This document shows positions 1 through 64,000 of a DNA stretch of 64,000 nucleotides, one piece after another. Source of the stretch: Kiritimatiellia bacterium. GTDB taxonomy: Bacteria > Verrucomicrobiota > Kiritimatiellia > RFP12 > UBA1067. How positions within the stretch are numbered: the first letter of the stretch is position 1; each line of letters starts with the position of its first letter. The DNA is taken from NCBI GenBank assembly GCA_045536845.1, contig JAZSOG010000036.1, positions 6,899-70,898 on the forward strand. Reading direction: 5' to 3'. The notes beneath the pieces are model-generated. The model saw only the letters and a list, made by a program, of their open reading frames with translations. It searched no databases and had not been told where the DNA came from. A program made the position numbers and the translations under genes.

Positions 1-465
1 GGGGCGAAGATTCCGCTTCTCGCCAAGGACTTCATCTCGGAGAAGGCGCGTCTCCGCGAAGTGAAGGACGCGGGTGCGAGCGCGGCGCTTCTCATCGTCA
101 GATACCTTGACGACGCGCAGCTTGCTGGGCTTCTCGCTGAAACGCGCAGCCTCGGGCTTGACGCGCTTGTCGAGACGCACAGCGAGGAGGAGATAAAGAG
201 GGCGGTCGCAGTCGGCGCTGACATCATCGGCGTCAACTGCCGCGACCTTTCCAACTTCACGGTGGACGTGTCGATATCGGAGCGGCTCTTGAAGGCGATT
301 CCGGACGGAATCGTCAAGGTCGCAGAGAGCGGCATCAAGACGAACGTCGACATCGCACGGCTTCGTGCCGCTGGCGCGAACGCGTTCCTGATCGGCACCA
401 CACTTATGAAGTCACAAGATCCAGAAGGGGCGTTGCGGAGCCTTCTTGAGTTGCCAACCCTGTAG
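1..465 (+). CDS. trpC: Indole-3-glycerol phosphate synthase, C-terminal part (5' end outside window)
   Basis: Frame 1 is open from nt 1 ([12 protein letters not shown]...), and listed ORF 61..465 is the same frame. TrpC-like motifs are [21 protein letters not shown] and FLIG. It sits directly upstream of trpB-trpA-trpF. Confidence 0.85.
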
Positions 466-470
466 GATAT

Positions 471-502
471 CAACCTTTCAACCTTTCAACCTTTCAACTT
501 TT
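471..502 (+). repeat. 4 x 8-nt tandem repeat CAACCTTT/CAACTTTT abutting the trpB ATG
   Basis: Read directly: caaccttt caaccttt caaccttt caactttt ATG. No Shine-Dalgarno sequence lies between the repeat and the start codon. Confidence 0.9.
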
Positions 503-1684
503 ATGAACACGACGAAACATTATGGACCATACGGTGGACAGTACGTCGCCGAAACGCTGATGGGGCCGCTTAACGAACTTGCTGCGGCCTATCTCGAAGC
601 GAAGGAGGACCCCGAGTTCCAGCGCGAATTCGCGGCTCTTCTCAAGGACTATGTCGGGCGCGAGTCGCCGATTACCGTCTGCAGGCGGTTGTCAGCGAAG
701 CTCGGCGGCGCGACGATAGCCCTGAAGCGCGAGGACCTCAACCACACCGGCGCCCACAAGGTCAACAATACGATCGGCCAGGCGCTTTTAGCTAAGCGAA
801 TGGGCAAGAAGCGTCTCATCGCCGAGACGGGCGCGGGGATGCACGGCGTCGCTACGGCGACGGTCGCCGCGCTTCTCGGAATGCCCTGCGAGGTCTATAT
901 GGGCGCGATAGACGTGAAGCGCCAGGCGCCGAATGTCGAGCGCATGAAGATGCTCGGCGCGACAGTCCACGCAATTGAGGAGGGCAGCGCGACATTGAAG
1001 GACGCGATGAACGAAGCTCTCCGCGACTGGGTCACGAACTGCGACGACACTTTCTACGTAATCGGAACGGCAGCCGGTCCCTGTCCGTATCCGGAGATGG
1101 TGAAGGACTTCCAGTCCGTAATCGGACGCGAGGCGCGCCGCCAGTGCCTTGAGAAGTTCGGGCGTCTCCCCGACCAGGCGATCGCGTGCGTCGGCGGAGG
1201 GTCCAATGCCATCGGGCTCTTCGCCGGGTTCTTGGACGACGCGGGCGTAAAGCTCGTCGGCGTCGAGGCGGCTGGCAGGGGAATCGCGACGGGCGAGCAC
1301 GCGGCGTCGATAAACGGCGGGCAGCTCGGCGTCCTGCACGGCGCGAAGACGATGCTGCTACAGACAGCCGATGGCAACGTAATTGACACGTATTCCGTCT
1401 CGGCGGGTCTTGACTACCCGGGCGTCGGTCCGGAGCACTGCTATCTCCACGACACGGGGCGCGCCGAATACTCGTCGATCACCGACGACGAGGCGATAGC
1501 CGCGTTCGACGACTTGTGCCGCTGCGAGGGCATCATCCCCGCGCTCGAGTCGAGCCACGCGCTCGCGGAGGCCATCAAGCGCGCTCCGTCGCTTCCCAAG
1601 GATACGATCCTTCTCGTGTGCCTTTCGGGGCGCGGCGACAAGGATCTCGAAAATATACTCGCATATAAAAGGTTGAAAAGTTGA
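503..1684 (+). CDS. trpB: Tryptophan synthase beta chain
   Basis: ORF 446..1684 trimmed to ATG 503, because [15 protein letters not shown] is a canonical TrpB N-terminus. It has the PLP-lysine motif HTGAHKVNN and GGGSNAIG. Confidence 0.95.
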
Positions 1685-1722
1685 AAGGTTGAAAAGTTAA
1701 AAAGTTGAAAGGCGAAAAGTTG
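1667..1722 (+). repeat. 7 x 8-nt tandem repeat AAARGTTG (reverse complement of the 471-502 repeat)
   Basis: Read directly: aaaaggttg aaaagttg aaaggttg aaaagtta aaaagttg aaaggcg aaaagttg. It overlaps the last 5 codons of trpB and the trpB-trpA spacer. Confidence 0.9.
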
Positions 1723-1743
1723 GAACATACAGGACGAAAAATC

Positions 1744-2484
1744 ATGAAACAGAGAATTACAGATTGCTTTGCAAGGGCCAAGTCCGAGGGACGCGGCGCT
1801 TTTGTCGCGTACATGACTATTGGCTATCCAACGCTTGAAAAGAGCGAAGCCGCCGTCGAGACGCTGATCTCCGAGGGCGCAGACATAATCGAGCTCGGCG
1901 TGCCGTTCTCCGACCCGTTTGCCGATGGCGCGCTGATACGCGCCGCCGCCTACGAGGCGCTGCGCCAGGGGGTGACGCTCCACGACGTCATCGCGCTCGC
2001 GAAGCGCGTTCGTTCGCGCCATCCAGAGACGGGGCTCGTCCTCTTTTCGTATTACAATCTTCTCTTCGCCAACGGTCTCGAGAAGTTCGCGGACGCGGCG
2101 GCAGACGCCGGAATAGACGCGGTGCTCGCGGTGGACCTGCCGCTTGAGGAGCGCGACGAGCTTCTGGCGGTCCTCAAGCCGCGCGGGATGTCATACGTTC
2201 CGCTGATCGCGCCAAACACGCCGATCGAGCGCGTGAAGGCGAGCGCGGAGGGACTTGAGAACACGTTCCTCTACGTCATCACCGTGAAGGGCATCACTGG
2301 CGCAAGGAAGGAGCTCCCGAAGGAGCTTTCCTCGCGGCTCGAGGAAGTCCGCGCTGCGGTAAATCTCCCGATTGCCGCGGGCTTCGGCATTTCCTCGAAG
2401 GAGCAGGCCGACGAGATATGCCGCCACGCGGACGGCTACATCATCGGCTCCGCGCTTGTCAGGAGATTCGGCGCTCAATCATGA
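1744..2484 (+). CDS. trpA: Tryptophan synthase alpha chain
   Basis: ORF 1705..2484 trimmed to ATG 1744 (MKQRITDCFARAK). Motifs are IELGVPFSDPFADG and GFGIS. Confidence 0.9.
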   Translation: MKQRITDCFARAKSEGRGAFVAYMTIGYPTLEKSEAAVETLISEGADIIELGVPFSDPFADGALIRAAAYEALRQGVTLHDVIALAKRVRSRHPETGLVLFSYYNLLFANGLEKFADAAADAGIDAVLAVDLPLEERDELLAVLKPRGMSYVPLIAPNTPIERVKASAEGLENTFLYVITVKGITGARKELPKELSSRLEEVRAAVNLPIAAGFGISSKEQADEICRHADGYIIGSALVRRFGAQS

Positions 2485-3035
2485 AAATCAAGGTCTGCGG
2501 AACGAACGACGCCGTGTTCGCGGCGGAGGCGGTGCGCCTTGGGGTCGACTACCTCGGCTTCATCTTCGAGCCGTCGTCGCCGCGCTACGTGACGGTCGAG
2601 AAGGCGTCTGAAATCGTCTCGTCGCTCGATGCATCGCTTAGGCGCCGCGTCCGTCTCGTAGGCGTGTTCGTCCGCGAGACACCTGACGAAATTACCGAGA
2701 CGATGCGCCGCACGGGGCTCGATGTCGTTCAGCTGCACCGCCGTGCAACCAAAGAGGACGTTGCCGCTCTCAAGACCGCTGGCTACGAGGTGTGGACTCT
2801 TGCCGGCGGCGCGGAGGGCGACGGCGTTCTTTTCGATTCGTCGCACGGCGATGGCGATACGGCGTTCAGGGACGGCAATTACAAGTCGATAGTTGCCGGT
2901 CGCATTGGTGTTGAGAACATCGCTGACGCGCTTGCGCTCAAGCCGGACATCATAGACGTGAACAGCTCGCTCGAAACCGCGCCGGGGGTCAAGAGCACAA
3001 TCCTCCTCGCTGCGTTTCTTGCACGACTTCATTGA
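2481..3035 (+). CDS. trpF: Phosphoribosylanthranilate isomerase
   Basis: ATG 2481 overlaps the trpA stop (ATGA). It has the N-terminus MKIKVCGT and the DYLGFIF and VQLH motifs typical of TrpF. The upstream extension in ORF 2418 is Arg-rich junk. Confidence 0.85.
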   Translation: MKIKVCGTNDAVFAAEAVRLGVDYLGFIFEPSSPRYVTVEKASEIVSSLDASLRRRVRLVGVFVRETPDEITETMRRTGLDVVQLHRRATKEDVAALKTAGYEVWTLAGGAEGDGVLFDSSHGDGDTAFRDGNYKSIVAGRIGVENIADALALKPDIIDVNSSLETAPGVKSTILLAAFLARLH

Positions 3036-3052
3036 CGCGCGGATTTTAGCAT

Positions 3053-3262
3053 GGAGAACAGGAGATACAGGAGTTTTTGGAGGCGCCTTCGGCGCGGGGT
3101 CTGGGGTGCAACCCCAGTCTTCCTCCTGCCTCTCCTGTCCTACCTGCTAAAAACAAACATGCAAATCTAAAAACCTCCTTCCTCTCCTGCTTCTCCTGTA
3201 CTCCATGCTAAAAACAAACTGCTAAAAACAAACTTGTAAATCCTCCTAAAAAACAAAACTCT
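3053..3262 (+). repeat. Composite spacer: GGAG-rich arm, two GC hairpins, then a G-poor CTCC/CCTCC-rich tract with TGCTAAAAACAAAC repeats
   Basis: The purine arm is ggagaacaggagatacaggagtttttggagg (3053-3083). The hairpins are GCGCC-ttc-GGCGC (3083-3095) and CTGGGGT-gca-ACCCCAG (3101-3117). The tract 3118-3262 has almost no G on the + strand, carries at least 5 CCTCC/CTCCT copies and has TGCTAAAAACAAAC at 3145, 3206 and 3220. Confidence 0.8.
3083..3117 (+). terminator. Possible trp-operon terminator (tandem GC hairpins, no clean U-run; the C-rich G-poor tract that follows could be a Rho-utilisation site)
   Basis: Two perfect short hairpins lie immediately after the trpF stop. The downstream ~140 nt are C-rich and G-poor. 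Confidence 0.4.
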
Positions 3263-3295
3263 CAAATGGTTGGCGAACCACAAAACACGCTAAGA

Positions 3296-4444
3296 ATGAA
3301 AAACCTCGAACAGACTAGAAGAGAAATAGACAGGATAGACGAAGGGCTCGTGAAGCTCTTCCTTGAACGGCTTGCCGTGTCGCGCGACGTCGCGATGGCG
3401 AAGCTCGAGACCGGCGGGCCGGTGTCGGACCCTGCGCGCGAACGTGAAATTCTCACCCGTGTCTCGGAGGCCGCAGGCCCGGAGAACGAAAACGCGGCGC
3501 GTCTTTTCTTCACGACGCTTTTCTCGATTTCCAAGGCGCGGCAGCGCGGCATACTCAAGGGCGACTCTCCGCTTGTCCGCGAGATCAAGGGATCGATCGC
3601 CGCACACGTGAATCCTTTCCCGTCGCGCGCGTTCGTCGCGTGCTGCGGCACTGAGGGCTCCTACGCCCAGCAGGCGGCGACGCGTCTCGTGAAAGTGCCG
3701 ACGATCATGTACTTCAACTCGTTCGAGAAGGTCTTCGAGTCGGTTGAGAAGGGGCTTTGCGCGTATGGCGTACTTCCCGTCGAGAATTCGGCGGCTGGCT
3801 CTGTCACGGCTGTCTACGACCTGATGCAGAAGCACAGCTTCCACATCGTGCGCGCCGTGCGGCTCAGGGTCGACCATGTTCTCCTGGCGCCGCCAGGAGT
3901 AAAGCTCTCAGACGTGCGCGAAGTCGCGAGTCACCCTCATGCGCTTGCGCAGTGCACGGCGTTCTTCAAGGCGCACCCCGAGATCAAGGCGGTTCCCGCC
4001 GCGAACACGGCGGTGGCGGCGAAGGAAATAGCGTCTTCCGGCAGGCGAGACGTCGCGGTGATCGCCTCTCGCCTCTGCGCCGAGCTGTACGGGCTTCAGG
4101 TCGTGGCGGAGAAGATACAGGACACCGTCAGCAACTATACGCGGTTCATCTGCATTTCGAAGGGGCTCGAGATATATCCTGATGCGAGCAAGATTTCGAT
4201 AATGCTCTCGCTTCCGCATAGGCCCGGCTCGCTTGCGGAGATAATCTCGAAGTTCGCGGCAATAGACGTGAACCTCACCAAGCTCGAGTCGCGGCCCGTT
4301 CCCGGCGTCGACTTCGAGTTCCGCTTCATCTTCGACTTCGAGGCGTCGCCTTCCGACGGGTCGGTCCTCAGCCTTCTGTCGGAGCTTTCGCAGGACCCGG
4401 AGATTGAGCACTTCGCCTTCCTCGGCGCCTACGGCGAACGGTAA
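3296..4444 (+). CDS. pheA: Bifunctional chorismate mutase / prephenate dehydratase (P-protein)
   Basis: It has an N-terminal chorismate mutase helix (RREIDRIDEGLVKLFLERLAVSRDVA), a prephenate dehydratase core (ACCGTEGSYAQQA, NYTRF) and a C-terminal ACT-like region (LTKLESRP). The start is 3296 or 3266. Confidence 0.85.
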   Translation: MKNLEQTRREIDRIDEGLVKLFLERLAVSRDVAMAKLETGGPVSDPAREREILTRVSEAAGPENENAARLFFTTLFSISKARQRGILKGDSPLVREIKGSIAAHVNPFPSRAFVACCGTEGSYAQQAATRLVKVPTIMYFNSFEKVFESVEKGLCAYGVLPVENSAAGSVTAVYDLMQKHSFHIVRAVRLRVDHVLLAPPGVKLSDVREVASHPHALAQCTAFFKAHPEIKAVPAANTAVAAKEIASSGRRDVAVIASRLCAELYGLQVVAEKIQDTVSNYTRFICISKGLEIYPDASKISIMLSLPHRPGSLAEIISKFAAIDVNLTKLESRPVPGVDFEFRFIFDFEASPSDGSVLSLLSELSQDPEIEHFAFLGAYGER

Positions 4445-4471
4445 CGTGGTTATGCGCGATCGCCGCCGATT

Positions 4472-4480
4472 TGGTATAAT
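4472..4480 (+). promoter_or_regulatory. Extended -10 TGGTATAAT, 9 nt before the asd ATG (leaderless-type)
   Basis: Read directly: tTGGTATAATatataaattATG. Confidence 0.7.
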
Positions 4481-4489
4481 ATATAAATT

Positions 4490-5503
4490 ATGAAGCAGTA
4501 TTCAGTAGGTCTCGTGGGCGTCGGTGCCGTCGGCACCGAGATGATCAAGGTTCTCAAGGATCGGAACTTCCCGATGAAGGGACAGGTCCAGGTCTTCGCG
4601 TCGCGCGAGCGCGACGAGCAGATACTCGGTGAGACATATCATGTCAAGAAGGCCGACGAAAACTCGTTCAACGGCCTCGACATCGTCCTCTTCGCGGGCA
4701 AGACGGACGTCGCGATCCAGCTCAAGGACGCCGTCGTCAAGGCCGGTGCGAAGATGATCGACAACTCCCGCGCGTTCCGCCAGGACCCGGAAGTCCCGCT
4801 CGTCGTTCCCCAGGTCAACGCCGAGGACCTCGACTGGAACAAGGGCGTCATCGCGAACCCGAACTGCACGACTGCGATCATGCTCGAGGCCGTCGCGCCG
4901 CTCCACAAAGCGAAGGGGCTGAAGCGCGTCGTCGCGGCGACCTACCAGGCGGCGTCCGGCGCAGGCCAGCCTGGACTCAACGAGCTTGAGGACCAGATTC
5001 GTGCCTACGCGAAGGACGAACCGCTCGAGGTCAAGGCGTTCCAGCACCAGTTGATGTACAACCTCATTCCCCACATCGACAAGTTCAACGAGGAGAACTG
5101 GTACACGCTCGAGGAGCTCAAGATGCTCAACGAGTCGCGCAAGATGCTTCACCATCCGACGCTGAAGCTTTCGTGCACGTGCGTGCGCGTCCCGATCGCG
5201 CGCGCCCACTCAGAGTCGCTGAACCTCGAGTTCGAGAACGACATCACGCCCGCCGAGGCGCGCGAGATACTCTCGAAGTGCGAAGGTGTCAGGGTCGTTG
5301 ACGATCCGCTGAACGGCGGCTATCCGATGCCCCTCGACGCGACGGCGAAGTACGACGTTCTCGCGGGGCGCATCCGCCAGGACATTTCGCGCGACGACAA
5401 GAAGGGACTCGAGATGTTCGTTTCGGGCGACCAGCTTCTTCGCGGCGCGGCCTTGAATGCCGTCGAGATCGCGGAACACCTCGTCAAGCGCGGGCTCGTC
5501 TGA
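4490..5503 (+). CDS. asd: Aspartate-semialdehyde dehydrogenase
   Basis: It has the Rossmann motif GLVGVGAVGTEM and the active-site region NPNCTT, with SGAG and typical Asd length. Confidence 0.95.
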   Translation: MKQYSVGLVGVGAVGTEMIKVLKDRNFPMKGQVQVFASRERDEQILGETYHVKKADENSFNGLDIVLFAGKTDVAIQLKDAVVKAGAKMIDNSRAFRQDPEVPLVVPQVNAEDLDWNKGVIANPNCTTAIMLEAVAPLHKAKGLKRVVAATYQAASGAGQPGLNELEDQIRAYAKDEPLEVKAFQHQLMYNLIPHIDKFNEENWYTLEELKMLNESRKMLHHPTLKLSCTCVRVPIARAHSESLNLEFENDITPAEAREILSKCEGVRVVDDPLNGGYPMPLDATAKYDVLAGRIRQDISRDDKKGLEMFVSGDQLLRGAALNAVEIAEHLVKRGLV

Positions 5504-5507
5504 TCGC

Positions 5508-6749
5508 ATGGGCCGCTGGTACAAGTGGGCCGTCGTCGCGCTGCTTGGATGCGCGTACTTCTTCCACCAGGCCGACCGCGCGATCTTCGGCGTACTTGTA
5601 CCGTACATCCAGTCTGATCTCTCGCTCACCGAGCGCCAGCTCGGACATGTCAACACTGTTCTCTTCCTCACGATCGCCGTCGTAACGTTCATCGCGGGCT
5701 TTATCGGCGACCGCTTCGACCGCAAGCGCATAATCACCTGTTCGCTCGTCTTCTGGTCGCTTAGCACGATGGGGATAGGCTTCGCCTCGTCGTTCCTCGC
5801 TGTCGTGATGCTTCGCTCCGTCGCGACAGGCGGCGGCGAGAGCTTCTACGGGCCGAGCGCAATGTCGCTCCTCGCCTCGCACCACCGAGAGACGCGTTCG
5901 CTCGCGTTTTCGATACACCAGGCGGCGCTGTACCTCGGGCTCATGTTGAGCGGAGTTCTCGCGCTTCGCGTCCTCGACTTGCTTGGGACGTGGCGCCGCG
6001 TCTTCGTCGCGTTCGGCGCGGCTGGGCTCATCCTTGGCGTCGTGTTCGTGTTCTTTCTGCACGACGGCATGCGGAATGGCAGTGGGGACGATGGGCGGGA
6101 GAAGGAGGGTGCACGGCTTTCCGAGTCGTTCAAGGCGTTCTTCTGCTGTCCCTCGGCGCTCTGCGCGACTGCCGGCTTCATCGCCATTTGCTGCGTAAAC
6201 AACACCTACATTACGTGGGCTCCCAAGATGTTCCACGAGAGGTTCGGGATGGACGGCGCAACTGCCGGGGCGCACGCGATGTTCTACCACCACCTCGTCG
6301 CGTTCGCGGCGATTCTCGCTGGCGGCTGGGTGACGGATCGCTTCGTGTCGCGTTTCCCGCGCTTCCGGCTTGGCTTCCAGATATGCGCTCTCCTCCTTGG
6401 CGCGCCGGCGATTTTTCTCATCGGGCGGTGCGGCACATTTGCCGCGGCGATGGCTATGACGGCGGCGTACGGGCTTTTCCGCGGGCTTTTCGAGGTGAAC
6501 ACCCACGCGTCCGTCTTCGACGTGGTTCCTGCCCGCCACCGCGCGTCCGTTGTCGGGTTCATGCTGCTCCTTGCAATGGGAATCGGCGCTTTCTTCTCCG
6601 GCGAGCTGATGGGCTGGGTGTTCGAGACTTTCGGGGAACGTTCCTATTCCCTCGCGTTCGCCCTCATGGCCGGAACTTACGCGCTTGCCGCGCTTTTGAT
6701 GGCCGTCTCGTTCTTCTTCACCTTCGCCCGCGACCGTATAGTTGAGTGA
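5508..6749 (+). CDS. MFS transporter
   Basis: ORF 5457..6749 trimmed to ATG 5508, just after the asd stop. It has about 12 hydrophobic segments and the MFS loop motif GFIGDRFDRKR. Confidence 0.75.
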   Translation: MGRWYKWAVVALLGCAYFFHQADRAIFGVLVPYIQSDLSLTERQLGHVNTVLFLTIAVVTFIAGFIGDRFDRKRIITCSLVFWSLSTMGIGFASSFLAVVMLRSVATGGGESFYGPSAMSLLASHHRETRSLAFSIHQAALYLGLMLSGVLALRVLDLLGTWRRVFVAFGAAGLILGVVFVFFLHDGMRNGSGDDGREKEGARLSESFKAFFCCPSALCATAGFIAICCVNNTYITWAPKMFHERFGMDGATAGAHAMFYHHLVAFAAILAGGWVTDRFVSRFPRFRLGFQICALLLGAPAIFLIGRCGTFAAAMAMTAAYGLFRGLFEVNTHASVFDVVPARHRASVVGFMLLLAMGIGAFFSGELMGWVFETFGERSYSLAFALMAGTYALAALLMAVSFFFTFARDRIVE

Positions 6750-6808
6750 GGCGCCTGGCTTGTTGGCGGGACGGTGTTTTTTTTGTGCAATTTTAGTCAC
6801 TTACCCCA

Positions 6809-6838
6809 TTGACGGCGGGGTGCGATATTTAGTATACT
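6809..6838 (+). promoter_or_regulatory. Sigma70-type promoter for rplU (TTGACG-18 nt-TATACT)
   Basis: Read directly: ccaTTGACGgcggggtgcgatatttagTATACT, about 60 nt upstream of the rplU ATG. Confidence 0.55.
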
Positions 6839-6898
6839 ATCTTTTCCAGCATTTCGTGGATGAACCACAAGGAATGCGGAAGAAAAGGAAAGAAAACA

Positions 6899-7213
6899 AT
6901 GGAAGCATACGCTGTTCTCGAAACCGGCGGCAAGCAGGTGCTTGTCAAGGTCGGTGACAAGATCGAGATTGAAAAGCTCTCGGTCGAAGCGGGTCAGGAT
7001 GCCGAGCTCACGACCGTTCTCGCGGTCAGCGACGGCACGACCCTCAAGGTCGGAAAGCCCTACGTCGAAGGCGCCAAGGTCGTTCTCTCGGTCGCAGGCG
7101 TCGTCAAGGACGACAAGGTCTACAACTTCAAGGCGAAGCGCAGGAAAGGCAGCCGCCGTCTCGTCGGCCACCGCCAGCAGCTCACCGTCGCAACCGTTAA
7201 GGCAATCGCGTAA
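6899..7213 (+). CDS. rplU: 50S ribosomal protein L21
   Basis: ORF 6860 trimmed to ATG 6899. MEAYAVLETGGKQVLVKVGD is the canonical bL21 N-terminus. Confidence 0.9.
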   Translation: MEAYAVLETGGKQVLVKVGDKIEIEKLSVEAGQDAELTTVLAVSDGTTLKVGKPYVEGAKVVLSVAGVVKDDKVYNFKAKRRKGSRRLVGHRQQLTVATVKAIA

Positions 7214-7225
7214 GGAGGCAAGACA

Positions 7226-7462
7226 ATGGCTACTTCTGCATCAGCCCGTAACGGACGCGACTCCAACCCGCAGTATCTCGGCGTCAAGGCGTATGACGGC
7301 CAGCTCCTCAAGGCCGGCTCCATCATCGTCCGCCAGCGCGGAACCAAGATTCACCCCGGTAAGAACGTCGGCCAGGGCCGCGACTTCACCCTCTTCGCCC
7401 TCAAGGACGGCAAGGTGAAGTTCGTCAAGGACGGCAAGGTCGTAACGATCGTCGAGGCCTAA
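7226..7462 (+). CDS. rpmA: 50S ribosomal protein L27
   Basis: bL27 motifs are [13 protein letters not shown] and [23 protein letters not shown] ribosome-binding site lies upstream. Confidence 0.95.
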
Positions 7463-7489
7463 GCCTCTTAAAAAGAAAGAAGGTTTGAG

Positions 7490-7702
7490 ATGGGTACTGG
7501 TCGTACACTCCGCAAGGAATCCCACGTTCGTCCGTGCAAGACGCCGGCCGGCAAGGCCCGCAAGAGCAAGGCTCAGCGCGCGCGCCTCGTGAAGATGGGA
7601 ATGGATCCCGAGACTGTCGCCAAGATGGGCACCGAGGACGTTCGCGTTCTCGTCCAGCGTCCGACGGTCGTCAAGAAGCTCGTCGCCAAGAAGGCGAAAT
7701 AA
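7490..7702 (+). CDS. Small basic protein (70 aa) co-transcribed with rplU-rpmA, unknown function
   Basis: An ORF with a GAAGG ribosome-binding site 27 nt after rpmA, Lys/Arg-rich, followed by the operon terminator. I recognise no family. Confidence 0.4.
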   Translation: MGTGRTLRKESHVRPCKTPAGKARKSKAQRARLVKMGMDPETVAKMGTEDVRVLVQRPTVVKKLVAKKAK

Positions 7703-7721
7703 GTTAGCTTCGTCCTAAGTT

Positions 7722-7770
7722 CGCTCCGCTGCGTTCGTTCTCTTCGATCGCCGCGGAGCGTTTCTTTTTT
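7722..7770 (+). terminator. Rho-independent terminator after the rplU-rpmA-small ORF operon
   Basis: The stem is CGCTCCGC ... GCGGAGCG, followed by TTTCTTTTTT. Confidence 0.7.
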
Positions 7771-7784
7771 AAGGAAAGAACATC

Positions 7785-8759
7785 GTGACAAAAGTCTTCT
7801 GCAATATTGCGGACGGTCTGGTCGATCCGCTCTTTGAAGTGTTCGACAGTGGGGATTTCATTTTGTCCTCGTACCACGACATCGAAGAGTCGGACACGCA
7901 GATGCAGGTCTACCTCGCTGACCCCGCGCAAGCTGGCGAGGCGGCTCGTCGACTCCAGGAAGCGCTCGCGCTTGTCGGCTCCAACGCGCAAGTCGAGACC
8001 TCTGAAGTCCCTGATGAAGACTGGAAGCTTTCGTATCGCCGTCACTTCAAGATCGAACCAATCGGCCGTCGTCTCGTCACGGTTCCCACATGGGAGCTCG
8101 AGGGCTTTAAGGCATCGGGCGAATTCTCCGACAGGATTCCGCTTGTCCTCGATCCCGGAATGGCGTTCGGCACTGGCAAGCACGAGACGACTCGCGCCTG
8201 CCTCGAATACATCGACGAAATCGCGGAGAACGGGGGATTGGTAGGGGCGCCTCTCCGAGGCGACCGCACTTTGGGCTCTTTTTTGGACATGGGCAGCGGC
8301 AGCGGCATTCTCTCTATCGCCGCTGCGAAGCTTGGCTTTTCACCTGTCGCCGGTTTTGACATTGACGAGGACGCGGTCAATGCATCGCGCGAGAACGCAG
8401 CGCTGAATGGCGTTACCGTCGACTACCGTCTTTTTGCGCTCGGGAAGGGCGCGGTTACGCTTGACGAGTCGATCGAGGCGGCGAAGGGCGTTTATCCCGA
8501 TCTCGCGCTTCAGGGGCGCGATGTCGGTTCGGGTGAGGCGCCGTTTGCTCCGGCCGATTTCGTCGTTGCGAACATCCTTGGACCTCTTCTGATCGCATTT
8601 GCCGACGAGATTGCGGGCTACGCGAAGAAGACGCTGATTGTCTCGGGGATTCTCGAGGAACTCTATCCGGAGGTCCTCGCGGCGTTTCAGTCGCGCGGCT
8701 TCAGGGAGATTTCCCGTAAGACGATCGGCGAGTGGACTACCGGCCACCTTTCGCGCTGA
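7785..8759 (+). CDS. prmA: Ribosomal protein L11 methyltransferase
   Basis: Motifs are DPGMAFGTGKHETT and the SAM-binding DMGSGSGILSI. It has a GTG start. Confidence 0.85.
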   Translation: MTKVFCNIADGLVDPLFEVFDSGDFILSSYHDIEESDTQMQVYLADPAQAGEAARRLQEALALVGSNAQVETSEVPDEDWKLSYRRHFKIEPIGRRLVTVPTWELEGFKASGEFSDRIPLVLDPGMAFGTGKHETTRACLEYIDEIAENGGLVGAPLRGDRTLGSFLDMGSGSGILSIAAAKLGFSPVAGFDIDEDAVNASRENAALNGVTVDYRLFALGKGAVTLDESIEAAKGVYPDLALQGRDVGSGEAPFAPADFVVANILGPLLIAFADEIAGYAKKTLIVSGILEELYPEVLAAFQSRGFREISRKTIGEWTTGHLSR

Positions 8760-8814
8760 CGTTGCGAGCAGCATATCGCCGTCGCTCTTTCAAGTAGCGC
8801 GGATTGCGCGATTA

Positions 8815-8823
8815 TGGTATACT
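8815..8823 (+). promoter_or_regulatory. Extended -10 TGGTATACT upstream of nfo
   Basis: Read directly: attaTGGTATACTtc. Confidence 0.5.
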
Positions 8824-8883
8824 TCAAGAAGCAAGTAATGTTGATATGCGTCGCGTTATATAAATTTGAAGCCCTGCAAGCCA

Positions 8884-9756
8884 ATGAAAATAGGATGTCA
8901 TCTTAGCGCGTCGGGGGGCTATCTCGCCATGGGGCAGACGGCCGTCTCGATTGGCGCGAATGTATTTCAGTTCTTCACTCGCAATCCGCGCGGCGGCGCG
9001 GCGAAGCCGCTAGACAAGGGCGATGTCGCCGCTTTCCTCGATTTTGCCGCGGCGAACGGAATTGGCCCGATTCTCGCCCACGCGCCTTACACGCTGAACG
9101 CGGCAGGCGCCGAGCCGCGCGTAAGGGAGTTTGCCGAGGAGGTGATGTCAGACGACTTGGATCGCCTTGAACATACTCCGGGCGCGATGTACAACTTTCA
9201 TCCTGGCAGCCATGTCGGGCAGGGCGCTGAAGAGGGAATCAACCTCATATCTGGAATGGTCTCGCGCATTCTCCTTCGCTGGCTCGATGCACACGGCGGG
9301 AAACTTCCCTCCACGACAATACTCCTCGAAACCATGTCCGGAAAGGGCAGCGAGGTCGGCAGGGATTTTGCCGAGATCCGCGCGATCATCGACGCAACAG
9401 AGTCAAAGCTCCCCGCACGAGGCGACATTATCGGAGTCTGCCTCGATACATGCCATATCTGGGACGGTGGCTACGACATTGTGAACGACCTTGACGGTGT
9501 GCTCGCGGAGTTTGACAGGATCGTCGGGCTTGAGCGTCTCAAGGCGATTCACCTCAACGACTCAATGAATGTCCTTGCGGCGCACAAGGACCGCCACGAG
9601 AAAATCGGCAAGGGGAAAATCGGGCTTGATGCGCTTATGCGCGTTGTGAACCATCCGAAGCTGAAGGATTTGCCGTTCTATCTTGAGACACCGTGCGACC
9701 TGCAGGGCTACCGCGATGAAATCGCGCTCATCAAGAAACTAAGGAGTGGTTCATGA
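8884..9756 (+). CDS. nfo: Endonuclease IV
   Basis: ORF 8866 trimmed to ATG 8884 ([13 protein letters not shown]). Metal-site motifs are HAPY, LETM, CLDTCH and HLNDS. Confidence 0.85.
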
Positions 9757-10943
9757 TTTCAACGGTCTATATTGCGAAGAACGTCTATGGCGGCGACGGA
9801 CTCGGACGACTTGGTGACGGACGCGTTGTCTTCGTTCCAGGTGCATGGGCTGGCGAGCAGGTCAAGGCGGAGATCGTCGAGGAGAAGAAGCATTTCGTCA
9901 AGGCGCGTCTTGTCGAGGTCGTTGAAAAATCTCCCGACCGCGGCGAATGTGCCGCGGAGCGCGTTGTGCCCGGAATGGTCTACGCCAATCTCTCCTACGA
10001 TGGGGAGCTTAAGGCGAAGGAGAGCCAGCTTAAGGAGTTCCTCGAACGCGCTCGCATTGAAGTGCCTGAATTCGTTTCTGCGAAGGGCGGCTCCGAGTTC
10101 AACTATCGCAACAAGGTCGTATACCACTTTGCGAAATACGGCAATGCCTGGCGCATTGGTTACCGCACCGAGCCGTCGCACGAAATCGTAGATGTCGCAG
10201 ACGATCCTCTTGCGCGTCCTGAGATCAACGCGAAGCTCGGCGAGATACGTCGAGCCGTTACGACGCTGTTGACGACGGGCCCGATTCAGGTGCGCAAGGA
10301 CACCGAGCGCAAGGGAAGCGTGACAGTTCGCTGGACGAAGAAGAGCGGCGTCAAGTGGTGGATAGGCGACGCTCCGAAGGACTTAGTTCTGAAGGAGACG
10401 ACTTGCGGGCTCGACTTCGAAGTTCCCGCAGACGGGTTCTACCAGGTGAACACGGATGTCGGAGAGGAACTTGCCAAGGCGGTCGTGGCCGAATACAAGA
10501 AGGGCGCGGCTGAAGCGCCGGAAGTCCTTGACCTCTACTGCGGCGTCGGCGTTCTGGGGCTTTGCTGCAAGCCGCCACGGCTGACGGGCATAGAGTCCGG
10601 GCGTCAGGCGATAGAGTTTGCGAAGCGTAACGCCACCGCGCAAAAAGCGACGGACGCTCGGTTCTTTTCCGAGCAGGTCGGGCGCAACGTCGGCCGCATA
10701 AAGATTGGTCCGAAGACGACAGTGATCGTCGATCCGCCGCGAGGCGGGCTCGAGCCGAATGTCCCGAAGTGGCTTGCCGCGTCGAATGCGCCGCGCATCC
10801 TATATGTCTCGTGCGATCCTGCGACGATGACGCGCGACCTCAGGACGCTTTTGCGCTCCTACTCAGTCGAGTCGGTCCGCTGGTTCAACATGTTCCCGCG
10901 CACCGCCCGCTTCGAGACGCTCGTCACGCTAAGAAAATCGTAG
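9753..10943 (+). CDS. Class I SAM-dependent RNA (uracil-5-)-methyltransferase, TrmA/RumA family with TRAM-like N-terminus
   Basis: Motifs are FYQVN, DLYCGVG, DPPRGG and YVSCDP. The ATG overlaps the nfo stop. Confidence 0.8.
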
Positions 10944-10952
10944 GTTTCGGCA

Positions 10953-12008
10953 TCAGCCCTTGAAGAAGCCCTTGAAGGCGCTGGCCATGTCGGGGCCCTC
11001 GGTTTCCCTGTCCTTGCTCGCCGCCTTGAATAGCTCCGCGCATTTCCCGCAGTTGGTGCAGTTGTCGGCGTTGGCGCAGTCCCGCACCTGGGGCCAAAGT
11101 GGCGATGCTCCAAGCGACTTGTTGTCGATGTACTTCGGGAACCGGTAGAAGGGGTCCATTATCTCGGCGAGATCGCCGTCGTATGAGCACGAGGCGTATG
11201 CGGCGATGATCTTGTCAGGATGTGGATGTCGCCTTGTCGCCAGCTTTACGACGCCGACGTATGGTTCATAGAGCGGCAAGTCTTCGGGACGAATCCATAT
11301 TCCCCGCATGAACTCCTCGTATCCGCCGCGCTCGAACACCGTGCGGCACAGGAAATTCGTGAAGCCGAATTTCTCCGCTGCCGCGGACTGCCCGACGCGG
11401 TTGTGCCCATGCAAGTTGTTGTGAAAGGTGTGGAACGGGCAGTTGCGCAGGCACCCTGGATTTGCCTGCATGCCCATCATCTTTCCGTGCGCTTTCGCCC
11501 AGGCCGACATTTCCTTTATGTAGTCGAGCCGCCTATGCGCGTTGCGGCCTGCGTAGAACGAGTCGAACAGATCCTCGACATAGCCGAGCGCGCCGGTCGT
11601 GGCGATGTCCATGTTGATGCTGAACCTGATCTTCAGGGAAGGGAATCGGGTCCTGACCACTTTTGCGATAAACGGCGAGGTCGTGGTCAGGTGGTTTGGG
11701 AAGAGGCCCTTGGAATCCATCTCGTTCAGCTTCTCCGTCACGAGATCTGCCAGAGTCTCCGTCATCGAGATGTCGCCGTAGCAGTTTGCGTTGAAGATGG
11801 TGTCCAGCTCGATTCCATTCTCTTTTGCCCACCGCAGGTCTGCGACAATCCTTTCGCGGCGCTCGTCCGTCCAGACGTCCATCGGCCTTGAAGCGGTCAC
11901 GCCCGGCCATGCGAAGAAGACCTCCTTGATCCTTTCTACGTATGGTGCGCAGACATCTTGGAACGGCTTGTTGTCGAACCATCCTACCGCAAGTTTTCGA
12001 TTAGACAT
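10953..12008 (-). CDS. Hypothetical protein with C-terminal Cys cluster (CANADNCTNCGKC)
   Basis: A long ORF with coding-like composition. It is trimmed to ATG 12008 (MSNRKLAVGW), preceded by GGAGG at 8-nt spacing. I recognise no family; a U32-peptidase or TIM-barrel-like fold is only a guess. Confidence 0.6.
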   Translation of the reverse strand: MSNRKLAVGWFDNKPFQDVCAPYVERIKEVFFAWPGVTASRPMDVWTDERRERIVADLRWAKENGIELDTIFNANCYGDISMTETLADLVTEKLNEMDSKGLFPNHLTTTSPFIAKVVRTRFPSLKIRFSINMDIATTGALGYVEDLFDSFYAGRNAHRRLDYIKEMSAWAKAHGKMMGMQANPGCLRNCPFHTFHNNLHGHNRVGQSAAAEKFGFTNFLCRTVFERGGYEEFMRGIWIRPEDLPLYEPYVGVVKLATRRHPHPDKIIAAYASCSYDGDLAEIMDPFYRFPKYIDNKSLGASPLWPQVRDCANADNCTNCGKCAELFKAASKDRETEGPDMASAFKGFFKG

Positions 12009-12083
12009 TGTGTATACCTCCAAAGTCTTTAACGCCGTGGTAGATAGCGGGGTTCATATGTCGCTTGGTCGGATTGAAGGGCT

Positions 12084-12629
12084 TTATTCAGGAACGACGA
12101 AAAGAAGGACGAGATTTGTTATGTTGAAGAGGGCGTGATTCAGCATTGGGCACCAGATGTGGTCGGTCTTCCTGTATAGCCAGCACTGCGCAAGACCGAA
12201 TAAAAAGAGCGCGAGGAACGCCGCGTTCCATCCAATCAAGGCGAAGCCGCATCCTTTGATCAGAGAGACATAGTCGATGTAGTGTGCAAACGAGAACAAG
12301 GCCGAGGAGAAAACCGCAAGCGGGACAATCGCCGACATGGCGGTCAAGCCAAGACGCCTCGTCGGCATCCTGACGAGAAACCACCGAAAGATGAATTCCT
12401 CGGCGACCGGCATTACGATGATCACCTGCAACAGTCCGAGGCACAGCACTGAAAAGTTCTGGGCGGAGTCGAGCGCATGCGCGAACATGTTGCGGACTGC
12501 CTCGACCTGATGCTGGTCGGGGAGATCAATGCCGAAGAGCTTTGCGACGCCTTGCGTCAGAAAGCACAGGCCGATGGTCGCAGCTGCGATCACCGGCCAT
12601 GCCTTGAGTGTGAACTTTAGCCTGTTCAC
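12084..12629 (-). CDS. CPBP family intramembrane glutamic endopeptidase (CAAX protease-like)
   Basis: A multi-TM protein with the CPBP motifs [13 protein letters not shown] and HALFN. Confidence 0.75.
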
Positions 12630-14431
12630 GCCTTCTGCTCGACTTCTGAGCCAGTTCCGCGTATCTTGATGTGGAGCTCGCGGAGCTGCTGCTCTGTCAC
12701 GTAGTTGGGCGCGCCCATGAGGAGGTCCTGCGCCTTCTGGTTCATCGGGAAGGCGATGATCTCGCGGATGTTGGGCGTGTCGGTGAGGAGCATGACCATG
12801 CGGTCAACGCCGGGGGCGATTCCGCCGTGCGGCGGTGCGCCGAACTGGAACGCGCGGTGGAGCGCGCCGAACTTCTTCACTACGTCGTCCTTCGTGTAGC
12901 CCGCGATCTCGAATGCCTTGTACATCACCTCGACCTGGTGGTTGCGGATCGCGCCCGAGGAGAGCTCGATGCCGTTGCAGACGACGTCGTACTGGTACGC
13001 CTCGATGGAAAGCGGGTCCTTGGTGTTAAGCGCCTCGAGTCCGCCCTGCGGCATCGAGAAGGGGTTGTGCGAGAAGATGATCTTGCCGGTCTCGGGGTCC
13101 TTCTCGAAGAACGGGAAGTCGACGATCCAGCAGAAGCGGTAGACGTTGTGCTCGCGGATATCGTTCGTCATGTGGTCCGCGATGTCGGTGCGCACCAGCC
13201 CCGAGAGGCGGTTGCACTCGTCGACGTCGGCGGCCATGAAGAAAAGCGCGTCGGTCGGCTCCATGCCGGAGATCTTCTTCATCTCCTCGAGCTGGTCGGC
13301 GGAGAGGAACTTCGCGATGGGTCCTTTAAGCTCGCCTTCCTTGGTCCAGCTGATGTAGCCGAGTCCCTTGCCGCCGTTCTCCTTGACGAACGCCTCGCGC
13401 TTGTCGAACCAAGTCCTGGTCTCAACGCCGACGATGCCCTTGACGAGAAGTCCCTTGACGAGACCGCCGTTTTTGACGCATGCCGCAAACGCCTTGAAGT
13501 CGGCCTTCGCGAAGAAGTCGGACATGTCGATCCACTTGAGCGGATTGCGGAGGTCGGGCTTGTCGGAGCCGTACGTCATCATCGCGTCGCGGTACTTGAT
13601 ACGCGGCCACGGCGCCTCGGTGCACTCCCAGGTCGAGAACTTCTTGAAGGTCTTCCCGACGACATCCTCGACGACGGCGAAGATCTCGTCCTGCGTCGCG
13701 TAGGACATCTCGATGTCCATCTGGTAGAACTCGCCGGGGCTGCGGTCGGCGCGCGCGGCCTCGTCGCGGAAGCACGGCGCAATCTGGAAATACTTGTCGA
13801 AGCCCGAGACCATCAGGAGCTGCTTGAACATCTGCGGCGCCTGCGGAAGGGCGTAGAACATGCCGCGGTGGATGCGGCTCGGCACGAGGTAGTCGCGCGC
13901 GCCTTCGGGCGACGAGGCCGTGAGGATCGGCGTCTGGAACTCGTGGAATCCCTTTTCCCACATCTGCTCGCGAAGGAAGCGGATGACTTCCGAACGGAGA
14001 ATGATGTTCTTGTGGAGCTTCTCGCGGCGAAGGTCGAGGAAGCGGTACTGGAGTCGGACATCCTCGCTCTCGTCGGCTTTCTCGTCGGGAATGTAGAGAG
14101 GCGTCACCTGCGAGGCCGACTCCATCACGAGCTCGTTCGCCTCGATTTCGATTTCGCCAGTGGGAAGCTCGGGGTTGATCGTGTCGGGAGTCCTGAGCTT
14201 CACCTCGCCCGTCACGGTGATGACCGATTCAAGGTGAGCCTTTTCAACGAGACCGAAGAAGCTACGAGAGGGGTGCACGACGATCTGCGTGAGGCCGTAG
14301 TGGTCGCGGAGGTCCACGAAGAGGATTCCGCCGTGGTCACGGAGGCGGAACATCCAGCCGGAAAGTCTGACAGTCTTGCCCGCGTCGGAGGCGCGGAGCT
14401 CGTTGCATGTGTGTGTACGATAGGGATGCAT
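12626..14431 (-). CDS. aspS: Aspartate--tRNA ligase
   Basis: It has class II aaRS motifs ([19 protein letters not shown]) and an OB-fold N-terminus ([19 protein letters not shown]). ATG 14431 is preceded by AGGAG; the listed ORF starts one codon earlier at TTG 14434. Confidence 0.95.
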
Positions 14432-14456
14432 CAATTTTCTCCTGAAAAATTGCCGT

Positions 14457-14465
14457 ATTATACCA
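14457..14465 (-). promoter_or_regulatory. Extended -10 TGGTATAAT for aspS
   Basis: The plus strand reads attatacca. Confidence 0.65.
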
Positions 14466-14554
14466 TAAATCGGCGCATCGTGCCGAGACGGCTACGCAAT
14501 TTTTCGGAGCGAAGGCCCGTTTTGACAATGCATTGATACAGGCAGTGCAAAATA

Positions 14555-14563
14555 TGGTATAAT
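14555..14563 (+). promoter_or_regulatory. Extended -10 TGGTATAAT for the kinase-ECF operon
   Basis: Read directly: aataTGGTATAATtcac, about 29 nt before ATG 14592. Confidence 0.65.
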
Positions 14564-14591
14564 TCACGTCATCAGCAAGTGGCATGGTAGA

Positions 14592-15614
14592 ATGGATCTG
14601 GCACCCGGACAGTTGATCGGAACTTATCGAATCATTCGCCTTCTCGGTCAAGGCGGAATGGGTGCCGTTTACGAGGTCGAGCACACGCAGCTCGGCGTTC
14701 ACTACGCGCTGAAGACCTTCACGCTTGAGGACGGGCACGTCGATCTGCTGAAAAACAAGTTCCTGACCGAAGGAAAAGTACTTGCGCGCCTTCATGACCC
14801 GCATCTCGTGCGGGTCTTCGACCTCAACTTCGACGAAGCGACTGGCATGCCGTATTTCGTGATGGATCTTGTTTTGTCCGAGGACGGCAGCCCGCGCACG
14901 CTCTTGGACGTCAAGACGGAGGAACTCGACGAGGACTGTGTCTTTGAATGGTTCGCGGATCTTGCCTCCGCCATCGACTACATTCACGCGCAGGGCATCG
15001 TCCATCGCGATGTCAAGCTGGGTAATGTCCTCCTTTCTTCGGATGGGCATGTCGTTCTTTCTGATTTCGGCATTTCACGCATTTTCTCGGAACGTCTTCG
15101 CTCCGACGTCAATGCCGTCAACACAATGGTGTCGGAGGCTGTGACGGGCGCTCGCCTCGTGATGGGGACGCAGGGCTATATGGCGCCCGAAGTCGTCTGG
15201 GGCGGAGAGGCGACGCCTGCGTCGGACTCGTATTCGCTGGGTGTCATGTTCGTCTATTTGCTGACGGGAATCTGGTATACGCCTGCTTCCAAGGTGCTTA
15301 AGTTGCTGGAGGCGCTTGAATATCGTTGGATCGACGTTCTGCCGCGCCTCCTGTCCGTAAATCCGGCGGAGCGTCCGACGAATCTCTCGGAACTCGTCGA
15401 AACGTTGCGGAGCGCTTCTGTCGCCGAGCCGGAGAAGGCGGAGGAGCCGTCGCGTCGGAAGCGCCGCGGTCTTTTCGCGCTTGGGGGGGCTGCCGCTGTC
15501 GTTGTTGCAGCTATCGGTTATTTTGTGTTCTCCCAACGATCTGCAACTGCCGCAATCGATGACTTTGACGCGGCGTTCAGCGCCAGCGGCATTTACGAGG
15601 GGGCTCGGAGGTGA
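14592..15614 (+). CDS. Hanks-type Ser/Thr protein kinase with a single C-terminal TM helix and a very short external tail
   Basis: It has the Gly-loop GQGGMGAVY, the catalytic loop HRDVKLGNVLL, the DFG motif and GTQGYMAPE. The TM helix is GLFALGGAAAVVVAAIGYFVF, followed by about 27 aa. Confidence 0.85.
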   Translation: MDLAPGQLIGTYRIIRLLGQGGMGAVYEVEHTQLGVHYALKTFTLEDGHVDLLKNKFLTEGKVLARLHDPHLVRVFDLNFDEATGMPYFVMDLVLSEDGSPRTLLDVKTEELDEDCVFEWFADLASAIDYIHAQGIVHRDVKLGNVLLSSDGHVVLSDFGISRIFSERLRSDVNAVNTMVSEAVTGARLVMGTQGYMAPEVVWGGEATPASDSYSLGVMFVYLLTGIWYTPASKVLKLLEALEYRWIDVLPRLLSVNPAERPTNLSELVETLRSASVAEPEKAEEPSRRKRRGLFALGGAAAVVVAAIGYFVFSQRSATAAIDDFDAAFSASGIYEGARR

Positions 15615-16210
15615 GTTTCTTTCCTCCGACGTCTATGACCTTGCTTCAGAAACTGGCCGTCGAGGTGACGGGCGGGAATGAGGCTTCGTGGGTGCGCTTC
15701 TTCAATCTCTATACACCGGCCATTCGCCGGTTTGTGGAGTGGAACGACCATGTACACGACCCGGACGATGTCGTTCAGGAGGTATACCTCAAGCTTGTCG
15801 AGATTATTCGTTCGGGGAAGTACGATGCCGACAAGGCGCGGTTTCGGACTTTTCTCTCGCTCCTGATACGCCGTCAGCTGATTACGCTCTACCGTCAGGA
15901 CCAGGCGCGGCATGCCGCTGACCGCTGCTCGATCGACGATTTGACGGAAGAATTATCCGTTCCTTCTGAACAACAGGACCATGTCGACCTGAGCTGGGCT
16001 AAGGCAAAGCACGAGGCTGCGGTCGAACATGTCCTCACAAAAGTGGCGATGAAGCAGCAGTCGCGCGAGATTTACCGCGCTTATGTGCTTGAAAATCGCC
16101 CAGTAGACGAGGTTTCTGCGGCTTTCGGCGTTACGCCAGAGATCATCTACAAGGTCAAGAACCGTGTAAACAAGATGATCGAAGCGGTCGAAATGGAATA
16201 CGCAGAATAA
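15611..16210 (+). CDS. ECF (group IV) sigma-70 family sigma factor
   Basis: GTG 15611 overlaps the kinase stop (GTGA). It has region 2 DPDDVVQEVYLKLV and a region 4 HTH (VDEVSAAFGVTPEIIYKVKNR). The N-terminal TSMTLLQKL is typical of PVC ECFs. Confidence 0.8.
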   Translation: MSFFPPTSMTLLQKLAVEVTGGNEASWVRFFNLYTPAIRRFVEWNDHVHDPDDVVQEVYLKLVEIIRSGKYDADKARFRTFLSLLIRRQLITLYRQDQARHAADRCSIDDLTEELSVPSEQQDHVDLSWAKAKHEAAVEHVLTKVAMKQQSREIYRAYVLENRPVDEVSAAFGVTPEIIYKVKNRVNKMIEAVEMEYAE

Positions 16211-16287
16211 AATCTTGTTTTTCTCGCGGGAGATTTGTCCGCGCCGTGCGTATAGTGCTTGTGAACGCAACAATCGTTCACAAGGAG
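16211..16287 (+). promoter_or_regulatory. Copy 1 of a duplicated ~77-bp promoter/operator-hairpin element
   Basis: It is nearly identical to 19231-19306. It contains GCGGGAGATTTGTC, CGTATAGTG (16249-16257) and a perfect 10-bp inverted repeat CTTGTGAACG-caacaat-CGTTCACAAG (16258-16284), whose 3' arm runs into the AAGGAG ribosome-binding site of ATG 16294. Confidence 0.75.
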
Positions 16288-16293
16288 AAAACA

Positions 16294-17301
16294 ATGAAAA
16301 TGACAGTGATATCCATTACGAAATCTTGGTTTTGCGCTACGGGGGTAGCCATAATCGCAAGTTATTGCATCCTTACCCATAATGGCACGGTAAACGGCAA
16401 AAGCAAGGCAGAACAAGTAGCTTCCCGCATTTGCAAGGATGGGACAACCTCTGAGTACAAGTCCAAGAACAGGCATTCGTCAGCCGTCAAGAAGACGACA
16501 AAGGCGAAGGTTGAGAAGGAGATCAAGATTCCGAAATATGTTCCGAATCCGATTTACACTCCGTTCACGAACGCGGTGAACAAGCTGACGGAAGAGATGG
16601 CCGGCATCGCGAAAGGCGGAGAAGTACGGCTCAAAAATGGTTTTTCCCTGCTGAACAAGAACGGCAAGCCGACCATCGTTTTTCGCGAGGCATACACGAA
16701 TGTCTGCGTTGGCGGCGTGGCAATGGGCGATGTGTTCAAGGGTGGCAACTTTCTGGTTCGTCGGACAAAGATCGACGACACGGATCAAGAAATGATTGAC
16801 GAAGTCTCTCTCTGTGGGTACAAGCGCCTTGACGAGCCGGAGTTCTACTGCACGGAAGTTACATATTCGGTGCTTCCCTCGACTAAGCAGGTTGTCTCCA
16901 TTCGTATGACTGGTGACCTCAGCGTCAGAAAGACGTCCAATGCGGACAGGATGATCAGGGAGATCAAACAGTGGATGAAGGAGGATTACGGTGCGGTCGA
17001 TCTGCACGTTGATGTTCCGGACCGGATGATCGCCCTTAAGAAGTTCAAGATCGGGAAGGGGATGTATGCGGAAGTCGCGGTCACATGGAAGAAACAGCGT
17101 ATGTCCGATGGAAGCGATGCTCGTATCGAAATCAATTTTACGACGAGCGAACTGGAAGAGGACAGCTTGTTTGAGCACCAGGCGCTGGGTGCGGCGGCGG
17201 ACGAGGCACGAGTCGACGAGCTCAACAAGTCCGGCGTCAACTACTTCACCGTTCGCCCCAAGGTCAAGGAGGACGATGTCAAGCGGAAGGTGGTGCGCTA
17301 A
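16294..17301 (+). CDS. Hypothetical membrane-anchored/exported protein
   Basis: ORF 16246 trimmed to ATG 16294 (ribosome-binding site AAGGAG). It has an N-terminal hydrophobic helix (WFCATGVAIIASYCIL) and visibly lower GC. I recognise no domain. Confidence 0.6.
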   Translation: MKMTVISITKSWFCATGVAIIASYCILTHNGTVNGKSKAEQVASRICKDGTTSEYKSKNRHSSAVKKTTKAKVEKEIKIPKYVPNPIYTPFTNAVNKLTEEMAGIAKGGEVRLKNGFSLLNKNGKPTIVFREAYTNVCVGGVAMGDVFKGGNFLVRRTKIDDTDQEMIDEVSLCGYKRLDEPEFYCTEVTYSVLPSTKQVVSIRMTGDLSVRKTSNADRMIREIKQWMKEDYGAVDLHVDVPDRMIALKKFKIGKGMYAEVAVTWKKQRMSDGSDARIEINFTTSELEEDSLFEHQALGAAADEARVDELNKSGVNYFTVRPKVKEDDVKRKVVR

Positions 17302-17345
17302 TGCTGAATGTCCATGTGCCTAAGTTGCGACTTCGCCACATTATT

Positions 17346-17354
17346 TGGTACAAT
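17346..17354 (+). promoter_or_regulatory. Extended -10 TGGTACAAT upstream of the FGE-domain gene
   Basis: Read directly: tatTTGGTACAATatt. The GGGAGGG ribosome-binding site precedes ATG 17401. Confidence 0.55.
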
Positions 17355-17400
17355 ATTTGCATCAAAGGTTAATTCATAATAATGCAGGGAGGGTCAAAAT

Positions 17401-19071
17401 ATGAAAAAGATGATGACTATTGCATTCGCGCTGGCTGCATTTGCCGTGCTTGCAATGCCTACCAAGGAGGATATGGCGGAGGCGCAGTCTATCGTGAATG
17501 AGTTGATGAAGGATCATGTCGACGCGAACAAGAAAGGGAAAGAGTCCAATGTTGCGGTTGGCGATGCTGCAATGGCGCTTGCCAAAGACGCGCAGGGCGA
17601 GGCGGCTAAGTTACTTCTTCTCAAGGGCGCGGTTACGTATTATGCTCGCGGCAAGGAGTATGAAAAGGCGGCGGGGGTTGTAGAGGCTATCATGTCCGAG
17701 ATCGAAGGTGTGACGCCGACAGAGCTTGACGGCATAGTTAAGAAAGCGACCACAGGCGTCCCCGAGAAAAAGGCGCCGAGACTTTTTGCCATCAAAAAGG
17801 CGGTTGCAAGTCGGGTAAGGGCCGAGGCGGCGCTGCATGATCTTGACACCAAGCTGAAGGCCGCGCCTAATGACGTTGTTCTTAGGCGCAGGCGCGCGGA
17901 ACTCCTGGCTGTCAAAGGAGACTGGGAAAAGGCGCTCGAAGAGTTTGCCGCGCTTGGTGGCGCTGTCGGCAAGAAAGCCAAGGAGGAATTGGACGGCAAT
18001 GTGGCAGATGCTGCGGATTTCTGGTGGGATTATTCGCCCGCCGATCCTACTGCGGGGGATTCCATCAAGGAACACGCGGCAACGCTTTACCGACGTGCGC
18101 TCGCGAACGGCGAACTTGAAGGGCTTAAGAGAAATCTCGCTGAAAAGCGTGCCGCCGAATTCGAGCCCGTTCTATCTGCCAATGAGGAGTGCGATACGTT
18201 GGCAGCGCAGATGGCGGTGAAGGAGCGAAAGGAGAAGGGTCTGTACATGGTCGTCGATTTGTCGAAAATCGGTAAAAAGGCAATTACCTATCTTGACGGC
18301 GTGCCGAAGGGCGGATGGAGTGACGAGTTCAGGACAAAAAAGATTGCCTTGCGCAAGATTGCCCCCGGGTCGTTCGAGTATATGCCGGGCAAGTCCTTCA
18401 AAATAACCAAGCCGTTCTACATCGGCGTCTTCGAGATTACGCAGAAGCAGTACGAGATGGTGATGAAAGATAATCCGTCCGATTCCAAGGGCGATATGAG
18501 GCCTGTGGAAACAGTGAGCTACATCGACATTCGCGGGCCAAAGAAGGGGCTGGACTGGCCTAAGGACGGCGCGGTTGACAACAACTCGTACCTCGGCAAG
18601 CTTCGCCAGAAAGTCGGAATAGACTTCGACCTGCCGACCGAGGTTCAGTGGGAATACGCTTGTCGCGCAGGAACAAAAGGTGGTTTCAATGTTGATGGTG
18701 TCGAAATGGTCAAGCTAGGCAAATGCAGAGATAACGGTGGGGTGTCCGACAAACACGTGAAGGTTGGCAGTTTCATGCCAAATGCTTGGGGTCTTTATGA
18801 TATGCACGGCAACGTCTGGGAGAGATGCTTAGACCGAGGTGCAGACGAGCCTGATGGCAGATTCGTGTTTTTTGGCTGGGACTCCGAGCCTAAAGAGACA
18901 GATACGGACCCGAGGGGGATGGCCACAGGGTCGTCGCGTGTTGTTCGAGGCGGGGGTTTGTGTCAACCGCCCAGCCTGTGCAGATCTTCCGCTCGTTGTC
19001 GTGTCGGTGTCGGCGACCGTGGTACCGACGTTGGCTTCCGCCTTGTTTGCCCAGCAGAAACTGCGAAGTGA
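17401..19071 (+). CDS. Exported protein: novel N-terminal helical module + C-terminal formylglycine-generating-enzyme (SUMF1/FGE-sulfatase) domain
   Basis: It has a signal peptide (MKKMMTIAFALAAFAVLA). FGE-domain motifs are FYIGVFEITQKQY, WEYACRAGT, HGNVWE, RVVRGGG and GFRLV. Confidence 0.8.
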   Translation: MKKMMTIAFALAAFAVLAMPTKEDMAEAQSIVNELMKDHVDANKKGKESNVAVGDAAMALAKDAQGEAAKLLLLKGAVTYYARGKEYEKAAGVVEAIMSEIEGVTPTELDGIVKKATTGVPEKKAPRLFAIKKAVASRVRAEAALHDLDTKLKAAPNDVVLRRRRAELLAVKGDWEKALEEFAALGGAVGKKAKEELDGNVADAADFWWDYSPADPTAGDSIKEHAATLYRRALANGELEGLKRNLAEKRAAEFEPVLSANEECDTLAAQMAVKERKEKGLYMVVDLSKIGKKAITYLDGVPKGGWSDEFRTKKIALRKIAPGSFEYMPGKSFKITKPFYIGVFEITQKQYEMVMKDNPSDSKGDMRPVETVSYIDIRGPKKGLDWPKDGAVDNNSYLGKLRQKVGIDFDLPTEVQWEYACRAGTKGGFNVDGVEMVKLGKCRDNGGVSDKHVKVGSFMPNAWGLYDMHGNVWERCLDRGADEPDGRFVFFGWDSEPKETDTDPRGMATGSSRVVRGGGLCQPPSLCRSSARCRVGVGDRGTDVGFRLVCPAETAK

Positions 19072-19230
19072 GGTGCGAGCGGTAAGAGTGCCGCGAATCA
19101 CCATTGGTCTCTTCAAGTTGACGGTCGGTTGCCGTGGAGCGGCGGCATCGGTACTTGCCTCGCTTGCACGCCATCTCGCCTGCACCATCGAGGACCTTAT
19201 GGAATGAGACAATGGAAGGCCAGCTGAAAA

Positions 19231-19306
19231 AATTTTGATTTCCTGCGGGAGATTTGTCTGCGCTGTGCGTATAGTGCTTGTGAACGCAACAAGCGTTCGC
19301 AAGAAA
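19231..19306 (+). promoter_or_regulatory. Copy 2 of the duplicated promoter/operator-hairpin element
   Basis: It aligns to 16211-16287 with only a few mismatches. It has CGTATAGTG (19268-19276) and the inverted repeat CTTGTGAACG-caacaag-CGTTCGCAAG (19277-19303). A second partial 3' arm, CGTCACAAGGAG, overlaps the ribosome-binding site of ATG 19333. Confidence 0.75.
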
Positions 19307-19332
19307 CAAACAACGTCACAAGGAGACAAACC

Positions 19333-20796
19333 ATGAAGACAAAGTTGATGATGATAGGTGCGCTGGCAACAGTCTGTGCAGCTCATGAGCTGGCGGCGAT
19401 GCCGACAGCGGAAGAGACGAAGCGGGCGGAGCCAGTCGTTCAAAAGCTGCTGGCATCCGAGCGGGCGGCGCTCAAGTCCGGCAAGAAGTCGCGTTCCGAG
19501 GTCGCGGTCGCGGCGTTGAAGCGTGCTGCCGACGCCAAGACCGAGGCGGAGAAACTGCTCCTGATGAAGGGTGCGTTTGCCCTTTATGTGCAGGACGGCA
19601 ATCTTGAAAAAGCCGCAGAGACGATGAATGCGATCAAGAAGGCGATTCCTGACCTTCCACAGGAAAGCGTCAAGAACATGATAGAGATGGCGCTCATCGG
19701 AGTCCCCAAGAAGGAGGATGGCTCACTTCTTTACAAGCTCCTCGACGAAGCGAAGGCTGGAACGCAGAATCGCTCTGAAATCTCAGAGGGGAAGACGTCC
19801 TTTGGCGGATACACATGGTCGTATCGAGTGGACGATGGTGGGGCTGCGATTGTCGCAGAGAAAGACGGGAAGTTTTCCTGTGCCGTTTCGCCAGCGCCGA
19901 CAAGGGATCTCAAGATTCCCGCGGCATTGGGTGGCGTAAAGGTGACGCGCATTGGGCGGGATGCGTTTAGAAATTGCAAGGAACTGACGTCGGTGACGAT
20001 TCCGGAGGGTGTGACTCATCTTGAATGGCATGCTTTTGATGCTTGCTCTGGCCTTGAGTCGGTATCGCTCCCCTCGAGCCTGAGGAGCATCAGTTTTGCT
20101 GCCTTTGGCGGGTGCTCGGCGCTGAAGTCGGTGACAATCCCGAATGGCGTCAAGAGTATAGGACCTGATGCTTTTAATGGGTGCCGCGCAATCAAGTCGG
20201 TCGTGATACCTGAGAGCGTGACGCGCATTGGCGATCGTGCGTTTTGCGGCTGCCGAGAACTCGAGTCGGTGGCGATTCCAGCCGGGGTGGCAAGCATAGG
20301 CAAGGGAGTGTTCGGCGGCTGCAACGCATTGAAGCTAATCAATGTCGATTCCGGGAATCAGGCGTATATTGTGGTTGACGGTGTTCTTTACACGAAGGAT
20401 CGGTCCGAATTGGTGATGTACCCCAATCCTCCGGCGACTGTGGTAATACCGGAGGACGTGACGAGCATCAGGGCATGGGCGTTCACGGGGGGCCGCGGGA
20501 TGACTTCGGTGACGATCCCGGAGAGTGTGACGAACATTGGGGAAATTGCGTTTATCGGGTGTGATGGACTTAAGTCGATAACGATTCCGTCGCGTGTAAA
20601 GAGCATGGGTGAGCATGTGTTTGAGCGGTGCAGCGAGCTGACCGAGGTGAAGATGCTTGGCGAGCGCCCTGAAGCGCCTGAAAACTTGTTCCCGGGCTGC
20701 GGCAAGCTCAAGGCAATCCACGTCCCGGCGAATGCGAAGAGCTGGGCGGGAATGAAGGACTGGTTCGGAATCCCGCTGGTCTTTGACGCGAAATAG
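19333..20796 (+). CDS. Exported protein: the same N-terminal module + BspA-type leucine-rich repeats
   Basis: It has a signal peptide. Residues ~20-130 align with the N-terminus of the 17401 protein (AMPT..E, KLLL.KGA, EKAA, GVP.KK). These are followed by about 12 repeats of C..L.SVTIP..V..IG..AF..C. Confidence 0.8.
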   Translation: MKTKLMMIGALATVCAAHELAAMPTAEETKRAEPVVQKLLASERAALKSGKKSRSEVAVAALKRAADAKTEAEKLLLMKGAFALYVQDGNLEKAAETMNAIKKAIPDLPQESVKNMIEMALIGVPKKEDGSLLYKLLDEAKAGTQNRSEISEGKTSFGGYTWSYRVDDGGAAIVAEKDGKFSCAVSPAPTRDLKIPAALGGVKVTRIGRDAFRNCKELTSVTIPEGVTHLEWHAFDACSGLESVSLPSSLRSISFAAFGGCSALKSVTIPNGVKSIGPDAFNGCRAIKSVVIPESVTRIGDRAFCGCRELESVAIPAGVASIGKGVFGGCNALKLINVDSGNQAYIVVDGVLYTKDRSELVMYPNPPATVVIPEDVTSIRAWAFTGGRGMTSVTIPESVTNIGEIAFIGCDGLKSITIPSRVKSMGEHVFERCSELTEVKMLGERPEAPENLFPGCGKLKAIHVPANAKSWAGMKDWFGIPLVFDAK

Positions 20797-20836
20797 CGGC
20801 GAATCGTCCGCAGTTGCGGAACAAGGCCAAAACCTG

Positions 20837-20870
20837 AAACCGCCGCGCCCGTTGTGGGCGCGGCGGTTTT
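20837..20870. terminator. Bidirectional Rho-independent terminator between convergent LRR gene and nadA
   Basis: A 14-bp perfect stem AAACCGCCGCGCCC-gttgt-GGGCGCGGCGGTTT is flanked by A-run/T-run. Confidence 0.85.
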
Positions 20871-20930
20871 AGGTACCTTGTGTGCAGAAATGCGAAAGGC
20901 GATAGGAAGCGGGAGGACTTGCGTGGAAGA

Positions 20931-21827
20931 CTACGCAATTGCGAGCATCGCCTCGATCGCCCGGCGGGCGCGGGTTGCGATGTCTTCCGGCACCGTGACG
21001 CGCGTTTTCATCTCGCGCAGGGCTTCTGCGAGGTTTTCGAGCGTCGTCTTTTTCATGTTCGGGCAGACGAGCCGGTCGTTTACTGGATAGAAAGTCTTCT
21101 CGGGGTTTTCGGCCCTAAGACGGTGGAGGATGCCGACTTCAGTGCCAACGACGATTTCCTTCGCGGAGGATTCGCGGGCGAACTTGCACATGCCGCCAGT
21201 GGAGAGCCTTTCGTCCGCCGCGTCGCGCACGTCGCGTGCACATTCAGGGTGGACCATCACAGGGGCGCCTGGATGCGCGGCCTTTGCGTCGGCTATCGAC
21301 TTCGCCGTAAGCGCGGCGTGAGTTGGGCAGTAGCCGGGCCAGAGGATGTACTTTCTCCCGAGAAGCCCCATTATGTGCGAGCCGAGATGCTGATCGGGGA
21401 CGAAGATTATCTCATCGTCCGGTGCGAAGGTCGCCATTACCCGCTCGGCGTTGCCCGAGGTGACGCAGATGTCGCACTCGGCCTTGACCTCGGCTGTCGA
21501 GTTCACATAGCAGACGGCTTTTGCGCCAGGATGCTTCGCCTTGAGCTCACGAAGTTGCGCTCCTGTTATCATGTCTGCCATGGGGCAGCCGGCCGTCGGG
21601 TCGGGAATTAGGACGGTCTTCTCTGGATTCAGTATTGCCGCGGTCTCGGCCATGAAGTAGACTCCGCAGAAAACTATCACATCGGCGTCGACCTGCGTCG
21701 CCCTGCGCGCGAGCTCGAGCGAGTCGCCAGTGAAGTCTGCGGCGTCCTGTACTTCTGCGCGGCAGTAGTTGTGCGCGAGTATTACCGCGTTGCGGCTTTT
21801 CTTGAGGCTTTCTATCTCTTCGTTCAT
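20931..21827 (-). CDS. nadA: Quinolinate synthase A
   Basis: NadA motifs are ILAHNY, FCGVYFMAET, YVNSTAEVKA and the VGTE region, with typical ~300-aa length. Confidence 0.95.
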   Translation of the reverse strand: MNEEIESLKKSRNAVILAHNYCRAEVQDAADFTGDSLELARRATQVDADVIVFCGVYFMAETAAILNPEKTVLIPDPTAGCPMADMITGAQLRELKAKHPGAKAVCYVNSTAEVKAECDICVTSGNAERVMATFAPDDEIIFVPDQHLGSHIMGLLGRKYILWPGYCPTHAALTAKSIADAKAAHPGAPVMVHPECARDVRDAADERLSTGGMCKFARESSAKEIVVGTEVGILHRLRAENPEKTFYPVNDRLVCPNMKKTTLENLAEALREMKTRVTVPEDIATRARRAIEAMLAIA

Positions 21828-21836
21828 TGAACTAAT

Positions 21837-21845
21837 ATTATACCA
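21837..21845 (-). promoter_or_regulatory. Extended -10 TGGTATAAT for nadA, overlapping the rluD stop codon; 9 nt from the nadA ATG
   Basis: The plus strand reads attatacca at 21837-21845. The nadA start codon ends at 21827. Confidence 0.65.
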
Positions 21846-22740
21846 AAATTGCCTTCACATATGGCTTCATGTCATCGGGGATTGGCGCCTCGAAGGAAAG
21901 CTTTTCGCTCTTGGTCGGATGCCACAGCGTAAGTTTCCACGCGTGGAGCATCTGCCTCGTGGGCGGCGGTTCGAGGCGCTTGTCGAGAGCGGATTTCCCG
22001 TAGGTTCGATCTCCGACGACAGGACAGCCAAGAGAGGCCATGTGAACGCGAATCTGGTGCGTGCGCCCCGTTTCGATCCGACAGACGACTGTTGAAGTGT
22101 TTGCAGTCTTGCTTCCAGACGACGATGTGACCTGCCAGTTTGTTATGGCGACCTTGCCGTTCTTCTCGACGATTGCCATTCGCTTGCGGTCTACAGGGTG
22201 TCGCCCGATGAGGCTCTCGATTCTGCCTGCGTCGAGACGCGGGCGGCCATGGACTATTGCAAGATATGTCTTCTCGATGTTTGCGTGCGACGCGAACGCC
22301 TTGGTGAGTCCTTCCATCGCCTTTTGCGACTTCGCCACAACTATGAGCCCCGAAGTGTCCTGGTCGAGCCGGTGGACGATTCCAGGGCGCGCAACGCCGC
22401 CGATTCCGGCGAGAGCAGGGCAGTGGTGGAGAAGGGCATTTACGAGCGTTCCGGAGAAATGCCCTGGCGCAGGATGAACGACCATTCCTGGCGCTTTGTT
22501 GATGACGATCATGTCGTCGTCTTCGAAAACGACGTCGAGTGGAATGTCCTCTGGCTCGGGGATGGCAGGAACCGGCGGAGGAATTTCTACTTCGATCTCG
22601 TCGGAATCGGAGACTTTCATTCCCGCCTTGTTTGCGATTGCGCCGTTTACCGTTACATGCCCGGATTTGACAAGACCCTCTATTCGCGACCGAGAGAAGT
22701 CGGGAAAGAGTTCAAGTATTTTTTTGTCGAGGCGCTGCAT
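21838..22740 (-). CDS. rluD: 23S rRNA pseudouridine synthase, RluA/RluD family
   Basis: It has an S4-like N-terminus and the catalytic motif HRLDQDTSGL. TGRTHQIRVH is also present. Confidence 0.9.
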   Translation of the reverse strand: MQRLDKKILELFPDFSRSRIEGLVKSGHVTVNGAIANKAGMKVSDSDEIEVEIPPPVPAIPEPEDIPLDVVFEDDDMIVINKAPGMVVHPAPGHFSGTLVNALLHHCPALAGIGGVARPGIVHRLDQDTSGLIVVAKSQKAMEGLTKAFASHANIEKTYLAIVHGRPRLDAGRIESLIGRHPVDRKRMAIVEKNGKVAITNWQVTSSSGSKTANTSTVVCRIETGRTHQIRVHMASLGCPVVGDRTYGKSALDKRLEPPPTRQMLHAWKLTLWHPTKSEKLSFEAPIPDDMKPYVKAILV

Positions 22741-22747
22741 GGACGAT

Positions 22748-22756
22748 AGTATATCA
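22748..22756 (-). promoter_or_regulatory. Extended -10 TGATATACT for rluD, 7 nt from the ATG
   Basis: The plus strand reads agtatatca. The rluD start codon ends at 22740. Confidence 0.55.
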
Positions 22757-22765
22757 TATTAGAAG

Positions 22766-23177
22766 GGCGGTGGCCGAAGGCTCATGGAACCTCGGCGAAT
22801 ACGCCGTATCCATTCGCTCGGACCTTCGCTCCACCGCCAACTTCGCCGCGCCGCCCGATGAATAAAGGGAGAAGGAACTCCGAGCGTTAGGGCTCCCGCT
22901 ACCGCTCCGCAGCTTCACGATGTCCCAACGGCAATTCAGTGCGTCGAATTGTCTTCTTGAGCTGCCTTCGGCAGGGTTGGAAGACATAACAACCAATCCC
23001 TGCGCGCCAGAGGAGGTCTGGAGGAGACCTCCTCCAGCTCAAAGCCGACATGCGTTGCTCAGCGAGACGCGAATGAAGGGTGCGACGCAAATGTAATTCT
23101 GCGGAGCGGTAGCGAGAGCCCTGCTGATCGGAGTTAAATTCGGCGGCGCGGCGAAGGCGAAGGCCACGGCGGCGGGC
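22766..23177. other. Large structured palindromic element (candidate ncRNA or MITE-like element) in the rluD/aroKB divergent spacer
   Basis: A 5' hairpin pairs GGCGGTGG (22766-73) with CCACCGCC (22831-38). Long arms 22841-22912 and 23099-23156 are reverse complements with one 13-nt bulge. Internal hairpins are GTCTTC..CTGCC-ttc-GGCAG..GAAGAC (22951-85) and GAGGAGGTCT-ggagg-AGACCTCCTC (23010-34). Confidence 0.6.
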
Positions 23178-23183
23178 AGAATA

Positions 23184-23192
23184 TGGTATAAT
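23184..23192 (+). promoter_or_regulatory. Extended -10 TGGTATAAT, 8 nt before the aroK/aroB ATG (leaderless-type)
   Basis: Read directly: ataTGGTATAATttcaactcATG. Confidence 0.7.
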
Positions 23193-23200
23193 TTCAACTC

Positions 23201-24705
<1,505 letters not shown>

Positions 24706-24706
<1 letters not shown>

Positions 24707-25806
24707 TGGCCACGATTCAACCCGGCAAACGTACCGGCTCAGTCACGATACCACGCTCAAAGTCGCACGAACATAGGCTTCTCGTCGCTGACTTCCTTGC
24801 CGGCGACTATTCCCGCCTTGCGCCCGCCGAGGGCGACAGCGAAGATATCATTGCCACAAAACGGTGCCTCGAGGCGCTGAAGGGCGATAGCCAGCTTGCC
24901 ATTCTCGATTGCGGTGAAAGCGGCTCTACGCGGCGCTTCCTCGCTCCTGTCGCCGCCGCGCTTGGCAAGTCGGTGACGTTCCTCACGCGCGGGCGTCTTT
25001 CGGAACGGCCGCAGCTCGACTACTCCGATCTCAAGAGCGGGCTCCACGAACTCGCCGGCGACATTTCGTCGCAGTTCGTTACCGGACTTCTCTTTGCACT
25101 TCCTCTTCTCGAGGGAGATTCGCAGATACGCTTCAAGACTCCGCTCGAGTCGCGCGGCTATGTCGACATGACTCTCCGCGTCCTTTCCGGCGCAGGTATC
25201 TACGTCGCTGTCAGGGACGACGGTTTTGATGTTCCGGGCGGGCAGAAATACATTCCCCAGCCCGACGCCAAGGTCGAGCTCGACTGGTCTGGCGCGGCGT
25301 TCTGGTACGCGATGAATTCAATGGGCAGCCTCGTCATGTTCGAGAAGCCCGACGCACATTCCTCGCAGCCCGACCGCGCCATAGTCGAGCTTGCGCCCAG
25401 GATCGCGTCGGCATGGAAGGGCGAGACTGTCGATGTCAGCGTCTCGGGGTGCCCAGACCTCTTTCCGGCCCTTGCCGTGCTCGCGGGCGCGTCCGCGGGC
25501 GTGACGCGCTTCTCTGGAACGCGCCGCCTGAAACTCAAGGAGTCGGACCGCGTGTCTGCGATGGCTGACGTCTTGAAGCGCTTTGGCGTCGATACAGAGG
25601 TGGGTGACGATTCGTTCCTCGTCAAAGGCGAGGGCGGCAAGTTCGACGGCGGCGAGTTCCATGCGTTCGACGACCATCGAATCGCCATGGCGATCGCTGT
25701 CGGCGCGACGATTGCGGACGGTCCTGTCGAGATCGACAACACCGAATGTGCCGCGAAGTCCTACCCTGGGTTCTTCGATGAGTTCGCCCGCCTGAGGAAC
25801 ATCTGA
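24706..25806 (+). CDS. aroA: 3-phosphoshikimate 1-carboxyvinyltransferase (compact EPSP synthase)
   Basis: Motifs are LDCGESGSTRRFL, DISSQFVTGLLFALPL, KESDR and DHRIAMA. At about 366 aa it is shorter than typical AroA. ATG 24706 overlaps the aroKB stop. Confidence 0.8.
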
Positions 25807-25815
25807 ATTTTTCTT

Positions 25816-25845
25816 AAATTTCACCCTTGCGCCGCGCGGTGAAAT
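25816..25845 (+). terminator. Hairpin after aroA (AATTTCACC-12 nt-GGTGAAATT), possible terminator
   Basis: A 9-bp perfect inverted repeat lies 10 nt after the aroA stop. Its 3' arm runs into an AT-rich tract. Confidence 0.4.
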
Positions 25846-25899
25846 TATGTATCATTCCACCACAACACCAAAGCTTGTACTAAGGGAGGCATACCTGAA

Positions 25900-27006
25900 T
25901 TGAGCAACGATTTTCTCGTCTTCGATCATGTAACGAAGCGGTTTGGCGCGTTGACGGCGGTCAACGATGTCTCTTTTTCGGTAAACAAGGGCGAGTTCTT
26001 CTCGCTGCTTGGGCCTTCGGGATGCGGCAAGACGACGCTCCTTAGGATGCTCGGCGGTTTCGAGAAGCCAGATTCAGGTCGCATCTTCCTTGAGGGCAAG
26101 GACATAACGGGCCTCGCCCCCAACGAGCGGCGCGTCCACACGGTGTTCCAGAACTACGCGCTCTTCCCCACGATGACGATCTGGGACAACATCGCGTTTT
26201 CCCTGCGGCTTGCAAAGCTCCCGAAGAAGGAAATCGAGGAGAAAGTCGACGCGATACTCGACATGATCCAGATGAGCGAGCACGCGTGGAAGTACCCGAA
26301 CCAGCTCTCAGGCGGCCAGAAGCAGCGCGTCGCGATAGCGCGCGCCCTCGTCGACCGTCCGAAGGTGCTGCTCCTTGACGAGCCGCTCGCCGCGCTCGAC
26401 CTGAAGCTTCGCCAGCACATGCTCCTTGAGCTCGACACGATCCACGATCAGGTCGGCATCACGTTCATGTACGTCACGCACGACCAGGGCGAGGCGATGT
26501 CGCTTTCCGACCGCATCGCGGTCATCAACCGCGGCACGATCGAACAGCTCGACGGTCCCGCGAAGATATACGAGGCGCCCGCGTCGCGTTTCGTCGCCTC
26601 GTTCATCGGCGACACCAACTTTTTCTCCGGCGAAATCGTCGCGACGGAAGGCGACTACTGCACGATCCGACCCGAGGGGTTCCCGGACATCCGCGCCTAC
26701 AACGACAAGCAGCTTAAGGTCGGCCAGAAGGTCGATCTCTCCGTACGCCCCGAGAAGATCCGCGTGACGCTCGCACCGCCTCCGCCAGAGAAGGGCGCGT
26801 CGATCAATGTCTATCCCTCCACCGTGCAGGACATTGTCTACCAGGGCGTATACACCAAGTATTGGATCAAGAGCTCCGACCTGCGCATCGCGGCCCTCAA
26901 GCCGCATTCGCGCTTCCTTCTCGACCAGGAGCCGATTACTTGGAACGACAAGGTCTTCGTCTGGTGGCATCCTGACGACGGTTACATGGTGGAAGCGCAG
27001 CAATGA
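25900..27006 (+). CDS. potA: Spermidine/putrescine ABC transporter ATP-binding protein
   Basis: It has Walker A GPSGCGKTT, the signature LSGGQKQR, Walker B LLLDEPL and a C-terminal TOBE-like domain. The TTG start is preceded by GGGAGG. Confidence 0.9.
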   Translation: MSNDFLVFDHVTKRFGALTAVNDVSFSVNKGEFFSLLGPSGCGKTTLLRMLGGFEKPDSGRIFLEGKDITGLAPNERRVHTVFQNYALFPTMTIWDNIAFSLRLAKLPKKEIEEKVDAILDMIQMSEHAWKYPNQLSGGQKQRVAIARALVDRPKVLLLDEPLAALDLKLRQHMLLELDTIHDQVGITFMYVTHDQGEAMSLSDRIAVINRGTIEQLDGPAKIYEAPASRFVASFIGDTNFFSGEIVATEGDYCTIRPEGFPDIRAYNDKQLKVGQKVDLSVRPEKIRVTLAPPPPEKGASINVYPSTVQDIVYQGVYTKYWIKSSDLRIAALKPHSRFLLDQEPITWNDKVFVWWHPDDGYMVEAQQ

Positions 27007-27917
27007 ACAGTCCGCTTCGCACACGCAGAGCCGAATGGCTCGTAACCGCGCCGTCGTTCCTCTGGCTTGCGCTCTTTTTCGCGGTGCCGGCTGTAATCGT
27101 TCTCGCGTTCACCTTCCACGGGCACGACATCTCGGGCGGCGTCGGTGAGTGGTCGCTTTCGACGTGGCGCGAACTTGTCGATCCAGACTATCCGACGATT
27201 ATCTGGAACACGATTCGTATCTCCGTCGAAGTCACGATCTGGTCAATTGTCCTCGCCGTTCCCTGCGCCTACGCGATAGCCCGAATGAACAGCCGCTGGC
27301 GCGCAATCGTCGCGGGCTCCATAATGCTTCCGTTCTGGACGAGTTTCGTCGTCCGCGTCTTTGCGTGGAAGACAATGCTTCATCCCGACGGCTGGCTTCA
27401 GGCGTGCTACAACTTCCTCTCGATCAGCGGCGAGCAGTCGACAATTCTTGACTCCGAGACTGCGGTAGTGCTCGTGTCGGTTTATTCGTTCCTTCCGTTC
27501 GCGATTATGCCGATCTACACTGCGGCCGAGAAGTTCGACTTCTCGCTCCTCGAGGCGGCGCGCGACCTTGGGGCAAAGAACTTCTATGCGTTCCGCAAGA
27601 TATTCCTCCCCGGGATCAGGCAGGGACTCGTTTCTGCCGTCCTCATGGTGTTCATCCCGGCGATTGGCTCGTATGTCATCCCCCAGATGCTCGGCGGCAC
27701 GAACTGCGTCCTAATCGGCAACAAGATATTCATGCGTGCGATCCAGAACCGCAACATCCCGCATGCGTCGGCGCTCGCTACTGTAATGGCGGTCAGTGTC
27801 CTCATTCCGATAGGGCTTTCGATGTGGTGGAAGAAGCGGCAGGACATGCGCGACCGCCAGCGCCTTGAGGCGCAGACGGCGCGGCTCTTCACTGCGGGAG
27901 AGGGGGCTGCGAAATGA
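27003..27917 (+). CDS. potB: Spermidine/putrescine ABC transporter permease
   Basis: A 6-TM BPD-type permease with an EAA-like loop (LLEAARDLGAKNFYAFRKIFLP). It overlaps the potA stop. Confidence 0.85.
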   Translation: MNSPLRTRRAEWLVTAPSFLWLALFFAVPAVIVLAFTFHGHDISGGVGEWSLSTWRELVDPDYPTIIWNTIRISVEVTIWSIVLAVPCAYAIARMNSRWRAIVAGSIMLPFWTSFVVRVFAWKTMLHPDGWLQACYNFLSISGEQSTILDSETAVVLVSVYSFLPFAIMPIYTAAEKFDFSLLEAARDLGAKNFYAFRKIFLPGIRQGLVSAVLMVFIPAIGSYVIPQMLGGTNCVLIGNKIFMRAIQNRNIPHASALATVMAVSVLIPIGLSMWWKKRQDMRDRQRLEAQTARLFTAGEGAAK

Positions 27918-28744
27918 AGCGCTCGATGGTCTCGGTGATGATTCTCGCCGCGGTTCTCGCGTTCCTCTATGTGCCGATCATTCTCGTGGTCGTCTACGGG
28001 TTTGTTCCCAACGGCATATCCATGAGCTTTTTCGGATCGGACGGCTCTTTCCTCGGCTTTACGGGCAAGTGGTACAAGTACATCTTCACCGGCCACCAGT
28101 CTGTTCGGTCGCTAATGGAGAGCTTCTGGCTTTCGCTTATCATCGCGGGGCTCTCTACCCTCGCCTCGTGCGCCATCGGCACTACGTCGGCGCTCGCGCT
28201 CCACAAGTGGAAGGACCGCCTGCAGTCGGTGCATCACGCACTAGTCTACACGCCCCTCATCATGCCCGACATCCTGATCGGCATTTCGCTGCTAATGCTA
28301 TTCGCGGCTTGCCATGTGAACTGCGGCTTCTGGACGATTCTCATAGCCCACATCACGTTCTGCGTCTCGTATGTCGCGATGACTGTGCTTGCGCGCCTCC
28401 AGGACTTCGACGACCGCATCACCGAGGCGGCGTACGATCTTGGTGCGGGGCCGTGGTACGCGTTCTTCCATGTCGAACTGCCGATACTGCTCCCCGGCAT
28501 CGTCGCAGGCGGGCTTCTAGCGTTCACGCTTTCCATCGACGATGTAGTAATCACTTCGTTCGTTAACGGCGCGGGCACAAACACGTTCCCGACGTACGTC
28601 TCGTCGATGACGAAGCACTCGCGCAACCTGCCGTCGGTTTTCGCGCTTTCGACCCTCATGCTCGTCTTCACATGCGTGCTCGTCGGCCTCTCGAAGCTCA
28701 TCACTTCGAAGGGCCAGGCGAAGATCAAGCCGAAGGCGTCGTGA
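27914..28744 (+). CDS. potC: Spermidine/putrescine ABC transporter permease
   Basis: A BPD-type permease with the EAA loop (ITEAAYDLGAGPWYAFFHVELP). It overlaps the potB stop. Confidence 0.85.
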   Translation: MKRSMVSVMILAAVLAFLYVPIILVVVYGFVPNGISMSFFGSDGSFLGFTGKWYKYIFTGHQSVRSLMESFWLSLIIAGLSTLASCAIGTTSALALHKWKDRLQSVHHALVYTPLIMPDILIGISLLMLFAACHVNCGFWTILIAHITFCVSYVAMTVLARLQDFDDRITEAAYDLGAGPWYAFFHVELPILLPGIVAGGLLAFTLSIDDVVITSFVNGAGTNTFPTYVSSMTKHSRNLPSVFALSTLMLVFTCVLVGLSKLITSKGQAKIKPKAS

Positions 28745-28781
28745 TTTGCCGCGATTTGCGCGTCACAAGGCGCTCCGTTTT

Positions 28782-28790
28782 TGTTATAAT
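28782..28790 (+). promoter_or_regulatory. Internal extended -10 TGTTATAAT upstream of potD, followed by the hairpin GCGCGACA-atgg-TGTCGCGC
   Basis: Read directly at 28782-28790. The hairpin is at about 28799-28818. Confidence 0.45.
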
Positions 28791-28841
28791 GTCCCCCAAG
28801 CGCGACAATGGTGTCGCGCCCTGAAATGAGGGAATGACGAA

Positions 28842-29987
28842 ATGATGAATCTGTGGAAAGTCTCCGCCGTCGCAGCGGCGGCTGTCGCCGTCGCGGGCTG
28901 CACCCAGTCCGAATCCGTTGATCTCTCGCCGTGCGCGCGCGCAGCGGCGGAGTCGAGCGGGATCGCTCCCGATAGCACAAAGGGCGGCGAGCTCCACATT
29001 TACACCTGGTCTGACTACCTTGCGCCCGAGCTGATAATCGGCTTTGAGAAGGCGCTTGGCGTCAAGGTTGTCGTCGACACGTTCGACTCCAACGAGGCGA
29101 TGTACGCCAAGCTCAAGGCGGGCGGCACCGGCTACGACCTGATGACTCCGAGCGCCTACCAGATCCCGCAGATGGTCAGGGAGGGAATGATCGACAAGAT
29201 CGACCACTCGAAGTGCCCGAACGTGAAGAAGAACTTCGATCCGTCGTTCCTGAACCAGGTCGTCGACCCCGAGTTCGTCTACAGCGTGCCGTATACGGTC
29301 ACCTACACCGGCTTCATGTATGACAAGAGCAAGATACCCGAGGGTGTCGACGTTGAGTCGTGGAAGATCCTCGAGAATCCCGCGATGAAGAACCGCGTCA
29401 CGCTGCTTGACGACCTTCGCGAAGTTATCGGTGGCGGACTCATGGCGCTTGGCTATTCGATCAACTCGACCGACCCCGCCGAGATCGACGCGGCTGTGAA
29501 CGAGGCGCTCAAGTGGCGCCACAACGCCCGCAAGTTCGATGCCGAGAGCTACAAGACCGAGGTCGCCGCTGGTTCCATCTGGATCGGCCACGGCTACTCC
29601 ACGGATGCTGTGCAGGTCATTGTCGGCGACGAGGAGGAGGGCATGGAGCCCCGCGAGGACATCGGCTTCGCCCTGCCGAAGGAGGGGTTCACGATAGCGT
29701 TCGACGAACTGGTCGTCGCGAAGGACGCGAAGCGCAAGGACCTTGCCTACGCGTTCATCAACTTCATCTACGACGGCGAGGCCGCGAAGGTGAACATGGA
29801 GTATCTCTGCGGCCCCAACCCCGTAAAGCCCGGCATCGACCTCCTCGACGACGAGATGCGCGGAATCGTCCTTCTCGACCCCGAGACGCTCAAGTGCGGG
29901 CAGGTGCTCAAGAGCATCGACGACCCCAAGGTGATGGAGCTCTACAACAAGGCATGGGACAGGATCAAGGCGACTGAATCGAAGTGA
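28842..29987 (+). CDS. potD: Spermidine/putrescine-binding periplasmic lipoprotein
   Basis: It has a lipoprotein signal (AVAVAGC) and a PotD/PotF-like body (LHIYTWSDYLAPE, DLMTPSAY). Confidence 0.85.
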   Translation: MMNLWKVSAVAAAAVAVAGCTQSESVDLSPCARAAAESSGIAPDSTKGGELHIYTWSDYLAPELIIGFEKALGVKVVVDTFDSNEAMYAKLKAGGTGYDLMTPSAYQIPQMVREGMIDKIDHSKCPNVKKNFDPSFLNQVVDPEFVYSVPYTVTYTGFMYDKSKIPEGVDVESWKILENPAMKNRVTLLDDLREVIGGGLMALGYSINSTDPAEIDAAVNEALKWRHNARKFDAESYKTEVAAGSIWIGHGYSTDAVQVIVGDEEEGMEPREDIGFALPKEGFTIAFDELVVAKDAKRKDLAYAFINFIYDGEAAKVNMEYLCGPNPVKPGIDLLDDEMRGIVLLDPETLKCGQVLKSIDDPKVMELYNKAWDRIKATESK

Positions 29988-31795
29988 CTCTCGACAACAT
30001 ACGCAACTTCTGCATCATCGCGCACGTCGACCACGGCAAGACGACGCTCTCCGACCGAATCCTCGAGCTGACGCACGCCATATCGCAGCGCGAGCTCAAG
30101 GAGCAGACGCTCGACGCGATGGATCTCGAGCGCGAGCGCGGCATCACGATCAAGTCGCACCCCGTCTCGATGCACTACACGGCGAAGGACGGGAAGACGT
30201 ACCTCTTCAATCTGCTCGACACGCCAGGACACGTCGACTTCGCCTACGAGGTCAGCCGCTCTATGGGCGCGTGCGAAGGGGCTCTTCTCGTCGTCGACGC
30301 CGCGCAGGGCGTCGAGGCGCAGACCGTCGCCAACACCTACTTTGCCCAGGACGCGAAGCTCGAGATTGTCCCCGTTCTCAACAAGGTTGACCTTCCTGGC
30401 GCCGACGTCAAGGAAGTCTCGCGCGAGATCGAGGACATTCTCGCGATTCCGATGGACGACCCGCTTCTCGTCTCTGCGAAGACCGGCATGGGCTGCCCCG
30501 AGGTTCTTGAGGCAATCGTCAACCGCATACCTCCGCCCACGACGCTCGGCATCGACGCGCCGCTTAGGGCGCTCGTCTTCGACTCGGTGTTCGACGAGTT
30601 CCGCGGCGTGATAACTTATGTCCGCGTAATGGACGGCTCGCTGAAGGCGGGGCAGAGCGTCGTCTTCATGGGGAGCCATGTTTCGACTACCGTTCACGAA
30701 GTCGGCATTTTCTCCCCGACGAAGAAGCCCGTCGACCATCTCGAGGCAGGGCAGGTCGGCTACATCGTCGGCACGGTGAAGGACCCGAGCGAGATCAAGA
30801 TCGGCGACACGGTGACGACGGCGAAGCTTGGCGCGACCGAGCCGCTTCCCGGATTTCAGGACATCCACCCGACTGTGTTCTGCGGAATCTACCCGATGTC
30901 GACGGATGAGTTCCCGAAGGTTTCGGCGGGGCTTGAGAAGCTTCATCTCAACGACTCGGCGTTCACGTTCCACCACGAAAGCTCGCTCGCTCTCGGCTTT
31001 GGCTTCCGCTGCGGATTTCTTGGGCTTCTCCACATGGAGATCGTCCAGGAACGTCTGCGTCGCGAGTTTGGCCTCGACATTATCTCGACTTCTCCCGGCG
31101 TAGTCTACAAGCTGAAGCTAAAGAACGGCGAGGAGAAGGATCTCGATAACCCGCTTCAGATGCCCGATCCTTCCGCGCTCGAGACAATATCCGAGCCGAT
31201 CCTAAAGTCGCGCATCATCACGCCGTCGGAATCTATAGGCGACGTGATGCGCATTGTGATGGACCGCCGCGGCCAGGTCGAGGGAACAGAGACGATTGAC
31301 GCGAAGCGCGTGATGCTTCACTGCATGCTTCCTCTCAACGAGATACTCATCGATTTCCACGACACCTTGAAGTCGGTGAGCCACGGCTATGCCTCGATGG
31401 ACTATGAGCCCGCGGGCTACCAGGTCTCCGACATCGTGAAGATGGACATTCTCCTCAATGGCGAGACCGTCGACGCGTTTGCGACGATGGTACACCGCGC
31501 CAAGGCGCGCGCGAGGGGTCTCCAGATGTGCAAGGCGCTTGCCGACACGATTCCGCCGCACCAGTTCAAGATTCCTGTGCAGGCTGCGATTGGCAAGGAG
31601 ATCATTGCGCGCGAAGACATCAGGCCTTTCCGCAAGGACGTTCTCGCAAAGCTCTACGGCGGCGACGTGACTCGCAAGATGAAGGTTTTGGAAAAACAGA
31701 AGCGCGGCAAGGCGAGGATGAAGGAGTTCGGCCACGTCAATGTTCCGCAATCCGCCTTCATCGCGGTGCTGAAGGGCACCATAAAGGACAAATGA
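29984..31795 (+). CDS. lepA: Elongation factor 4
   Basis: G-domain motifs are IIAHVDHGKTTL, DTPGHVDF and NKVD. It has the LepA C-terminal domain. The GTG start overlaps the potD stop. Confidence 0.95.
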   Translation: MTLDNIRNFCIIAHVDHGKTTLSDRILELTHAISQRELKEQTLDAMDLERERGITIKSHPVSMHYTAKDGKTYLFNLLDTPGHVDFAYEVSRSMGACEGALLVVDAAQGVEAQTVANTYFAQDAKLEIVPVLNKVDLPGADVKEVSREIEDILAIPMDDPLLVSAKTGMGCPEVLEAIVNRIPPPTTLGIDAPLRALVFDSVFDEFRGVITYVRVMDGSLKAGQSVVFMGSHVSTTVHEVGIFSPTKKPVDHLEAGQVGYIVGTVKDPSEIKIGDTVTTAKLGATEPLPGFQDIHPTVFCGIYPMSTDEFPKVSAGLEKLHLNDSAFTFHHESSLALGFGFRCGFLGLLHMEIVQERLRREFGLDIISTSPGVVYKLKLKNGEEKDLDNPLQMPDPSALETISEPILKSRIITPSESIGDVMRIVMDRRGQVEGTETIDAKRVMLHCMLPLNEILIDFHDTLKSVSHGYASMDYEPAGYQVSDIVKMDILLNGETVDAFATMVHRAKARARGLQMCKALADTIPPHQFKIPVQAAIGKEIIAREDIRPFRKDVLAKLYGGDVTRKMKVLEKQKRGKARMKEFGHVNVPQSAFIAVLKGTIKDK

Positions 31796-32664
31796 CGCTT
31801 TCCATAGCGGCTGCGATTGTCGTTGGTGCGGCGCTTGCCGTGTCGGGTGCAGTTCTGCAAAGCGTTCTCAGGAATCCCCTCGCTGAACCGTACATCCTCG
31901 GCATCGTCGGCGGAAGCGCGCTTTTCTCGGCGCTCGCGACGAAGCTAGGCCTTGTCGCTCTCGCAGCGTGGGTTCTTCCGGCGTCGAGCTTCCTTGGAGC
32001 GTGCTTTTCGCTTTCGCTTCTTCTCCTCGTCGCGTGGTTTGCCTCAAGGGCGCGCGACTTCAACGGATCGGACGCGCAGCTCAGGTCTAACTTCTCGACT
32101 GTCGTTATAGCCGGCTTCGTAGTCGGCGGCTTTACCGGCTCGCTCGACTGGCTCGTTCTCTCCTACTGCTCCCCCGAGGACTTTACGCGCCTCAACAAGT
32201 GGCTGTACGGCTCGCTTTCCGAAGTCGGGTTCGCTGCGCTTGCCTCTGGAGCTCTTGTGCTTGCGATAGTGATGGCCGTTCTTGCTTTCTTCCGCCGTGA
32301 ACTCAACGTAATGGAGCTTGGCCACGACGAGGCCGAATGTCTCGGCATCAATACGCGCACGACGATGATCGCCGTGATCGGCGCGGTCTCGCTTGCCACG
32401 GCCGTGTCGGTGTCTCTTGCCGGCGCGATTGGTTTTGTCGGGCTCGTCGTGCCGCATTTCGTCAGGCGCGTATTTGGGCCGCGCATGCAGCGTCTCCTGC
32501 CGCTTTCTGCGCTCTTCGGAGGCGCATTCCTCGCAGTAGCCCAGATCGTCGCTGCAAAGTTCCTTCCCGAAGTCGGCGTAGGCGTAATTTGCGCCATATT
32601 CGGCGGGCCGTTTATCCTTTGGCTTCTTGCCTCGCGTCGCAACGGGGAAGGGCGCGACGTCTAG
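31792..32664 (+). CDS. FecCD/BtuC-family ABC permease, N-terminally short and without partner genes
   Basis: ORF 31528 trimmed to ATG 31792 (ATGA overlap with the lepA stop). The sequence starts at the conserved VGAALAVSGAVLQSVLRNPLAEPYILG block, which lies about 55 aa into BtuC. No ATPase or binding-protein gene is nearby. Confidence 0.65.
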   Translation: MTLSIAAAIVVGAALAVSGAVLQSVLRNPLAEPYILGIVGGSALFSALATKLGLVALAAWVLPASSFLGACFSLSLLLLVAWFASRARDFNGSDAQLRSNFSTVVIAGFVVGGFTGSLDWLVLSYCSPEDFTRLNKWLYGSLSEVGFAALASGALVLAIVMAVLAFFRRELNVMELGHDEAECLGINTRTTMIAVIGAVSLATAVSVSLAGAIGFVGLVVPHFVRRVFGPRMQRLLPLSALFGGAFLAVAQIVAAKFLPEVGVGVICAIFGGPFILWLLASRRNGEGRDV

Positions 32665-34460
32665 TTTTTTGCGAACCGTCTGTCGAGTTCGCGCGTAGAC
32701 GTGAATATCATCGTCGGCTTTCCGCCTGGGCTTATGTAGGGCATACGGCACGAGGCAAGTTCCTCGACAAGTTTCGTCGCCCCGGCTTCGTCGAGCGCTA
32801 ACGACATCCCTGCAAAGGAACGCGCTATCGACTTTGCTATGAGTTCTTCGCGCCAGCGTTCGCCACGTCTTGCGCCGCCTTCCGAGAGATCGCGCGCGAC
32901 CGTGGAAATGACGTCTGCAGGGGAGAGGGGGCCGATAAGCTGCGGAACGGCGTCGATCTTGAAGGTATCGCGCCCGAACGGCTCGATCTTGAAGCCCATC
33001 GTCTCGATGTCGCTTAGTGCTGCCGTGATTCGCGCTGCATCGACAGGCGAGAGGTGGATCGTCTCAGGGATAAGGAGCTGCTGAGAAAGGGCATCGCCTT
33101 GTCCGGAGCGCGAAAGAAGCTGCTCGAAGGCGATGCGCTCGCGGGCGGCATGTGGGTTTATGGTGACGAGTCCCGCATCGGTCTCGATGAGAAGATAGCC
33201 GCTTGCCGTCGTAGCGAGGAATTTGAACCACTTCCACGGCCTTGCGCCAGTTTCGTCGGCGGCGAGTGGAAGCTCGATTTCAACCTGTGTCGGCGCGGGA
33301 GCGGGAGTTAGAGTGGGAGCGGGAGTTGGAGTTGGAGTTGGAGTTGGAGTGGCAGTGGGGGAGTGAGGGAGTGGGGGAGTTGGGGGAAGTGGAATTCCTG
33401 TCTCGTTCGTCTCGGCTGTCCCGTTAGTCCCGCTAGTCACGCCCGTTGACGGTCTAAGTACGAGCGTGCCTTCAATCGCCTCTGTAATCGCGCGCTTTAC
33501 CGCGATGTTGTCGCGGAAGCGAACTTCTCTCTTTGTCGGATGCACATTGACGTCGACCTGGTTCGGCGGCAACTCTATGAAAAGGAAAAGTGCGGGCTTT
33601 ATGTCGCCTTGTCTGTGCGGGTATGCCTCGCGTACGGCGTAGGCAATCGAAGGCGCGGTCGCAGGGCGTCCGTTCACGAACACATATTGGTCGCGCCGCG
33701 TCGGCATCGAGAGGTTTGGCTTTTCTATGTAGCCAGAGACTCGCACGACATTTTTCTGCTGGTCGGACGGCGGCGGAAGGGGAATCAAGCTCTCGACGAA
33801 GTCCGCTCCGTAGATGTCGAGCAGACGGTCCGCGAGCGAAGTCGCAGGCGCAAGGCGGTAGAGTTCTCTGCCGTCCACGACGAGCGAGAAGCCGATGCCA
33901 GGATGCGCGAGCGCATGTACTGTGAATATTCCCTTTACGCGGCCTTCCTCCGTTGCGAAAGAGCGCAGGAACTTACGCCGTGCTGGAACGTTGCAAAAGA
34001 GATCTCGCACCTCCACGAGCGTTCCAGGCGGGCATCCCGCCGTGCTCGTCTCGACGAGCTCGCCCGCGTTCACGACGATTTGCGTTCCCTCGTCCGCGTC
34101 GTGGCGGCGGGTCACGATGGAGAATCGCGATACCGACGCGATTGACGGAATCGCCTCTCCCCTGAAGCCGAGAGTGTCGATGTTCTCTATGTCGTCTACG
34201 TCGAGGATTTTCGAGGTCGCCTGCCTCTCAAGCGAGAGAAGGGCGTCGTCCTTCGTCATTCCGCAGCCATCGTCGCGTACCGAGACGAGTTTGCGCCCGC
34301 CTTGCGCGATGGAGACCTTGATGTTGGCGGCTCCTGCGTCTACTGCGTTTTCGACGAGCTCCTTCACGACGGACGCAGGACGTTCCACGACCTCGCCAGC
34401 CGCGATCTTGTTCGCGACATGCAGGGGGAGAACGTGAACGTGTCCGTCGCGTACAGCCAT
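32661..34460 (-). CDS. mutL: DNA mismatch repair protein MutL
   Basis: It has a GHKL N-terminus (VANKIAAGEVVERPASVVKELVENAVDAGA), a Pro/Thr-rich linker and a C-terminal dimerisation domain. Confidence 0.95.
   Translation of the reverse strand: MAVRDGHVHVLPLHVANKIAAGEVVERPASVVKELVENAVDAGAANIKVSIAQGGRKLVSVRDDGCGMTKDDALLSLERQATSKILDVDDIENIDTLGFRGEAIPSIASVSRFSIVTRRHDADEGTQIVVNAGELVETSTAGCPPGTLVEVRDLFCNVPARRKFLRSFATEEGRVKGIFTVHALAHPGIGFSLVVDGRELYRLAPATSLADRLLDIYGADFVESLIPLPPPSDQQKNVVRVSGYIEKPNLSMPTRRDQYVFVNGRPATAPSIAYAVREAYPHRQGDIKPALFLFIELPPNQVDVNVHPTKREVRFRDNIAVKRAITEAIEGTLVLRPSTGVTSGTNGTAETNETGIPLPPTPPLPHSPTATPTPTPTPTPAPTLTPAPAPTQVEIELPLAADETGARPWKWFKFLATTASGYLLIETDAGLVTINPHAARERIAFEQLLSRSGQGDALSQQLLIPETIHLSPVDAARITAALSDIETMGFKIEPFGRDTFKIDAVPQLIGPLSPADVISTVARDLSEGGARRGERWREELIAKSIARSFAGMSLALDEAGATKLVEELASCRMPYISPGGKPTMIFTSTRELDRRFAKN
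33296..33390 (+). repeat. GGAGTT/GGGAGT hexamer-type tandem repeats inside the mutL linker (encode PTPTPTPTPAPT on the minus strand)
   Basis: Read directly: gggagttagagtgggagcgggagttggagttggagttggagttggagtggcagtgggggagtgagggagtgggggagttggggg. Confidence 0.85.
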
Positions 34461-34461
34461 G

Positions 34462-35571
34462 TCACACGTCCAGGCTTATGCCGCGCCTTAGGTATGTCGG
34501 AATGTCGAGATCTTCGCTGTTCCAGATTGTCGGCTCGGCGTTGTTGAAACGGCCTCTTCCCTGCGGCCCGACGCCAAGGGGTTTCGCGGCGCGCTTCTTG
34601 CGCTTGTTGCCCAGGACGCCTGCGGTCTTCTCCTCGGAATAGTCGTCCTTCGCGTTTGCCTCGAAGAGGAGAAGGACTACGGAAATGCGCCCGGAGAACG
34701 TGTCCTCATCGTTTACCGTCGCAAGCTCGAAGGTCGTCGCCTGGTTGCCGAAAGCGGATCGCACACCTTCGGATATCGTGCTGATTTCGCTGAGCCGCAG
34801 GTCTTCTCCGGCGAGCACGCCGCACAGTATCGACCTAACAGGTCCCGAGCCCATCGTAAGAAGGGGAGCCCTGGCGATCATGTCGCTTATATCGCGCGCG
34901 CGGTCTGGGCCCATTGACGAGACCGCGGCAAATCTGCCGCGCCCGGCCTTTGCGACCAAGTGGCGTATGCGCTCGGCGTCGAGCCGCAGGTATCCCGGCT
35001 TTTCGACTAGACGCCAGAAGAGCGTGACGGCCGACGCCATGGTGTCGACGGCGCGGCGCATCGCGTCGTCCAGGCGCTCGGCGTTTCCGACGATCTTGTC
35101 GAGCGGCACGAAGAACGTCGCGCCAGCGGCCTCTTCGATCATCGTCATTACGCCGCGTGCCGAACGCTGGCGGTCTTCGCCCTCGAACGTGAACGGCGTT
35201 GTTGCGAAGACGATTGACGGTATGCCGAGCGAATCGAGCCGCTTCACCGTCTCGAGCGTTGCACCGCCGCCTGTGCCGCCGCCGAGCGACGTCACGATGA
35301 TCGCGAGGCGCACGCCCTCGATCTTCGGATCAAGCGAGTTTATCGAGTCTTCGGTTGCGAGCCTTGCCGCGACAACGTCGCCGCCGGAACCACGACCGGA
35401 AAGACGGTTGCCGCCGAGGAGCAGGAAGTCTTCGCAGTCCGAAGCCGATGCGGCGTCGGTATCTATCGCGAGGAACCTCAGTCCCTCTCCGAAGGCGCGG
35501 CGAACACCGCGGGCTATTGCCGAGCCGCCGCCGCCTATGCCGATTAGCATCATTGAGGACGAGTCGCTCAT
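34462..35571 (-). CDS. ftsZ: Cell division protein FtsZ (divergent)
   Basis: It has the tubulin signature SLGGGTGGGAT, the N-terminal GIGGGGS and a C-terminal FtsA-binding-like peptide DIPTYLRRG. It lies immediately downstream of ftsA. Confidence 0.8.
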   Translation of the reverse strand: MSDSSSMMLIGIGGGGSAIARGVRRAFGEGLRFLAIDTDAASASDCEDFLLLGGNRLSGRGSGGDVVAARLATEDSINSLDPKIEGVRLAIIVTSLGGGTGGGATLETVKRLDSLGIPSIVFATTPFTFEGEDRQRSARGVMTMIEEAAGATFFVPLDKIVGNAERLDDAMRRAVDTMASAVTLFWRLVEKPGYLRLDAERIRHLVAKAGRGRFAAVSSMGPDRARDISDMIARAPLLTMGSGPVRSILCGVLAGEDLRLSEISTISEGVRSAFGNQATTFELATVNDEDTFSGRISVVLLLFEANAKDDYSEEKTAGVLGNKRKKRAAKPLGVGPQGRGRFNNAEPTIWNSEDLDIPTYLRRGISLDV

Positions 35572-36764
35572 TTGAAGAACCTCCCGATAAGCCCGCTGAG
35601 GATCGACCTGTCCTCGTCAGTGCGGCTTGCGTACATTAGTGCGCCGGCAACGGCCGCAAACGATGCCGGGAATTTTTCGCCGTCGAGTCCGTCGACGTGG
35701 ATTGGCTTTCCGGTGCGCACCGGCATACCAAGCTCGCGCTTTACGAGGTCGTCGATGTCGTGCATCGCGGCGCCGCCGCCGGTAAGGACAACTCCGGCAT
35801 GAAGCCGGTTGAAGAGATCCTGGTCTTCAAGCGTCTCGCGTATGACAGTCACTAGCTCCCTAAGTCGTGCGTTTACTACGGTGTCGAGCGCGCGGCGGGA
35901 GATCGTGCGCGTTTCCATCAGCGGAGAGGACCCCGGCACCTTTACGCGCGGCTCACCGGGTCTTCCGATGATTGCGGAGGCCGATTCTATCTTCAGCTGC
36001 TCCGCCTGGGCGTTGGTCGTCTGGAACGCATGGGCGATGTCGTTTGTAATGTGGTCACCGCCTACGCCGATCACCCCAGTCGTCACGAGGTGGCCGTCGG
36101 AATAGGCCGCGTAGCCGGTGGAACCGCCGCCGATGTCGAGGACGAGGACTCCGTTTCTCTTCTCGTGCTCGTCAAGGACGGCGTCCGCCGCGCAAGTCGC
36201 GGCGAAAAGCGGTTCGCGTATCTCGAGCTTGGCTTCGTCCGCTGCGGTGCGTGCGTTGTCGATCCTGTTGCGGTCGGCGTGAATCTGGAGCGTATTGAGC
36301 TTCAGTATGCGACCCGACATCCCGCGCGGCGCGGTTATGCCGCGCAGGGCGTCGACTTCGTAGTCCTGGTCGACGATGTCGAGAAATTCCCTGTCCTTCG
36401 GTATCTGCATCGTGCGCGAGCTTCTGAAGACGGCGTCAAGCTCCTCTGGGCCGACCTTCGCGCCTTCGATCGGCACCATGCCCTGGAAGGGGTCGGCCTT
36501 GATGTGCTGGCCGGAGACGACGAGGTAGGCGTTGCCGAGCGTTATGGTGCTCCCGGCTTCGGACTGCTTCTTCTCGATAGCGTGGAGGACGCTCTTGATA
36601 GAGCTTGTCGCCTGGTTGATGTCGAGTATTTGGCTCTTTCTGACGCCAGTCGATGGAATCTCGGCGTGGCATGTTATCTTGAGACGGCCGCCCACTTCCT
36701 CTTCGCCGATGGCGAGGACCGTCCGCGTCGTGCCGATCTCCATTGCGGCATAGAAGTTGCTCAT
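35568..36764 (-). CDS. ftsA: Cell division protein FtsA
   Basis: An actin-like ATPase (EIGTTRT, DIGGGSTG, VLTGGGA). It is positioned between ftsQ and ftsZ. Confidence 0.9.
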   Translation of the reverse strand: MSNFYAAMEIGTTRTVLAIGEEEVGGRLKITCHAEIPSTGVRKSQILDINQATSSIKSVLHAIEKKQSEAGSTITLGNAYLVVSGQHIKADPFQGMVPIEGAKVGPEELDAVFRSSRTMQIPKDREFLDIVDQDYEVDALRGITAPRGMSGRILKLNTLQIHADRNRIDNARTAADEAKLEIREPLFAATCAADAVLDEHEKRNGVLVLDIGGGSTGYAAYSDGHLVTTGVIGVGGDHITNDIAHAFQTTNAQAEQLKIESASAIIGRPGEPRVKVPGSSPLMETRTISRRALDTVVNARLRELVTVIRETLEDQDLFNRLHAGVVLTGGGAAMHDIDDLVKRELGMPVRTGKPIHVDGLDGEKFPASFAAVAGALMYASRTDEDRSILSGLIGRFFK

Positions 36765-37606
36765 AGAAATCCTTTCTTCGTGTCGCCGTATACCTCGCTT
36801 TTGCGGCTACGCGTCTCGCTTGGCGGCAGTGATGCGTCCCAGACGCGTATGCTGTCGTCGATGCGCGAGGTATAGGCCTTGGTCAGGCTCTCGAGCTGCT
36901 TTTCGAGATTCTTCTGCGTGGCATCGGAAGGATCGTCCATCCCGTCCCATGCGACTTTTGCGATGCTGTAGTCGTTTCCGAGGACAACCGTTATGTAGTC
37001 CGGCTTCGATATGTCTGCCTCAATTGCCGCGAGCGCCCTGAACTCTTCACGGCAGGTCTCGAGAAGCTTCAGCGCTGCAAGGGCGCGGCCTGAGAGAGTG
37101 TGACCCTTTTCAGTTCCTGGCGCGGCGGCTTCGCGTATTATCGGCAGCATCTGGGTGCCGCTTGACGAGATGAAGACGACACCCTCGGTGTCGGCTACGC
37201 GGCCTGAGTCCTTCTTTTCGCCCTTGATGCCGAGACGCACGACGGGAACACGCTCTTCGACGGTGATGGAAACCTTGTCAGGCAGGTGACGCGCGATCGA
37301 AATCTCCCTGATGTTGGGAATCTTCTTCATCGTCTCCTTGCGCTTTTCGTCGAAGTCGATCAGCGCGAGATTTGCACCGTTCTTGAGGCCGAACATGTAC
37401 GCGATCACATCGGCGCGGACCATCTTGCCGTCTGTGATCGAGACTTGCGACGAGACATCGGTTATGACGCACTGCTCAAGCCAGATGTCGCGCAGGCGGT
37501 TGTACGCCACGGCGAGGCCAATGATCGCGGCAACGCACACGACGGTGCCGAGGACGATCAGTATTCGCTTTCCGCCGTTCGAGCTCTTTATCTTGTTCTC
37601 TTTCAT
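36761..37606 (-). CDS. ftsQ: Cell division protein FtsQ (TM + POTRA)
   Basis: It has a single N-terminal TM helix and a POTRA-like region (IREISIARHLPDKVSITVEERVPV). It is positioned between ddl and ftsA. Confidence 0.75.
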   Translation of the reverse strand: MKENKIKSSNGGKRILIVLGTVVCVAAIIGLAVAYNRLRDIWLEQCVITDVSSQVSITDGKMVRADVIAYMFGLKNGANLALIDFDEKRKETMKKIPNIREISIARHLPDKVSITVEERVPVVRLGIKGEKKDSGRVADTEGVVFISSSGTQMLPIIREAAAPGTEKGHTLSGRALAALKLLETCREEFRALAAIEADISKPDYITVVLGNDYSIAKVAWDGMDDPSDATQKNLEKQLESLTKAYTSRIDDSIRVWDASLPPSETRSRKSEVYGDTKKGFL

Positions 37607-37611
37607 CTATG

Positions 37612-38523
37612 TCAGTCGTGTTTGGCGCTTGAGAGTATGCGGTCGCAGACGCCGGCGAAGGTGAGGCCAGTCTTCATTCCCGCCTTCGGCACGAGCGAGT
37701 GCGAGGTGAAGCCGGGGGAGGTATTCAGTTCAAGCACGTAGCAGCGCCCGAGCGGAGACGCGCGAAAGTCGACGCGCGTAACTCCTCGGCAGCCGACGGC
37801 CTTGTAGGCGTCCACGGCGATCTTCTGCATCTTCTGCGCGAGCTCGCCGTCTTCGAGGAAGGGGTAGCGCGTTTCGTTCGAGTCGTATTTCTCGTGGTAG
37901 CCGTACCAGCCGTTTGGCGCGACGATCTCGAGGACTGGAAGCGGCTCGCCGTCGATCACGCCGACGGTGAATTCGCGCCCGGGAATGAACTCCTCGACGA
38001 GGACGGTAGGCGGCGACGATTTTGCGTTCTCGGCGCTGATGGCCTTGAATGCGTCTTCGAGCGCGCTTTTCCACTCCTCTTGCTTAGAGACTTTTGAGAT
38101 TCCAACGGAAGAGCCGTCGCACGGCGGCTTCACTACGACGGGAAGGGGAAGAGGGGATTTCTCGGTGTCGGGGTTCGCGAGCCCCCACGCGGCGGTCGGG
38201 ACGCCATTCATTTCAAGAACCATCTTCGTCTTGACCTTGTCCATCGCGATTTGCGAAGCCGCAGCGCCTGGGCCTGTGTAGGGGACGCCGAGCTTGTCGA
38301 GAGCGAGTTGAACGCCGCCGTTTTCACCCCAGCCGCCGTGGAGCGCGATATAGGCGGCGTCTACGTCCTTTGGCATTGCGTCGAGGTTGTCTGCGTCAAG
38401 GACGATAGGCACAACCTCGTATTTCCCGAGGCTCGCGAGCGCCTCTGCGACGTTTCGTCCGCTCTGCAGCGAAACCTCGCGCTCGCTCGAAGTTCCACCC
38501 ATCAAAACAGCAATTTTCTTCAT
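37612..38523 (-). CDS. ddl: D-alanine--D-alanine ligase
   Basis: It has the ATP-grasp layout. Motifs are ALHGGWGENGGVQ, VVKPP.DGSSVGI and LELNTSPG. Confidence 0.9.
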   Translation of the reverse strand: MKKIAVLMGGTSSEREVSLQSGRNVAEALASLGKYEVVPIVLDADNLDAMPKDVDAAYIALHGGWGENGGVQLALDKLGVPYTGPGAAASQIAMDKVKTKMVLEMNGVPTAAWGLANPDTEKSPLPLPVVVKPPCDGSSVGISKVSKQEEWKSALEDAFKAISAENAKSSPPTVLVEEFIPGREFTVGVIDGEPLPVLEIVAPNGWYGYHEKYDSNETRYPFLEDGELAQKMQKIAVDAYKAVGCRGVTRVDFRASPLGRCYVLELNTSPGFTSHSLVPKAGMKTGLTFAGVCDRILSSAKHD

Positions 38524-38530
38524 TGCGGAT

Positions 38531-38539
38531 ATTATACCA
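38531..38539 (-). promoter_or_regulatory. Extended -10 TGGTATAAT for ddl, 7 nt from the ATG (leaderless-type)
   Basis: The plus strand reads attatacca at 38531-38539. The ddl start codon ends at 38523. Confidence 0.7.
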
Positions 38540-38545
38540 AAAATA

Positions 38546-38581
38546 GGAGTCAGGGGTCAGGGGTCAGGAGTCAGGAGTCAG
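38546..38581 (+). repeat. 5 x GGAGTCA/GGGGTCA heptamer array between the divergent ddl and murC/B promoters
   Basis: Read directly: ggagtca ggggtca ggggtca ggagtca ggagtca g. Confidence 0.9.
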
Positions 38582-38592
38582 TACATCTTATT

Positions 38593-38601
38593 TGGTATAA
38601 T
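38593..38601 (+). promoter_or_regulatory. Extended -10 TGGTATAAT, 8 nt before the murC/B ATG (leaderless-type)
   Basis: Read directly: tatTTGGTATAATatccgaaaATG. Confidence 0.7.
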
Positions 38602-38609
38602 ATCCGAAA

Positions 38610-40451
38610 ATGAGCAGTCAGAGGAGAGTGCATTTCATTGGCATAGGCGGGGTCGGGATGGCCGCGCTTGCCGTGCTTCTCAAGAACAGGGGATGCGCGG
38701 TGTCGGGCTGTGACCTCTCGCGAAGCGCGCGCACAGACTGGCTTGAGTCACTTGGCGTTTCCGTCGCATTGGGGCACGACCCTGCCCATGTGGAAGGCGT
38801 TGACGAAGTCGTTGCGACTCCTGCCGTCGCGCGAGACAATCCAGAACTTGTCGCCTCTGCCGGGCGCGTGCGGATGCGCGGTGAAGTCCTTGCCGAAGTC
38901 GTAAACGCCGCGGCCGACTCGATAGCCGTCTGCGGCAGCCACGGCAAGACAACTACGTCGACTTTCGTTGCGAAACTTCTACTTGCGCTTGGCGAAGACG
39001 TTGAATGGGCAATTGGCGGCGAGACAGGCGATTTTCCCGTCGCAGGCGGGAAGGGCGTGCTTGTTGTCGAAGCGGACGAATCAGACGGAACGCTCGCGCT
39101 TTATCGCGCCAAGACGCTCGTCGTAACAAACTGTGACTACGACCACCCTGACCATTTCAAGACGAGAGCCGACTACGACGCCTGTTTCAACACGGCGCGG
39201 CGGCAGTCTGGTGATGTCATAGAAGGCGAAGGACTCGCGCCGCTTGAGTTTCTCGACGCGATAGACGCTTTTGCCGCTCTCGCGCCGCACAACAAGAAAA
39301 ACGCCCGCGCAGCAGTTGAAGTCGCGCTTCGTCGCGGACACTCACCAGAGACAATAGCTGCCGCGCTACCAGAGGCGGTCGCGTCGCTTCCCGACAGGCG
39401 CTTTCAGAAACTAATAGACGGCGTATACACTGACTACGCGCACCACCCTGCGGAGATGGAGTGCGCAGTTGCGATGGCGCGGCAGATCTGCCGCGGAGTC
39501 TTGCGTGTTATTTTCCAGCCGCACCGCTATTCGCGCACGAAGGCGCTTCTTTCGGACTTCCCCGCGTCTTTCGCGCTTGCGGACGAAGTCGTGCTTTGCC
39601 CCGTCTATGCAGCATTTGAGCCGCCGATTGAAGGCGGCGATATTGCCGATCTCTACAAGGCGACGCGCGATGCGGGAGTGCGCGTCATGCTCGCGCGAAG
39701 CTGCGAAGAAGCGTGGGAACACGCGCGCAATTCAATGGGGATTGACGACGTGACGCTTCTTCTTGGCGCTGGCGACATCATCGCGCTCGCGCCGATCGTC
39801 AGGCGGGGCGCAGATACGGTGCTTAAGAAAATCCTTATTGGCCACGGCTCGAATACCTGGAAGAGCGACTTGAACCTCTCTGTCGAATATGTAAAGGCCA
39901 ACGGTCCCGCAGGGGAGAGCGGCGCGACGCTTCTTGCCGCGTATCCGTCGCTATGTCCGTGGATGGCTGGAATCCCCGGGACGATTGGTGGCTGGGTGAA
40001 GATGAACGCAGGCGCGTTCGGACATTCTATTTCCGAAGTCATCTCGGCCGTCAAGGTTGACGGCAAATGGATCCCAGCCGAGGAATGCGGCTTTGGCTAC
40101 CGCACAAGCGCGATCAGCGGCGAGATTCAGGATGTGAAGTGGCGCAATTCCGTCTGCGAAGAGGGAACGCCTGCGGACTTCCTCGCAAGGCGCAAGAACT
40201 TCCCGCCTGGGACGAAGGGGAGCGTCTTCAAGAATCCCCCTGGCGACTTTGCGGGACGGCTTCTCGAAGAAGCGGGCGCGAAGGGGCTTAGAGTCGGCGG
40301 TGCATATGTCTGGGAGGAGCATGCTAATGTCATCGTCTCTGGTCCTGGTGCGACGCCTAGCGACTTCCTTGCGCTTTCGCGGCTTATGCGAAACAAGGTC
40401 CTTTTCAAGTTCGGCATTCGCCTTGAGCCCGAGGTGACGGGCCTCGCCTGA
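38610..40451 (+). CDS. murC/murB: Fused UDP-N-acetylmuramate--L-alanine ligase (MurC) / UDP-N-acetylenolpyruvoylglucosamine reductase (MurB, short form)
   Basis: The N-terminal ~400 aa carry MurC motifs (HFIGIGGVGMAALA, GSHGKTTT, DYAHHP). The C-terminal ~200 aa carry MurB motifs (IGHGSN, GIPGTIGGWVKMNAGAFG, FGYRTS, SVFKNP). The first ~70 aa of a normal MurB FAD domain seem absent. Confidence 0.85.
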   Translation: MSSQRRVHFIGIGGVGMAALAVLLKNRGCAVSGCDLSRSARTDWLESLGVSVALGHDPAHVEGVDEVVATPAVARDNPELVASAGRVRMRGEVLAEVVNAAADSIAVCGSHGKTTTSTFVAKLLLALGEDVEWAIGGETGDFPVAGGKGVLVVEADESDGTLALYRAKTLVVTNCDYDHPDHFKTRADYDACFNTARRQSGDVIEGEGLAPLEFLDAIDAFAALAPHNKKNARAAVEVALRRGHSPETIAAALPEAVASLPDRRFQKLIDGVYTDYAHHPAEMECAVAMARQICRGVLRVIFQPHRYSRTKALLSDFPASFALADEVVLCPVYAAFEPPIEGGDIADLYKATRDAGVRVMLARSCEEAWEHARNSMGIDDVTLLLGAGDIIALAPIVRRGADTVLKKILIGHGSNTWKSDLNLSVEYVKANGPAGESGATLLAAYPSLCPWMAGIPGTIGGWVKMNAGAFGHSISEVISAVKVDGKWIPAEECGFGYRTSAISGEIQDVKWRNSVCEEGTPADFLARRKNFPPGTKGSVFKNPPGDFAGRLLEEAGAKGLRVGGAYVWEEHANVIVSGPGATPSDFLALSRLMRNKVLFKFGIRLEPEVTGLA

Positions 40452-40454
40452 ATA

Positions 40455-40463
40455 TGATATAAT
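40455..40463 (+). promoter_or_regulatory. Extended -10 TGATATAAT driving the thiS riboswitch leader
   Basis: Read directly: aataTGATATAATatcc. Confidence 0.65.
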
Positions 40464-40465
40464 AT

Positions 40466-40550
40466 CCGCCAAACGGGGTGCTGCGGCGCATGGTGCGCGG
40501 CGGCTGAGATGAGACCCGCAGAACCTGATCCGGGTAATGCCGGCGGAGGA
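40466..40550 (+). promoter_or_regulatory. TPP (THI-box) riboswitch upstream of thiS-thiF
   Basis: Conserved core reads GGGGUGC ... GGCUGAGA ... ACCC ... GAACCUGAUCCGGGUAAUGCCGGCG. P1 pairs CCGCC with GGCGG, next to the GGAGGAAG ribosome-binding site. Confidence 0.9.
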
Positions 40551-40556
40551 AGAAAA

Positions 40557-40757
40557 ATGAAGATCAAGTACCAAGGCGAAGTCGTCGATACGACGGCGAA
40601 AAATGTTGCCGAGTTTCTCTCGGCCCAGGGCGTAGACCCAGCGAAGGCGATTGTCGAATACGGCGGCGAAGTGTATGCGCCAGGCGCGGACCTTGCGTCG
40701 CTTGCGCTAAAGGCAGAAGCGCCTCTCGACGTGTTTAAGCTGACGGCGGGAGGCTGA
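40557..40757 (+). CDS. thiS: Sulfur carrier protein ThiS
   Basis: ORF 40509 trimmed to ATG 40557. It is 66 aa with a ubiquitin-like pattern ending in GG and lies downstream of the TPP riboswitch. Confidence 0.8.
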   Translation: MKIKYQGEVVDTTAKNVAEFLSAQGVDPAKAIVEYGGEVYAPGADLASLALKAEAPLDVFKLTAGG

Positions 40758-40758
40758 G

Positions 40759-41358
40759 ATGGCGGCAAACACGTATCTCACGCCCGAAGAGCGCGCCGCA
40801 CTTGAGTCTGTGCGCGTCGGCATCGCGGGCGCTGGCGGACTCGGCTCCAACTGCGCGATGCATCTCGTGCGCTCGGGCGTGAAGCACATCACGATCGCCG
40901 ACTTCGACGTCGTTAATGAATCCAACCTCAACAGGCAGTTCTTCTTCCGCTACCAGATCGGGCAGAAGAAGGTCGAGGCGCTGAAGGAGAATCTTCTCAG
41001 GATCGAGCCGGATGTCGACATCAAGGCCGTCGACCTTAGGCTCGACACGGCTTCGACGCGTTCTGTCTTCGCAGACTGTGCGATCGTCGTGGAGGCGTTC
41101 GACGTCGTTGACGCGAAGGCGATGATCCTCGCCGCGCTCGTCGGCAGCGGAAAGAAGCTCGTCACGGCGAGCGGCCTTGCAGGATGGGGGCGGTCGAACG
41201 CGATACGCCTGCGCCGGATGGGGCCTGACATCGTCGCCATTGGCGACGGGGAAACGTCCGTCGGCAAGGGCGTCGCTCCGGTCTCTCCCCGTGTCGGAAT
41301 CGCCGCGGCGATGGAGGCCAACGCGGTGGTCTCGCTTCTGCTGGGCTGCGAGCTTTAG
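40759..41358 (+). CDS. thiF: ThiF/MoeB-type E1-like adenylyltransferase (short form)
   Basis: It has the Rossmann motif IAGAGGLGSNCAMHLVRSGV and NLNRQFF. It lies directly after thiS. Confidence 0.8.
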   Translation: MAANTYLTPEERAALESVRVGIAGAGGLGSNCAMHLVRSGVKHITIADFDVVNESNLNRQFFFRYQIGQKKVEALKENLLRIEPDVDIKAVDLRLDTASTRSVFADCAIVVEAFDVVDAKAMILAALVGSGKKLVTASGLAGWGRSNAIRLRRMGPDIVAIGDGETSVGKGVAPVSPRVGIAAAMEANAVVSLLLGCEL

Positions 41359-41460
41359 CCGCCCCGCGGCGGCTGACTGCATCGCCGAACCCCCTCATTA
41401 CCAAATAGTCATCTTTCGGTAATGAGTCCGTAATCCTCATGCTGTATACTGTATGCAGCT

Positions 41461-43146
41461 ATGAGAGAAGTATTGTCAATTCTTGTGGTGGTCGGCGGTG
41501 GACTCGGCACGTTCCTGCTGGGGATGAAGCATCTGTCCGAGGGCCTCCAGTCCGTCAGCGGATCGGGCCTTCGCAGGTTCATGTCGCTTGCGACCACGCA
41601 CCGTCTGGCCGGAATCGGCACGGGCGTCGTGTCGACGATGATCGTCCAGTCGTCGTCGATCATCACCGTCATGACCGTCGGATTCGTTACGTCCGGCTTC
41701 ATGACGCTGCCGCAGGCGATCAACGTCATCATAGGCTCCAACATCGGCACGACGGCAACGGCGTGGATCATCGCGTTCGCGCCGGACGTGAAGACGCTCG
41801 GACTCCTCGTCGTGCTGCTGGGCGCAGCGCTCTATTTCTTCCAGAAGCGGGAGTGGCTGCACAACCTCGGCCTCGCGCTGATTGGGCTCGGCTTCGTCTT
41901 CATGGGCCTCTATTGGATGAAGGAGGGCATGGAGCCGGTCCGCACGATGCCGGCGGTGGTTGACGCGTTCAGGTCGCTCGACGCGACGACGGCGTGGGGA
42001 CTCGCCAAGTGCGTCCTCGTCTCGCTCGTGTTCACGGCCGTGGTGCAGTCCTCCGCCGCGACGACGGCGATCGCGATGACACTCGCGCAGCAGGGACTCC
42101 TCTCCTTCGAGGCCGCTGCGGCGACAGTCTTCGGAATGAACATTGGAACTACCGCGACCGCCTGGCTCGCCGCATTCAACGGATCTGCCGAAGCCCGGCA
42201 GACGGCCCTGGCCCACACGCTCTTCAATGTCGTCGGAACGATCATATTGATTCCGTTCTTTGTCCCTGTGATGCTGCCGGTCGCGACGTCGTTCTTCCCG
42301 CACTATGCGGACGCGGTCGTTGTCAACGGCGTTACGAGCTACCCGCACATGGCCGCGCCGATGGCGGCGGTGCATACGCTCTTCAACCTCGTTACGACGG
42401 CGGTGTTCGTCCCGTTCGTAAAGCCGTTCGCCAGGTTTGTCTCGCGCGTCATCCGCGCGCCGGAATCGGAGAAGCCGCACTTGAGTGCGCTCGACATGAC
42501 GAGCCGTCTTTCTCCCGTCATTGCCTGCGACCAGGCGCTGATGGAGGTGACGTTCATGCGTGACAGCGACATAGAGCTGCTCGGATGCGTGCGCAAGGTG
42601 CTTTCGGGAGAGGCGGACGAGCGGACGGAGGAGCACATCGCCCACCGCGAGGAAGTCCTGGACAACGTCCAGCGCGAAGTCACCGAGTTTCTTGGCAAGG
42701 TGATGTCGCGGCGGCTTTCCGGCGCAGTCGCGGCGCGTGCGCGAAGGCTCCTCAGGATGACCGACGAACTGGAGTCCGCCTCGGACGAGGCGGCGACGAT
42801 ACTCAAGGTGACGCGGCGATTGAGGAAGGGCGGACAGAACTTCTCCGCCCAGTCGCTCGGCGTGCTGCTCGGTGTGCACGACGGCATCGCTTCCTTCGCG
42901 GCGAAAGTCTCCGGGTACCTCAAGTCGCCGCGTCCGAAGTTCGACCTCTTGGCCGTCCAGGCGGAGTCCGCAGGGCTTCGCGACCTCGTGCGCGACAGCC
43001 GCAGGCGACAGCTCGACCGCGTAGGCCCTGACGATCCCAGCTCGCCCGTCCGAGTGTTGGTCGAGCTCGACATCCTCAACGCATACGAGAGGATCCGCGG
43101 ATACTACCTCAACATCGCCGAGACGCTTGCGGGAGGAAAGGGATGA
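41461..43146 (+). CDS. Na/Pi cotransporter family protein with PhoU-like C-terminal domain
   Basis: It has duplicated Na/Pi-cotransporter repeats (QSSSIITVMTVGF, QSSAATTAIAMTL, GSNIGTTATAW, GMNIGTTATAW) and a helical PhoU-like tail. Confidence 0.85.
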   Translation: MREVLSILVVVGGGLGTFLLGMKHLSEGLQSVSGSGLRRFMSLATTHRLAGIGTGVVSTMIVQSSSIITVMTVGFVTSGFMTLPQAINVIIGSNIGTTATAWIIAFAPDVKTLGLLVVLLGAALYFFQKREWLHNLGLALIGLGFVFMGLYWMKEGMEPVRTMPAVVDAFRSLDATTAWGLAKCVLVSLVFTAVVQSSAATTAIAMTLAQQGLLSFEAAAATVFGMNIGTTATAWLAAFNGSAEARQTALAHTLFNVVGTIILIPFFVPVMLPVATSFFPHYADAVVVNGVTSYPHMAAPMAAVHTLFNLVTTAVFVPFVKPFARFVSRVIRAPESEKPHLSALDMTSRLSPVIACDQALMEVTFMRDSDIELLGCVRKVLSGEADERTEEHIAHREEVLDNVQREVTEFLGKVMSRRLSGAVAARARRLLRMTDELESASDEAATILKVTRRLRKGGQNFSAQSLGVLLGVHDGIASFAAKVSGYLKSPRPKFDLLAVQAESAGLRDLVRDSRRRQLDRVGPDDPSSPVRVLVELDILNAYERIRGYYLNIAETLAGGKG

Positions 43147-44333
43147 AGAGGAGTGTTTCGAGTTTTGCCGCGGCGCTCGCGGCGTTGATCGTGGTGCGTG
43201 TCGCCGCGATGCTCGTTGCGCCCGTCTTCGAGCCGAGCGAGGCGCGCTACGCGGCGATTTCCGCGAACATGGCACGGACAGGGGACTGGTTTGTCCCGAG
43301 CTTTACGTACAAGGGCGTCTACCAGCCGTTCGCGGGGAAGCCTCCGTTCGCGTTCCAGGCGTCGGCGCTCTCGTGCAAGGCGCTCGGCGTGAGCGAGTTC
43401 GCGGTGCGTCTTCCGTCGCTCGTCTCCTGGCTTGCGCTTCTCGCAATCCTGTACTGGTCGGTGCGCGGGACTTCGTCGCGCGACGCGGCGATGCTTGCGG
43501 TGGGGCTCTGCGCGACGACCGTGTCGCTGTACATGATGTCCGGCATCTGCATGACCGACGCACTGCTCGTCTGCTGCGTATCGGGCGCCCTGCTTCTGTA
43601 CGCAACGCGCGACACTTCGCTGTATCCGGCTGTCGCGCTGCTCCTTGCACTCGGAACAGTCGTGAAGGGACCTGTCGCTCTGGCGCTGTTCGGGCTCCCA
43701 GCGCTCGCCGATGCAGTGATCGCGCGCAGGCTGCCTCCGCTTCCGCCTAAGCGCACGATTCTCTCGTTGTTTCTCTTCTTCGCTGTCGTCGTTTCGTACT
43801 TCGCCGCCGTGGAGGCGAACCAGCCCGGGTTTCTCAGGTACTTCATCGTCAACGAGAACATCATGCGCTTCCTTGTGCATGACTACGGCGACAGGTATGG
43901 GGCGGGACGCGAGACGTTCCGCGGCATGGCGGTGGTATGGACGCTTGTCGCTACGCTTCCGTGGTCGCTCGTCCCGTTCTTCAGGCGCCGTCTGCCGTCG
44001 CTTTCGTTTCACATGCTCTCGATTCTATGCATCACGCTGTTCTGGTGCCTCACGAGCAGGGTTCCGTTCACGTACCTCCTTCCGGTCGCCCCGCTCTTCG
44101 CCGCGCACCTCGCGACGCGTCCTGAAGAGTTCGGGATCGAACCCACGCGACTTCGGAGGCTTGTCCCGTTCGCCGCGGCGCTTGCGTGCGTCGTACTCTG
44201 CGGGGCGCTGTCTTACACGTACGCGTTCAACCGCAAGAAGATGCCCGGCGCATCCGCCCCGATGAAAGTCAGCGACCATTATTTTTCGTACGAGTTCTAC
44301 AACGGACCTTGGGGAGAGGGGGCGCCGAAATGA
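43143..44333 (+). CDS. ArnT/PMT-like (GT39/GT83-type) polytopic glycosyltransferase
   Basis: It has about 10 TM segments and an N-terminal loop, EPSEARYAAISANMARTGDW, typical of the ArnT/PMT_2 families. ATGA overlap with the upstream gene. Confidence 0.7.
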   Translation: MKRSVSSFAAALAALIVVRVAAMLVAPVFEPSEARYAAISANMARTGDWFVPSFTYKGVYQPFAGKPPFAFQASALSCKALGVSEFAVRLPSLVSWLALLAILYWSVRGTSSRDAAMLAVGLCATTVSLYMMSGICMTDALLVCCVSGALLLYATRDTSLYPAVALLLALGTVVKGPVALALFGLPALADAVIARRLPPLPPKRTILSLFLFFAVVVSYFAAVEANQPGFLRYFIVNENIMRFLVHDYGDRYGAGRETFRGMAVVWTLVATLPWSLVPFFRRRLPSLSFHMLSILCITLFWCLTSRVPFTYLLPVAPLFAAHLATRPEEFGIEPTRLRRLVPFAAALACVVLCGALSYTYAFNRKKMPGASAPMKVSDHYFSYEFYNGPWGEGAPK

Positions 44334-45076
44334 AGACGCTTGCGCTTGTCGTGCCTTGCCACAACGAGGCGAAGAGACTGGACGTCGACGCGTTTGTCCG
44401 CGCGGCGGAGGAGTGGCCGTGGATATCGTTCTGCTTCGTCGACGATGGTTCGACGGACGCCACGGCGGAGCTCCTCGCGCACATGGCGAACCTGTCTCCG
44501 TCGATGCATGCGATATACATCAACGAAAACGTCGGCAAGGCCGAGGCCGTGAGGCGCGGGGTCCTGCACGTCTGCTCCTACTCCGGGGCGGACTGCGTTG
44601 GGTTCTGGGATGCGGACCTCGCGACGCCGCTCGGGGAGATTCCGTCGTTCATGCGGGCGTTCGAGGAGCAGGGGCCGCTCAAGGCCGTGATAGGCTCGCG
44701 CTGGCCGCATCTCGGGACGGACATACGGCGCTCGGTGGCGCGCGGACTCGCCGGCGCGTTCGCGAAGTGGCTCATCAGGCGCACGCTCGGTGCGCCGGTG
44801 TGGGACACGCAGTGCGGGGCGAAGGTCTTCGCGTGCGACGTCGCGAAGGAGATATTCCGCGCACCGTTCAGATCGCGCTGGCTTTTCGACGTGGAGCTTC
44901 TCGCCCGCATCGGGAGAAGGCATCTGCGCCGCGACGTTCTGGAGCTTCCGCTCGCCGAGTGGTTCGACGTCCCGGGCTCGAAGGTGGGGCTTGGCGCGCT
45001 CCGTGAACTTCTGTCGCTTCCTTCCATTTGCCGCCAATCTTTGGTAGAATCTCGCTCATGCACGTTCTTATCATAG
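44330..45076 (+). CDS. GT2 family polyprenyl-phosphate glycosyltransferase (ArnC/DPG-synthase-like)
   Basis: ORF 44186 trimmed to ATG 44330 (ATGA overlap). Motifs are VVPCHNE, VDDGSTD and WDADL. Confidence 0.8.
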   Translation: MKTLALVVPCHNEAKRLDVDAFVRAAEEWPWISFCFVDDGSTDATAELLAHMANLSPSMHAIYINENVGKAEAVRRGVLHVCSYSGADCVGFWDADLATPLGEIPSFMRAFEEQGPLKAVIGSRWPHLGTDIRRSVARGLAGAFAKWLIRRTLGAPVWDTQCGAKVFACDVAKEIFRAPFRSRWLFDVELLARIGRRHLRRDVLELPLAEWFDVPGSKVGLGALRELLSLPSICRQSLVESRSCTFLS

Positions 45077-45726
45077 AAGACGACGCGAAGACAGCGGATT
45101 TCGTTGCGGGCGCGTTCAGGCAGTCCGGGTACGTCTGCACGATATGCGCGGACGGGCTGGAGGGATCCGCCGCCGCGCTTGCGAACGACTACGATGCGGC
45201 AGTCGTCGACATAATGCTCCCCGGTAAGGACGGGCTCTCAATAATCCGCTCGCTGCGCGCGGCCGGGAAGAACCTGCCCGTGATTGTCCTTTCCGCACGA
45301 GGCGAGGTAGACGCGCGGATCAAGGGGCTGGAGGCGGGAGCGGACGACTATCTTGCGAAGCCGTTCTCCGTCGCGGAGCTATTGGCGCGCGTGCAGGCGC
45401 TGATGAGGCGCGCGTCGCGCCACACCGAGTCGACGGTGCTTAAGGTCGAGGACCTCGAGATGGACCTCGTCTCGCACAAGGTGACGCGCGGCGGCGAGCG
45501 GATAAGCCTCCAGCCCCTCGAGTACCAGCTTCTCGAGTACCTCATGCGCAACCGCGGCAGGGTCGTGTCGCGCAACACCATCCTCGAGCGCGTGTGGGAC
45601 TACGACTTCGATCCGCACACCAACGTCGTCGAGGCGCGCGTCTGCCGTCTCCGCGAGAAGATCGACAGGAACTCTCCGCGCAAGCTGATCTCGACGGTGA
45701 GGGGGGTGGGCTATGTCCTCGGCTGA
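45058..45726 (+). CDS. OmpR-family response regulator
   Basis: ORF 45028 trimmed to ATG 45058 (MHVLIIEDD). It has a receiver Asp context (AVVDIMLPGKDG) and a winged helix (VRGVGYVL). Confidence 0.9.
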   Translation: MHVLIIEDDAKTADFVAGAFRQSGYVCTICADGLEGSAAALANDYDAAVVDIMLPGKDGLSIIRSLRAAGKNLPVIVLSARGEVDARIKGLEAGADDYLAKPFSVAELLARVQALMRRASRHTESTVLKVEDLEMDLVSHKVTRGGERISLQPLEYQLLEYLMRNRGRVVSRNTILERVWDYDFDPHTNVVEARVCRLREKIDRNSPRKLISTVRGVGYVLG

Positions 45727-47101
45727 GCCGCCGCGCGGCAGGGCGCGTCCGATGTGGGTGCGCATCGCGCTCTGGTCGTTCCTGTCGTTCGGGCTCCTCT
45801 TCACGTTCGTCGGGGCGCTGGTGATGTTCGCGACGCTGCGCCATACGACGAACGACTACCACGAGGTGCTCGTCCGGCTTTCGGGCGATCTGACGCAGGA
45901 GTACGAGGGGTGCGGGGGGGACGCGGCGAAGATGGCGAAGTTCTTCGCGGAGGACTCTGAGACCCACGGACGCGAAAACGTATTCCTTCTCGTCACCGAC
46001 AAGGACGGCGCGGTGAAGGTGAGCAGCACGCACAACAGGACGGTACTTGAGGAGATGGTCGAGAACGCGGCGTCCAAATCGACGACATACCGCATAGCGG
46101 GGGAGTCGGCGGACGGAAGCCGCCAAATCGCCGTGCGGGTGCGGAAGTCGTTGCTCGGCGACGGATGCGTGCTGTCCGTCGGGTACAACGTGACGAAGGA
46201 CGAGCTGCACGCGGTGCGGATGGGTGCGCTCGTCGGCTCGTCGCTCGTCTTCGTGTGGCTCGTCGGCGCAGGTCTCGGTGCGTTTCTCGGGCGGCGCTTC
46301 ACCGCCCCGCTGAGGAAGGTCGCAGACGCGGCGGGGCGCATAGCCGACGGAGACTACTCCGTGCGCGTTCCGGTGACGTCCGAGGGGCAGGAGATAGTCG
46401 ACCTCGAGAACGCGTTCAACAGCATGGCGGCGGAGAACGAGAAGACGCTTTCCGACCTGCGCGCGCTCACGGACGACATCGCGCACGACCTTAGGACTCC
46501 GCTTACGCGCATCCGGGCCGCTGCGGAGACTGCCGCGCTTGCAGAAGGAGAGCATCCGCTCGCCGAGGACGTCTGCGAGGAGGCGTCGTCCATGCTCGAG
46601 ATGATCAACACGATGCTCGACATATCGCAGACCGACAGCCGCATACGCCGCACGCCGCGCGAGCAGATCGAGATGGTCGCGTTCGTGGGGCACGTCATCG
46701 AGCTGTACTCGGTCCTTGCGGAGGAGTCGTCTGTCTCGCTGTCCGCCACGATGCCAGACGCGCCGCTGTACGTCTCAGCGCACAAGGGACGGCTTCAGCA
46801 GATGCTCGGGAACCTTCTCGACAACGCGCTCAAGTTCACCCCGAAGGGAGGCAGGATAGAGGTGCGGCTTTCGTCGGATCCGTTCTCGCTTTCCGTCGCA
46901 AACACGGGGCCCGGCATCCCCGCGTCGGACATCCCGCACGTCTTCAAGCGCTTCTGGCGCGGCGACGGCAGCAGGTCGCTTCCTGGCAACGGGCTTGGCC
47001 TCGCGCTCGTGAAGGCAATCGTGACGTCCTACGGCGGGAGCGTCAAGTGCGAGTCCACGCCTGGCGAATGGACAGTCTTCACCGTCACGGGCCTGTCGTA
47101 G
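45713..47101 (+). CDS. Sensor histidine kinase (2 TM, HAMP, HisKA, HATPase_c)
   Basis: It has the H-box DIAHDLRTPLT, the N-box LLDNALKFT and G-boxes (GLGLALVKAIV). It overlaps the response-regulator stop. Confidence 0.85.
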   Translation: MSSAEPPRGRARPMWVRIALWSFLSFGLLFTFVGALVMFATLRHTTNDYHEVLVRLSGDLTQEYEGCGGDAAKMAKFFAEDSETHGRENVFLLVTDKDGAVKVSSTHNRTVLEEMVENAASKSTTYRIAGESADGSRQIAVRVRKSLLGDGCVLSVGYNVTKDELHAVRMGALVGSSLVFVWLVGAGLGAFLGRRFTAPLRKVADAAGRIADGDYSVRVPVTSEGQEIVDLENAFNSMAAENEKTLSDLRALTDDIAHDLRTPLTRIRAAAETAALAEGEHPLAEDVCEEASSMLEMINTMLDISQTDSRIRRTPREQIEMVAFVGHVIELYSVLAEESSVSLSATMPDAPLYVSAHKGRLQQMLGNLLDNALKFTPKGGRIEVRLSSDPFSLSVANTGPGIPASDIPHVFKRFWRGDGSRSLPGNGLGLALVKAIVTSYGGSVKCESTPGEWTVFTVTGLS

Positions 47102-47192
47102 CCTAAAAGGCAAAATATGACTGGGGGGAAGCAGCGCGTCCGTCGCTTTATGTTGATTGATCTTCGAAAGGTGAAACGCCAACACGGATTTT

Positions 47193-47201
47193 TGATACAA
47201 T
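47193..47201 (+). promoter_or_regulatory. Extended -10 TGATACAAT driving the thiG riboswitch leader
   Basis: Read directly: tttTGATACAATatcc. Confidence 0.6.
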
Positions 47202-47294
47202 ATCCTTGTAACGGGGTGCTGCGTCGCACGGTGCGGCGTCGGCTGAGATCAGACCCGCGTACCTGAACCGGGTAATGCCGGCGGAGGAAGGATA
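47201..47294 (+). promoter_or_regulatory. TPP (THI-box) riboswitch upstream of thiG
   Basis: It is a near-paralog of the 40466 element: GGGGUGC ... GGCUGAGA ... ACCC ... ACCUGAACCGGGUAAUGCCGGCG. The P1 3' strand AAGGATA overlaps the GGAGGAAGGA ribosome-binding site. Confidence 0.9.
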
Positions 47295-47297
47295 AAA

Positions 47298-48062
47298 ATG
47301 AAGGACCTGGTTATCGGCGGCCGCAAGTTCAAGAGCCGCTTTTTTCTCGGAACGGGCAAGTTCGCATCGGGCGAAATGCTCAAACGCGCGCTTGCGGCGT
47401 GCGGAACTGAGCTCGTGACGACTGCGCTCACGCGCGTCCACGAAGGCGACGCGGAGCATGACGACATCTTGGGCGTAATCGACCGCTCGAAGGTCGAGGT
47501 GATGCTCAACACGTCCGGCGCGCGCAACGCGGCGGAGGCGGTGAGGATCGCGAAGCTCGGGAAGGCCGCGGGCTACAACTGGATCAAGATCGAGGTGCAT
47601 CCCGATGCGCGCTACCTGCTGCCCGACCCCGTCGAGACGCTGGAGGCCGTGAAGGAGTGCGCGAAGCTCGGGATGGTCGTGCTTCCGTACATCAACGCCG
47701 ACCCCGTGCTTGCGCGCCACTGCGAGGACGCGGGCGCGGCGGCGGTCATGCCGCTCGGAAGCCCCATCGGCTCGAACCGCGGAATCCGCACGCGCGACAT
47801 GATCGAGATCATCGTCGAGCAGAGCCACGTTCCGGTCGTCGTGGATGCGGGCATCGGACTTCCCTCCCACGCGGCCGAGGCCATCGAGCTCGGTGCTGAT
47901 GCCGTTCTCGCGAACACCGCCGTCGCAGCGGCGGACGATCCCGTCCAGATGGCGCGCGCGTTCGCACTCGCCGTGGAGGCCGCCGAAATCGGCATCAAGG
48001 CAGGTCCGCCCGCCGAGCGCTCCACCGCCAGCGCCACCAGCCCGATGGACATCTTCAAGTGA
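47298..48062 (+). CDS. thiG: Thiazole synthase
   Basis: ThiG motifs are GTGKF, IKIEV, LPDP, VMPLGSPIGS and DAGIG. Confidence 0.95.
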   Translation: MKDLVIGGRKFKSRFFLGTGKFASGEMLKRALAACGTELVTTALTRVHEGDAEHDDILGVIDRSKVEVMLNTSGARNAAEAVRIAKLGKAAGYNWIKIEVHPDARYLLPDPVETLEAVKECAKLGMVVLPYINADPVLARHCEDAGAAAVMPLGSPIGSNRGIRTRDMIEIIVEQSHVPVVVDAGIGLPSHAAEAIELGADAVLANTAVAAADDPVQMARAFALAVEAAEIGIKAGPPAERSTASATSPMDIFK

Positions 48063-48096
48063 CCATGCTGCCGACATATACGTCAAGGAGAAGACA

Positions 48097-48354
48097 ATGA
48101 CGACATACAACACGAAAGGAACGTGTTCGCGGGCGATCAACTACGAGGTCGCGGACGGCGTAGTGACGAAGTGCGAAATCGTCGGGGGATGCCCCGGCAA
48201 CACGCAGGGCGTCGCGAAGCTCGTAGTCGGACGAAAGGTCGAGGAGGTCATCGCGCTTCTGAAGGGCATCCAGTGCCGCAACGGCACCTCCTGCCCAGAC
48301 CAGTTGGCCCGAGCCCTGGAATCTGAAATCGCAGGCAAGGAGATAATTCCATGA
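48097..48354 (+). CDS. Small TSCPD-domain protein (TIGR03905-like)
   Basis: ORF 47845 trimmed to ATG 48097 (ribosome-binding site AAGGAG). It is 85 aa with GGCPGNTQG and TSCPDQL motifs. Confidence 0.6.
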   Translation: MTTYNTKGTCSRAINYEVADGVVTKCEIVGGCPGNTQGVAKLVVGRKVEEVIALLKGIQCRNGTSCPDQLARALESEIAGKEIIP

Positions 48355-48908
48355 AGAAGAACCTTGGAGTAAAGAACTGGATGTTCCCGATGCCCGTGCT
48401 GATGATCGGCACCTACGGCGTGGACGGCACGCCCGACGTGATGAACGCAGCGTGGGGCGGCATCACGCTCGAGGACGAGATCACGATCTGCATCGACACT
48501 TCGCACAAGACCTGGGCGAACATCGCCGCGCGAAAGGCGTTCACGGTAACCTTCGGAACAGCCGACGCGGTCAAGGCCTGCGACTACTTGGGGCTCGCGA
48601 GCGGCAACAAGACGCCGGACAAAGTGGCGAAGAGCGGCCTTACCGTCACGAAGAGCGAGTTCGTCGATGCGCCGATCGTCAATGAGCTGCCGCTCGTCCT
48701 CGAGTGCAGACTCGTTTCGATGAACGAGGAGAACTGCAATGTGGTGGGCAAGATTGTAAACTGCGCCGTCGAAGAGTCCGCCATGACGGATGGCAAGCCG
48801 GACGTGGGGAAGATGAAGCCCATCTGCTTTGACACCTGCCAGCACGTCTACCGTCTCATGGGCGCGTCCGTCGCCCCCGCTTTCTCCTGCGGCAAGGAAC
48901 TGATGTGA
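48351..48908 (+). CDS. Flavin reductase-like (FMN-binding split barrel) protein
   Basis: The length and pattern (PVLMIGTYG.DG.PDVMNAAW) are typical of Flavin_Reduct family proteins. Confidence 0.7.
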   Translation: MKKNLGVKNWMFPMPVLMIGTYGVDGTPDVMNAAWGGITLEDEITICIDTSHKTWANIAARKAFTVTFGTADAVKACDYLGLASGNKTPDKVAKSGLTVTKSEFVDAPIVNELPLVLECRLVSMNEENCNVVGKIVNCAVEESAMTDGKPDVGKMKPICFDTCQHVYRLMGASVAPAFSCGKELM

Positions 48909-48955
48909 TTCGCGGCGCAGCGAAGCATGGCAGAAATAGCCTAAAAAAGTATATA

Positions 48956-49654
48956 ATGTTTCCATTGAAGACTGCATCGTTCGGAATCGCCGTGCTCGTT
49001 CTGGCGCTGGCTGCGGGGTGCTGCAGCACCGCTGCGCGGGACGCTCGCGGCGGATTTGTCGCGCTAGCCGAGGCGGTGCCGGACGCGATTCTCGAGCCGC
49101 GGTACTATTCGACCTACAACTTCGTCGGCGAACGCATCGACGGATACGAAGAGCCGTGCGCGCTTTTGACGAAGGAGGCGGCGCGTGCGCTCAGGGCGGC
49201 GAGCGACGACTGCGTCAGGCGCGGCTACCGGTTGAAGATATACGACGCATACCGTCCGCAGCGGGCGGTCGCGCATTTCGTCCGCTGGGCGTCCGATCTC
49301 GGCGACACGCGGATGAAGCCGTATTTCTACCGCGACCTCGACAAGTCCGTGCTGTTCGAGCGCGGCTACATCGCAGGGAAGTCGGGGCACAGCCGCGGCA
49401 GCACAGTGGACCTTACGCTCTTCGACATGAAGATCGGCAAGGAAGTGGACATGGGCGGCACGTTCGACTGGTTCGGCCTCGAATCGCATCCCGACTACAA
49501 GGGCGTAACCAAGGAGCAGTACGCCAACCGCATGCTTCTCCGAGAGATCATGCTCGCCCACGGCTTCAAGCCGCTTTCGGAGGAATGGTGGCACTTCACG
49601 CTCGCGAACGAGCCCTATCCCGACACCTACTTCGACTTCCCGGTACGCGAGTGA
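48956..49654 (+). CDS. D-alanyl-D-alanine dipeptidase (VanX/DdpX, M15D) lipoprotein
   Basis: ORF 48905 trimmed to ATG 48956, which gives a lipobox signal (VLALAAGC). Motifs are YDAYRPQRA, SGHSRGSTVDLTL and WWHF. Confidence 0.8.
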   Translation: MFPLKTASFGIAVLVLALAAGCCSTAARDARGGFVALAEAVPDAILEPRYYSTYNFVGERIDGYEEPCALLTKEAARALRAASDDCVRRGYRLKIYDAYRPQRAVAHFVRWASDLGDTRMKPYFYRDLDKSVLFERGYIAGKSGHSRGSTVDLTLFDMKIGKEVDMGGTFDWFGLESHPDYKGVTKEQYANRMLLREIMLAHGFKPLSEEWWHFTLANEPYPDTYFDFPVRE

Positions 49655-49731
49655 ATACCTTTGCGGTGTCCAGTTCTGCTTCCGTTGCCAAGAACTTCAA
49701 GATGATTACCCTTGCATTGCGAAGGGAAATT

Positions 49732-49790
49732 TGGTTTAATGTGTCACATCTTCAAGGCATAAAGTTTGAAAGATGCAGTTTATGTCACAG
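49732..49790 (+). promoter_or_regulatory. hipBA promoter (TGGTTTAAT) with two TGT(G)-n-(C)ACA palindromic boxes
   Basis: Read directly: aatTTGGTTTAATGTGTCACAtc ... ttATGTCACAgg. The region is AT-rich compared with the flanks. Confidence 0.5.
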
Positions 49791-49802
49791 GAGTGAGACC
49801 TA

Positions 49803-50162
49803 ATGAATAGGATAGATGACATATCAGATGAAGCCCTGCTGAAGGAGGTTGGGCGCCGAATTGCGTATTTGCGCATTTCTGCGAAGATGAAGCAAGGAGA
49901 GCTGGCCGCGAAGGCCGGCCTGTCGCGCTATGCGCTTTCTCGCCTTGAGAACGGCGCAGGCGGCATTCGCCTCGATTCTTTTCTTTCGGTTCTTCGCTGC
50001 CTCAATGTCTTGAATAAGCTGTCGATCTTACTGCCGGAGCCAACTCCGACGCCGCTCCAGGTTGCGGAACAGGAAAAACATGCGATGAAAATGCCAAAGC
50101 GCGTACGGACTGTTCGTGCCAGGACAGAACGCACGTGGGGCGATGGGCAGCCTGCGCAATGA
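49803..50162 (+). CDS. hipB: XRE-family HTH antitoxin (HipB-like)
   Basis: It has the HTH KQGELAAKAGLSRYALSRLENG. It lies directly upstream of the hipA-like gene. Confidence 0.75.
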   Translation: MNRIDDISDEALLKEVGRRIAYLRISAKMKQGELAAKAGLSRYALSRLENGAGGIRLDSFLSVLRCLNVLNKLSILLPEPTPTPLQVAEQEKHAMKMPKRVRTVRARTERTWGDGQPAQ

Positions 50163-50177
50163 CGAAGAGGAATCGAG

Positions 50178-51476
50178 ATGCATAATACCGCGAATGTCTA
50201 TCTTTGGGGAACGCATGTGGGGACCGTGCTCCTTCAGGATGAAAGTCCGATTGCGAAATTCCAGTACGCCGACGCATTCCTCGACATGGGTGTGGAGGTG
50301 TCTCCGCTCAGGATGCCGCTTTCGTCGTCGGTGTTTGAATTCCCCGATCTGCCCATCAAGTCGTTTCACGGACTTCCCGGGCTCTTGTCGGACTCGCTGC
50401 CGGACAAGTTCGGCAACAAGGTGATTGCCGCATGGTTGCGAGAACAGGGGAAGCGTCCGGAAGACTTGAACGCCGTGGACAGGCTCTGCTATGCGGGTCG
50501 GCGCGGAATGGGTGCGCTTGAATACAAGCCGGCGCTTGTCGACAAGGAAGATGCAAGCGAACGGTTGACGGTTGATGCGCTTTCGGAACTCGCAGACAGG
50601 GTTCTCAAAGTGCGCGAAGACGCGAAGGCGTCGCTTGTTCCGGGCATCAGCGAATATGCCTCGATTCTCAAGGTCGGTTCTTCCGCCGGCGGCGCGCGTG
50701 CGAAGGCGCTCATCGGGTGGAACGAGGCGACGGGAGAGGTGAGGTCCGGACAGGTCGCGCTTCCCGAAGGATTCGGCTACTGGCTCATCAAGTTCGACGG
50801 GCTCACGGGAAACGGCGACAAGGAAGGCGACGACAAATGGGGCTACGGGCGCGTAGAATACGCCTACCATCTGATGGCCTGCGCGGCTGGAATCGAGATG
50901 ACCGAGTGTCGGCTCTGGAACAAGCGCCACTTCATGACGCGTCGTTTCGACAGACTTGCGGACGGCGGCAAGCTGCACGCGCAGACGCTCGGAGCTATTG
51001 CGCACTACGATTTCAACAATCCGGCGCTTTATTCCTACGAAGACGCCTTTGACGTCACCCGCCGCGTCGTGAACGATGCGCGCGCCAACGAGCAGCTATT
51101 TCGGCGCATGGCGTTCAACGTGCTGGCGTTGAACTGCGACGACCACGTGAAGAACATCGCGTATCTCATGGACCGGCGCGGCGAGTGGTCGCTCGCGCCT
51201 GCTTACGACGAGTGCTACGCGCACAATCCGGAAGGCGACTGGACCTCGCGCCACCAGATGTCCGTGAACGGAAAGCGCATCGGCATAACGGACGACGACA
51301 TCCTCTCCTGCGCGCGCTTCGCGAACATGCGCGAACGCAAGGCGCGCGCGGTTCTCGACGAAGTCAGGAGCGCGGTCCGAGACTGGCCGCGTTTCGCCGC
51401 CGAGGCGGAGGTCCGCGATGACTTCGTCGCGGCAATCTCGCTGCGGCTCAGCCAGCCGGGCGATTCCGGCGCATAG
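50178..51476 (+). CDS. hipA: HipA-family Ser/Thr kinase toxin
   Basis: It has the HipA N-terminal coupling domain (VYLWGTHVGTVL, LPGLLSDSLPDKFG). The kinase core motifs are GSSAGGARAKA, DDHVKNIAYLM and LAPAYD. Confidence 0.9.
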   Translation: MHNTANVYLWGTHVGTVLLQDESPIAKFQYADAFLDMGVEVSPLRMPLSSSVFEFPDLPIKSFHGLPGLLSDSLPDKFGNKVIAAWLREQGKRPEDLNAVDRLCYAGRRGMGALEYKPALVDKEDASERLTVDALSELADRVLKVREDAKASLVPGISEYASILKVGSSAGGARAKALIGWNEATGEVRSGQVALPEGFGYWLIKFDGLTGNGDKEGDDKWGYGRVEYAYHLMACAAGIEMTECRLWNKRHFMTRRFDRLADGGKLHAQTLGAIAHYDFNNPALYSYEDAFDVTRRVVNDARANEQLFRRMAFNVLALNCDDHVKNIAYLMDRRGEWSLAPAYDECYAHNPEGDWTSRHQMSVNGKRIGITDDDILSCARFANMRERKARAVLDEVRSAVRDWPRFAAEAEVRDDFVAAISLRLSQPGDSGA

Positions 51477-51507
51477 GCTTTGTCTGCACCCCCACCGCGC
51501 ATCCCAT

Positions 51508-51558
51508 AAAAATTACGCAACATTGCGTATCGCACTAATGCGTAATTTTTGATATAAT
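51508..51558 (+). promoter_or_regulatory. Perfect 12-bp inverted repeat (AAAAATTACGCA-19 nt-TGCGTAATTTTT) fused to the extended -10 TGATATAAT of the ATPase gene
   Basis: Read directly. The spacer holds a third half-site (TTGCGTAT). The 3' arm ends at the TG of the extended -10 (51550-51558). Confidence 0.7.
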
Positions 51559-51581
51559 GCCCAACGTAAGGAGGATACAGG

Positions 51582-52694
51582 ATGAAGATGCCATTCAGAT
51601 ACGGATGCGTTGTTGACGGGGAATACTTCTGCCCGCGTCCGGAATTGGAACGCCAATTACGCAGCTATGCGGAATCAGGTCAGAATCTTGTCATACAGGG
51701 AGAGCGCCGCATGGGCAAGACTTCTTTGGTCAAGAAGGCGATCTCGGGCATGAAAGGCGAGCGGCTTCTCTACGTAGACCTGTATGGCATCAGGACGTTG
51801 GCCGACTTTTGTCGGCGCGTGATGTCCGGCGTCGGAGGCGTAACGGAAAAGATGTCATTTCTGAAAAAGGCGCTTTCGCTTGCCCATCGGCTGCGTCCGG
51901 CCCTGACCATAGATTCAACGACCGGTGCGCCTACCATTACCGTGGATGCACGTGCAGCGTCGGAGCCGGATTCTCTTGGTGCCGTCATGGCAACCGTGAA
52001 GAAACTGGCCGAGGATGGTGGATTGTGCGTTGTCATGGACGAGTTTCAGGATTTGCTCAAGCTCGAGGATTCGGCGAAGATACTTGCGGAGATGCGCGGA
52101 ACGATCCAGTTTCAGGCGGATACGCCGTATTTCTATCTCGGGAGTTCCAGAAATGACATGCTTCGGATTTTCACGCATTATGACAGTCCGTTCTTCAAGT
52201 CCGCGCTGCCTTTCGAGGTGCCGCCGATTAACGAGGCGGCGTTCGTTCGGTTTATCGTTTCCCGATTTAGAAAGGGCGGATGTGAAATCGCCGCAGATGT
52301 CGCGCGATCCTTGATAAAGTTTGCGGACGGTGTTTCGGGCGACGTGCAGGAATTGTGCGACGCGCTGTGGAGCGTGACCAGTGAAGGCGCGTCGGTATCC
52401 GCAGACGATTTGCCGAAGGCATTGGCTGTCGTATTTGCAAGGGAGAAAAACGGTTTCGAGAATGCCATAGCCGACTTGACGCCCAACCAGCTGACCGTCC
52501 TCAGGGGGTTGGCGCAGATGGAATCCGCGCGCGTGTTCACGTCTGAGTTCATGGACAGCGTCCGCATTACAAGCCCCGGCGCCGTCAAGCGGGCGCTCAA
52601 TAGCCTTGTCGCGTCGCGCCTCATCTACCAAAACCGCACCGCGTACAAGTTCTCAAACCCATTCTTCAGGGAATGGCTGAAGGCTAATGCATGA
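51582..52694 (+). CDS. Orphan P-loop ATPase (archaeal-ATPase/STAND-like AAA) with C-terminal winged-helix-like region
   Basis: It has Walker A GERRMGKTS and Walker B CVVMDEFQ. The C-terminal region (LTPNQLTVLRGLA ... VKRALNSLVASRLI) looks like a wHTH. Confidence 0.75.
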   Translation: MKMPFRYGCVVDGEYFCPRPELERQLRSYAESGQNLVIQGERRMGKTSLVKKAISGMKGERLLYVDLYGIRTLADFCRRVMSGVGGVTEKMSFLKKALSLAHRLRPALTIDSTTGAPTITVDARAASEPDSLGAVMATVKKLAEDGGLCVVMDEFQDLLKLEDSAKILAEMRGTIQFQADTPYFYLGSSRNDMLRIFTHYDSPFFKSALPFEVPPINEAAFVRFIVSRFRKGGCEIAADVARSLIKFADGVSGDVQELCDALWSVTSEGASVSADDLPKALAVVFAREKNGFENAIADLTPNQLTVLRGLAQMESARVFTSEFMDSVRITSPGAVKRALNSLVASRLIYQNRTAYKFSNPFFREWLKANA

Positions 52695-52791
52695 GAGACA
52701 CGCAAGATAGAGCCTGGGCTGAAATTCTCGGTTTGCGCGTTGATGGCGAAAGAGGCCGCAGCTGCATTTTGATCGGCAGAAAGGTGAGCGC

Positions 52792-54354
52792 ATGGGCATT
52801 GATGTGAAAACACACGGCGACGACTTGTTTTCGGCTGCCGCATACGACGCCAGCCCGGCGCGGGCGCGCTCCGAGGCGCATGAGCGCGCGTCCGCGTTGA
52901 TCGCGGGGCGGACGCTCTCCGTCGGCAACGTCCTCGCGAGCGAGAATGCGCCGTTCTACGTGGCCATTCTTTCCGCTTTGGCCGACTTCCGCGCGGGACA
53001 CGAGTTCGAGCCGCTGTTCGAGGACGTGAGGGATGACGTTCTCGGCGAATCGCCGTCTCAGCGTCAGATCGACGAGTTCAACGCCGACCTCAAGCAGCTC
53101 GAGGACTGGAAGCTGGTCGAGCGGCGTATCGAGAAGATGCGCGTGAGGGGCTACCGCGACAACCGTCGCCGCAAGTTCCGCTTCCGCATCTGCGACGACG
53201 CGGCGTCGCTCGTGGAATGGCTACGCGCCCGCCGCGAGGAGGAGCTCAATCCGCGTGCCGTCGCCACGGACAACCTTCTCGGCTCGCTCAAGTCCGCGCT
53301 TGGAGAGATGCAGCGCACGCTGAGCCGCATGAAGGGCGGCGAGGTGGACGCGAACGCCGCGCGCGACGTGATGTACGGCATACAGCGCGCGGACGACCTG
53401 ACCGACGAGGTCGCGGCGAGCCTCCAGAAGCTCGACAAGCACCTCGACGACTTCACCCGCTCCGCCTACGACATCGGCGAGGCGCGCGAGGTCATCGATG
53501 AGCTGACGCTCTTCCGAGACCGGTTCATGAACCGCATCGGACGCCTCCGCCAGGAGATCGTCCCCGAGATCGACAAGCTGCGCACGCCGCGACAGCTTGA
53601 ACGCCTGGCCCGCTGCGAGGCCGTGTTCCGTGAGGAGTCGGGGAAGATGCGCCACATCGTGAGCGGACGCATCCCCGCGCCGCGCGATGTCCTCGACATG
53701 CTCATGCGCTTCTACGGTACGGACGGCAAGCTGCAGGAGCTGATGCGCCGCGTGTCGGATTCCGCGCGCAACGTCTGGAAGAAGCTGAGCGCCCGCCTCC
53801 GCGAACTGGAACGCCGCAACAGGCGGCTGGAGGACGTCGGGGCGCGGATCGCCGAATTCGCGCGGCTGCCGGAGGATGTCGTGCCGAGCGCATGGTTTCG
53901 CGTGCTTCTCCAGCCGGCGGCGATGTTCGGCGATATGCACATCCGCCCGGGCGTCAAGTCGCGCCCGCCTCAGCCGAATCTTGCCAAGAGCGGTGTCGCC
54001 GAGCGGACGAAGGCGTGGATTGACGAGCGGACGGACGCACCGGGCGCGCCGCGCGCGACATCCATGGACGAGGCTCGCCTCCGCGATCTGGAAGCCTGGC
54101 TCGTCGCGCGCGGGCTCAAGCCGGCGAACCACGGCGAGAGCGTCCGGCTGTCGTCCTGTCCAATGCAGGAGGACGGCGATTTCCGCAAGGTCATCGAGCT
54201 TGCGCGGAGCACGATACTCGGACGCGGCGCACGCGCGGCGCGGATCGGCGTGAAGGGGAGCGTTGTTGTCGGCAAAGAGGTAGCGCTCCATCTGGACGAG
54301 CGCCGCCTTGAATTCGAGGAACTTGAACTTTCGCAGACAGGAGAGATACGATGA
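52792..54354 (+). CDS. jetA: JetA-like (MksF/kleisin-like, DUF3375-type) subunit of a Wadjet-type operon
   Basis: A 520-aa helical protein, first gene of four tightly overlapping genes. Size and position fit JetA. The assignment rests on context, not on an HMM search. Confidence 0.65.
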   Translation: MGIDVKTHGDDLFSAAAYDASPARARSEAHERASALIAGRTLSVGNVLASENAPFYVAILSALADFRAGHEFEPLFEDVRDDVLGESPSQRQIDEFNADLKQLEDWKLVERRIEKMRVRGYRDNRRRKFRFRICDDAASLVEWLRARREEELNPRAVATDNLLGSLKSALGEMQRTLSRMKGGEVDANAARDVMYGIQRADDLTDEVAASLQKLDKHLDDFTRSAYDIGEAREVIDELTLFRDRFMNRIGRLRQEIVPEIDKLRTPRQLERLARCEAVFREESGKMRHIVSGRIPAPRDVLDMLMRFYGTDGKLQELMRRVSDSARNVWKKLSARLRELERRNRRLEDVGARIAEFARLPEDVVPSAWFRVLLQPAAMFGDMHIRPGVKSRPPQPNLAKSGVAERTKAWIDERTDAPGAPRATSMDEARLRDLEAWLVARGLKPANHGESVRLSSCPMQEDGDFRKVIELARSTILGRGARAARIGVKGSVVVGKEVALHLDERRLEFEELELSQTGEIR

Positions 54355-55034
54355 GTATGAAAGAATCGAAGCTTGAGGAAATCATGTCCGAAAGCGGACA
54401 GAGCGAACAGAAGGTGCAGAAGATTCTGAACATCCTTCTGGAGGCACCGTACTTCTACCGGGACGACGACCTGTCGCTCTTTCTCTTCCTCTCGAAATAC
54501 AAGCGGGCCTTCGCAGGATTCTTCAAGAAGTTCTACGGCTGGGAACTGATTGTCGAGTACAAGTGCGCGCGCCTCTACAAGCCGGCGTGGTACAACGAGA
54601 AGGTTACGGAAGTGAACCGCGACATGTTCAACTTTACGAAACGCGACGAGTGCGTGGCGTTTCTTCTTCTGCTGGAGTTCTTCGAGCGCGAGCTGCAGGA
54701 GCAGGCGGTCTCGACGGACGACAAGGAGAATCTCCGTTTCCTGTTCGGGTCGTTTCTCAATTTCGCGGGTGGCAGGTTCCGCGAGGTGTTTCCCGAGCGG
54801 ACGGACTACTACACCGACGAACAGGTGCGGCGGGTCGTCCGCGCCATTATGCCGACGCTCCTCAAGTACCGGTTCCTGCGCGAGCTGCCGCGTGGCGACG
54901 ACGACGGCGAAAGCGGCGACACGATCTATGAATGCCTCCCCGCCCTCTGGCTCTACAAGGGCGAGCGCCTAGCGTCCAGCGTGGCGACGGCACCTGAGGT
55001 TGATGTAACAAACAGGAACGTGGAGGGTGAGTAA
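54351..55034 (+). CDS. jetB: JetB-like (MksE-like, DUF4194-type) subunit
   Basis: It is 227 aa with an ATGA overlap with jetA. It is acidic, with the N-terminal LLEAPYFYRDDD pattern. Size and position fit JetB. Confidence 0.65.
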   Translation: MSMKESKLEEIMSESGQSEQKVQKILNILLEAPYFYRDDDLSLFLFLSKYKRAFAGFFKKFYGWELIVEYKCARLYKPAWYNEKVTEVNRDMFNFTKRDECVAFLLLLEFFERELQEQAVSTDDKENLRFLFGSFLNFAGGRFREVFPERTDYYTDEQVRRVVRAIMPTLLKYRFLRELPRGDDDGESGDTIYECLPALWLYKGERLASSVATAPEVDVTNRNVEGE

Positions 55035-58000
55035 AATGCCAATACGAAGAGATTCGTTCAGGATTACAAAGATTCGCTTCGTGAACTTCCACAATCTGGG
55101 AACGGGGATTGTGGACCTTCCGGGCGGAGGTCATTTGTTCCTGCTCGGCGACAATGGCTCCGGCAAGACAACCCTCCTTGACGCGATCCACTACGTGCTT
55201 TCCGCAGGCGACATTGAGTTCAACGCCGCCGCGCGCGTCGCAGGGGCGAAGAACGCAGGCGGACGCAAGGTGCAGGGCGTCGTGATGCGCTACAACGTCG
55301 AGGCGGGCGGCCCCATGAACAAGGACGGCGGCATTTCATACGCCGCCCTTGAACTGGCGTCGCTTGAAACTGGCCGGACGGTGTCGATTTGCGTGGGTCT
55401 TTCGGCGACTAGCATGGACGATCCCTACGACAGCTGGGGCGGCATGGCGGACGCTCCCGTTGCCGACCTGCCGCTGATGATCGAGGATTCGCACGACGGC
55501 AAGACGCAGTACCGTGCGGCCTTTCGCGACGAGTTCGCAAAGCGGCTGAAGGCGCTTCCCGCCGGGCGCTACTTCGCGAAGATCGGGCAGTACGCGACAG
55601 CCGTTGCGGAGCGTTTCTTCGACGATGTCGAAACCTACCGCAACGTCTGCCGCATTCTTGCGACCGGCAAGGCGTACCGCGAAATCGCGTCAAAGGCGGG
55701 AAACCTCAACCAGCTTTTCCGCCAGCTGCTCGAAGAGCCGAATCGCGAGACGTTCACCGGTCTTGTCGACGGGCTTAGATCCATCGACGAGAGCCGCGAA
55801 CGTCTCGACCGCATCGAGACGCGTCTTGGATTCCTCCGCAAGCTCAAGCGCGGACGCGATGCGCTCCTGCGGACGAAGGAGAGCCTCGTCTGCGCGGAAT
55901 GGAGACGAGCGGACATCGATTTCGCCGAGGCCGCTGCAAAGGAGCGCGAACTTGAGGAAGAGCGGACGAAAGTTGTTGCTGAAATCAATGTTGCCAACGG
56001 CGACCTTGACGTCCTCAAACGCGAACGCGACGCCCGGCAGACGGAACTTCAGGACCTGAAGGCGAAGGACGCTTCCGGTCTCCTTCAGCGCGAAAAGCAG
56101 CTCGCGCAGGAAGCCGCTGCGCTGGAAGGGGAGTGCCGCGCCAAGGATGATGCGCGGCGTAAGGCATCCGAAGCGTTGCAGGATGTGGCTGAGCGCGTTG
56201 CCGAATCGCGTCGCTCGCTTGCCGCGAGCGCTGCAAAACATGCCGTGGAGTTGCACAAACTCGGACAGGACGCGCCCGTTTCCGTCATGCCGCTCGTCTC
56301 CGCGCTTGATGCCGTCGCGAAAGCAGCCGTGCCGGAAGAGTCGGCGTTGGAAATGGACGCGGTACGCTCTGCGGTCGCGTCGGCCTGCGAAGACGCGGCT
56401 GGCGCGGTTCGTGCGTGTACGGACGAAGCCGCGAGGGCAGATGCGGAGGTGTTTCGGATTGGGAAGGAGCTCGCGGCACTTGAGGCGCAGGCGGAACCGG
56501 AGCCGGAAGTCTCCGGTTTCGCAGAGGCGCGGACGGTCGTGGCGGAGCGTCTCTTCAAGGCCGTGCCGCTCTATCTCCATGTCGAGCCGCGCGCCGGGTT
56601 GAAGTCTGCGGAAGTCGCCGCTTTTGAGCAGGTCGTTGGCGATGCGCTTCTCGGAACGTGGCTTGTGCCGCAGGACGAGGCGGACGCCGTGCGCATGGAG
56701 TTCTTCCGCAATCACCGTGAGCAGTCAATCTTCGTGCGGACGGAAGACTTCGACGTGCCATCCGAAACGGAATGGGTTGCGCGCTACATAGATGTTGCGG
56801 AATCGGCCCCCGATGCGGTACTGGCGCTCAAGGCGGCGCTGTCGGCACGCGGCGGACTGCGCGTCCTTGACGAGGTCGAGACGAAGGTGGTCGCGTTTCG
56901 CGGACGCGAGCAGCCGCTCGCCAACGTGAAACCGCGCCTTCTTGGAGCCAGACAGCGCCACGATGAACAGGCGCGGCGAATCCGCATGAAGCGCGACGAA
57001 CTCTCCGCCGCCGAGAAGTCGCGCGATGCGGCGGCGCGGCGTGTGCGCGAGGCGGAAGCGGCGCGTACGCACATGCGCGAAATCGCATCGGCCGTGGACG
57101 GTCTGCGGGCGTGGTGGCAGGAAGGACGCGAAAGGGTACGGCACCTCCGGCAGGAGCAGATGTTCCGCGAAGAGAACGCGGCAGGGGCGGCGATGGTTGC
57201 AGAAGAAGCGCGCAACAGGCTCGCGCGCGCGAAAGAGCAGCTTGAGTCTGTCCGCCTCAAGATGGCGAACGAAGGCGTAAGCGCGACGCTCGAAAGGCGT
57301 ATCAGGTCTGTCGAGAACCGAATCCGCGAGATCGAGGAAAAGATCTCGTTTGTGGATCGCGACATCGGAGCCAAAAGCCAGCGGGTCGTGAATGTCGACT
57401 CGGGGCTTGTCGCATCGCGGGAACGCCAGCGGATTGCGGAGGCGAGCCGTACCGTGGCGGAGAAACAGTTGCCCGGAATCGCCGCGCTTGCGCATGAACG
57501 CTTGGACACGGCGGGGGACACGAAGGAGTCGCTTGCGGCGTTTGTCGAGGAGTCGAAGCGCAAGGAGACGGAAGGCGAGACCACGCTGCGGCGCGACATC
57601 TGCGAGCCGATTGGATTCGACTATGCGTTCCAATTTGATGCGGCGGAGTGTTCGCTCGTCGATCAGCGCGGCGAGGCCATCGATGCGGTGCTGGAGAAGG
57701 AAAACGCGGACTACGAGGCGCAGAGGGGCGTCATCAACGAGCAGACGCAGCGCTTGTTCCGCGACATTTTCGTCTCCGAGGTCCTGCGCAAGCTCTACGA
57801 GGACGACCAGCGGCTCACGCAGCTTTCGGTGCGGGTGAACAGGATGCTGAAGGACCGGTTCTTCGGTTCGAGCCGGTATTCGTTCGGGTTGAAGCCCGTC
57901 CCCGAGTATGAATCGCTGCTGGCGCTCATCCGCAAGTTCAGCGCATACGGCGCGGGCGAGGACGGCGAGGAGATTTCCGATTTCGTGGAGACTCACAAGG

Positions 58001-58548
58001 ACGCGATCCTCTCCGCTCAGCCGGGCGAGATACCGGAGATGTTTGACTACCGCCACTGGTACGAATTCCAGCTGAAGATGGTGACGCGCGACAATGAGGG
58101 GAAGATCATCGATCGCTCCGTGAAAGCAGTCGGTTCCGGCGGCGAGCAGGCCGTACCGAACTATCTCCTGATCCTCACCGTCGCGGCGTTTCTCTACCAG
58201 GGGCGCACGGGCAACCAGTCGCTGCGGCTCCAGCCGCTCCTCTTCGACGAGGCGTTCTACGGGATCGACGCGGCGCGGCGGGACCAGCTCTTGTCCTTCG
58301 CGAACGATCTGGGGCTCCAGCTTTTCGTGGCGTCGCCGGACCAGGACGGCGTGAAGAAGGAGCTGCCGCGCACAACGTCGCTCTTCGTCGTCAAGGACGA
58401 GAAGTTCGATGTGCATCTCTACCACTACACGCAGGACATCACCGCCAAACAGGGCGACTTGTTCTCCTCGCCGGCACCGGACAGGCCGGATACGCCGGAA
58501 TTTACTTCGGTTGACGCTGACATCAAGGGAGCAGGCGATGAGTCTTGA
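55027..58548 (+). CDS. jetC: JetC-like SMC-family ATPase (MksB-like)
   Basis: It is 1173 aa. It has N-terminal Walker A LLGDNGSGKTTLLDAIHYVL, a long coiled-coil-like middle and a C-terminal SGGEQ signature plus Walker B LLFDEAFYGID. The start is GTG 55027 or ATG 55036. Confidence 0.85.
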   Translation: MSKMPIRRDSFRITKIRFVNFHNLGTGIVDLPGGGHLFLLGDNGSGKTTLLDAIHYVLSAGDIEFNAAARVAGAKNAGGRKVQGVVMRYNVEAGGPMNKDGGISYAALELASLETGRTVSICVGLSATSMDDPYDSWGGMADAPVADLPLMIEDSHDGKTQYRAAFRDEFAKRLKALPAGRYFAKIGQYATAVAERFFDDVETYRNVCRILATGKAYREIASKAGNLNQLFRQLLEEPNRETFTGLVDGLRSIDESRERLDRIETRLGFLRKLKRGRDALLRTKESLVCAEWRRADIDFAEAAAKERELEEERTKVVAEINVANGDLDVLKRERDARQTELQDLKAKDASGLLQREKQLAQEAAALEGECRAKDDARRKASEALQDVAERVAESRRSLAASAAKHAVELHKLGQDAPVSVMPLVSALDAVAKAAVPEESALEMDAVRSAVASACEDAAGAVRACTDEAARADAEVFRIGKELAALEAQAEPEPEVSGFAEARTVVAERLFKAVPLYLHVEPRAGLKSAEVAAFEQVVGDALLGTWLVPQDEADAVRMEFFRNHREQSIFVRTEDFDVPSETEWVARYIDVAESAPDAVLALKAALSARGGLRVLDEVETKVVAFRGREQPLANVKPRLLGARQRHDEQARRIRMKRDELSAAEKSRDAAARRVREAEAARTHMREIASAVDGLRAWWQEGRERVRHLRQEQMFREENAAGAAMVAEEARNRLARAKEQLESVRLKMANEGVSATLERRIRSVENRIREIEEKISFVDRDIGAKSQRVVNVDSGLVASRERQRIAEASRTVAEKQLPGIAALAHERLDTAGDTKESLAAFVEESKRKETEGETTLRRDICEPIGFDYAFQFDAAECSLVDQRGEAIDAVLEKENADYEAQRGVINEQTQRLFRDIFVSEVLRKLYEDDQRLTQLSVRVNRMLKDRFFGSSRYSFGLKPVPEYESLLALIRKFSAYGAGEDGEEISDFVETHKDAILSAQPGEIPEMFDYRHWYEFQLKMVTRDNEGKIIDRSVKAVGSGGEQAVPNYLLILTVAAFLYQGRTGNQSLRLQPLLFDEAFYGIDAARRDQLLSFANDLGLQLFVASPDQDGVKKELPRTTSLFVVKDEKFDVHLYHYTQDITAKQGDLFSSPAPDRPDTPEFTSVDADIKGAGDES

Positions 58549-59731
58549 CGCGGAACTGTGTGGTGACAAGCGCATCAAGGGGCTCGCGCGAAAGCTCGTG
58601 CGGCGAATCGATGGCGAGGGCCCATTGCCGTCCGAGATCGAAGTTCCGGCAACGCCTGAAGAATGGGAAGTCATCGCCGAAGTCGGGCGTATTCTTGGCG
58701 TCGCCGCCTATCAGAAGGGACGCAAGGCCGTGTTCCGCATCCAGCCTGAACGCCGCGATCCAGCCGGGTGGGAGAAAGTTTGCGCCGTTTTTGCAAAGAA
58801 GGAAGTGATAAGCGATTCTGGTGAGGAAGCTTTTCGCCGCGCTCGTTTGGTCGCCGGCGCCGATGTGGTCGAAACGTTGAAGTCAGACGCGACGGTCGTG
58901 CGTTTTCTGCGACGCGGCAAAGGGGCGGTTCACGATTTCGTGCGAATGCTCGAGTGGGCTGCTCGCCGCATTTCGAATGACGCAAATATGCCTCTGGTCA
59001 CGCTTTCTCAATTGGGTGCCGATATTCTCGGCGACAGCAAATCGCTGCGAACCGGAACGCGGCGCGTGGTGTTCGAGCGCGTCCTTTGTGCCGTTGCCGG
59101 AATGGATGCGGATGAATGCGGGCGTGAGGCGTCCGCTCGGTTCGGCATCGAAGAGAATCCTTTTACGAGCTTCGCGACCGTATTTGCGCCGCTCTCGTTC
59201 ACGCTCGACACGGGCGAATCGTTTGCGTATCCGGCGGAGATGTTCCGTCTGGGACTCGCCGTGCAGCTGCCGCGCCAGACGGTCATGCGCATCCGCAACG
59301 TGCGTTTGGACGTGCGTCAAATCGTCACAAGCGAGAACGCCGCGCCGGTTGAAACGCTTGTTCGTGAGAAGGTGCCGTGCCTCTACACGGAAGGCTATCC
59401 CAATGGCGCCGTCATCTGGCTGCTGGAGCTGTTCGCGGAGCAGGGGGTGACGGTGGATCATGCCGGAGACGGCGATCTTGACGGTTTCGTCATCGCAGAG
59501 CGGATTTCAAAGGCCATAACCGTCCGGCGCGTCATCGCCGAGGAACTCGCCGCGGACGAAGCGCTCCCGCGCCGCCCGGTCTCGCCACAGACGCACAGCC
59601 GTTGGGAAGCCTATCTCGCGGCGCATCCAGATTTCGCGCACGCTTCCGCGCTTCGCATCGCCATGGAGCGCGGCTGGATCGAGCAGGAAAGCATGGATAT
59701 GAACGTTTTGGCCGGGCGATCGGAAGACTGA
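58538..59731 (+). CDS. jetD: JetD-like Toprim-domain nuclease subunit (MksG-like, DUF3322/DUF2220-type)
   Basis: ORF 58409 trimmed to ATG 58538, which overlaps the jetC end by 11 nt. Its C-terminal Toprim-like motifs are VTSENAAP and HAGDGDLDGFVIAE. Confidence 0.75.
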   Translation: MSLDAELCGDKRIKGLARKLVRRIDGEGPLPSEIEVPATPEEWEVIAEVGRILGVAAYQKGRKAVFRIQPERRDPAGWEKVCAVFAKKEVISDSGEEAFRRARLVAGADVVETLKSDATVVRFLRRGKGAVHDFVRMLEWAARRISNDANMPLVTLSQLGADILGDSKSLRTGTRRVVFERVLCAVAGMDADECGREASARFGIEENPFTSFATVFAPLSFTLDTGESFAYPAEMFRLGLAVQLPRQTVMRIRNVRLDVRQIVTSENAAPVETLVREKVPCLYTEGYPNGAVIWLLELFAEQGVTVDHAGDGDLDGFVIAERISKAITVRRVIAEELAADEALPRRPVSPQTHSRWEAYLAAHPDFAHASALRIAMERGWIEQESMDMNVLAGRSED

Positions 59732-59738
59732 TAGAGAA

Positions 59739-59927
59739 ATGAGATTGAGGCGTTATGAAAAAGAAAATCGGCTCTTCGAGTACCTGATGTACGAGGTGCT
59801 GCAGTGCGGCCTTAGCTGGGACACGATCATCCAGAAGCGTACGGCGTTCCGCGTCGCCTTTGAGCGGTTCGACTTCGAGAAGATCGCACGCTACGGCGAC
59901 CGCGACATCGCGCGCATCCTCGCCGTG
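59739..59927 (+). pseudogene. tag: Remnant of DNA-3-methyladenine glycosylase I (tag), truncated at both ends
   Basis: NRLFEYLMYEVLQCGLSWDTIIQKRTAFRVAFERFDFEKIARYGDRDIARIL matches the central Tag block (LFE.L.LE..QAGLSW ... KR..FR.AF..FD). The Zn-binding N-terminus (C.W, YHD.EWG) and the C-terminal ~110 aa are missing. Confidence 0.6.
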
Positions 59928-59951
59928 CCCGCGCGCTGGAGGCGGAATAAA

Positions 59952-59960
59952 TGGTATAAT
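59952..59960 (+). promoter_or_regulatory. Extended -10 TGGTATAAT upstream of thiH (about 85-nt leader, no THI box)
   Basis: Read directly: aaaTGGTATAATactg. Confidence 0.6.
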
Positions 59961-60049
59961 ACTGACATCGGAAACAAAAGAAGAATGAACACAATGGAAT
60001 TCAACGGACCGAAGGAAGATTTGCTGTCCATTTGACGGGGATAATTGAA

Positions 60050-61162
60050 ATGTTTCCACTGCTGAAATACACGGCCGAGGAGGTCGATGAATACTATGCC
60101 AAGGTGACGCCGGAAATGGTGAGGGCCTCGCTTGCCAAGGACCGTCACGACTGGTTTGATTTGCTGAACCTCGTCTCGCCGGCGGCGTATCCGTTCATGG
60201 ACGAGATGCGCCGCAAGGCCCGTCTCGCGCGGATCAAGTACTACGGCAAGACGGTGAGCGTCTATGCGCCGCTCTATATCGGCAACACGTGCGTCAACCA
60301 CTGCCGCTACTGCGACTTCCGCCGCGAGCACACTGGCACCGTGAGGCGCAACCTGACGCTGGACGAGATACGCCTCGAGGCGGAGGCCATACGCGCGAGC
60401 GGAATCGACAACCTCCTCATCGTCGCAGGCGAGGACCCGAAGGTCAACTCGGTCGAGCACTTCTGCGACGTTGCGCGGCTCTTGAAGCCGATGTTCTCCA
60501 ACCTCTCGCTCGAAGTCGCGCCGCAGACCGAGGAAGGGTACAGGGCGATGTTCGAGGCGGGCTTCGAGTCGCTCACGTGCTTCCAGGAGACATACGACCA
60601 GGAACGCTACAAATACTTCCATCCGGCGGGACCTAAGTCCGACTACGAATGGCGGCTCTGGACGCAACTTCGCGCTGGACGCGCTGGCTTCCGCATTCTC
60701 GGCTGCGCGTTTCTTCTCGGGCTTACGCCGTGGCGCAGGGAAGCGGCGAGTCTCGCCGCGCACGCACTTTACTTGATGAAGGAGTGCTACGAGTCGAAGG
60801 TGCAGTTCGCGTTTCCGCGCTTTTGTCGCGTCGAGGGCGGTTTCGTGCCGCCGTGCGAAGTCGACGAGCGCGATGTCGATTTGATGATGCTCGCGTTCAG
60901 GATTTGCTTCCCGCAGTGCTGCATGACTGTCTCGACCAGGGAGGCGCCTAAGTTCCGCGACTACATCGTGCAGGTCGCGGCTGACAACATGAGCGCGGGT
61001 TCGCGCGTGACGCCAGGCGGCTATGCTGTTCTCGAAAAAGAGCACGCAGCAGACGTCGCGCAGTTCACGCTCACCGACAGGCGAGCGCCGAAGGAAATCT
61101 ACGACGCGATCAAGGCGAACGGACAGGAAGTCGTATTCAAGAACTGGGATAATAGAATTTAG
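60050..61162 (+). CDS. thiH: 2-iminoacetate synthase ThiH (radical SAM)
   Basis: It has the radical SAM cluster motif CVNHCRYCDF and ThiH/HydG-like length and context with the thi genes. The start is ATG 60050 or TTG 60032. Confidence 0.8.
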   Translation: MFPLLKYTAEEVDEYYAKVTPEMVRASLAKDRHDWFDLLNLVSPAAYPFMDEMRRKARLARIKYYGKTVSVYAPLYIGNTCVNHCRYCDFRREHTGTVRRNLTLDEIRLEAEAIRASGIDNLLIVAGEDPKVNSVEHFCDVARLLKPMFSNLSLEVAPQTEEGYRAMFEAGFESLTCFQETYDQERYKYFHPAGPKSDYEWRLWTQLRAGRAGFRILGCAFLLGLTPWRREAASLAAHALYLMKECYESKVQFAFPRFCRVEGGFVPPCEVDERDVDLMMLAFRICFPQCCMTVSTREAPKFRDYIVQVAADNMSAGSRVTPGGYAVLEKEHAADVAQFTLTDRRAPKEIYDAIKANGQEVVFKNWDNRI

Positions 61163-61257
61163 GGGTCAGTAGTCAGGGGTCAGGAGTTAGGAGTTGGAGT
61201 TCAGAGTTGGAGTTGGAGTTAGGGGTCAGGGGCCAGGAGTCAGGGGTCAGTAGTTAG
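61161..61257 (+). repeat. ~97-nt array of GGGGTCA/GGAGTCA/GGAGTTG heptamer-hexamer repeats between thiH and thiC
   Basis: Read directly: aggggtcagtagtcaggggtcaggagttaggagttggagttcagagttggagttggagttaggggtcaggggccaggagtcaggggtcagtagttag. Confidence 0.9.
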
Positions 61258-61283
61258 TAATTTAAATAAAGGAGACAATTAGT

Positions 61284-62588
61284 ATGACACAACTTGAGGC
61301 GGCGAGGAAGGGGATTGTGACCGACGCAATGCGAGAGGTCGCAAAGGGCGAAGGGCTTGATGCTGAGGCGGTTCGCGCGGCGGTTGCGACGGGCGAGGCG
61401 GTGATCCCGCTCAACCCCGCCCACAAAAACTGCCAGCCCGTCGGCGTCGGCAGGATGTTCACGACGAAGATCAACGCGAACCTCGGACGCAGCGTGACGC
61501 ATTCCGGAAAGGGCGACGAACTCGAGAAACTGCAGGTTGCGCTCGACGCAGGCGCGGACTTCGTGATGGACCTCTCCGTCGCGTCGACAGAGGACGAGAT
61601 CGCGTCTATCCGCCAGGGAATGCTCGACGCCTCGCCTAAGCCGCTTGGCACCGTGCCGATCTACGAGACGATCTCGCTTCTCGGCGACATCCCGAAGATG
61701 GACCCGAAGTTCCTTATCGGCGTAATTCGCCGCCAGGCCGAGCAGGGCGTCGACTTCATGACGCTCCACGCTGGGCTTCTCCTCAGGCACATCCCGAACG
61801 CGATGAAGCGCAAGATGGGAATCGTCTCCCGCGGCGGCGCGATCATGGCGGAGTGGATGATGGAGAACAAGGCGGAGAATCCGCTCTACACGCACTGGGA
61901 CGAAGTGATGGACATCCTCGCGGAGCACGACGTTACCGTTTCGCTCGGCGACGGCCTGAGGCCTGGTTGCCTTGCTGACGCCTCGGACGCCGCACAGTTT
62001 GGCGAGCTTGACGTTCTCGGCGAACTCGTCGACCGCTGCCGCGAGCGCGGCGTTCAGGTGATGGTGGAAGGTCCTGGCCACGTTCCCTTCAACCAGATTC
62101 AGATGAACATGGAACGCCAGCAGGAAGTCTGCAAGAAGGCGCCGTTCTATGTGCTTGGGCCAGTCGTCACCGACATCGCGCCCGGCTATGACCACATCGT
62201 TTCCGCAATTGGCGCGACAGCGGCCGCAACCTACGGCGCGTCGCTTCTCTGCTACGTGACGCCTGCCGAACACCTCGGGCTTCCCGACGCCGAGGAAGTG
62301 CACCAGGGCTGCATCGCCTACAAGATTGCCGCCCACGCCGGCGATGTCGCGCGCGGACTTCCGCATGCCCGCGAGCGCGACGATGCGATGTCCGATGCGC
62401 GCGCGGCGTTTGACTGGGACCGCCAGTTCGAGATTTGCCTCGACCCGAAACGGGCGAAGGAGCGTTGGCTCAAGACTCGCGCCTTCACCGACGAAGCGCA
62501 TGGCGACGACCACTGCTCGATGTGCGGCAAGCAGTTCTGCGCCGTCCGCACGTCGCGCCGCATCAAGAAACTCGCCGCGGAGCTTTGA
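61284..62588 (+). CDS. thiC: Phosphomethylpyrimidine synthase
   Basis: ThiC motifs are NANLG, TLHAG, GIVSRGG, GPGHVP and the C-terminal CSMCG.FC cluster. The AAAGGAG ribosome-binding site is present. Confidence 0.95.
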   Translation: MTQLEAARKGIVTDAMREVAKGEGLDAEAVRAAVATGEAVIPLNPAHKNCQPVGVGRMFTTKINANLGRSVTHSGKGDELEKLQVALDAGADFVMDLSVASTEDEIASIRQGMLDASPKPLGTVPIYETISLLGDIPKMDPKFLIGVIRRQAEQGVDFMTLHAGLLLRHIPNAMKRKMGIVSRGGAIMAEWMMENKAENPLYTHWDEVMDILAEHDVTVSLGDGLRPGCLADASDAAQFGELDVLGELVDRCRERGVQVMVEGPGHVPFNQIQMNMERQQEVCKKAPFYVLGPVVTDIAPGYDHIVSAIGATAAATYGASLLCYVTPAEHLGLPDAEEVHQGCIAYKIAAHAGDVARGLPHARERDDAMSDARAAFDWDRQFEICLDPKRAKERWLKTRAFTDEAHGDDHCSMCGKQFCAVRTSRRIKKLAAEL

Positions 62589-62613
62589 GAGACTACCAGC
62601 CCTGTCGGGAATT

Positions 62614-62622
62614 TGGTATAAT
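62614..62622 (+). promoter_or_regulatory. Extended -10 TGGTATAAT upstream of nifU
   Basis: Read directly: aatTTGGTATAATatt. Confidence 0.6.
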
Positions 62623-62664
62623 ATTTAGTTCAAGGACAGCAATCTTTACGAAAGTCGAACGGCG

Positions 62665-63237
62665 ATGTGGAATTATTCTGAGAAGATGATGGACCACTTC
62701 CGGAACCCCCGGAACGTGGGCAAGATCGAGAATCCCGACGGAACGGCGACAGTTGGGTCGCTTGCATGCGGAGACGCCCTCCAGTTCCAGTTCAAGCTCG
62801 GGCCCGACGGGAAGATCGCGGAGGCGAAGTTCCAGACATTCGGGTGCGCGAGCGCGATCGCAAGCTCGTCGGCGCTCACAGAGATGGTGATCGGAAAGAC
62901 GCTCGACGAGGCGAAGAAGATCACGAACCAGCAGATAGCCGACTACCTTGGCGGGCTCCCACCGCAGAAGATGCACTGCTCCGTGATGGGCCGCGAGGCG
63001 ATGGAGGCGGCGATAAAGAACTTCGAGACCGGCAAGAACACCGACCGCAACCTCGAGGACACGGTTCTCTGCACTTGCTACAACGTCTCCGAGAACGAGG
63101 TTCGCCGCGTGATAACCGAGAACCAGCTCACCACGGTAGAGGAAGTCACGAACTACACGAAGGCCGGCGGCGGCTGCGGGCGCTGCAAGGGCAAGATCCA
63201 GGCGATTCTCGACGAAATCCACGGAGGCGCAAAGTGA
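62665..63237 (+). CDS. nifU: NifU-type Fe-S cluster scaffold (IscU-like domain + BFD-like [2Fe-2S] domain)
   Basis: The IscU motifs are [23 protein letters not shown] and HCSV. The BFD-like region is C.C ... GGGCGRC. Confidence 0.85.
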
Positions 63238-64000
63238 AGATCGGCTTCGACAACGACAAGTACCTGAAAGAGCAGTCCGAAGAGATCCGCCGCCGCGCCG
63301 GGAAGTACGGCCGCCTCTACCTCGAGTTCGGCGGGAAGCTCATGAACGACTTCCACGCCGCGAGGTGCCTCCCCGGATACCATCCGAACGTGAAGCTCCG
63401 GCTTCTCCAGTCGCTCAAGGACCAGGCCGAGGTCATTCTCTGCATCTATGCCGGCGACATCGAGCGTAAGAAGATGCGCGCCGACTTCGGCATCTCCTAC
63501 GCCGACGACGCGCTAAAGCTCATCGACGACCTCTCGTCTCTTGGGCTTACGGTGCGAGGCGTCGTGGTGACGCGCTACGAAGGGCAGATCGCGGCCCAGC
63601 AGTTCGGCCAGAAGCTCGAGTCGCGCGGCGTCAAGTGCTATTTCCACGGCAAGACCCTCGGATATCCCGCCGACGTCGACACTGTCGTCTCGGACCAGGG
63701 CTACGGCAAGAATCCGTTCATTCCCGTCGAGCGTCCGATTGTCGTCGTCACAGCTCCGGGCCCGGGCTCGGGCAAGTTCGCGACGTGCCTCAACCAGATC
63801 TACCACGAATACCGCCAGGGACGCCTCGCTGGGTACTCTAAGTTCGAGAGCTTCCCTGTCTGGAACCTTCCGCTCCACCATCCGCTCAACATCGCGTACG
63901 AAGCGGCTACGATCGATCTCAAGGACAAGAACATGATCGATCCGTATCACCTCGCCGCGTACGGAAAGACTGCCGTCAACTACAACCGCGACGTCGACGC
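63234..64000 (+). CDS. DUF1846 (UPF0371) family protein, N-terminal part (3' end outside window)
   Basis: It is not in the ORF track because there is no in-window stop. The GTG 63234 frame is open to the window end. [18 protein letters not shown] ... LYLEFGGKL ... ARCLPGY matches the conserved DUF1846 N-terminus. Confidence 0.75.

Follow-up and report, generated by a model that had tools for sequence, protein, structure and literature searches.

Two kinds of described repeats lie closest to the sequence analysed here: bacterial MITEs, with Correia/NEMIS of Neisseria and Nezha of cyanobacteria as examples, and the Rickettsia palindromic elements (RPE), whose hallmark is an in-frame position within protein-coding genes. 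In the window (the whole 64-kb stretch of DNA that was analysed), the spacer between an rluD-like gene and aroKB very probably holds two fossils of selfish repeated DNA, lying between host promoters that function without them. The left fossil (22766-22839) would be a small palindromic insertion repeat of ~80 bp, RPE-like and scattered in genomes of a rumen Kiritimatiellae lineage, and the right one (~22854-23177) a truncated 427-bp MITE. An annotation made earlier from the letters of the window (the sequence-only reading) had treated the interior of this spacer as a single element, either an unclassified structured RNA or a non-autonomous mobile element.

The rluD/aroKB spacer and its alleles

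The spacer comprises 460 nt (22741-23200). Pfam S4 and PseudoU_synth_2 domains were identified in a protein identical to the RluD of the window. The features of the region are as follows.

21838-22740, minus strand: rluD-like pseudouridine synthase gene, left neighbour (300-aa ORF; context)
22748-22756, minus strand: extended -10 box of rluD, TGATATACT, 7 nt ahead of the ATG (read from the sequence)
22766-22839, no strand assigned: hairpin 1 (74 nt), belonging to an imperfect palindrome of ~80 bp that is dispersed; 6 nt are deleted compared to its relatives
22841-22855, no strand assigned: left half of the outer stem, CTTCGCCGCGCCGCC, repeating the 15 nt found at the end of hairpin 1; absent from the canonical MITE; in L155 the unit, of 17 nt, is duplicated in tandem
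22854-22871, plus strand: what is left of the MITE left flank, CCCGATGAATAAAGGG, after which ~47 nt are deleted (aligned against the ten complete MITEs)
22872-23147, plus strand: segment homologous to positions 104-379 of the 427 in the Family 1 MITE, 94.9% identical to L182 (blastn, alignment)
22876-22912, plus strand: arm A of the conserved core, AACTCCGA-GCGTT-AGGGCTCCCGCTACCGCTCCGCAG (inverted-repeat analysis; arm present in at least 120 metagenome contigs)
22991-23019, no strand assigned: junction at which longer relatives have the GxxExxY gene; ~520 nt of the ORF-bearing element L110 are replaced by 8 nt, 23000-23007 (blastn of L110 against the window; long versions and intermediates)
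23099-23135, plus strand: arm B of the conserved core, CTGCGGAGCGGTAGCGAGAGCCC-TGCTG-ATCGGAGTT (inverted-repeat analysis; related copies)
23136-23177, plus strand: degenerate MITE right flank (AAATTCGGCGGC...GGCGG), including the right half of the outer stem, 23142-23156
23184-23192, plus strand: extended -10 box of aroKB, TGGTATAAT, 8 nt ahead of the ATG at 23201
23201-24706, plus strand: aroK-aroB fusion gene (aroKB), right neighbour (Pfam SKI and DHQ_synthase; context)

All of the stems drawn in the sequence-only reading are present, at the positions given there. Hairpin 1 is closed by the pairing of GGCGGTGG (22766-22773) with CCACCGCC (22831-22838). The long arms form a perfect outer stem of 15 bp (22841-22855 with 23142-23156) and a 37-nt inner stem with 86% complementarity (22876-22912 with 23099-23135), separated by bulges of 20 nt on the left and 6 nt on the right, while the apical hairpins are located at 22961-22975 (GCTGCCTTCGGCAGG) and 23010-23034 (GAGGAGGTCT/AGACCTCCTC). 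The plus strand of the 460-nt spacer folds at -223.2 kcal/mol (shuffled sequences, -167.8 +/- 6.8; z -8.1) and the minus strand at -221 kcal/mol (z -8.3). The folding is far beyond chance, and its equality on the two strands is the expectation for palindromic DNA. Just one other inverted repeat of this class is present in the 64-kb window (3044-3213).

The two -10 boxes had been placed close to the ATGs at the spacer edges, and they indeed lie 7-8 nt before the start codons. They are the promoters of the host genes and are separate from the repeats. The rluD and aroKB promoter blocks are mutually inverted repeats, and both are unchanged in every spacer allele, including the 131-nt 'empty' allele of L023. 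An identical RluD is encoded in 18 contigs, in which the spacer has 465 nt (window type) or, with other inserts, 394 or 246 nt. In L023, a related species, the 131-nt spacer consists of both promoter blocks and hairpin 1 only. Four alleles (131, 246, 394 and 465 nt) thus occupy the rluD/aroKB spacer, and the locus is polymorphic for the presence or absence of the element. We infer that recombination and deletion between GC-rich CTTCGC/GCGAAG repeats produced these alleles. A conserved ncRNA gene is unsupported: the element is missing from a close relative, conspecific strains have other inserts in its place, and there is almost no compensatory change between copies.

The same alleles bear on whether the structured spacer serves the host as a cis-acting regulator of the divergent rluD and aroKB genes, for instance as an insulator, a barrier to supercoiling, a terminator acting in both directions or a platform for binding. 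Such a device would suit the position, precisely in the gap between two divergent promoters that have next to no leaders, and it would suit promoter blocks that are inverted copies of each other. However, these blocks and an identical RluD coexist with four spacers, one of which has 131 nt and lacks the large element, and the sequence belongs to a repeat with copies at many unrelated loci. Furthermore, no promoter or terminator motifs convincing beyond chance were found in the spacer, the terminator search inside the element yielding a single weak site with a poor T tail. A regulatory role of this kind is very unlikely.

Hairpin 1 and the MITE families

In DNA runs, words of hairpin 1 reach a depth of 160-340, compared to 6-9 for its flanks, and at least six different flanks were observed per run. 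Other copies are located downstream of aroA (L013, 5630-5710), in gltX (L150, 411-488) and in L023. The L150 copy, the sole in-gene case seen, lies in frame within an uninterrupted 456-aa GluRS ORF, to which it adds ~27 codons (RSAASEGSSSGALGEYAVSLRSDLRSAA); its insertion point corresponds to the place of a 14-residue gap in a solved GluRS. Stem pairs are compensated between hairpin 1 copies (ATGGA/TCCAT to GGGGA/TCCCC and, in the outer stem, T-A to C-G). The resemblance of GGCGGTGG...CCACCGCCA to an acceptor stem led to hairpin 1 being considered tRNA-like, but this was rejected as there is no T arm and no ARAGORN or Rfam match.

The single element of the sequence-only reading had to be divided: hairpin 1, which has an ~80-bp family of its own, and the adjoining MITE remnant are two unrelated repeats side by side. 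It could be argued instead that 22766-23177 is one composite palindrome, made in place by inverted duplication, with hairpin 1 and the tail as its outer arms. This would account for the 246-nt allele (L007, L009), which folds into one long hairpin whose 5' arm is that of hairpin 1 and whose 3' arm resembles the tail in the window. It would also account for the left half of the outer stem (22841-22855), which is the reverse complement of a piece of the MITE right flank and is absent from canonical MITEs. Nevertheless, hairpin 1 stands alone at L013, L150 and L023, the core occurs without it in about 120 loci, and the tail in the window is not complementary to the 5' arm of hairpin 1. We regard a composite origin as scarcely credible. 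Hairpin 1 was also rejected as a regular partner of the core, since the two were found together in only 2 of the about 120 core-bearing loci, in 667 kb.

The right-hand repeat belongs to a family (Family 1) whose full copies measure 425-430 bp and occur in rumen Kiritimatiellae-type contigs; the window insert has ~337 nt. Ten full copies, in ten different contexts, carry a 19-bp terminal inverted repeat, CTGGAGTTTACCCATTTTT ... AAAAATGGGTAAACTCCAG. Perfect target duplications of 8-10 bp flank 4 of the 10, and two more have duplications with one mismatch. A second family (Family 2; 287-289 bp) has a terminal repeat beginning with GGYTC and the same arms as the window core, and in 7 of 12 copies it is flanked by perfect, AT-rich 8-bp duplications. 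Many of the matches to the arm lie at contig ends, and several contigs carry two or more elements each. Contigs from both DNA and RNA runs end exactly at the MITE ends, with differing flanks. Some of the element-bearing contigs share genes with the window (72-89% nucleotide identity) and have the element at another place. The sequence-only reading had suggested a BLASTN search for additional copies; there are none within the window, and those beyond it form this repeated family.

The window copy belongs to this family, and its full-length relatives are mobile. From their terminal repeats and target duplications, the full copies would be moved by a transposase supplied in trans. Across ~0.7 Mb of loci no autonomous element was found: terminal-repeat pairs were never separated by over 500 bp, and none enclosed a transposase.

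Alignment of the window copy with the full ones showed that the first ~40 nt of the MITE, including the left terminal repeat, are absent, as is the right terminal repeat AAAAATGGGTAAACTCCAG. The Family 1 terminal repeat has no match anywhere in the window, even with up to three mismatches allowed, and comparison of the window copy with the empty allele of L023 revealed no target duplication. Small size and the lack of both a transposase gene and a conserved ORF are common to the full copies and the window insert, and many unrelated, polymorphic sites are occupied. Terminal inverted repeats and target duplications are found in the family and not in the window copy. The latter is filed as a MITE relic, not an intact MITE, because both terminal repeats are missing. 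Having lost both ends and 47 internal bases, the copy, single in the window, would no longer be able to move and is probably immobile. It is probably a transposed MITE, as judged by homology to complete copies and not by its own ends, and it could have arrived at this site by recombination. That it has no host function is taken as the default and not as a result.

The proposal of a non-autonomous element thus held in one respect: the interior belongs to a non-coding, mobile, repeated family, and it is present, absent or replaced in near-identical strains. The 60-70-bp terminal inverted repeats that went with it did not hold, as the arms are internal and the Family 1 terminal repeats lie ~105 and ~60 nt further out.

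The conserved core and GxxExxY genes

A core of ~260 nt (22876-23135), bounded by the AACTCCGA...GGGCTCnCGCTACCGCTCCGCAG arms, makes up the interior of the Family 1 MITE. The same core is present in Family 2 and in versions of 650-900 nt that enclose a GxxExxY gene of ~130 aa, which has its own promoter, located inside the arms. The product of this ORF matches TIGR04256 (E 2e-34) and PF13366 (E 9e-32), and the same ORF is found between the same arms in the independent contigs L202, L204, L205 and L200. The core and the GxxExxY genes are linked, and intermediates exist (L180, L089) in which the promoter of the ORF is kept and the ORF is gone. The window copy retains its arms and the sequence on either side of the ORF position, but there is no ORF; in a tblastn search with the GxxExxY protein, no match in the window fell below E 0.5. 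This copy derives from the GxxExxY cassettes, without their ORF, and does not count as one of them, and its core is best read as the non-coding chassis that remains after loss of the gene. We infer that the palindromic arms matter as DNA (paired binding or cleavage sites, or a cruciform, for the nuclease or for recombination) and not as RNA.

At E<=0.001, the GxxExxY (PF13366) family comprises 14,050 representative clusters (50% identity). Distant genes of this family from several phyla were found to be bracketed by inverted repeats of 28-44 nt in all eight cases checked, as are the rumen ones. In the distant phyla these repeats are arrays of ~3 tandem (C/T)NCAGATT units (CGCAGATT arrays), while in rumen Kiritimatiellae they are the 37-nt AACTCCGA...CCGCTCCGCAG arms. 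The protein has no PDB relative by sequence. Its AlphaFold model (pLDDT 88.5) gave Foldseek matches to PD-(D/E)XK-fold proteins (tRNA-splicing endonuclease, lambda exonuclease, Cas4), all with E>=0.018 and too weak for an activity to be named. A limited literature search returned almost nothing on GxxExxY, and a nuclease-gene cassette of this kind appears to be undescribed.

Tentatively, and with somewhat less than even confidence, we propose that the GxxExxY genes belong to compact selfish cassettes of a class not yet described, the shells of which spread as MITE cargo, the window element being one such shell. The cassettes would enter tiny spacers, even within operons, and lose their gene, leaving palindromic shells that could then spread further with MITEs. 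An example of an operon position is seen in L210-L212, where the GxxExxY gene stands between those for a thiolase and a 3-hydroxyacyl-CoA dehydrogenase. The arms would be paired recognition sites of the nuclease or a cruciform substrate.

Several searches for known RNAs and for coding potential were carried out. The sequence-only reading could not match the element to RNase P, tmRNA, 6S, SRP or a riboswitch, in agreement with the covariance-model search: the Rfam check that it had proposed gave no match on 22600-23350 even at E<=10. Rfam 15 at the gathering score identified nothing in the whole window except a TPP riboswitch elsewhere, there was no match on 20 related loci and nothing relevant at E<=1 on canonical copies, and ARAGORN found no tRNA or tmRNA. 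Nor is there a convincing ORF, as had been noted earlier, since the short ORFs are not conserved among related copies. A 58-aa ORF at 22920-23096 was rejected as coding because its ATG is absent in L085 and L153 and it is frameshifted in L128. A phage origin was discarded (no matches in viral contigs for the hairpin 1 core or the arm), as was the idea that the element donates gene starts via start codons at its ends (ATGGGTAAACTCCAG, ATGAACC), the frames being short and unrelated. A 'FWYN' motif recurrent in the end reading frames is the translated host -10 box TGGTATAAT.

An alternative reading takes the core as a structured RNA with a function for the element or for the host, the MITEs and GxxExxY cassettes being no more than its carriers. 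Such an RNA would be transcribed from the upstream AT-rich box TGAATAAAG (22859-22867) and would have a long closing stem and a multi-branched tip. The fold is strong (z about -8), and both MITE families and the ORF-bearing versions share the conserved core despite their different flanks. Extra hairpins of 31-79 nt are inserted at exactly one arm position in at least eight independent copies, resembling an RNA expansion site. In the L107-like subtype the plus strand folds 10-20 kcal/mol better than the minus strand, and many one-sided changes preserve G-U pairs on the plus strand. However, G-U and A-C are balanced (5 vs 5) in pairs predicted on both strands, leaving no strand signal, and double compensatory changes affect 2 of 75 predicted pairs, the copies being too alike. 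Neither the window copy nor canonical members match Rfam, and close relatives lack the element or have another insert in its place. Moreover, the promoter of the ORF lies inside the arms, so that its mRNA cannot hold both of them.

Contigs with the core were recovered from four metatranscriptome runs, but they continue into the MITE flanks instead of ending at the core, and the RNA depth profiles match the DNA ones, which copy number or DNA carry-over explains. As proof of expression these contigs fall short, since DNA runs show a similar excess of depth relative to the flanks, and the contigs carry no direction. Assembly depth in the metatranscriptomes follows DNA copy number, which likewise gives a conserved ncRNA gene no support. 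We consider a functional RNA unlikely. The occurrence of the core in two MITE families with unrelated ends, the fixed site of the extra hairpins and the presence in metatranscriptomes would also fit a module selected for itself, possibly as RNA.

Significance and comparison with known systems

For this genome the significance of the element is minor: it is a relic, to be annotated as repeat DNA and not as a gene or an RNA. More generally, a strongly folding intergenic sequence should not be called an ncRNA without population data. The wider interest lies in a palindromic module that is common to two MITE families with unrelated ends and is tied to nuclease-like GxxExxY genes. The inverted-repeat bracketing of these genes provides a testable idea, namely that GxxExxY is a nuclease serving its own small mobile cassette. 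Such cassettes may be a source of some of the palindromic repeats in bacterial intergenic regions.

Hairpin 1 resembles RPE and the REP/ERIC repeats in being an imperfect palindrome of ~80 bp found in many contexts, and in the preservation of its stems via compensated changes between copies. As with RPE, one copy is in frame in a housekeeping gene, gltX, which remains unbroken. In contrast to these families, with which it has no sequence similarity (it is not in Rfam), hairpin 1 was seen within a gene once only.

The intervening sequences (IVS) of 23S rRNA are comparable to the core in that a long stem is formed by both ends, in that the interior, with or without a small ORF of a multi-copy family, is enclosed by it, and in their sporadic occurrence among strains. 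They differ in that the window copy lies between protein genes, no rRNA was present in 20 of 20 element-bearing loci, the promoter of the ORF is inside the arms, and there is no evidence of RNase III excision. HEARO/IscB, the omega-RNAs of IS200/IS605, ROOL and GOLLD likewise combine a large structured non-coding sequence with a mobile element and a small nuclease gene, in the gut or rumen. The core, however, has no covariance-model match to HEARO, ROOL or GOLLD, and the nuclease here would be a PD-(D/E)XK protein of ~130 aa and not one of the IscB/TnpB systems. The structure, moreover, flanks the gene on both sides instead of lying behind it, and there is no evidence of RNA guiding.

Family 2, with its terminal repeat GGCTCTT/GGYTC and 8-bp duplications in AT-rich DNA, may be related to ISL3, although no ISL3 transposase was seen. 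The window copy is of the other family, whose terminal repeat CTGGAGTTTACCC was matched to no IS family.

The closest likeness is to bacterial MITEs: the element is short and non-coding, has terminal repeats and target duplications in complete copies, occurs in many intergenic, promoter-proximal copies that are present or absent between strains, and would fold strongly when transcribed. The window copy departs from them in the loss of both terminal repeats, and a cognate transposase gene was not found. The interior also differs: rather than a simply deleted insertion sequence, it is a conserved palindromic module of 260 nt, shared by two families with unrelated ends and by the GxxExxY cassettes.

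Architecture and polymorphism of the rluD/aroKB spacer

The window originates from a rumen Kiritimatiellae-type genome, and its AroK-AroB shares 75-90% identity with proteins from RUG and RGIG MAGs that carry the labels Kiritimatiellae, Lentisphaerae or Verrucomicrobia. The following features were located between the two divergent genes.

Features of the rluD/aroKB spacer
22741-23200: spacer, 460 nt, flanked by the divergent rluD-like gene and the aroK-aroB fusion
22748-22756: -10 box of rluD, TGATATACT, 7-8 nt from the start codon
22766-22838: hairpin 1
22841-22855 / 23142-23156: outer stem, 15 bp, perfect
22876-22912 / 23099-23135: inner stem (the arms), 37 nt, 86% complementarity
22961-22975 and 23010-23034: apical hairpins
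23184-23192: -10 box of aroKB, TGGTATAAT, 7-8 nt from the start codon

This region is composed of a small palindromic repeat (hairpin 1) and an adjoining relic of a 427-bp MITE, which lacks terminal repeats and has an ORF-less GxxExxY-shell core. Every stem described in the sequence-only reading was found, and the spacer folds far beyond chance (z = -8.1 on the plus strand and -8.3 on the minus strand), the two values being nearly equal because the DNA is palindromic. The absence of a match to known RNA classes was likewise borne out, with nothing retrieved for the spacer region from Rfam at E≤10 or by ARAGORN. The sole Rfam match in the window was a TPP riboswitch (RF00059; 40464-40565, plus strand; 55.4 bits, gathering score 54.3). 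The -10 boxes do lie next to both genes, as had been stated. In the flanks of many loci, an extended -10 box (TGGTATAAT or TGATATACT) 7-9 nt 5' of the start codon, without a Shine-Dalgarno sequence, is common in genes of this lineage and is visible as "FWYN" in flank translations. This arrangement implies leaderless or near-leaderless mRNAs.

An identical RluD protein is encoded by 18 public contigs, among which three spacer forms occur: (i) a 465-nt form with the window's element (insert 98.7% identical), (ii) a 394-nt form with the same hairpin 1, a similar tail and a different interior, and (iii) a 246-nt form with a third sequence, folding into a single long hairpin. In two related species, the spacer is of the window's form (L017) or only 131 nt long, consisting of both promoter blocks and hairpin 1 (the "empty" allele, L023). 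The promoter blocks are unchanged across all forms while the spacers vary, so the large element is dispensable; since the same RluD accompanies different spacers, the element is replaced more quickly than even one residue of the adjacent protein changes. Such turnover is at odds with a conserved RNA gene and with a host regulatory device, and the proposal of an unclassified ncRNA gene is not supported. For the host, the feature is most probably neutral filler separating two promoters that are each self-sufficient.

Several GC-rich palindromic repeats of the CTTCGC/GCGAAG type have a hotspot in this spacer. The inserts of other conspecific strains (L001/L003/L004; L007/L009) also have copies elsewhere: over 113 nt, the 394-nt type matches contig L136 (7538-7649) at 78% identity, and the 246-nt type matches L084 (1323-1405), where it adjoins a truncated MITE, at 86-90%. 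In a cow-rumen contig carrying the window's locus (L155, 3100-3184), the final 17-nt unit of hairpin 1, CTTCGCTCCACCGCCAA, occurs as a tandem duplicate, which shows slippage-type turnover at the junction with the large element. In two related MAGs (L011, 2062-2964; L015, 1060-1962), rluD and aroKB share one orientation, with rluD upstream, indicating that the locus was inverted or rearranged in those lineages.

MITE families sharing the arms

A search for additional copies, suggested earlier as a check, was positive: a metagenome scan with the arm GGGCTCNCGCTACCGCTCCGCAG identified at least 120 contigs. Among the matches listed, all contig names are typical of rumen/gut assemblies, the median G+C is 0.60, equal to that of the window, and many are located at the end of their contig. 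Some of these contigs and the window have genes in common (72-89% identity at the nucleotide level), the element lying at other sites in the contigs. Ten complete copies (Family 1; 425-430 bp, with ends CTGGAGTTTACCCATTTTT ... AAAAATGGGTAAACTCCAG) were found in ten different contexts, with direct target duplications of 8-10 bp that are perfect in four copies and have a single mismatch in two more. These ends are also exact break points of contigs, in DNA runs as well as in RNA runs.

Window positions 22872-23147 are 94.9% identical to positions 104-379 of the Family-1 unit. Of the left flank only CCCGATGAATAAAGGG (22854-22869) remains, followed by a deletion of ~47 nt; the right flank is degenerate and continues into the promoter of aroKB. 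Both terminal repeats are missing from the whole window, so this copy is a relic that has lost its capacity for mobilisation, and comparison with the empty allele L023 revealed no target duplication. The suggested MITE was correct in kind (a repeat family with terminal repeats and target duplications) and wrong in anatomy: two repeats are involved, and the long arms, taken for terminal inverted repeats, are internal.

In Family 2 the same arms surround a different, 155-nt interior. These copies (287-289 bp) have terminal repeats reading GGYTCWTCGRAGWWTTTAGTGGAA and, in 7 of 12 cases, perfect AT-rich 8-bp target duplications; in the latter, and in their GGCTCTT start, they resemble ISL3, which we take only as a lead. 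Further flank types, each in several contexts, were found on other arm-bearing copies. The arms are an internal module of MITEs, common to more than one family. Nested or recombined elements also occur (L185, L187, L197, L109). The arms of L123, L148, L200/L201, L162, L174, L190, L161 and L187 contain additional GC-rich hairpins (31-79 nt, several unrelated sequences), all at exactly one position (GGGCTCTCGC|insert|CCGCTCCGCAG), which is either a site-specific target of a further mini-repeat or a point where expansion is tolerated.

GxxExxY cassettes and the possible function of the arms

Versions whose arms are 594-739 nt apart contain, between the arms, a ~130-aa ORF together with its own TGATATACT box; the independent contigs L202, L204 and L205 also carry it. 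The ORF matches GxxExxY profiles (TIGR04256, E 2e-34; PF13366 PDDEXK_3, E 9e-32). One such element is located between enolase and smc, and another within a type III secretion operon of a human-gut contig. L203 has an insertion sequence nested in a GxxExxY cassette, the IS110-type transposase gene (830-1921; DEDD_Tnp_IS110 and Transposase_20) lying between the ORF and the distal arm. The window core aligns on either side of the L110 ORF site, ~520 nt there being replaced by 8 nt at 23000-23007, and the intermediates L180 and L089 retain the ORF promoter without the ORF. The core is therefore most plausibly a GxxExxY-cassette shell whose gene was lost.

At E≤0.001, the GxxExxY profile retrieved 14,050 representative clusters, and close relatives lie mostly on ~1-kb contigs, as is the case for repeats. 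In eight distant loci from other lineages (L206, L207, L209, L210, L211, L213, L214, L215; named relatives come from Chloroflexota, Acidobacteriota and Binataceae, the last being L207), every gene is bracketed by inverted repeats of 28-44 nt, 81-97% complementary, which consist of roughly three (C/T)NCAGATT units in tandem and are 362-422 nt apart. Several of these genes occupy operon spacers of a few bases, e.g., thiolase|GxxExxY|3-hydroxyacyl-CoA dehydrogenase. Similar tandem units (CACAGAG, CACAGGATT) lie outside the arms of the rumen copies L121, L124, L159 and L199. The protein model is confident (pLDDT 88.5) and gave only weak PD-(D/E)XK-fold matches; no PDB relative was found by sequence. 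The searchable literature yielded passing mentions of the family and one table entry, "Unknown", and nothing on MITEs in Kiritimatiellae. A nuclease-like gene bracketed by inverted repeats in all examined cases, with gene-less shells, some riding in MITEs, merits follow-up at the family level.

The window contains a second long inverted repeat (arms 3044-3073 / 3184-3213; 30 nt, 90% complementary), an ORF-less palindrome in the style of the tandem units outside the rumen arms. It comprises ACAGGAGAT-like units in tandem; GC-rich hairpins (GGCGCCTTCGGCGC, CTGGGGTGCAACCCCAG) lie between, and CTAAAAACAAAC repeats follow. The whole resembles the outer flanks of L199 and L121. No copies were present in the fetched loci. 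This may be another gene-less cassette shell.

Core-bearing contigs were present in four metatranscriptome runs at 3-60x the depth of flanking genes. The depth excess in DNA runs is comparable, reflecting the many copies of the repeat in the community, and the RNA-run contigs, which carry no strand information, continue into the MITE flanks with no end at the stem. Compensatory double changes affect 2 of 75 predicted pairs, copies within the 260-nt class being too alike, and G-U and A-C counts are equal (5 vs 5) in pairs common to both strands. Moreover, the ORF promoter lies inside the arms, so the ORF's own mRNA cannot contain both. A role of the arms at the DNA level, in which they would form a cruciform or serve as a pair of recognition sites, is therefore favoured as an inference.

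The hairpin 1 repeat

The spacer interior had been read as one ~400-nt element. Among the matches listed, hairpin 1 accompanies the core at only 2 of 120 loci; it is a separate dispersed repeat and no regular partner of the large element. In DNA runs holding this strain, word depth reaches 160-340 at 22788-22840 versus 6-9 in the flanks, and many short contigs lead from hairpin 1 into differing flanks. Separate copies were found downstream of aroA (L013, 5630-5710) and in L150 (411-488), the latter in frame within an uninterrupted 456-aa glutamyl-tRNA synthetase ORF (14-1384, minus strand). There it adds about 27 codons where one solved GluRS has a 14-residue gap, and this gene is a case of a translated palindromic repeat. 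Between copies, the stems are preserved by double changes (ATGGA/TCCAT to GGGGA/TCCCC, and T-A to C-G in the outer stem). Dispersal, in-frame insertion and compensated stems are the behaviour of Rickettsia-type palindromic elements, and hairpin 1 behaves alike.

Follow-up and report, generated by a model that had tools for sequence, protein, structure and literature searches.

The four-gene operon described here very probably encodes a complete, apparently functional Wadjet system of a distinct, PVC-centred lineage, in which a predicted type II-like kleisin and a DUF2399 nuclease are combined with a type I-like single KITE and a short JetC. Wadjet systems use a DNA-loop-extruding machine and a nuclease to destroy foreign DNA in the form of small circles. 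They are the best understood SMC motors in immunity, and the differences among their types bear on SMC evolution and workings. The lineage is little known and lies between the described Wadjet types rather than within type I, where the original prediction had placed it; that placement is contradicted by the families of JetA (DUF2397) and JetD (DUF2399).

ORF calling in the 64,000-nt stretch analysed (the window) bore out the four predicted co-directional ORFs of 520, 227, 1173 and 397 aa, tightly coupled at 52792–59731 on the + strand, with 1170–1173 aa allowed for the third (Table 1). The overlapping stop and start codons that had been proposed stand at two junctions. The jetA/jetB overlap is an ATGA (54351–54354) with GGAGAG upstream, and jetD, starting from the ATG at 58538, shares 11 nt with the end of jetC (stop 58546–58548) and has AAGGGAG upstream; the longest possible jetD ORF would start at 58409 and encode 440 aa. 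At the remaining junction, the GTG at 55027 lies within the end of jetB, whose TAA stop occupies 55032–55034. Because an alternative ATG at 55036 has GGAGGG 8 nt before it and gives a better fit to the family N-terminus, jetC probably starts there, which would give a protein of 1170 aa and a 1-nt gap after jetB rather than an overlap.

Table 1. Genes and conserved motifs of the JetABCD operon, in window coordinates. JetC motif residues are numbered from the GTG start.
Feature	Coordinates	Strand	Evidence or conservation
jetA, kleisin-like subunit, 520 aa, DUF2397 family	52792..54354	+	Pfam
jetB, single-lobe KITE subunit, two winged-helix domains, 227 aa	54351..55034	+	Pfam, AF2, Foldseek
jetC, SMC-like ATPase, 1173 aa from GTG	55027..58548	+	Pfam, PADLOC
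JetC Walker A, GDNGSGKT, aa 41-48	55147..55170	+	invariant except Ser45 (25 sequences)
JetC ABC signature motif, SGGEQ, aa 1037-1041	58135..58149	+	invariant (25 sequences)
JetC Walker B + D-loop, LLFDEAFYGID, aa 1071-1081	58237..58269	+	FDEAFYGID invariant (25 sequences)
jetD, CAP-like + Toprim nuclease subunit (predicted), 397 aa	58538..59731	+	Pfam, PADLOC, AF2, Foldseek
JetD conserved motif, N-terminal CAP-like half, LSQLGADILGDSKSLR	59003..59050	+	S157, D166, S167, K168, L170, R171 invariant
JetD Toprim glutamate motif, TSENAAP (aa 264-270, E266)	59327..59347	+	E266 invariant, 38 sequences
JetD DxD motif, HAGDGDLDG (aa 308-316; D311, D313)	59459..59485	+	invariant
JetD C-terminal WxEQE motif (E382, E384)	59675..59689	+	invariant

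Each of the four proteins matches Wadjet models from Pfam, PADLOC and NCBIfam. JetA, JetB and JetD give weak signals with these models (27–51 bits), and the NCBIfam cutoffs are missed 4- to 6-fold by all four proteins: JetA scored 33.7 bits with TIGR02677 (equivalog cutoff 165.85), JetB 27 bits with TIGR02678 (cutoff 125), JetC 76.4 bits with TIGR02680 (cutoff 462.85) and JetD 34.9 bits with TIGR02679 (cutoff 196). For JetA and JetD these were the sole NCBIfam models returned. By sequence, none of the Wadjet chains solved in the PDB was found with the JetA, JetB or JetD family profile. The type I signature, reportedly set out by Doron and colleagues in 2018, comprises JetA with DUF3375, JetB with DUF4194 and JetD with DUF3322 plus DUF2220; DUF2397 (JetA) and DUF2399 (JetD) we take to be type II families. 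Our comparison set held 9–10 exemplars per subunit (four type II, five or six non-type-II), all plasmid-borne and none from a system with a DUF3375-type JetA. The non-type-II exemplars L081, L083, L085 and L087, which cannot be assigned with certainty to either type I or type III, have a PF18982 JetA and a DUF4194 JetB; their JetD carries JetD_C alone in L081 and L085, and JetD_C plus DUF3322 in L083.

JetA had been expected to belong to DUF3375, and its Pfam match is instead DUF2397 (46.2 bits, cutoff 28.5, residues 48–351). The same family is matched by 21 of the 22 JetA family members in the Pfam scan, and other JetA families by none. Neither DUF3375 nor PF18982 was matched at E ≤ 0.01 by the window JetA or the 22 family members, and PADLOC returned JetA2 for the window protein with no match to JetA1. 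Aligned over its full length by hhalign, the family JetA reached 75% probability with type II JetA, compared with 2.7% for non-type-II JetA, so that no similarity to the PF18982/DUF3375 JetA of type I/III-like systems was detectable. These profile matches point to a type II-like kleisin.

The searches that bear on the proposed DUF4194 identity of JetB gave mixed results. The window protein passes DUF2398 alone in Pfam, on its N-terminal part (30.5 bits, profile positions 2–86 of 363 only), and has no DUF4194 match at E ≤ 0.01; in PADLOC it matches JetB1 at 1.5e-6. Across the family, DUF2398 is matched by 33/33 members, DUF4194 by 27/33 (weakly, best 9.5e-7) and the MksE family by 19/33. The AF2 model (pLDDT 79) is that of a two-winged-helix KITE, with top Foldseek matches to a single lobe of N. 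vireti JetB (9qe0_D), to E. coli JetB (8as8_C) and to MukE (3rpu_G, 9gmb_E). Type II JetB, in contrast, is a tandem KITE with four winged-helix domains (WHDs) and ~390–490 aa (bioRxiv 10.1101/2025.03.10.642339), and the one study of type II structure suggests that most KITEs of this type, or all of them, may be tandem fusions. The type II exemplars have JetB proteins of 400–491 aa, and hhalign aligns the window JetB to lobe 1 of a tandem JetB. Among the matches listed in two protein searches, full-length JetB homologues measured 198–298 aa, mostly 207–242 aa, and the family contained no tandem-KITE JetB; when 1.84 billion representatives were searched exhaustively, canonical tandem DUF2398 proteins surfaced only at E ~1e-4. 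The KITE of the PVC-centred lineage is presumably homodimeric.

JetC is, judging from its motifs and domain matches, an SMC-like ATPase. Pfam returned AAA_29 and SbcC_Walker_B, PADLOC returned JetC1 (PDLC00519, 1e-48) and JetC2 (7e-33), and every motif quoted in the original prediction was found with its residues conserved, together with the Ala/Glu/Arg-rich helix (42% Ala+Glu+Arg in residues 241–900). Family JetC aligned with the JetC exemplars over the full length at 99.9–100% hhalign probability. Of the PDB chains from Wadjet systems, the family profile found N. vireti JetC (9qe0_A, 5.5e-17) alone, and solved type I chains were absent from its best 60 matches. The distance from Walker A to the signature motif is 996 aa in the window JetC and 992–1014 aa in the family, compared with 1195–1223 aa in type II and 969–1043 aa in non-type-II exemplars.

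JetD passes Pfam DUF2399 (35.9 bits, cutoff 23.4) and falls under the cutoff for JetD_C (DUF2220; 20.2 bits, cutoff 22). It has no Pfam match to DUF3322, so the expected DUF3322 plus DUF2220 pairing did not hold, and it has none to the N-terminal DUF3323, which 3 of the 38 family members match. PADLOC assigned it to JetD2 (4.6e-14). The predicted Toprim-like C-terminus was upheld: the AF2 model (pLDDT 90) has MksG (8b7f_A, 7.9e-8), topoisomerase VI-A (9o8p_A) and Spo11 (8uru_A) as its top Foldseek matches, and as modelled JetD carries a Toprim fold with intact catalytic motifs. By spacing, E266 corresponds to the MksG metal ligand E236, with 45 residues from E266 to D311 versus 43 from E236 to D279 in MksG. 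[quoted passage not shown] The motif in the CAP-like half of JetD may contact DNA or dock onto JetABC. Because the ATPase and Toprim motif residues are invariant across 25–38 homologues at 23–40% identity, their retention exceeds what chance would give.

The four genes are inherited together: all were present in 47–48 of the 79 loci fetched, as had been anticipated for related genomes, and 36 of those loci had four complete ORFs (JetA 490–554, JetB 210–233, JetC 1142–1177 and JetD 382–414 aa). With family matches for four proteins, modelled KITE and Toprim folds, and genes that co-occur as a unit, the original identification of the operon as a JetABCD (Wadjet) system stands. The family occurs mostly in Kiritimatiellia, Lentisphaerae and Verrucomicrobia, among PVC bacteria of rumen and gut, with 161 matches patchily spread among 185,579 species genomes. 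The closest loci belong to rumen Kiritimatiellia MAGs, in agreement with the earlier reading of the window as PVC-like. Every copy found was chromosomal, with no plasmid or viral copies, and at least two MAGs carry two copies of the system. Some related loci have a cyclically permuted gene order and some have extra genes inserted. The window operon lies within a thiamine gene cluster, in a slot whose content varies. Different variants are found in the same chromosomal slot. The hipBA genes and orphan ATPase described as its setting do adjoin it, but only in two loci that are 98–99% identical (L001 and L002), and we therefore place them outside the system. The cultured type strain Pontiella sulfatireligans F21 also carries the system and is usable for experiments. 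Most sources label the family proteins hypothetical.

We compared the window family with both groups of exemplars. The hhalign scores for family versus type II, family versus non-type-II and type II versus non-type-II were 48, 28 and 27 for JetA; 45, 43 and 23 for JetB; 325, 399 and 245 for JetC; and 80, 158 and 50 for JetD. By this measure of sequence similarity, the family is nearer to both known groups than these are to each other, for every subunit. Neighbour-joining trees, which are fragile because they were built at 14–19% identity, separated the family, type II and non-type-II proteins as distinct clans for all four subunits (189–200 of 200 bootstraps).

The type II systems (Neobacillus vireti nvJET-II, PDB 9QE0/9QE1; TIGR02677–02680; Mycobacterium smegmatis EptABCD) share features with the operon, which could be read as a divergent, EptABCD-like member of that type whose differences have no classificatory weight. 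DUF2397, DUF2398 (on the N-terminal WHD of JetB) and DUF2399 all pass gathering cutoffs, the top PADLOC matches of JetA, JetB and JetD are type II models, the gene order A-B-C-D is the same, and one relative bears the NCBI name DUF2398 family protein. N. vireti, moreover, supplies both the closest structural match of JetB and the one PDB Wadjet chain reached by the JetC profile. We nevertheless consider this reading unlikely. In the type II system that has been described, the KITE is a 388-aa tandem with four WHDs, and JetC measures 1371 aa and has a long coiled coil; across type II the KITE tandem spans 388–491 aa and JetC ~1370–1400 aa, whereas the window JetB is a single two-WHD protein and JetC is ~200 aa shorter, at type I length. 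Because of the single KITE and short JetC, the system is not canonical type II. DUF3323 at the JetD N-terminus, a type II feature, is rare in the family, the JetC and JetD profiles are closer to non-type-II than to type II exemplars, the family forms its own clan, and the TIGR02677, TIGR02678, TIGR02679 and TIGR02680 scores (34, 27, 35 and 76 bits after rounding) stay far from their cutoffs (166, 125, 196 and 463).

The operon also resembles systems of the type I/III kind (E. coli GF4-3, P. aeruginosa PA14 JetABCD, C. glutamicum MksBEFG and the exemplars L081, L083, L085 and L087). Subunit sizes are alike (JetB 202–250, JetC 1111–1228 aa), a single KITE is common to both, and the overall fold of MksG matches that modelled for JetD. 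Canonical type I identity could draw on these sizes, on JetC1 as the top PADLOC match of JetC, on the JetC and JetD comparisons with non-type-II exemplars and on the weak DUF4194 matches of JetB relatives. It is, however, highly improbable: JetA shows DUF2397 and JetA2 in place of DUF3375, PF18982 or JetA1, JetD passes DUF2399 and not JetD_C or DUF3322, NCBIfam returned TIGR02677 and TIGR02679 alone for these two proteins, and the family separates from the non-type-II exemplars in the trees. The Pfam, PADLOC and NCBIfam scans of JetA and JetD contradict canonical type I. Equally improbable is an MksBEF-like, chromosome-organising condensin with an associated nuclease that would work in maintenance of the host genome and not in defence. 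Wadjet is homologous to MksBEF and MukBEF and has the SMC-kleisin-KITE architecture in common with them, the JetB model and MksE matches recall this kinship, and the exclusively chromosomal location would suit such a role. However, the window system differs from MukBEF and MksBEF in having jetD, a Toprim nuclease gene that is translationally coupled to the others and whose product retains its catalytic residues. The window-type genes are also accessory and variable, not core: patchy and sometimes multicopy occurrence, slot-sharing by variants, permuted order, inserted genes and a hipBA neighbour mark them as accessory defence genes. JetD has its CAP-like plus Toprim fold and its acidic metal-binding residues in common with topoisomerase VI-A and Spo11; the ATPase B subunit of topoisomerase VI is not encoded in the window system, and JetD is reported, for type I, to lack the catalytic tyrosine of the 5Y-CAP domain.

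For the Wadjet of the PVC-centred lineage, the extrusion-cleavage mechanism of type II would be expected to apply, and the following steps are pieced together from published work on types I and II. The JetABC motors would load onto DNA and extrude loops with ATP. On small circular DNA, extrusion would run to completion and the motors would stall on a bent segment, whereupon a JetD dimer would be recruited or activated and would cut through a metal-dependent Toprim site (E266, D311/D313 and possibly E382/E384). Plasmids would thus be destroyed and the large chromosome spared. By analogy with these known systems we infer the stoichiometry of the complex, its loop extrusion, its preference for circular DNA and its action against plasmids.

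Wadjet may be undercounted in censuses of defence systems in rumen and gut PVC bacteria, since the proteins score far under the NCBIfam cutoffs and are called hypothetical. With a kleisin predicted to be type II-like, a KITE that is not fused and a short SMC, the family has the make-up of an evolutionary intermediate. We tentatively suggest, at somewhat less than even odds, that JetABCD systems of the Kiritimatiellia type form a fourth lineage of Wadjet, one that has kept the state preceding KITE fusion and links type II to types I and III, the tandem KITE and extended coiled coil being later inventions. If so, comparison of this lineage with type II would offer a view of what KITE fusion and coiled-coil extension changed in loop extrusion.

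The four co-directional ORFs of the putative Wadjet operon were found with the sizes originally predicted, and all motifs cited for JetC and JetD are present in the translations; the central part of JetC is 42% Ala+Glu+Arg. The original prediction also had every stop codon overlapping the next start. Read from the sequence, jetA and jetB have ATGA in common (54351–54354) and 11 nt belong to both jetC and jetD, but jetB and jetC are probably separated by a 1-nt gap, because ATG 55036, an alternative jetC start 8 nt 3' of GGAGGG, agrees better with the N-terminus of the family than GTG 55027 does. A scan for sigma-70 promoters and terminators gave a result no better than shuffled sequence, and an Rfam scan of window 45000–64000 gave no family at gathering score, TPP riboswitch included.

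Coordinates of the operon, its motifs and the tag-fragment copies beside family loci in other genomes (JetC residues numbered from GTG 55027; L numbers are fetched family loci)
Feature	Location	Strand	Size or status
jetA ORF	52792–54354	+	520 aa
jetB ORF	54351–55034	+	227 aa
jetC ORF	55027–58548	+	1173 aa from GTG
jetD ORF	58538–59731	+	397 aa
JetC GDNGSGKT	aa 41–48		motif present
JetC SGGEQ	aa 1037–1041		motif present
JetC LLFDEAFYGID	aa 1071–1081		motif present
JetD TSENAAP	aa 264–270		motif present
JetD HAGDGDLDG	aa 308–316		motif present
tag-fragment copy, L002	12066–12245		
tag-fragment copies, L003	1886–2026 and 9255–9425		
tag-fragment copy, L016	10704–10874		
tag-fragment copy, L023	762–983		

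In Doron et al. 2018, type I Wadjet is reportedly defined by DUF3375, DUF4194 and DUF3322+DUF2220, and type II by DUF2397, DUF2398 and DUF3323+DUF2399. The operon had been assigned to type I with a DUF3375 JetA. Window JetA matches only DUF2397 in Pfam (46.2 bits, cutoff 28.5), with JetA2 as its best PADLOC model (2.6e-7), and JetD passes DUF2399 (35.9 bits) with JetD_C under its cutoff (20.2 vs 22 bits; PADLOC JetD2 4.6e-14, JetD1 5.7e-10). JetB matches DUF2398 (30.5 bits, covering profile positions 2–86 of 363 only; PADLOC JetB2 3.4e-8, JetB1 1.5e-6), and JetC matches AAA_29 and SbcC_Walker_B (PADLOC JetC1 1e-48, JetC2 7e-33). DUF3375, PF18982 (JetA) and DUF3322 had no match in the window proteins in the Pfam, PADLOC and NCBIfam scans. 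The type I reading is therefore wrong, and DUF2397 in JetA together with DUF2399 in JetD points to type II by this key. Family alignments gave a similar picture: DUF2397 was found in 21 of 22 JetA members, with no other JetA family matched; DUF2398 in 33/33, DUF4194 in 27/33 and MksE in 19/33 JetB members; and DUF2399 in 38/38, JetD_C in 23/38 and DUF3323 in 3/38 JetD members.

Canonical type II does not fit either, since the KITE protein is single, JetC is short, and all four proteins score 4- to 6-fold under the NCBIfam cutoffs (JetA, TIGR02677, 34 vs 166 bits; JetB, TIGR02678, 27 vs 125; JetC, TIGR02680, 76 vs 463; JetD, TIGR02679, 35 vs 196). [quoted passage not shown] In contrast to this tandem, JetB homologues in the protein search are single-lobe throughout, like the much shorter window JetB, and span 207–242 aa among the matches listed, except for two truncated fragments. 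An exhaustive profile search gave only 108 matches across 1.84 billion representatives, the full-length ones being 198–298 aa. Tandem DUF2398 proteins (P0427 and P0428, with 274 and 239 bits to DUF2398) were reached only at E ~1e-4, and hhalign aligned window JetB to lobe 1 of P0427 with 88.5% probability. Further from the family stands another set of single-lobe KITE proteins (P0388, P0392, P0404 and P0417; 253–266 aa). They match the JetB family profile at E 1e-13 to 1e-7, share an LLEGLFFYKRD motif and have weak (MksE, DUF2398) or absent Pfam matches, and they may be a sign of another uncharacterised SMC–KITE system.

We compared the family with annotated Wadjet operons on plasmids, four of type II (TIGR02677–80; B. 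mycoides, Alicyclobacillus and two Streptomyces) and six non-type-II (Erythrobacter, Cohnella, Variovorax, Rossellomorea, Agathobacter and Vibrio), none of them DUF3375-type. The non-type-II exemplars carry PF18982 JetA (Variovorax JetA is without a Pfam match), DUF4194, and JetD_C in the three of three JetD scanned. In the Vibrio nigripulchritudo exemplar (L086, 3073–7795; PF18982 JetA, DUF4194 JetB), jetC is in two pieces, with an IS3 transposase inserted between them. The JetC Walker A–signature distance is 992–1014 aa in the family and 969–1043 aa in non-type-II exemplars, vs 1195–1223 aa in type II (three of four exemplars; motifs not found in the fourth). Median pairwise phmmer bits for family–type II, family–non-type-II and type II–non-type-II pairs were 30, 44–47 and 4 for JetC and 8, 9 and 0–1 for JetD. 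The corresponding hhalign scores were 48, 28 and 27 for JetA, 45, 43 and 23 for JetB, 325, 399 and 245 for JetC, and 80, 158 and 50 for JetD. By these scores the family stands nearer to type II and to the non-type-II systems than these two groups stand to one another. Its putative kleisin inclines toward type II and its SMC and nuclease toward types I/III, and its KITE protein is equidistant. Neighbor-joining trees of each subunit, built from few exemplars at 14–19% identity with score-based distances because Kimura distances are undefined at such divergence, separated the family, type II and non-type-II into three clans (189–200 of 200 bootstraps). The hhalign scores and the separate clans therefore place the family within neither known group.

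In the PDB, sequence and profile searches with JetA, JetB and JetD did not recover any Wadjet chain, and a phmmer search with the single JetC sequence found nothing; only the JetC family profile reached a Wadjet chain, the type II JetC of N. vireti. The AF2 model of JetD (pLDDT 90) has the predicted Toprim fold, with the C. glutamicum MksG nuclease as top PDB match (8b7f_A, E 7.9e-8), followed by topoisomerase VI-A (9o8p_A, 2zbk_A) and Spo11 (8uru_A). All 38 homologues retain E266, D311 and D313 as well as the C-terminal E382-Q-E384, with acidic-residue spacings of 45 and 71 residues vs 43 and 70 in MksG (E236, D279, E349/E351). According to the literature on MksG, E236 and D279 are metal ligands that experiments show to be required, and E349/E351 are proposed alternative nucleophiles. 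The JetB model (pLDDT 79) comprises two winged-helix domains and best matches one lobe of N. vireti type II JetB (9qe0_D, 193/384 residues), with E. coli JetB (8as8_C), MukE and P. aeruginosa JetB among the other best matches.

A JetA scan of 185,579 species genomes gave 161 confirmed matches, from which 79 loci were fetched. Most come from rumen or gut Kiritimatiellia, Lentisphaerae and Verrucomicrobia (Akkermansia MAGs included), a minority are Desulfobulbus or deltaproteobacterial, and one is from a cultured type strain, Pontiella sulfatireligans F21 (L077). No family copy was found in a search of viral contigs and plasmids. As predicted, the four genes co-occur as a unit, in 47–48 of the 79 loci, 36 of which have four complete ORFs (A 490–554, B 210–233, C 1142–1177 and D 382–414 aa). 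Gene orders are cyclic permutations: A-B-C-D in 31 loci (plus one probable ORF-calling artefact), B-C-D-A in 14 and D-A-B-C in 2 (L011, L040 and L053 exemplify orders permuted relative to the window), and in most permuted loci the jetD stop overlaps the jetA start. Some loci, L015, L021, L027, L028 and L032 among them, carry an extra 1.7–2.7 kb of genes between jetC and jetD. Assigned by eye, the genes in L028 (6080–8513) encode an AAA ATPase of 449 aa, a protein of 222 aa whose N-terminus is GIY-YIG/T5orf172-like, and a 124-aa ORF product; those in L015 (15747–17294) are one DUF1016/YhcG-like ORF and one nuclease-like ORF of 297 aa. At least two MAGs have two divergent copies on separate contigs, UBA1211 (L008, L039; one B-C-D-A, the other A-B-C) and SIG88 (L010, L024). 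Literature searches on Wadjet in Kiritimatiellia, type IV Wadjet and Pfam names with Wadjet found no paper, nor one describing a PVC-centred lineage.

The operon is part of an accessory stretch (48351–60031; flavin reductase, VanX-like dipeptidase, hipBA, ATPase, jetABCD and a truncated tag gene) that interrupts a thiamine cluster (region 47298–62588) between thiG+TSCPD upstream and thiH/thiC downstream; 7-nt tandem repeats (GGGGTCA/GGAGTTA units) fill the thiH–thiC intergenic region (61145–61276). In related genomes the thiamine-cluster site holds variants whose JetA is 41–42% identical to that of the window. In L040 (4553–15518), thiH (96% identity) and thiC (94%) adjoin a B-C-D-A variant with 42% identical JetA, and in L027 (1463–11440) flavin reductase (92%) and dipeptidase are directly followed by another. 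Because near-identical flanks carry different variants of the same Wadjet family, the site appears to be a defence hotspot with variant exchange. The hipBA pair (49803–51476; HipA_C 9.6e-44) and the ATPase gene (51582–52694; 370 aa, AAA/STAND-like, C-terminal winged helix, weak PADLOC PDC-S27 match, 1.3e-7) are indeed just upstream of the operon, as had been pointed out, but L001 and L002, two loci from rumen Kiritimatiellia MAGs that are 98–99% identical to the window, are the only ones in which they occur with it. They are therefore rejected as system components and regarded as neighbours. Between hipA and the ATPase gene, a 20-nt inverted repeat (51508–51550; AAAAATTACGCAACATTGCG / CGCACTAATGCGTAATTTTT, 85% complementary, 3-nt spacer) could be an operator or terminator. 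Directly after jetD lies the truncated tag (DNA-3-methyladenine glycosylase) fragment (59739–60035; Pfam Adenine_glyco positions 22–100 of 177), with copies of 73–88% identity beside Wadjet loci in other genomes, two of them in L003. Repeated insertions at one target gene may have left it behind as a remnant.

Family matches for all four proteins, the JetB and JetD folds and the conserved unit bear out the JetABCD assignment: the window operon is a real, complete Wadjet system. Its ATPase and nuclease motifs are intact and its genes tightly coupled in translation, which argues that it is functional. Beyond gene content, folds and motifs, we infer the mechanism by homology: JetA, JetB and JetC would assemble into a DNA-loop-extruding dimer of SMC motors, extrusion of a small circle to completion would leave a stalled state with bent DNA, and a JetD dimer would then cut the bent DNA via its Toprim metal site. 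The family is best described as a distinct, PVC-centred Wadjet lineage that combines a type II-like putative kleisin with a single KITE protein and a short SMC.
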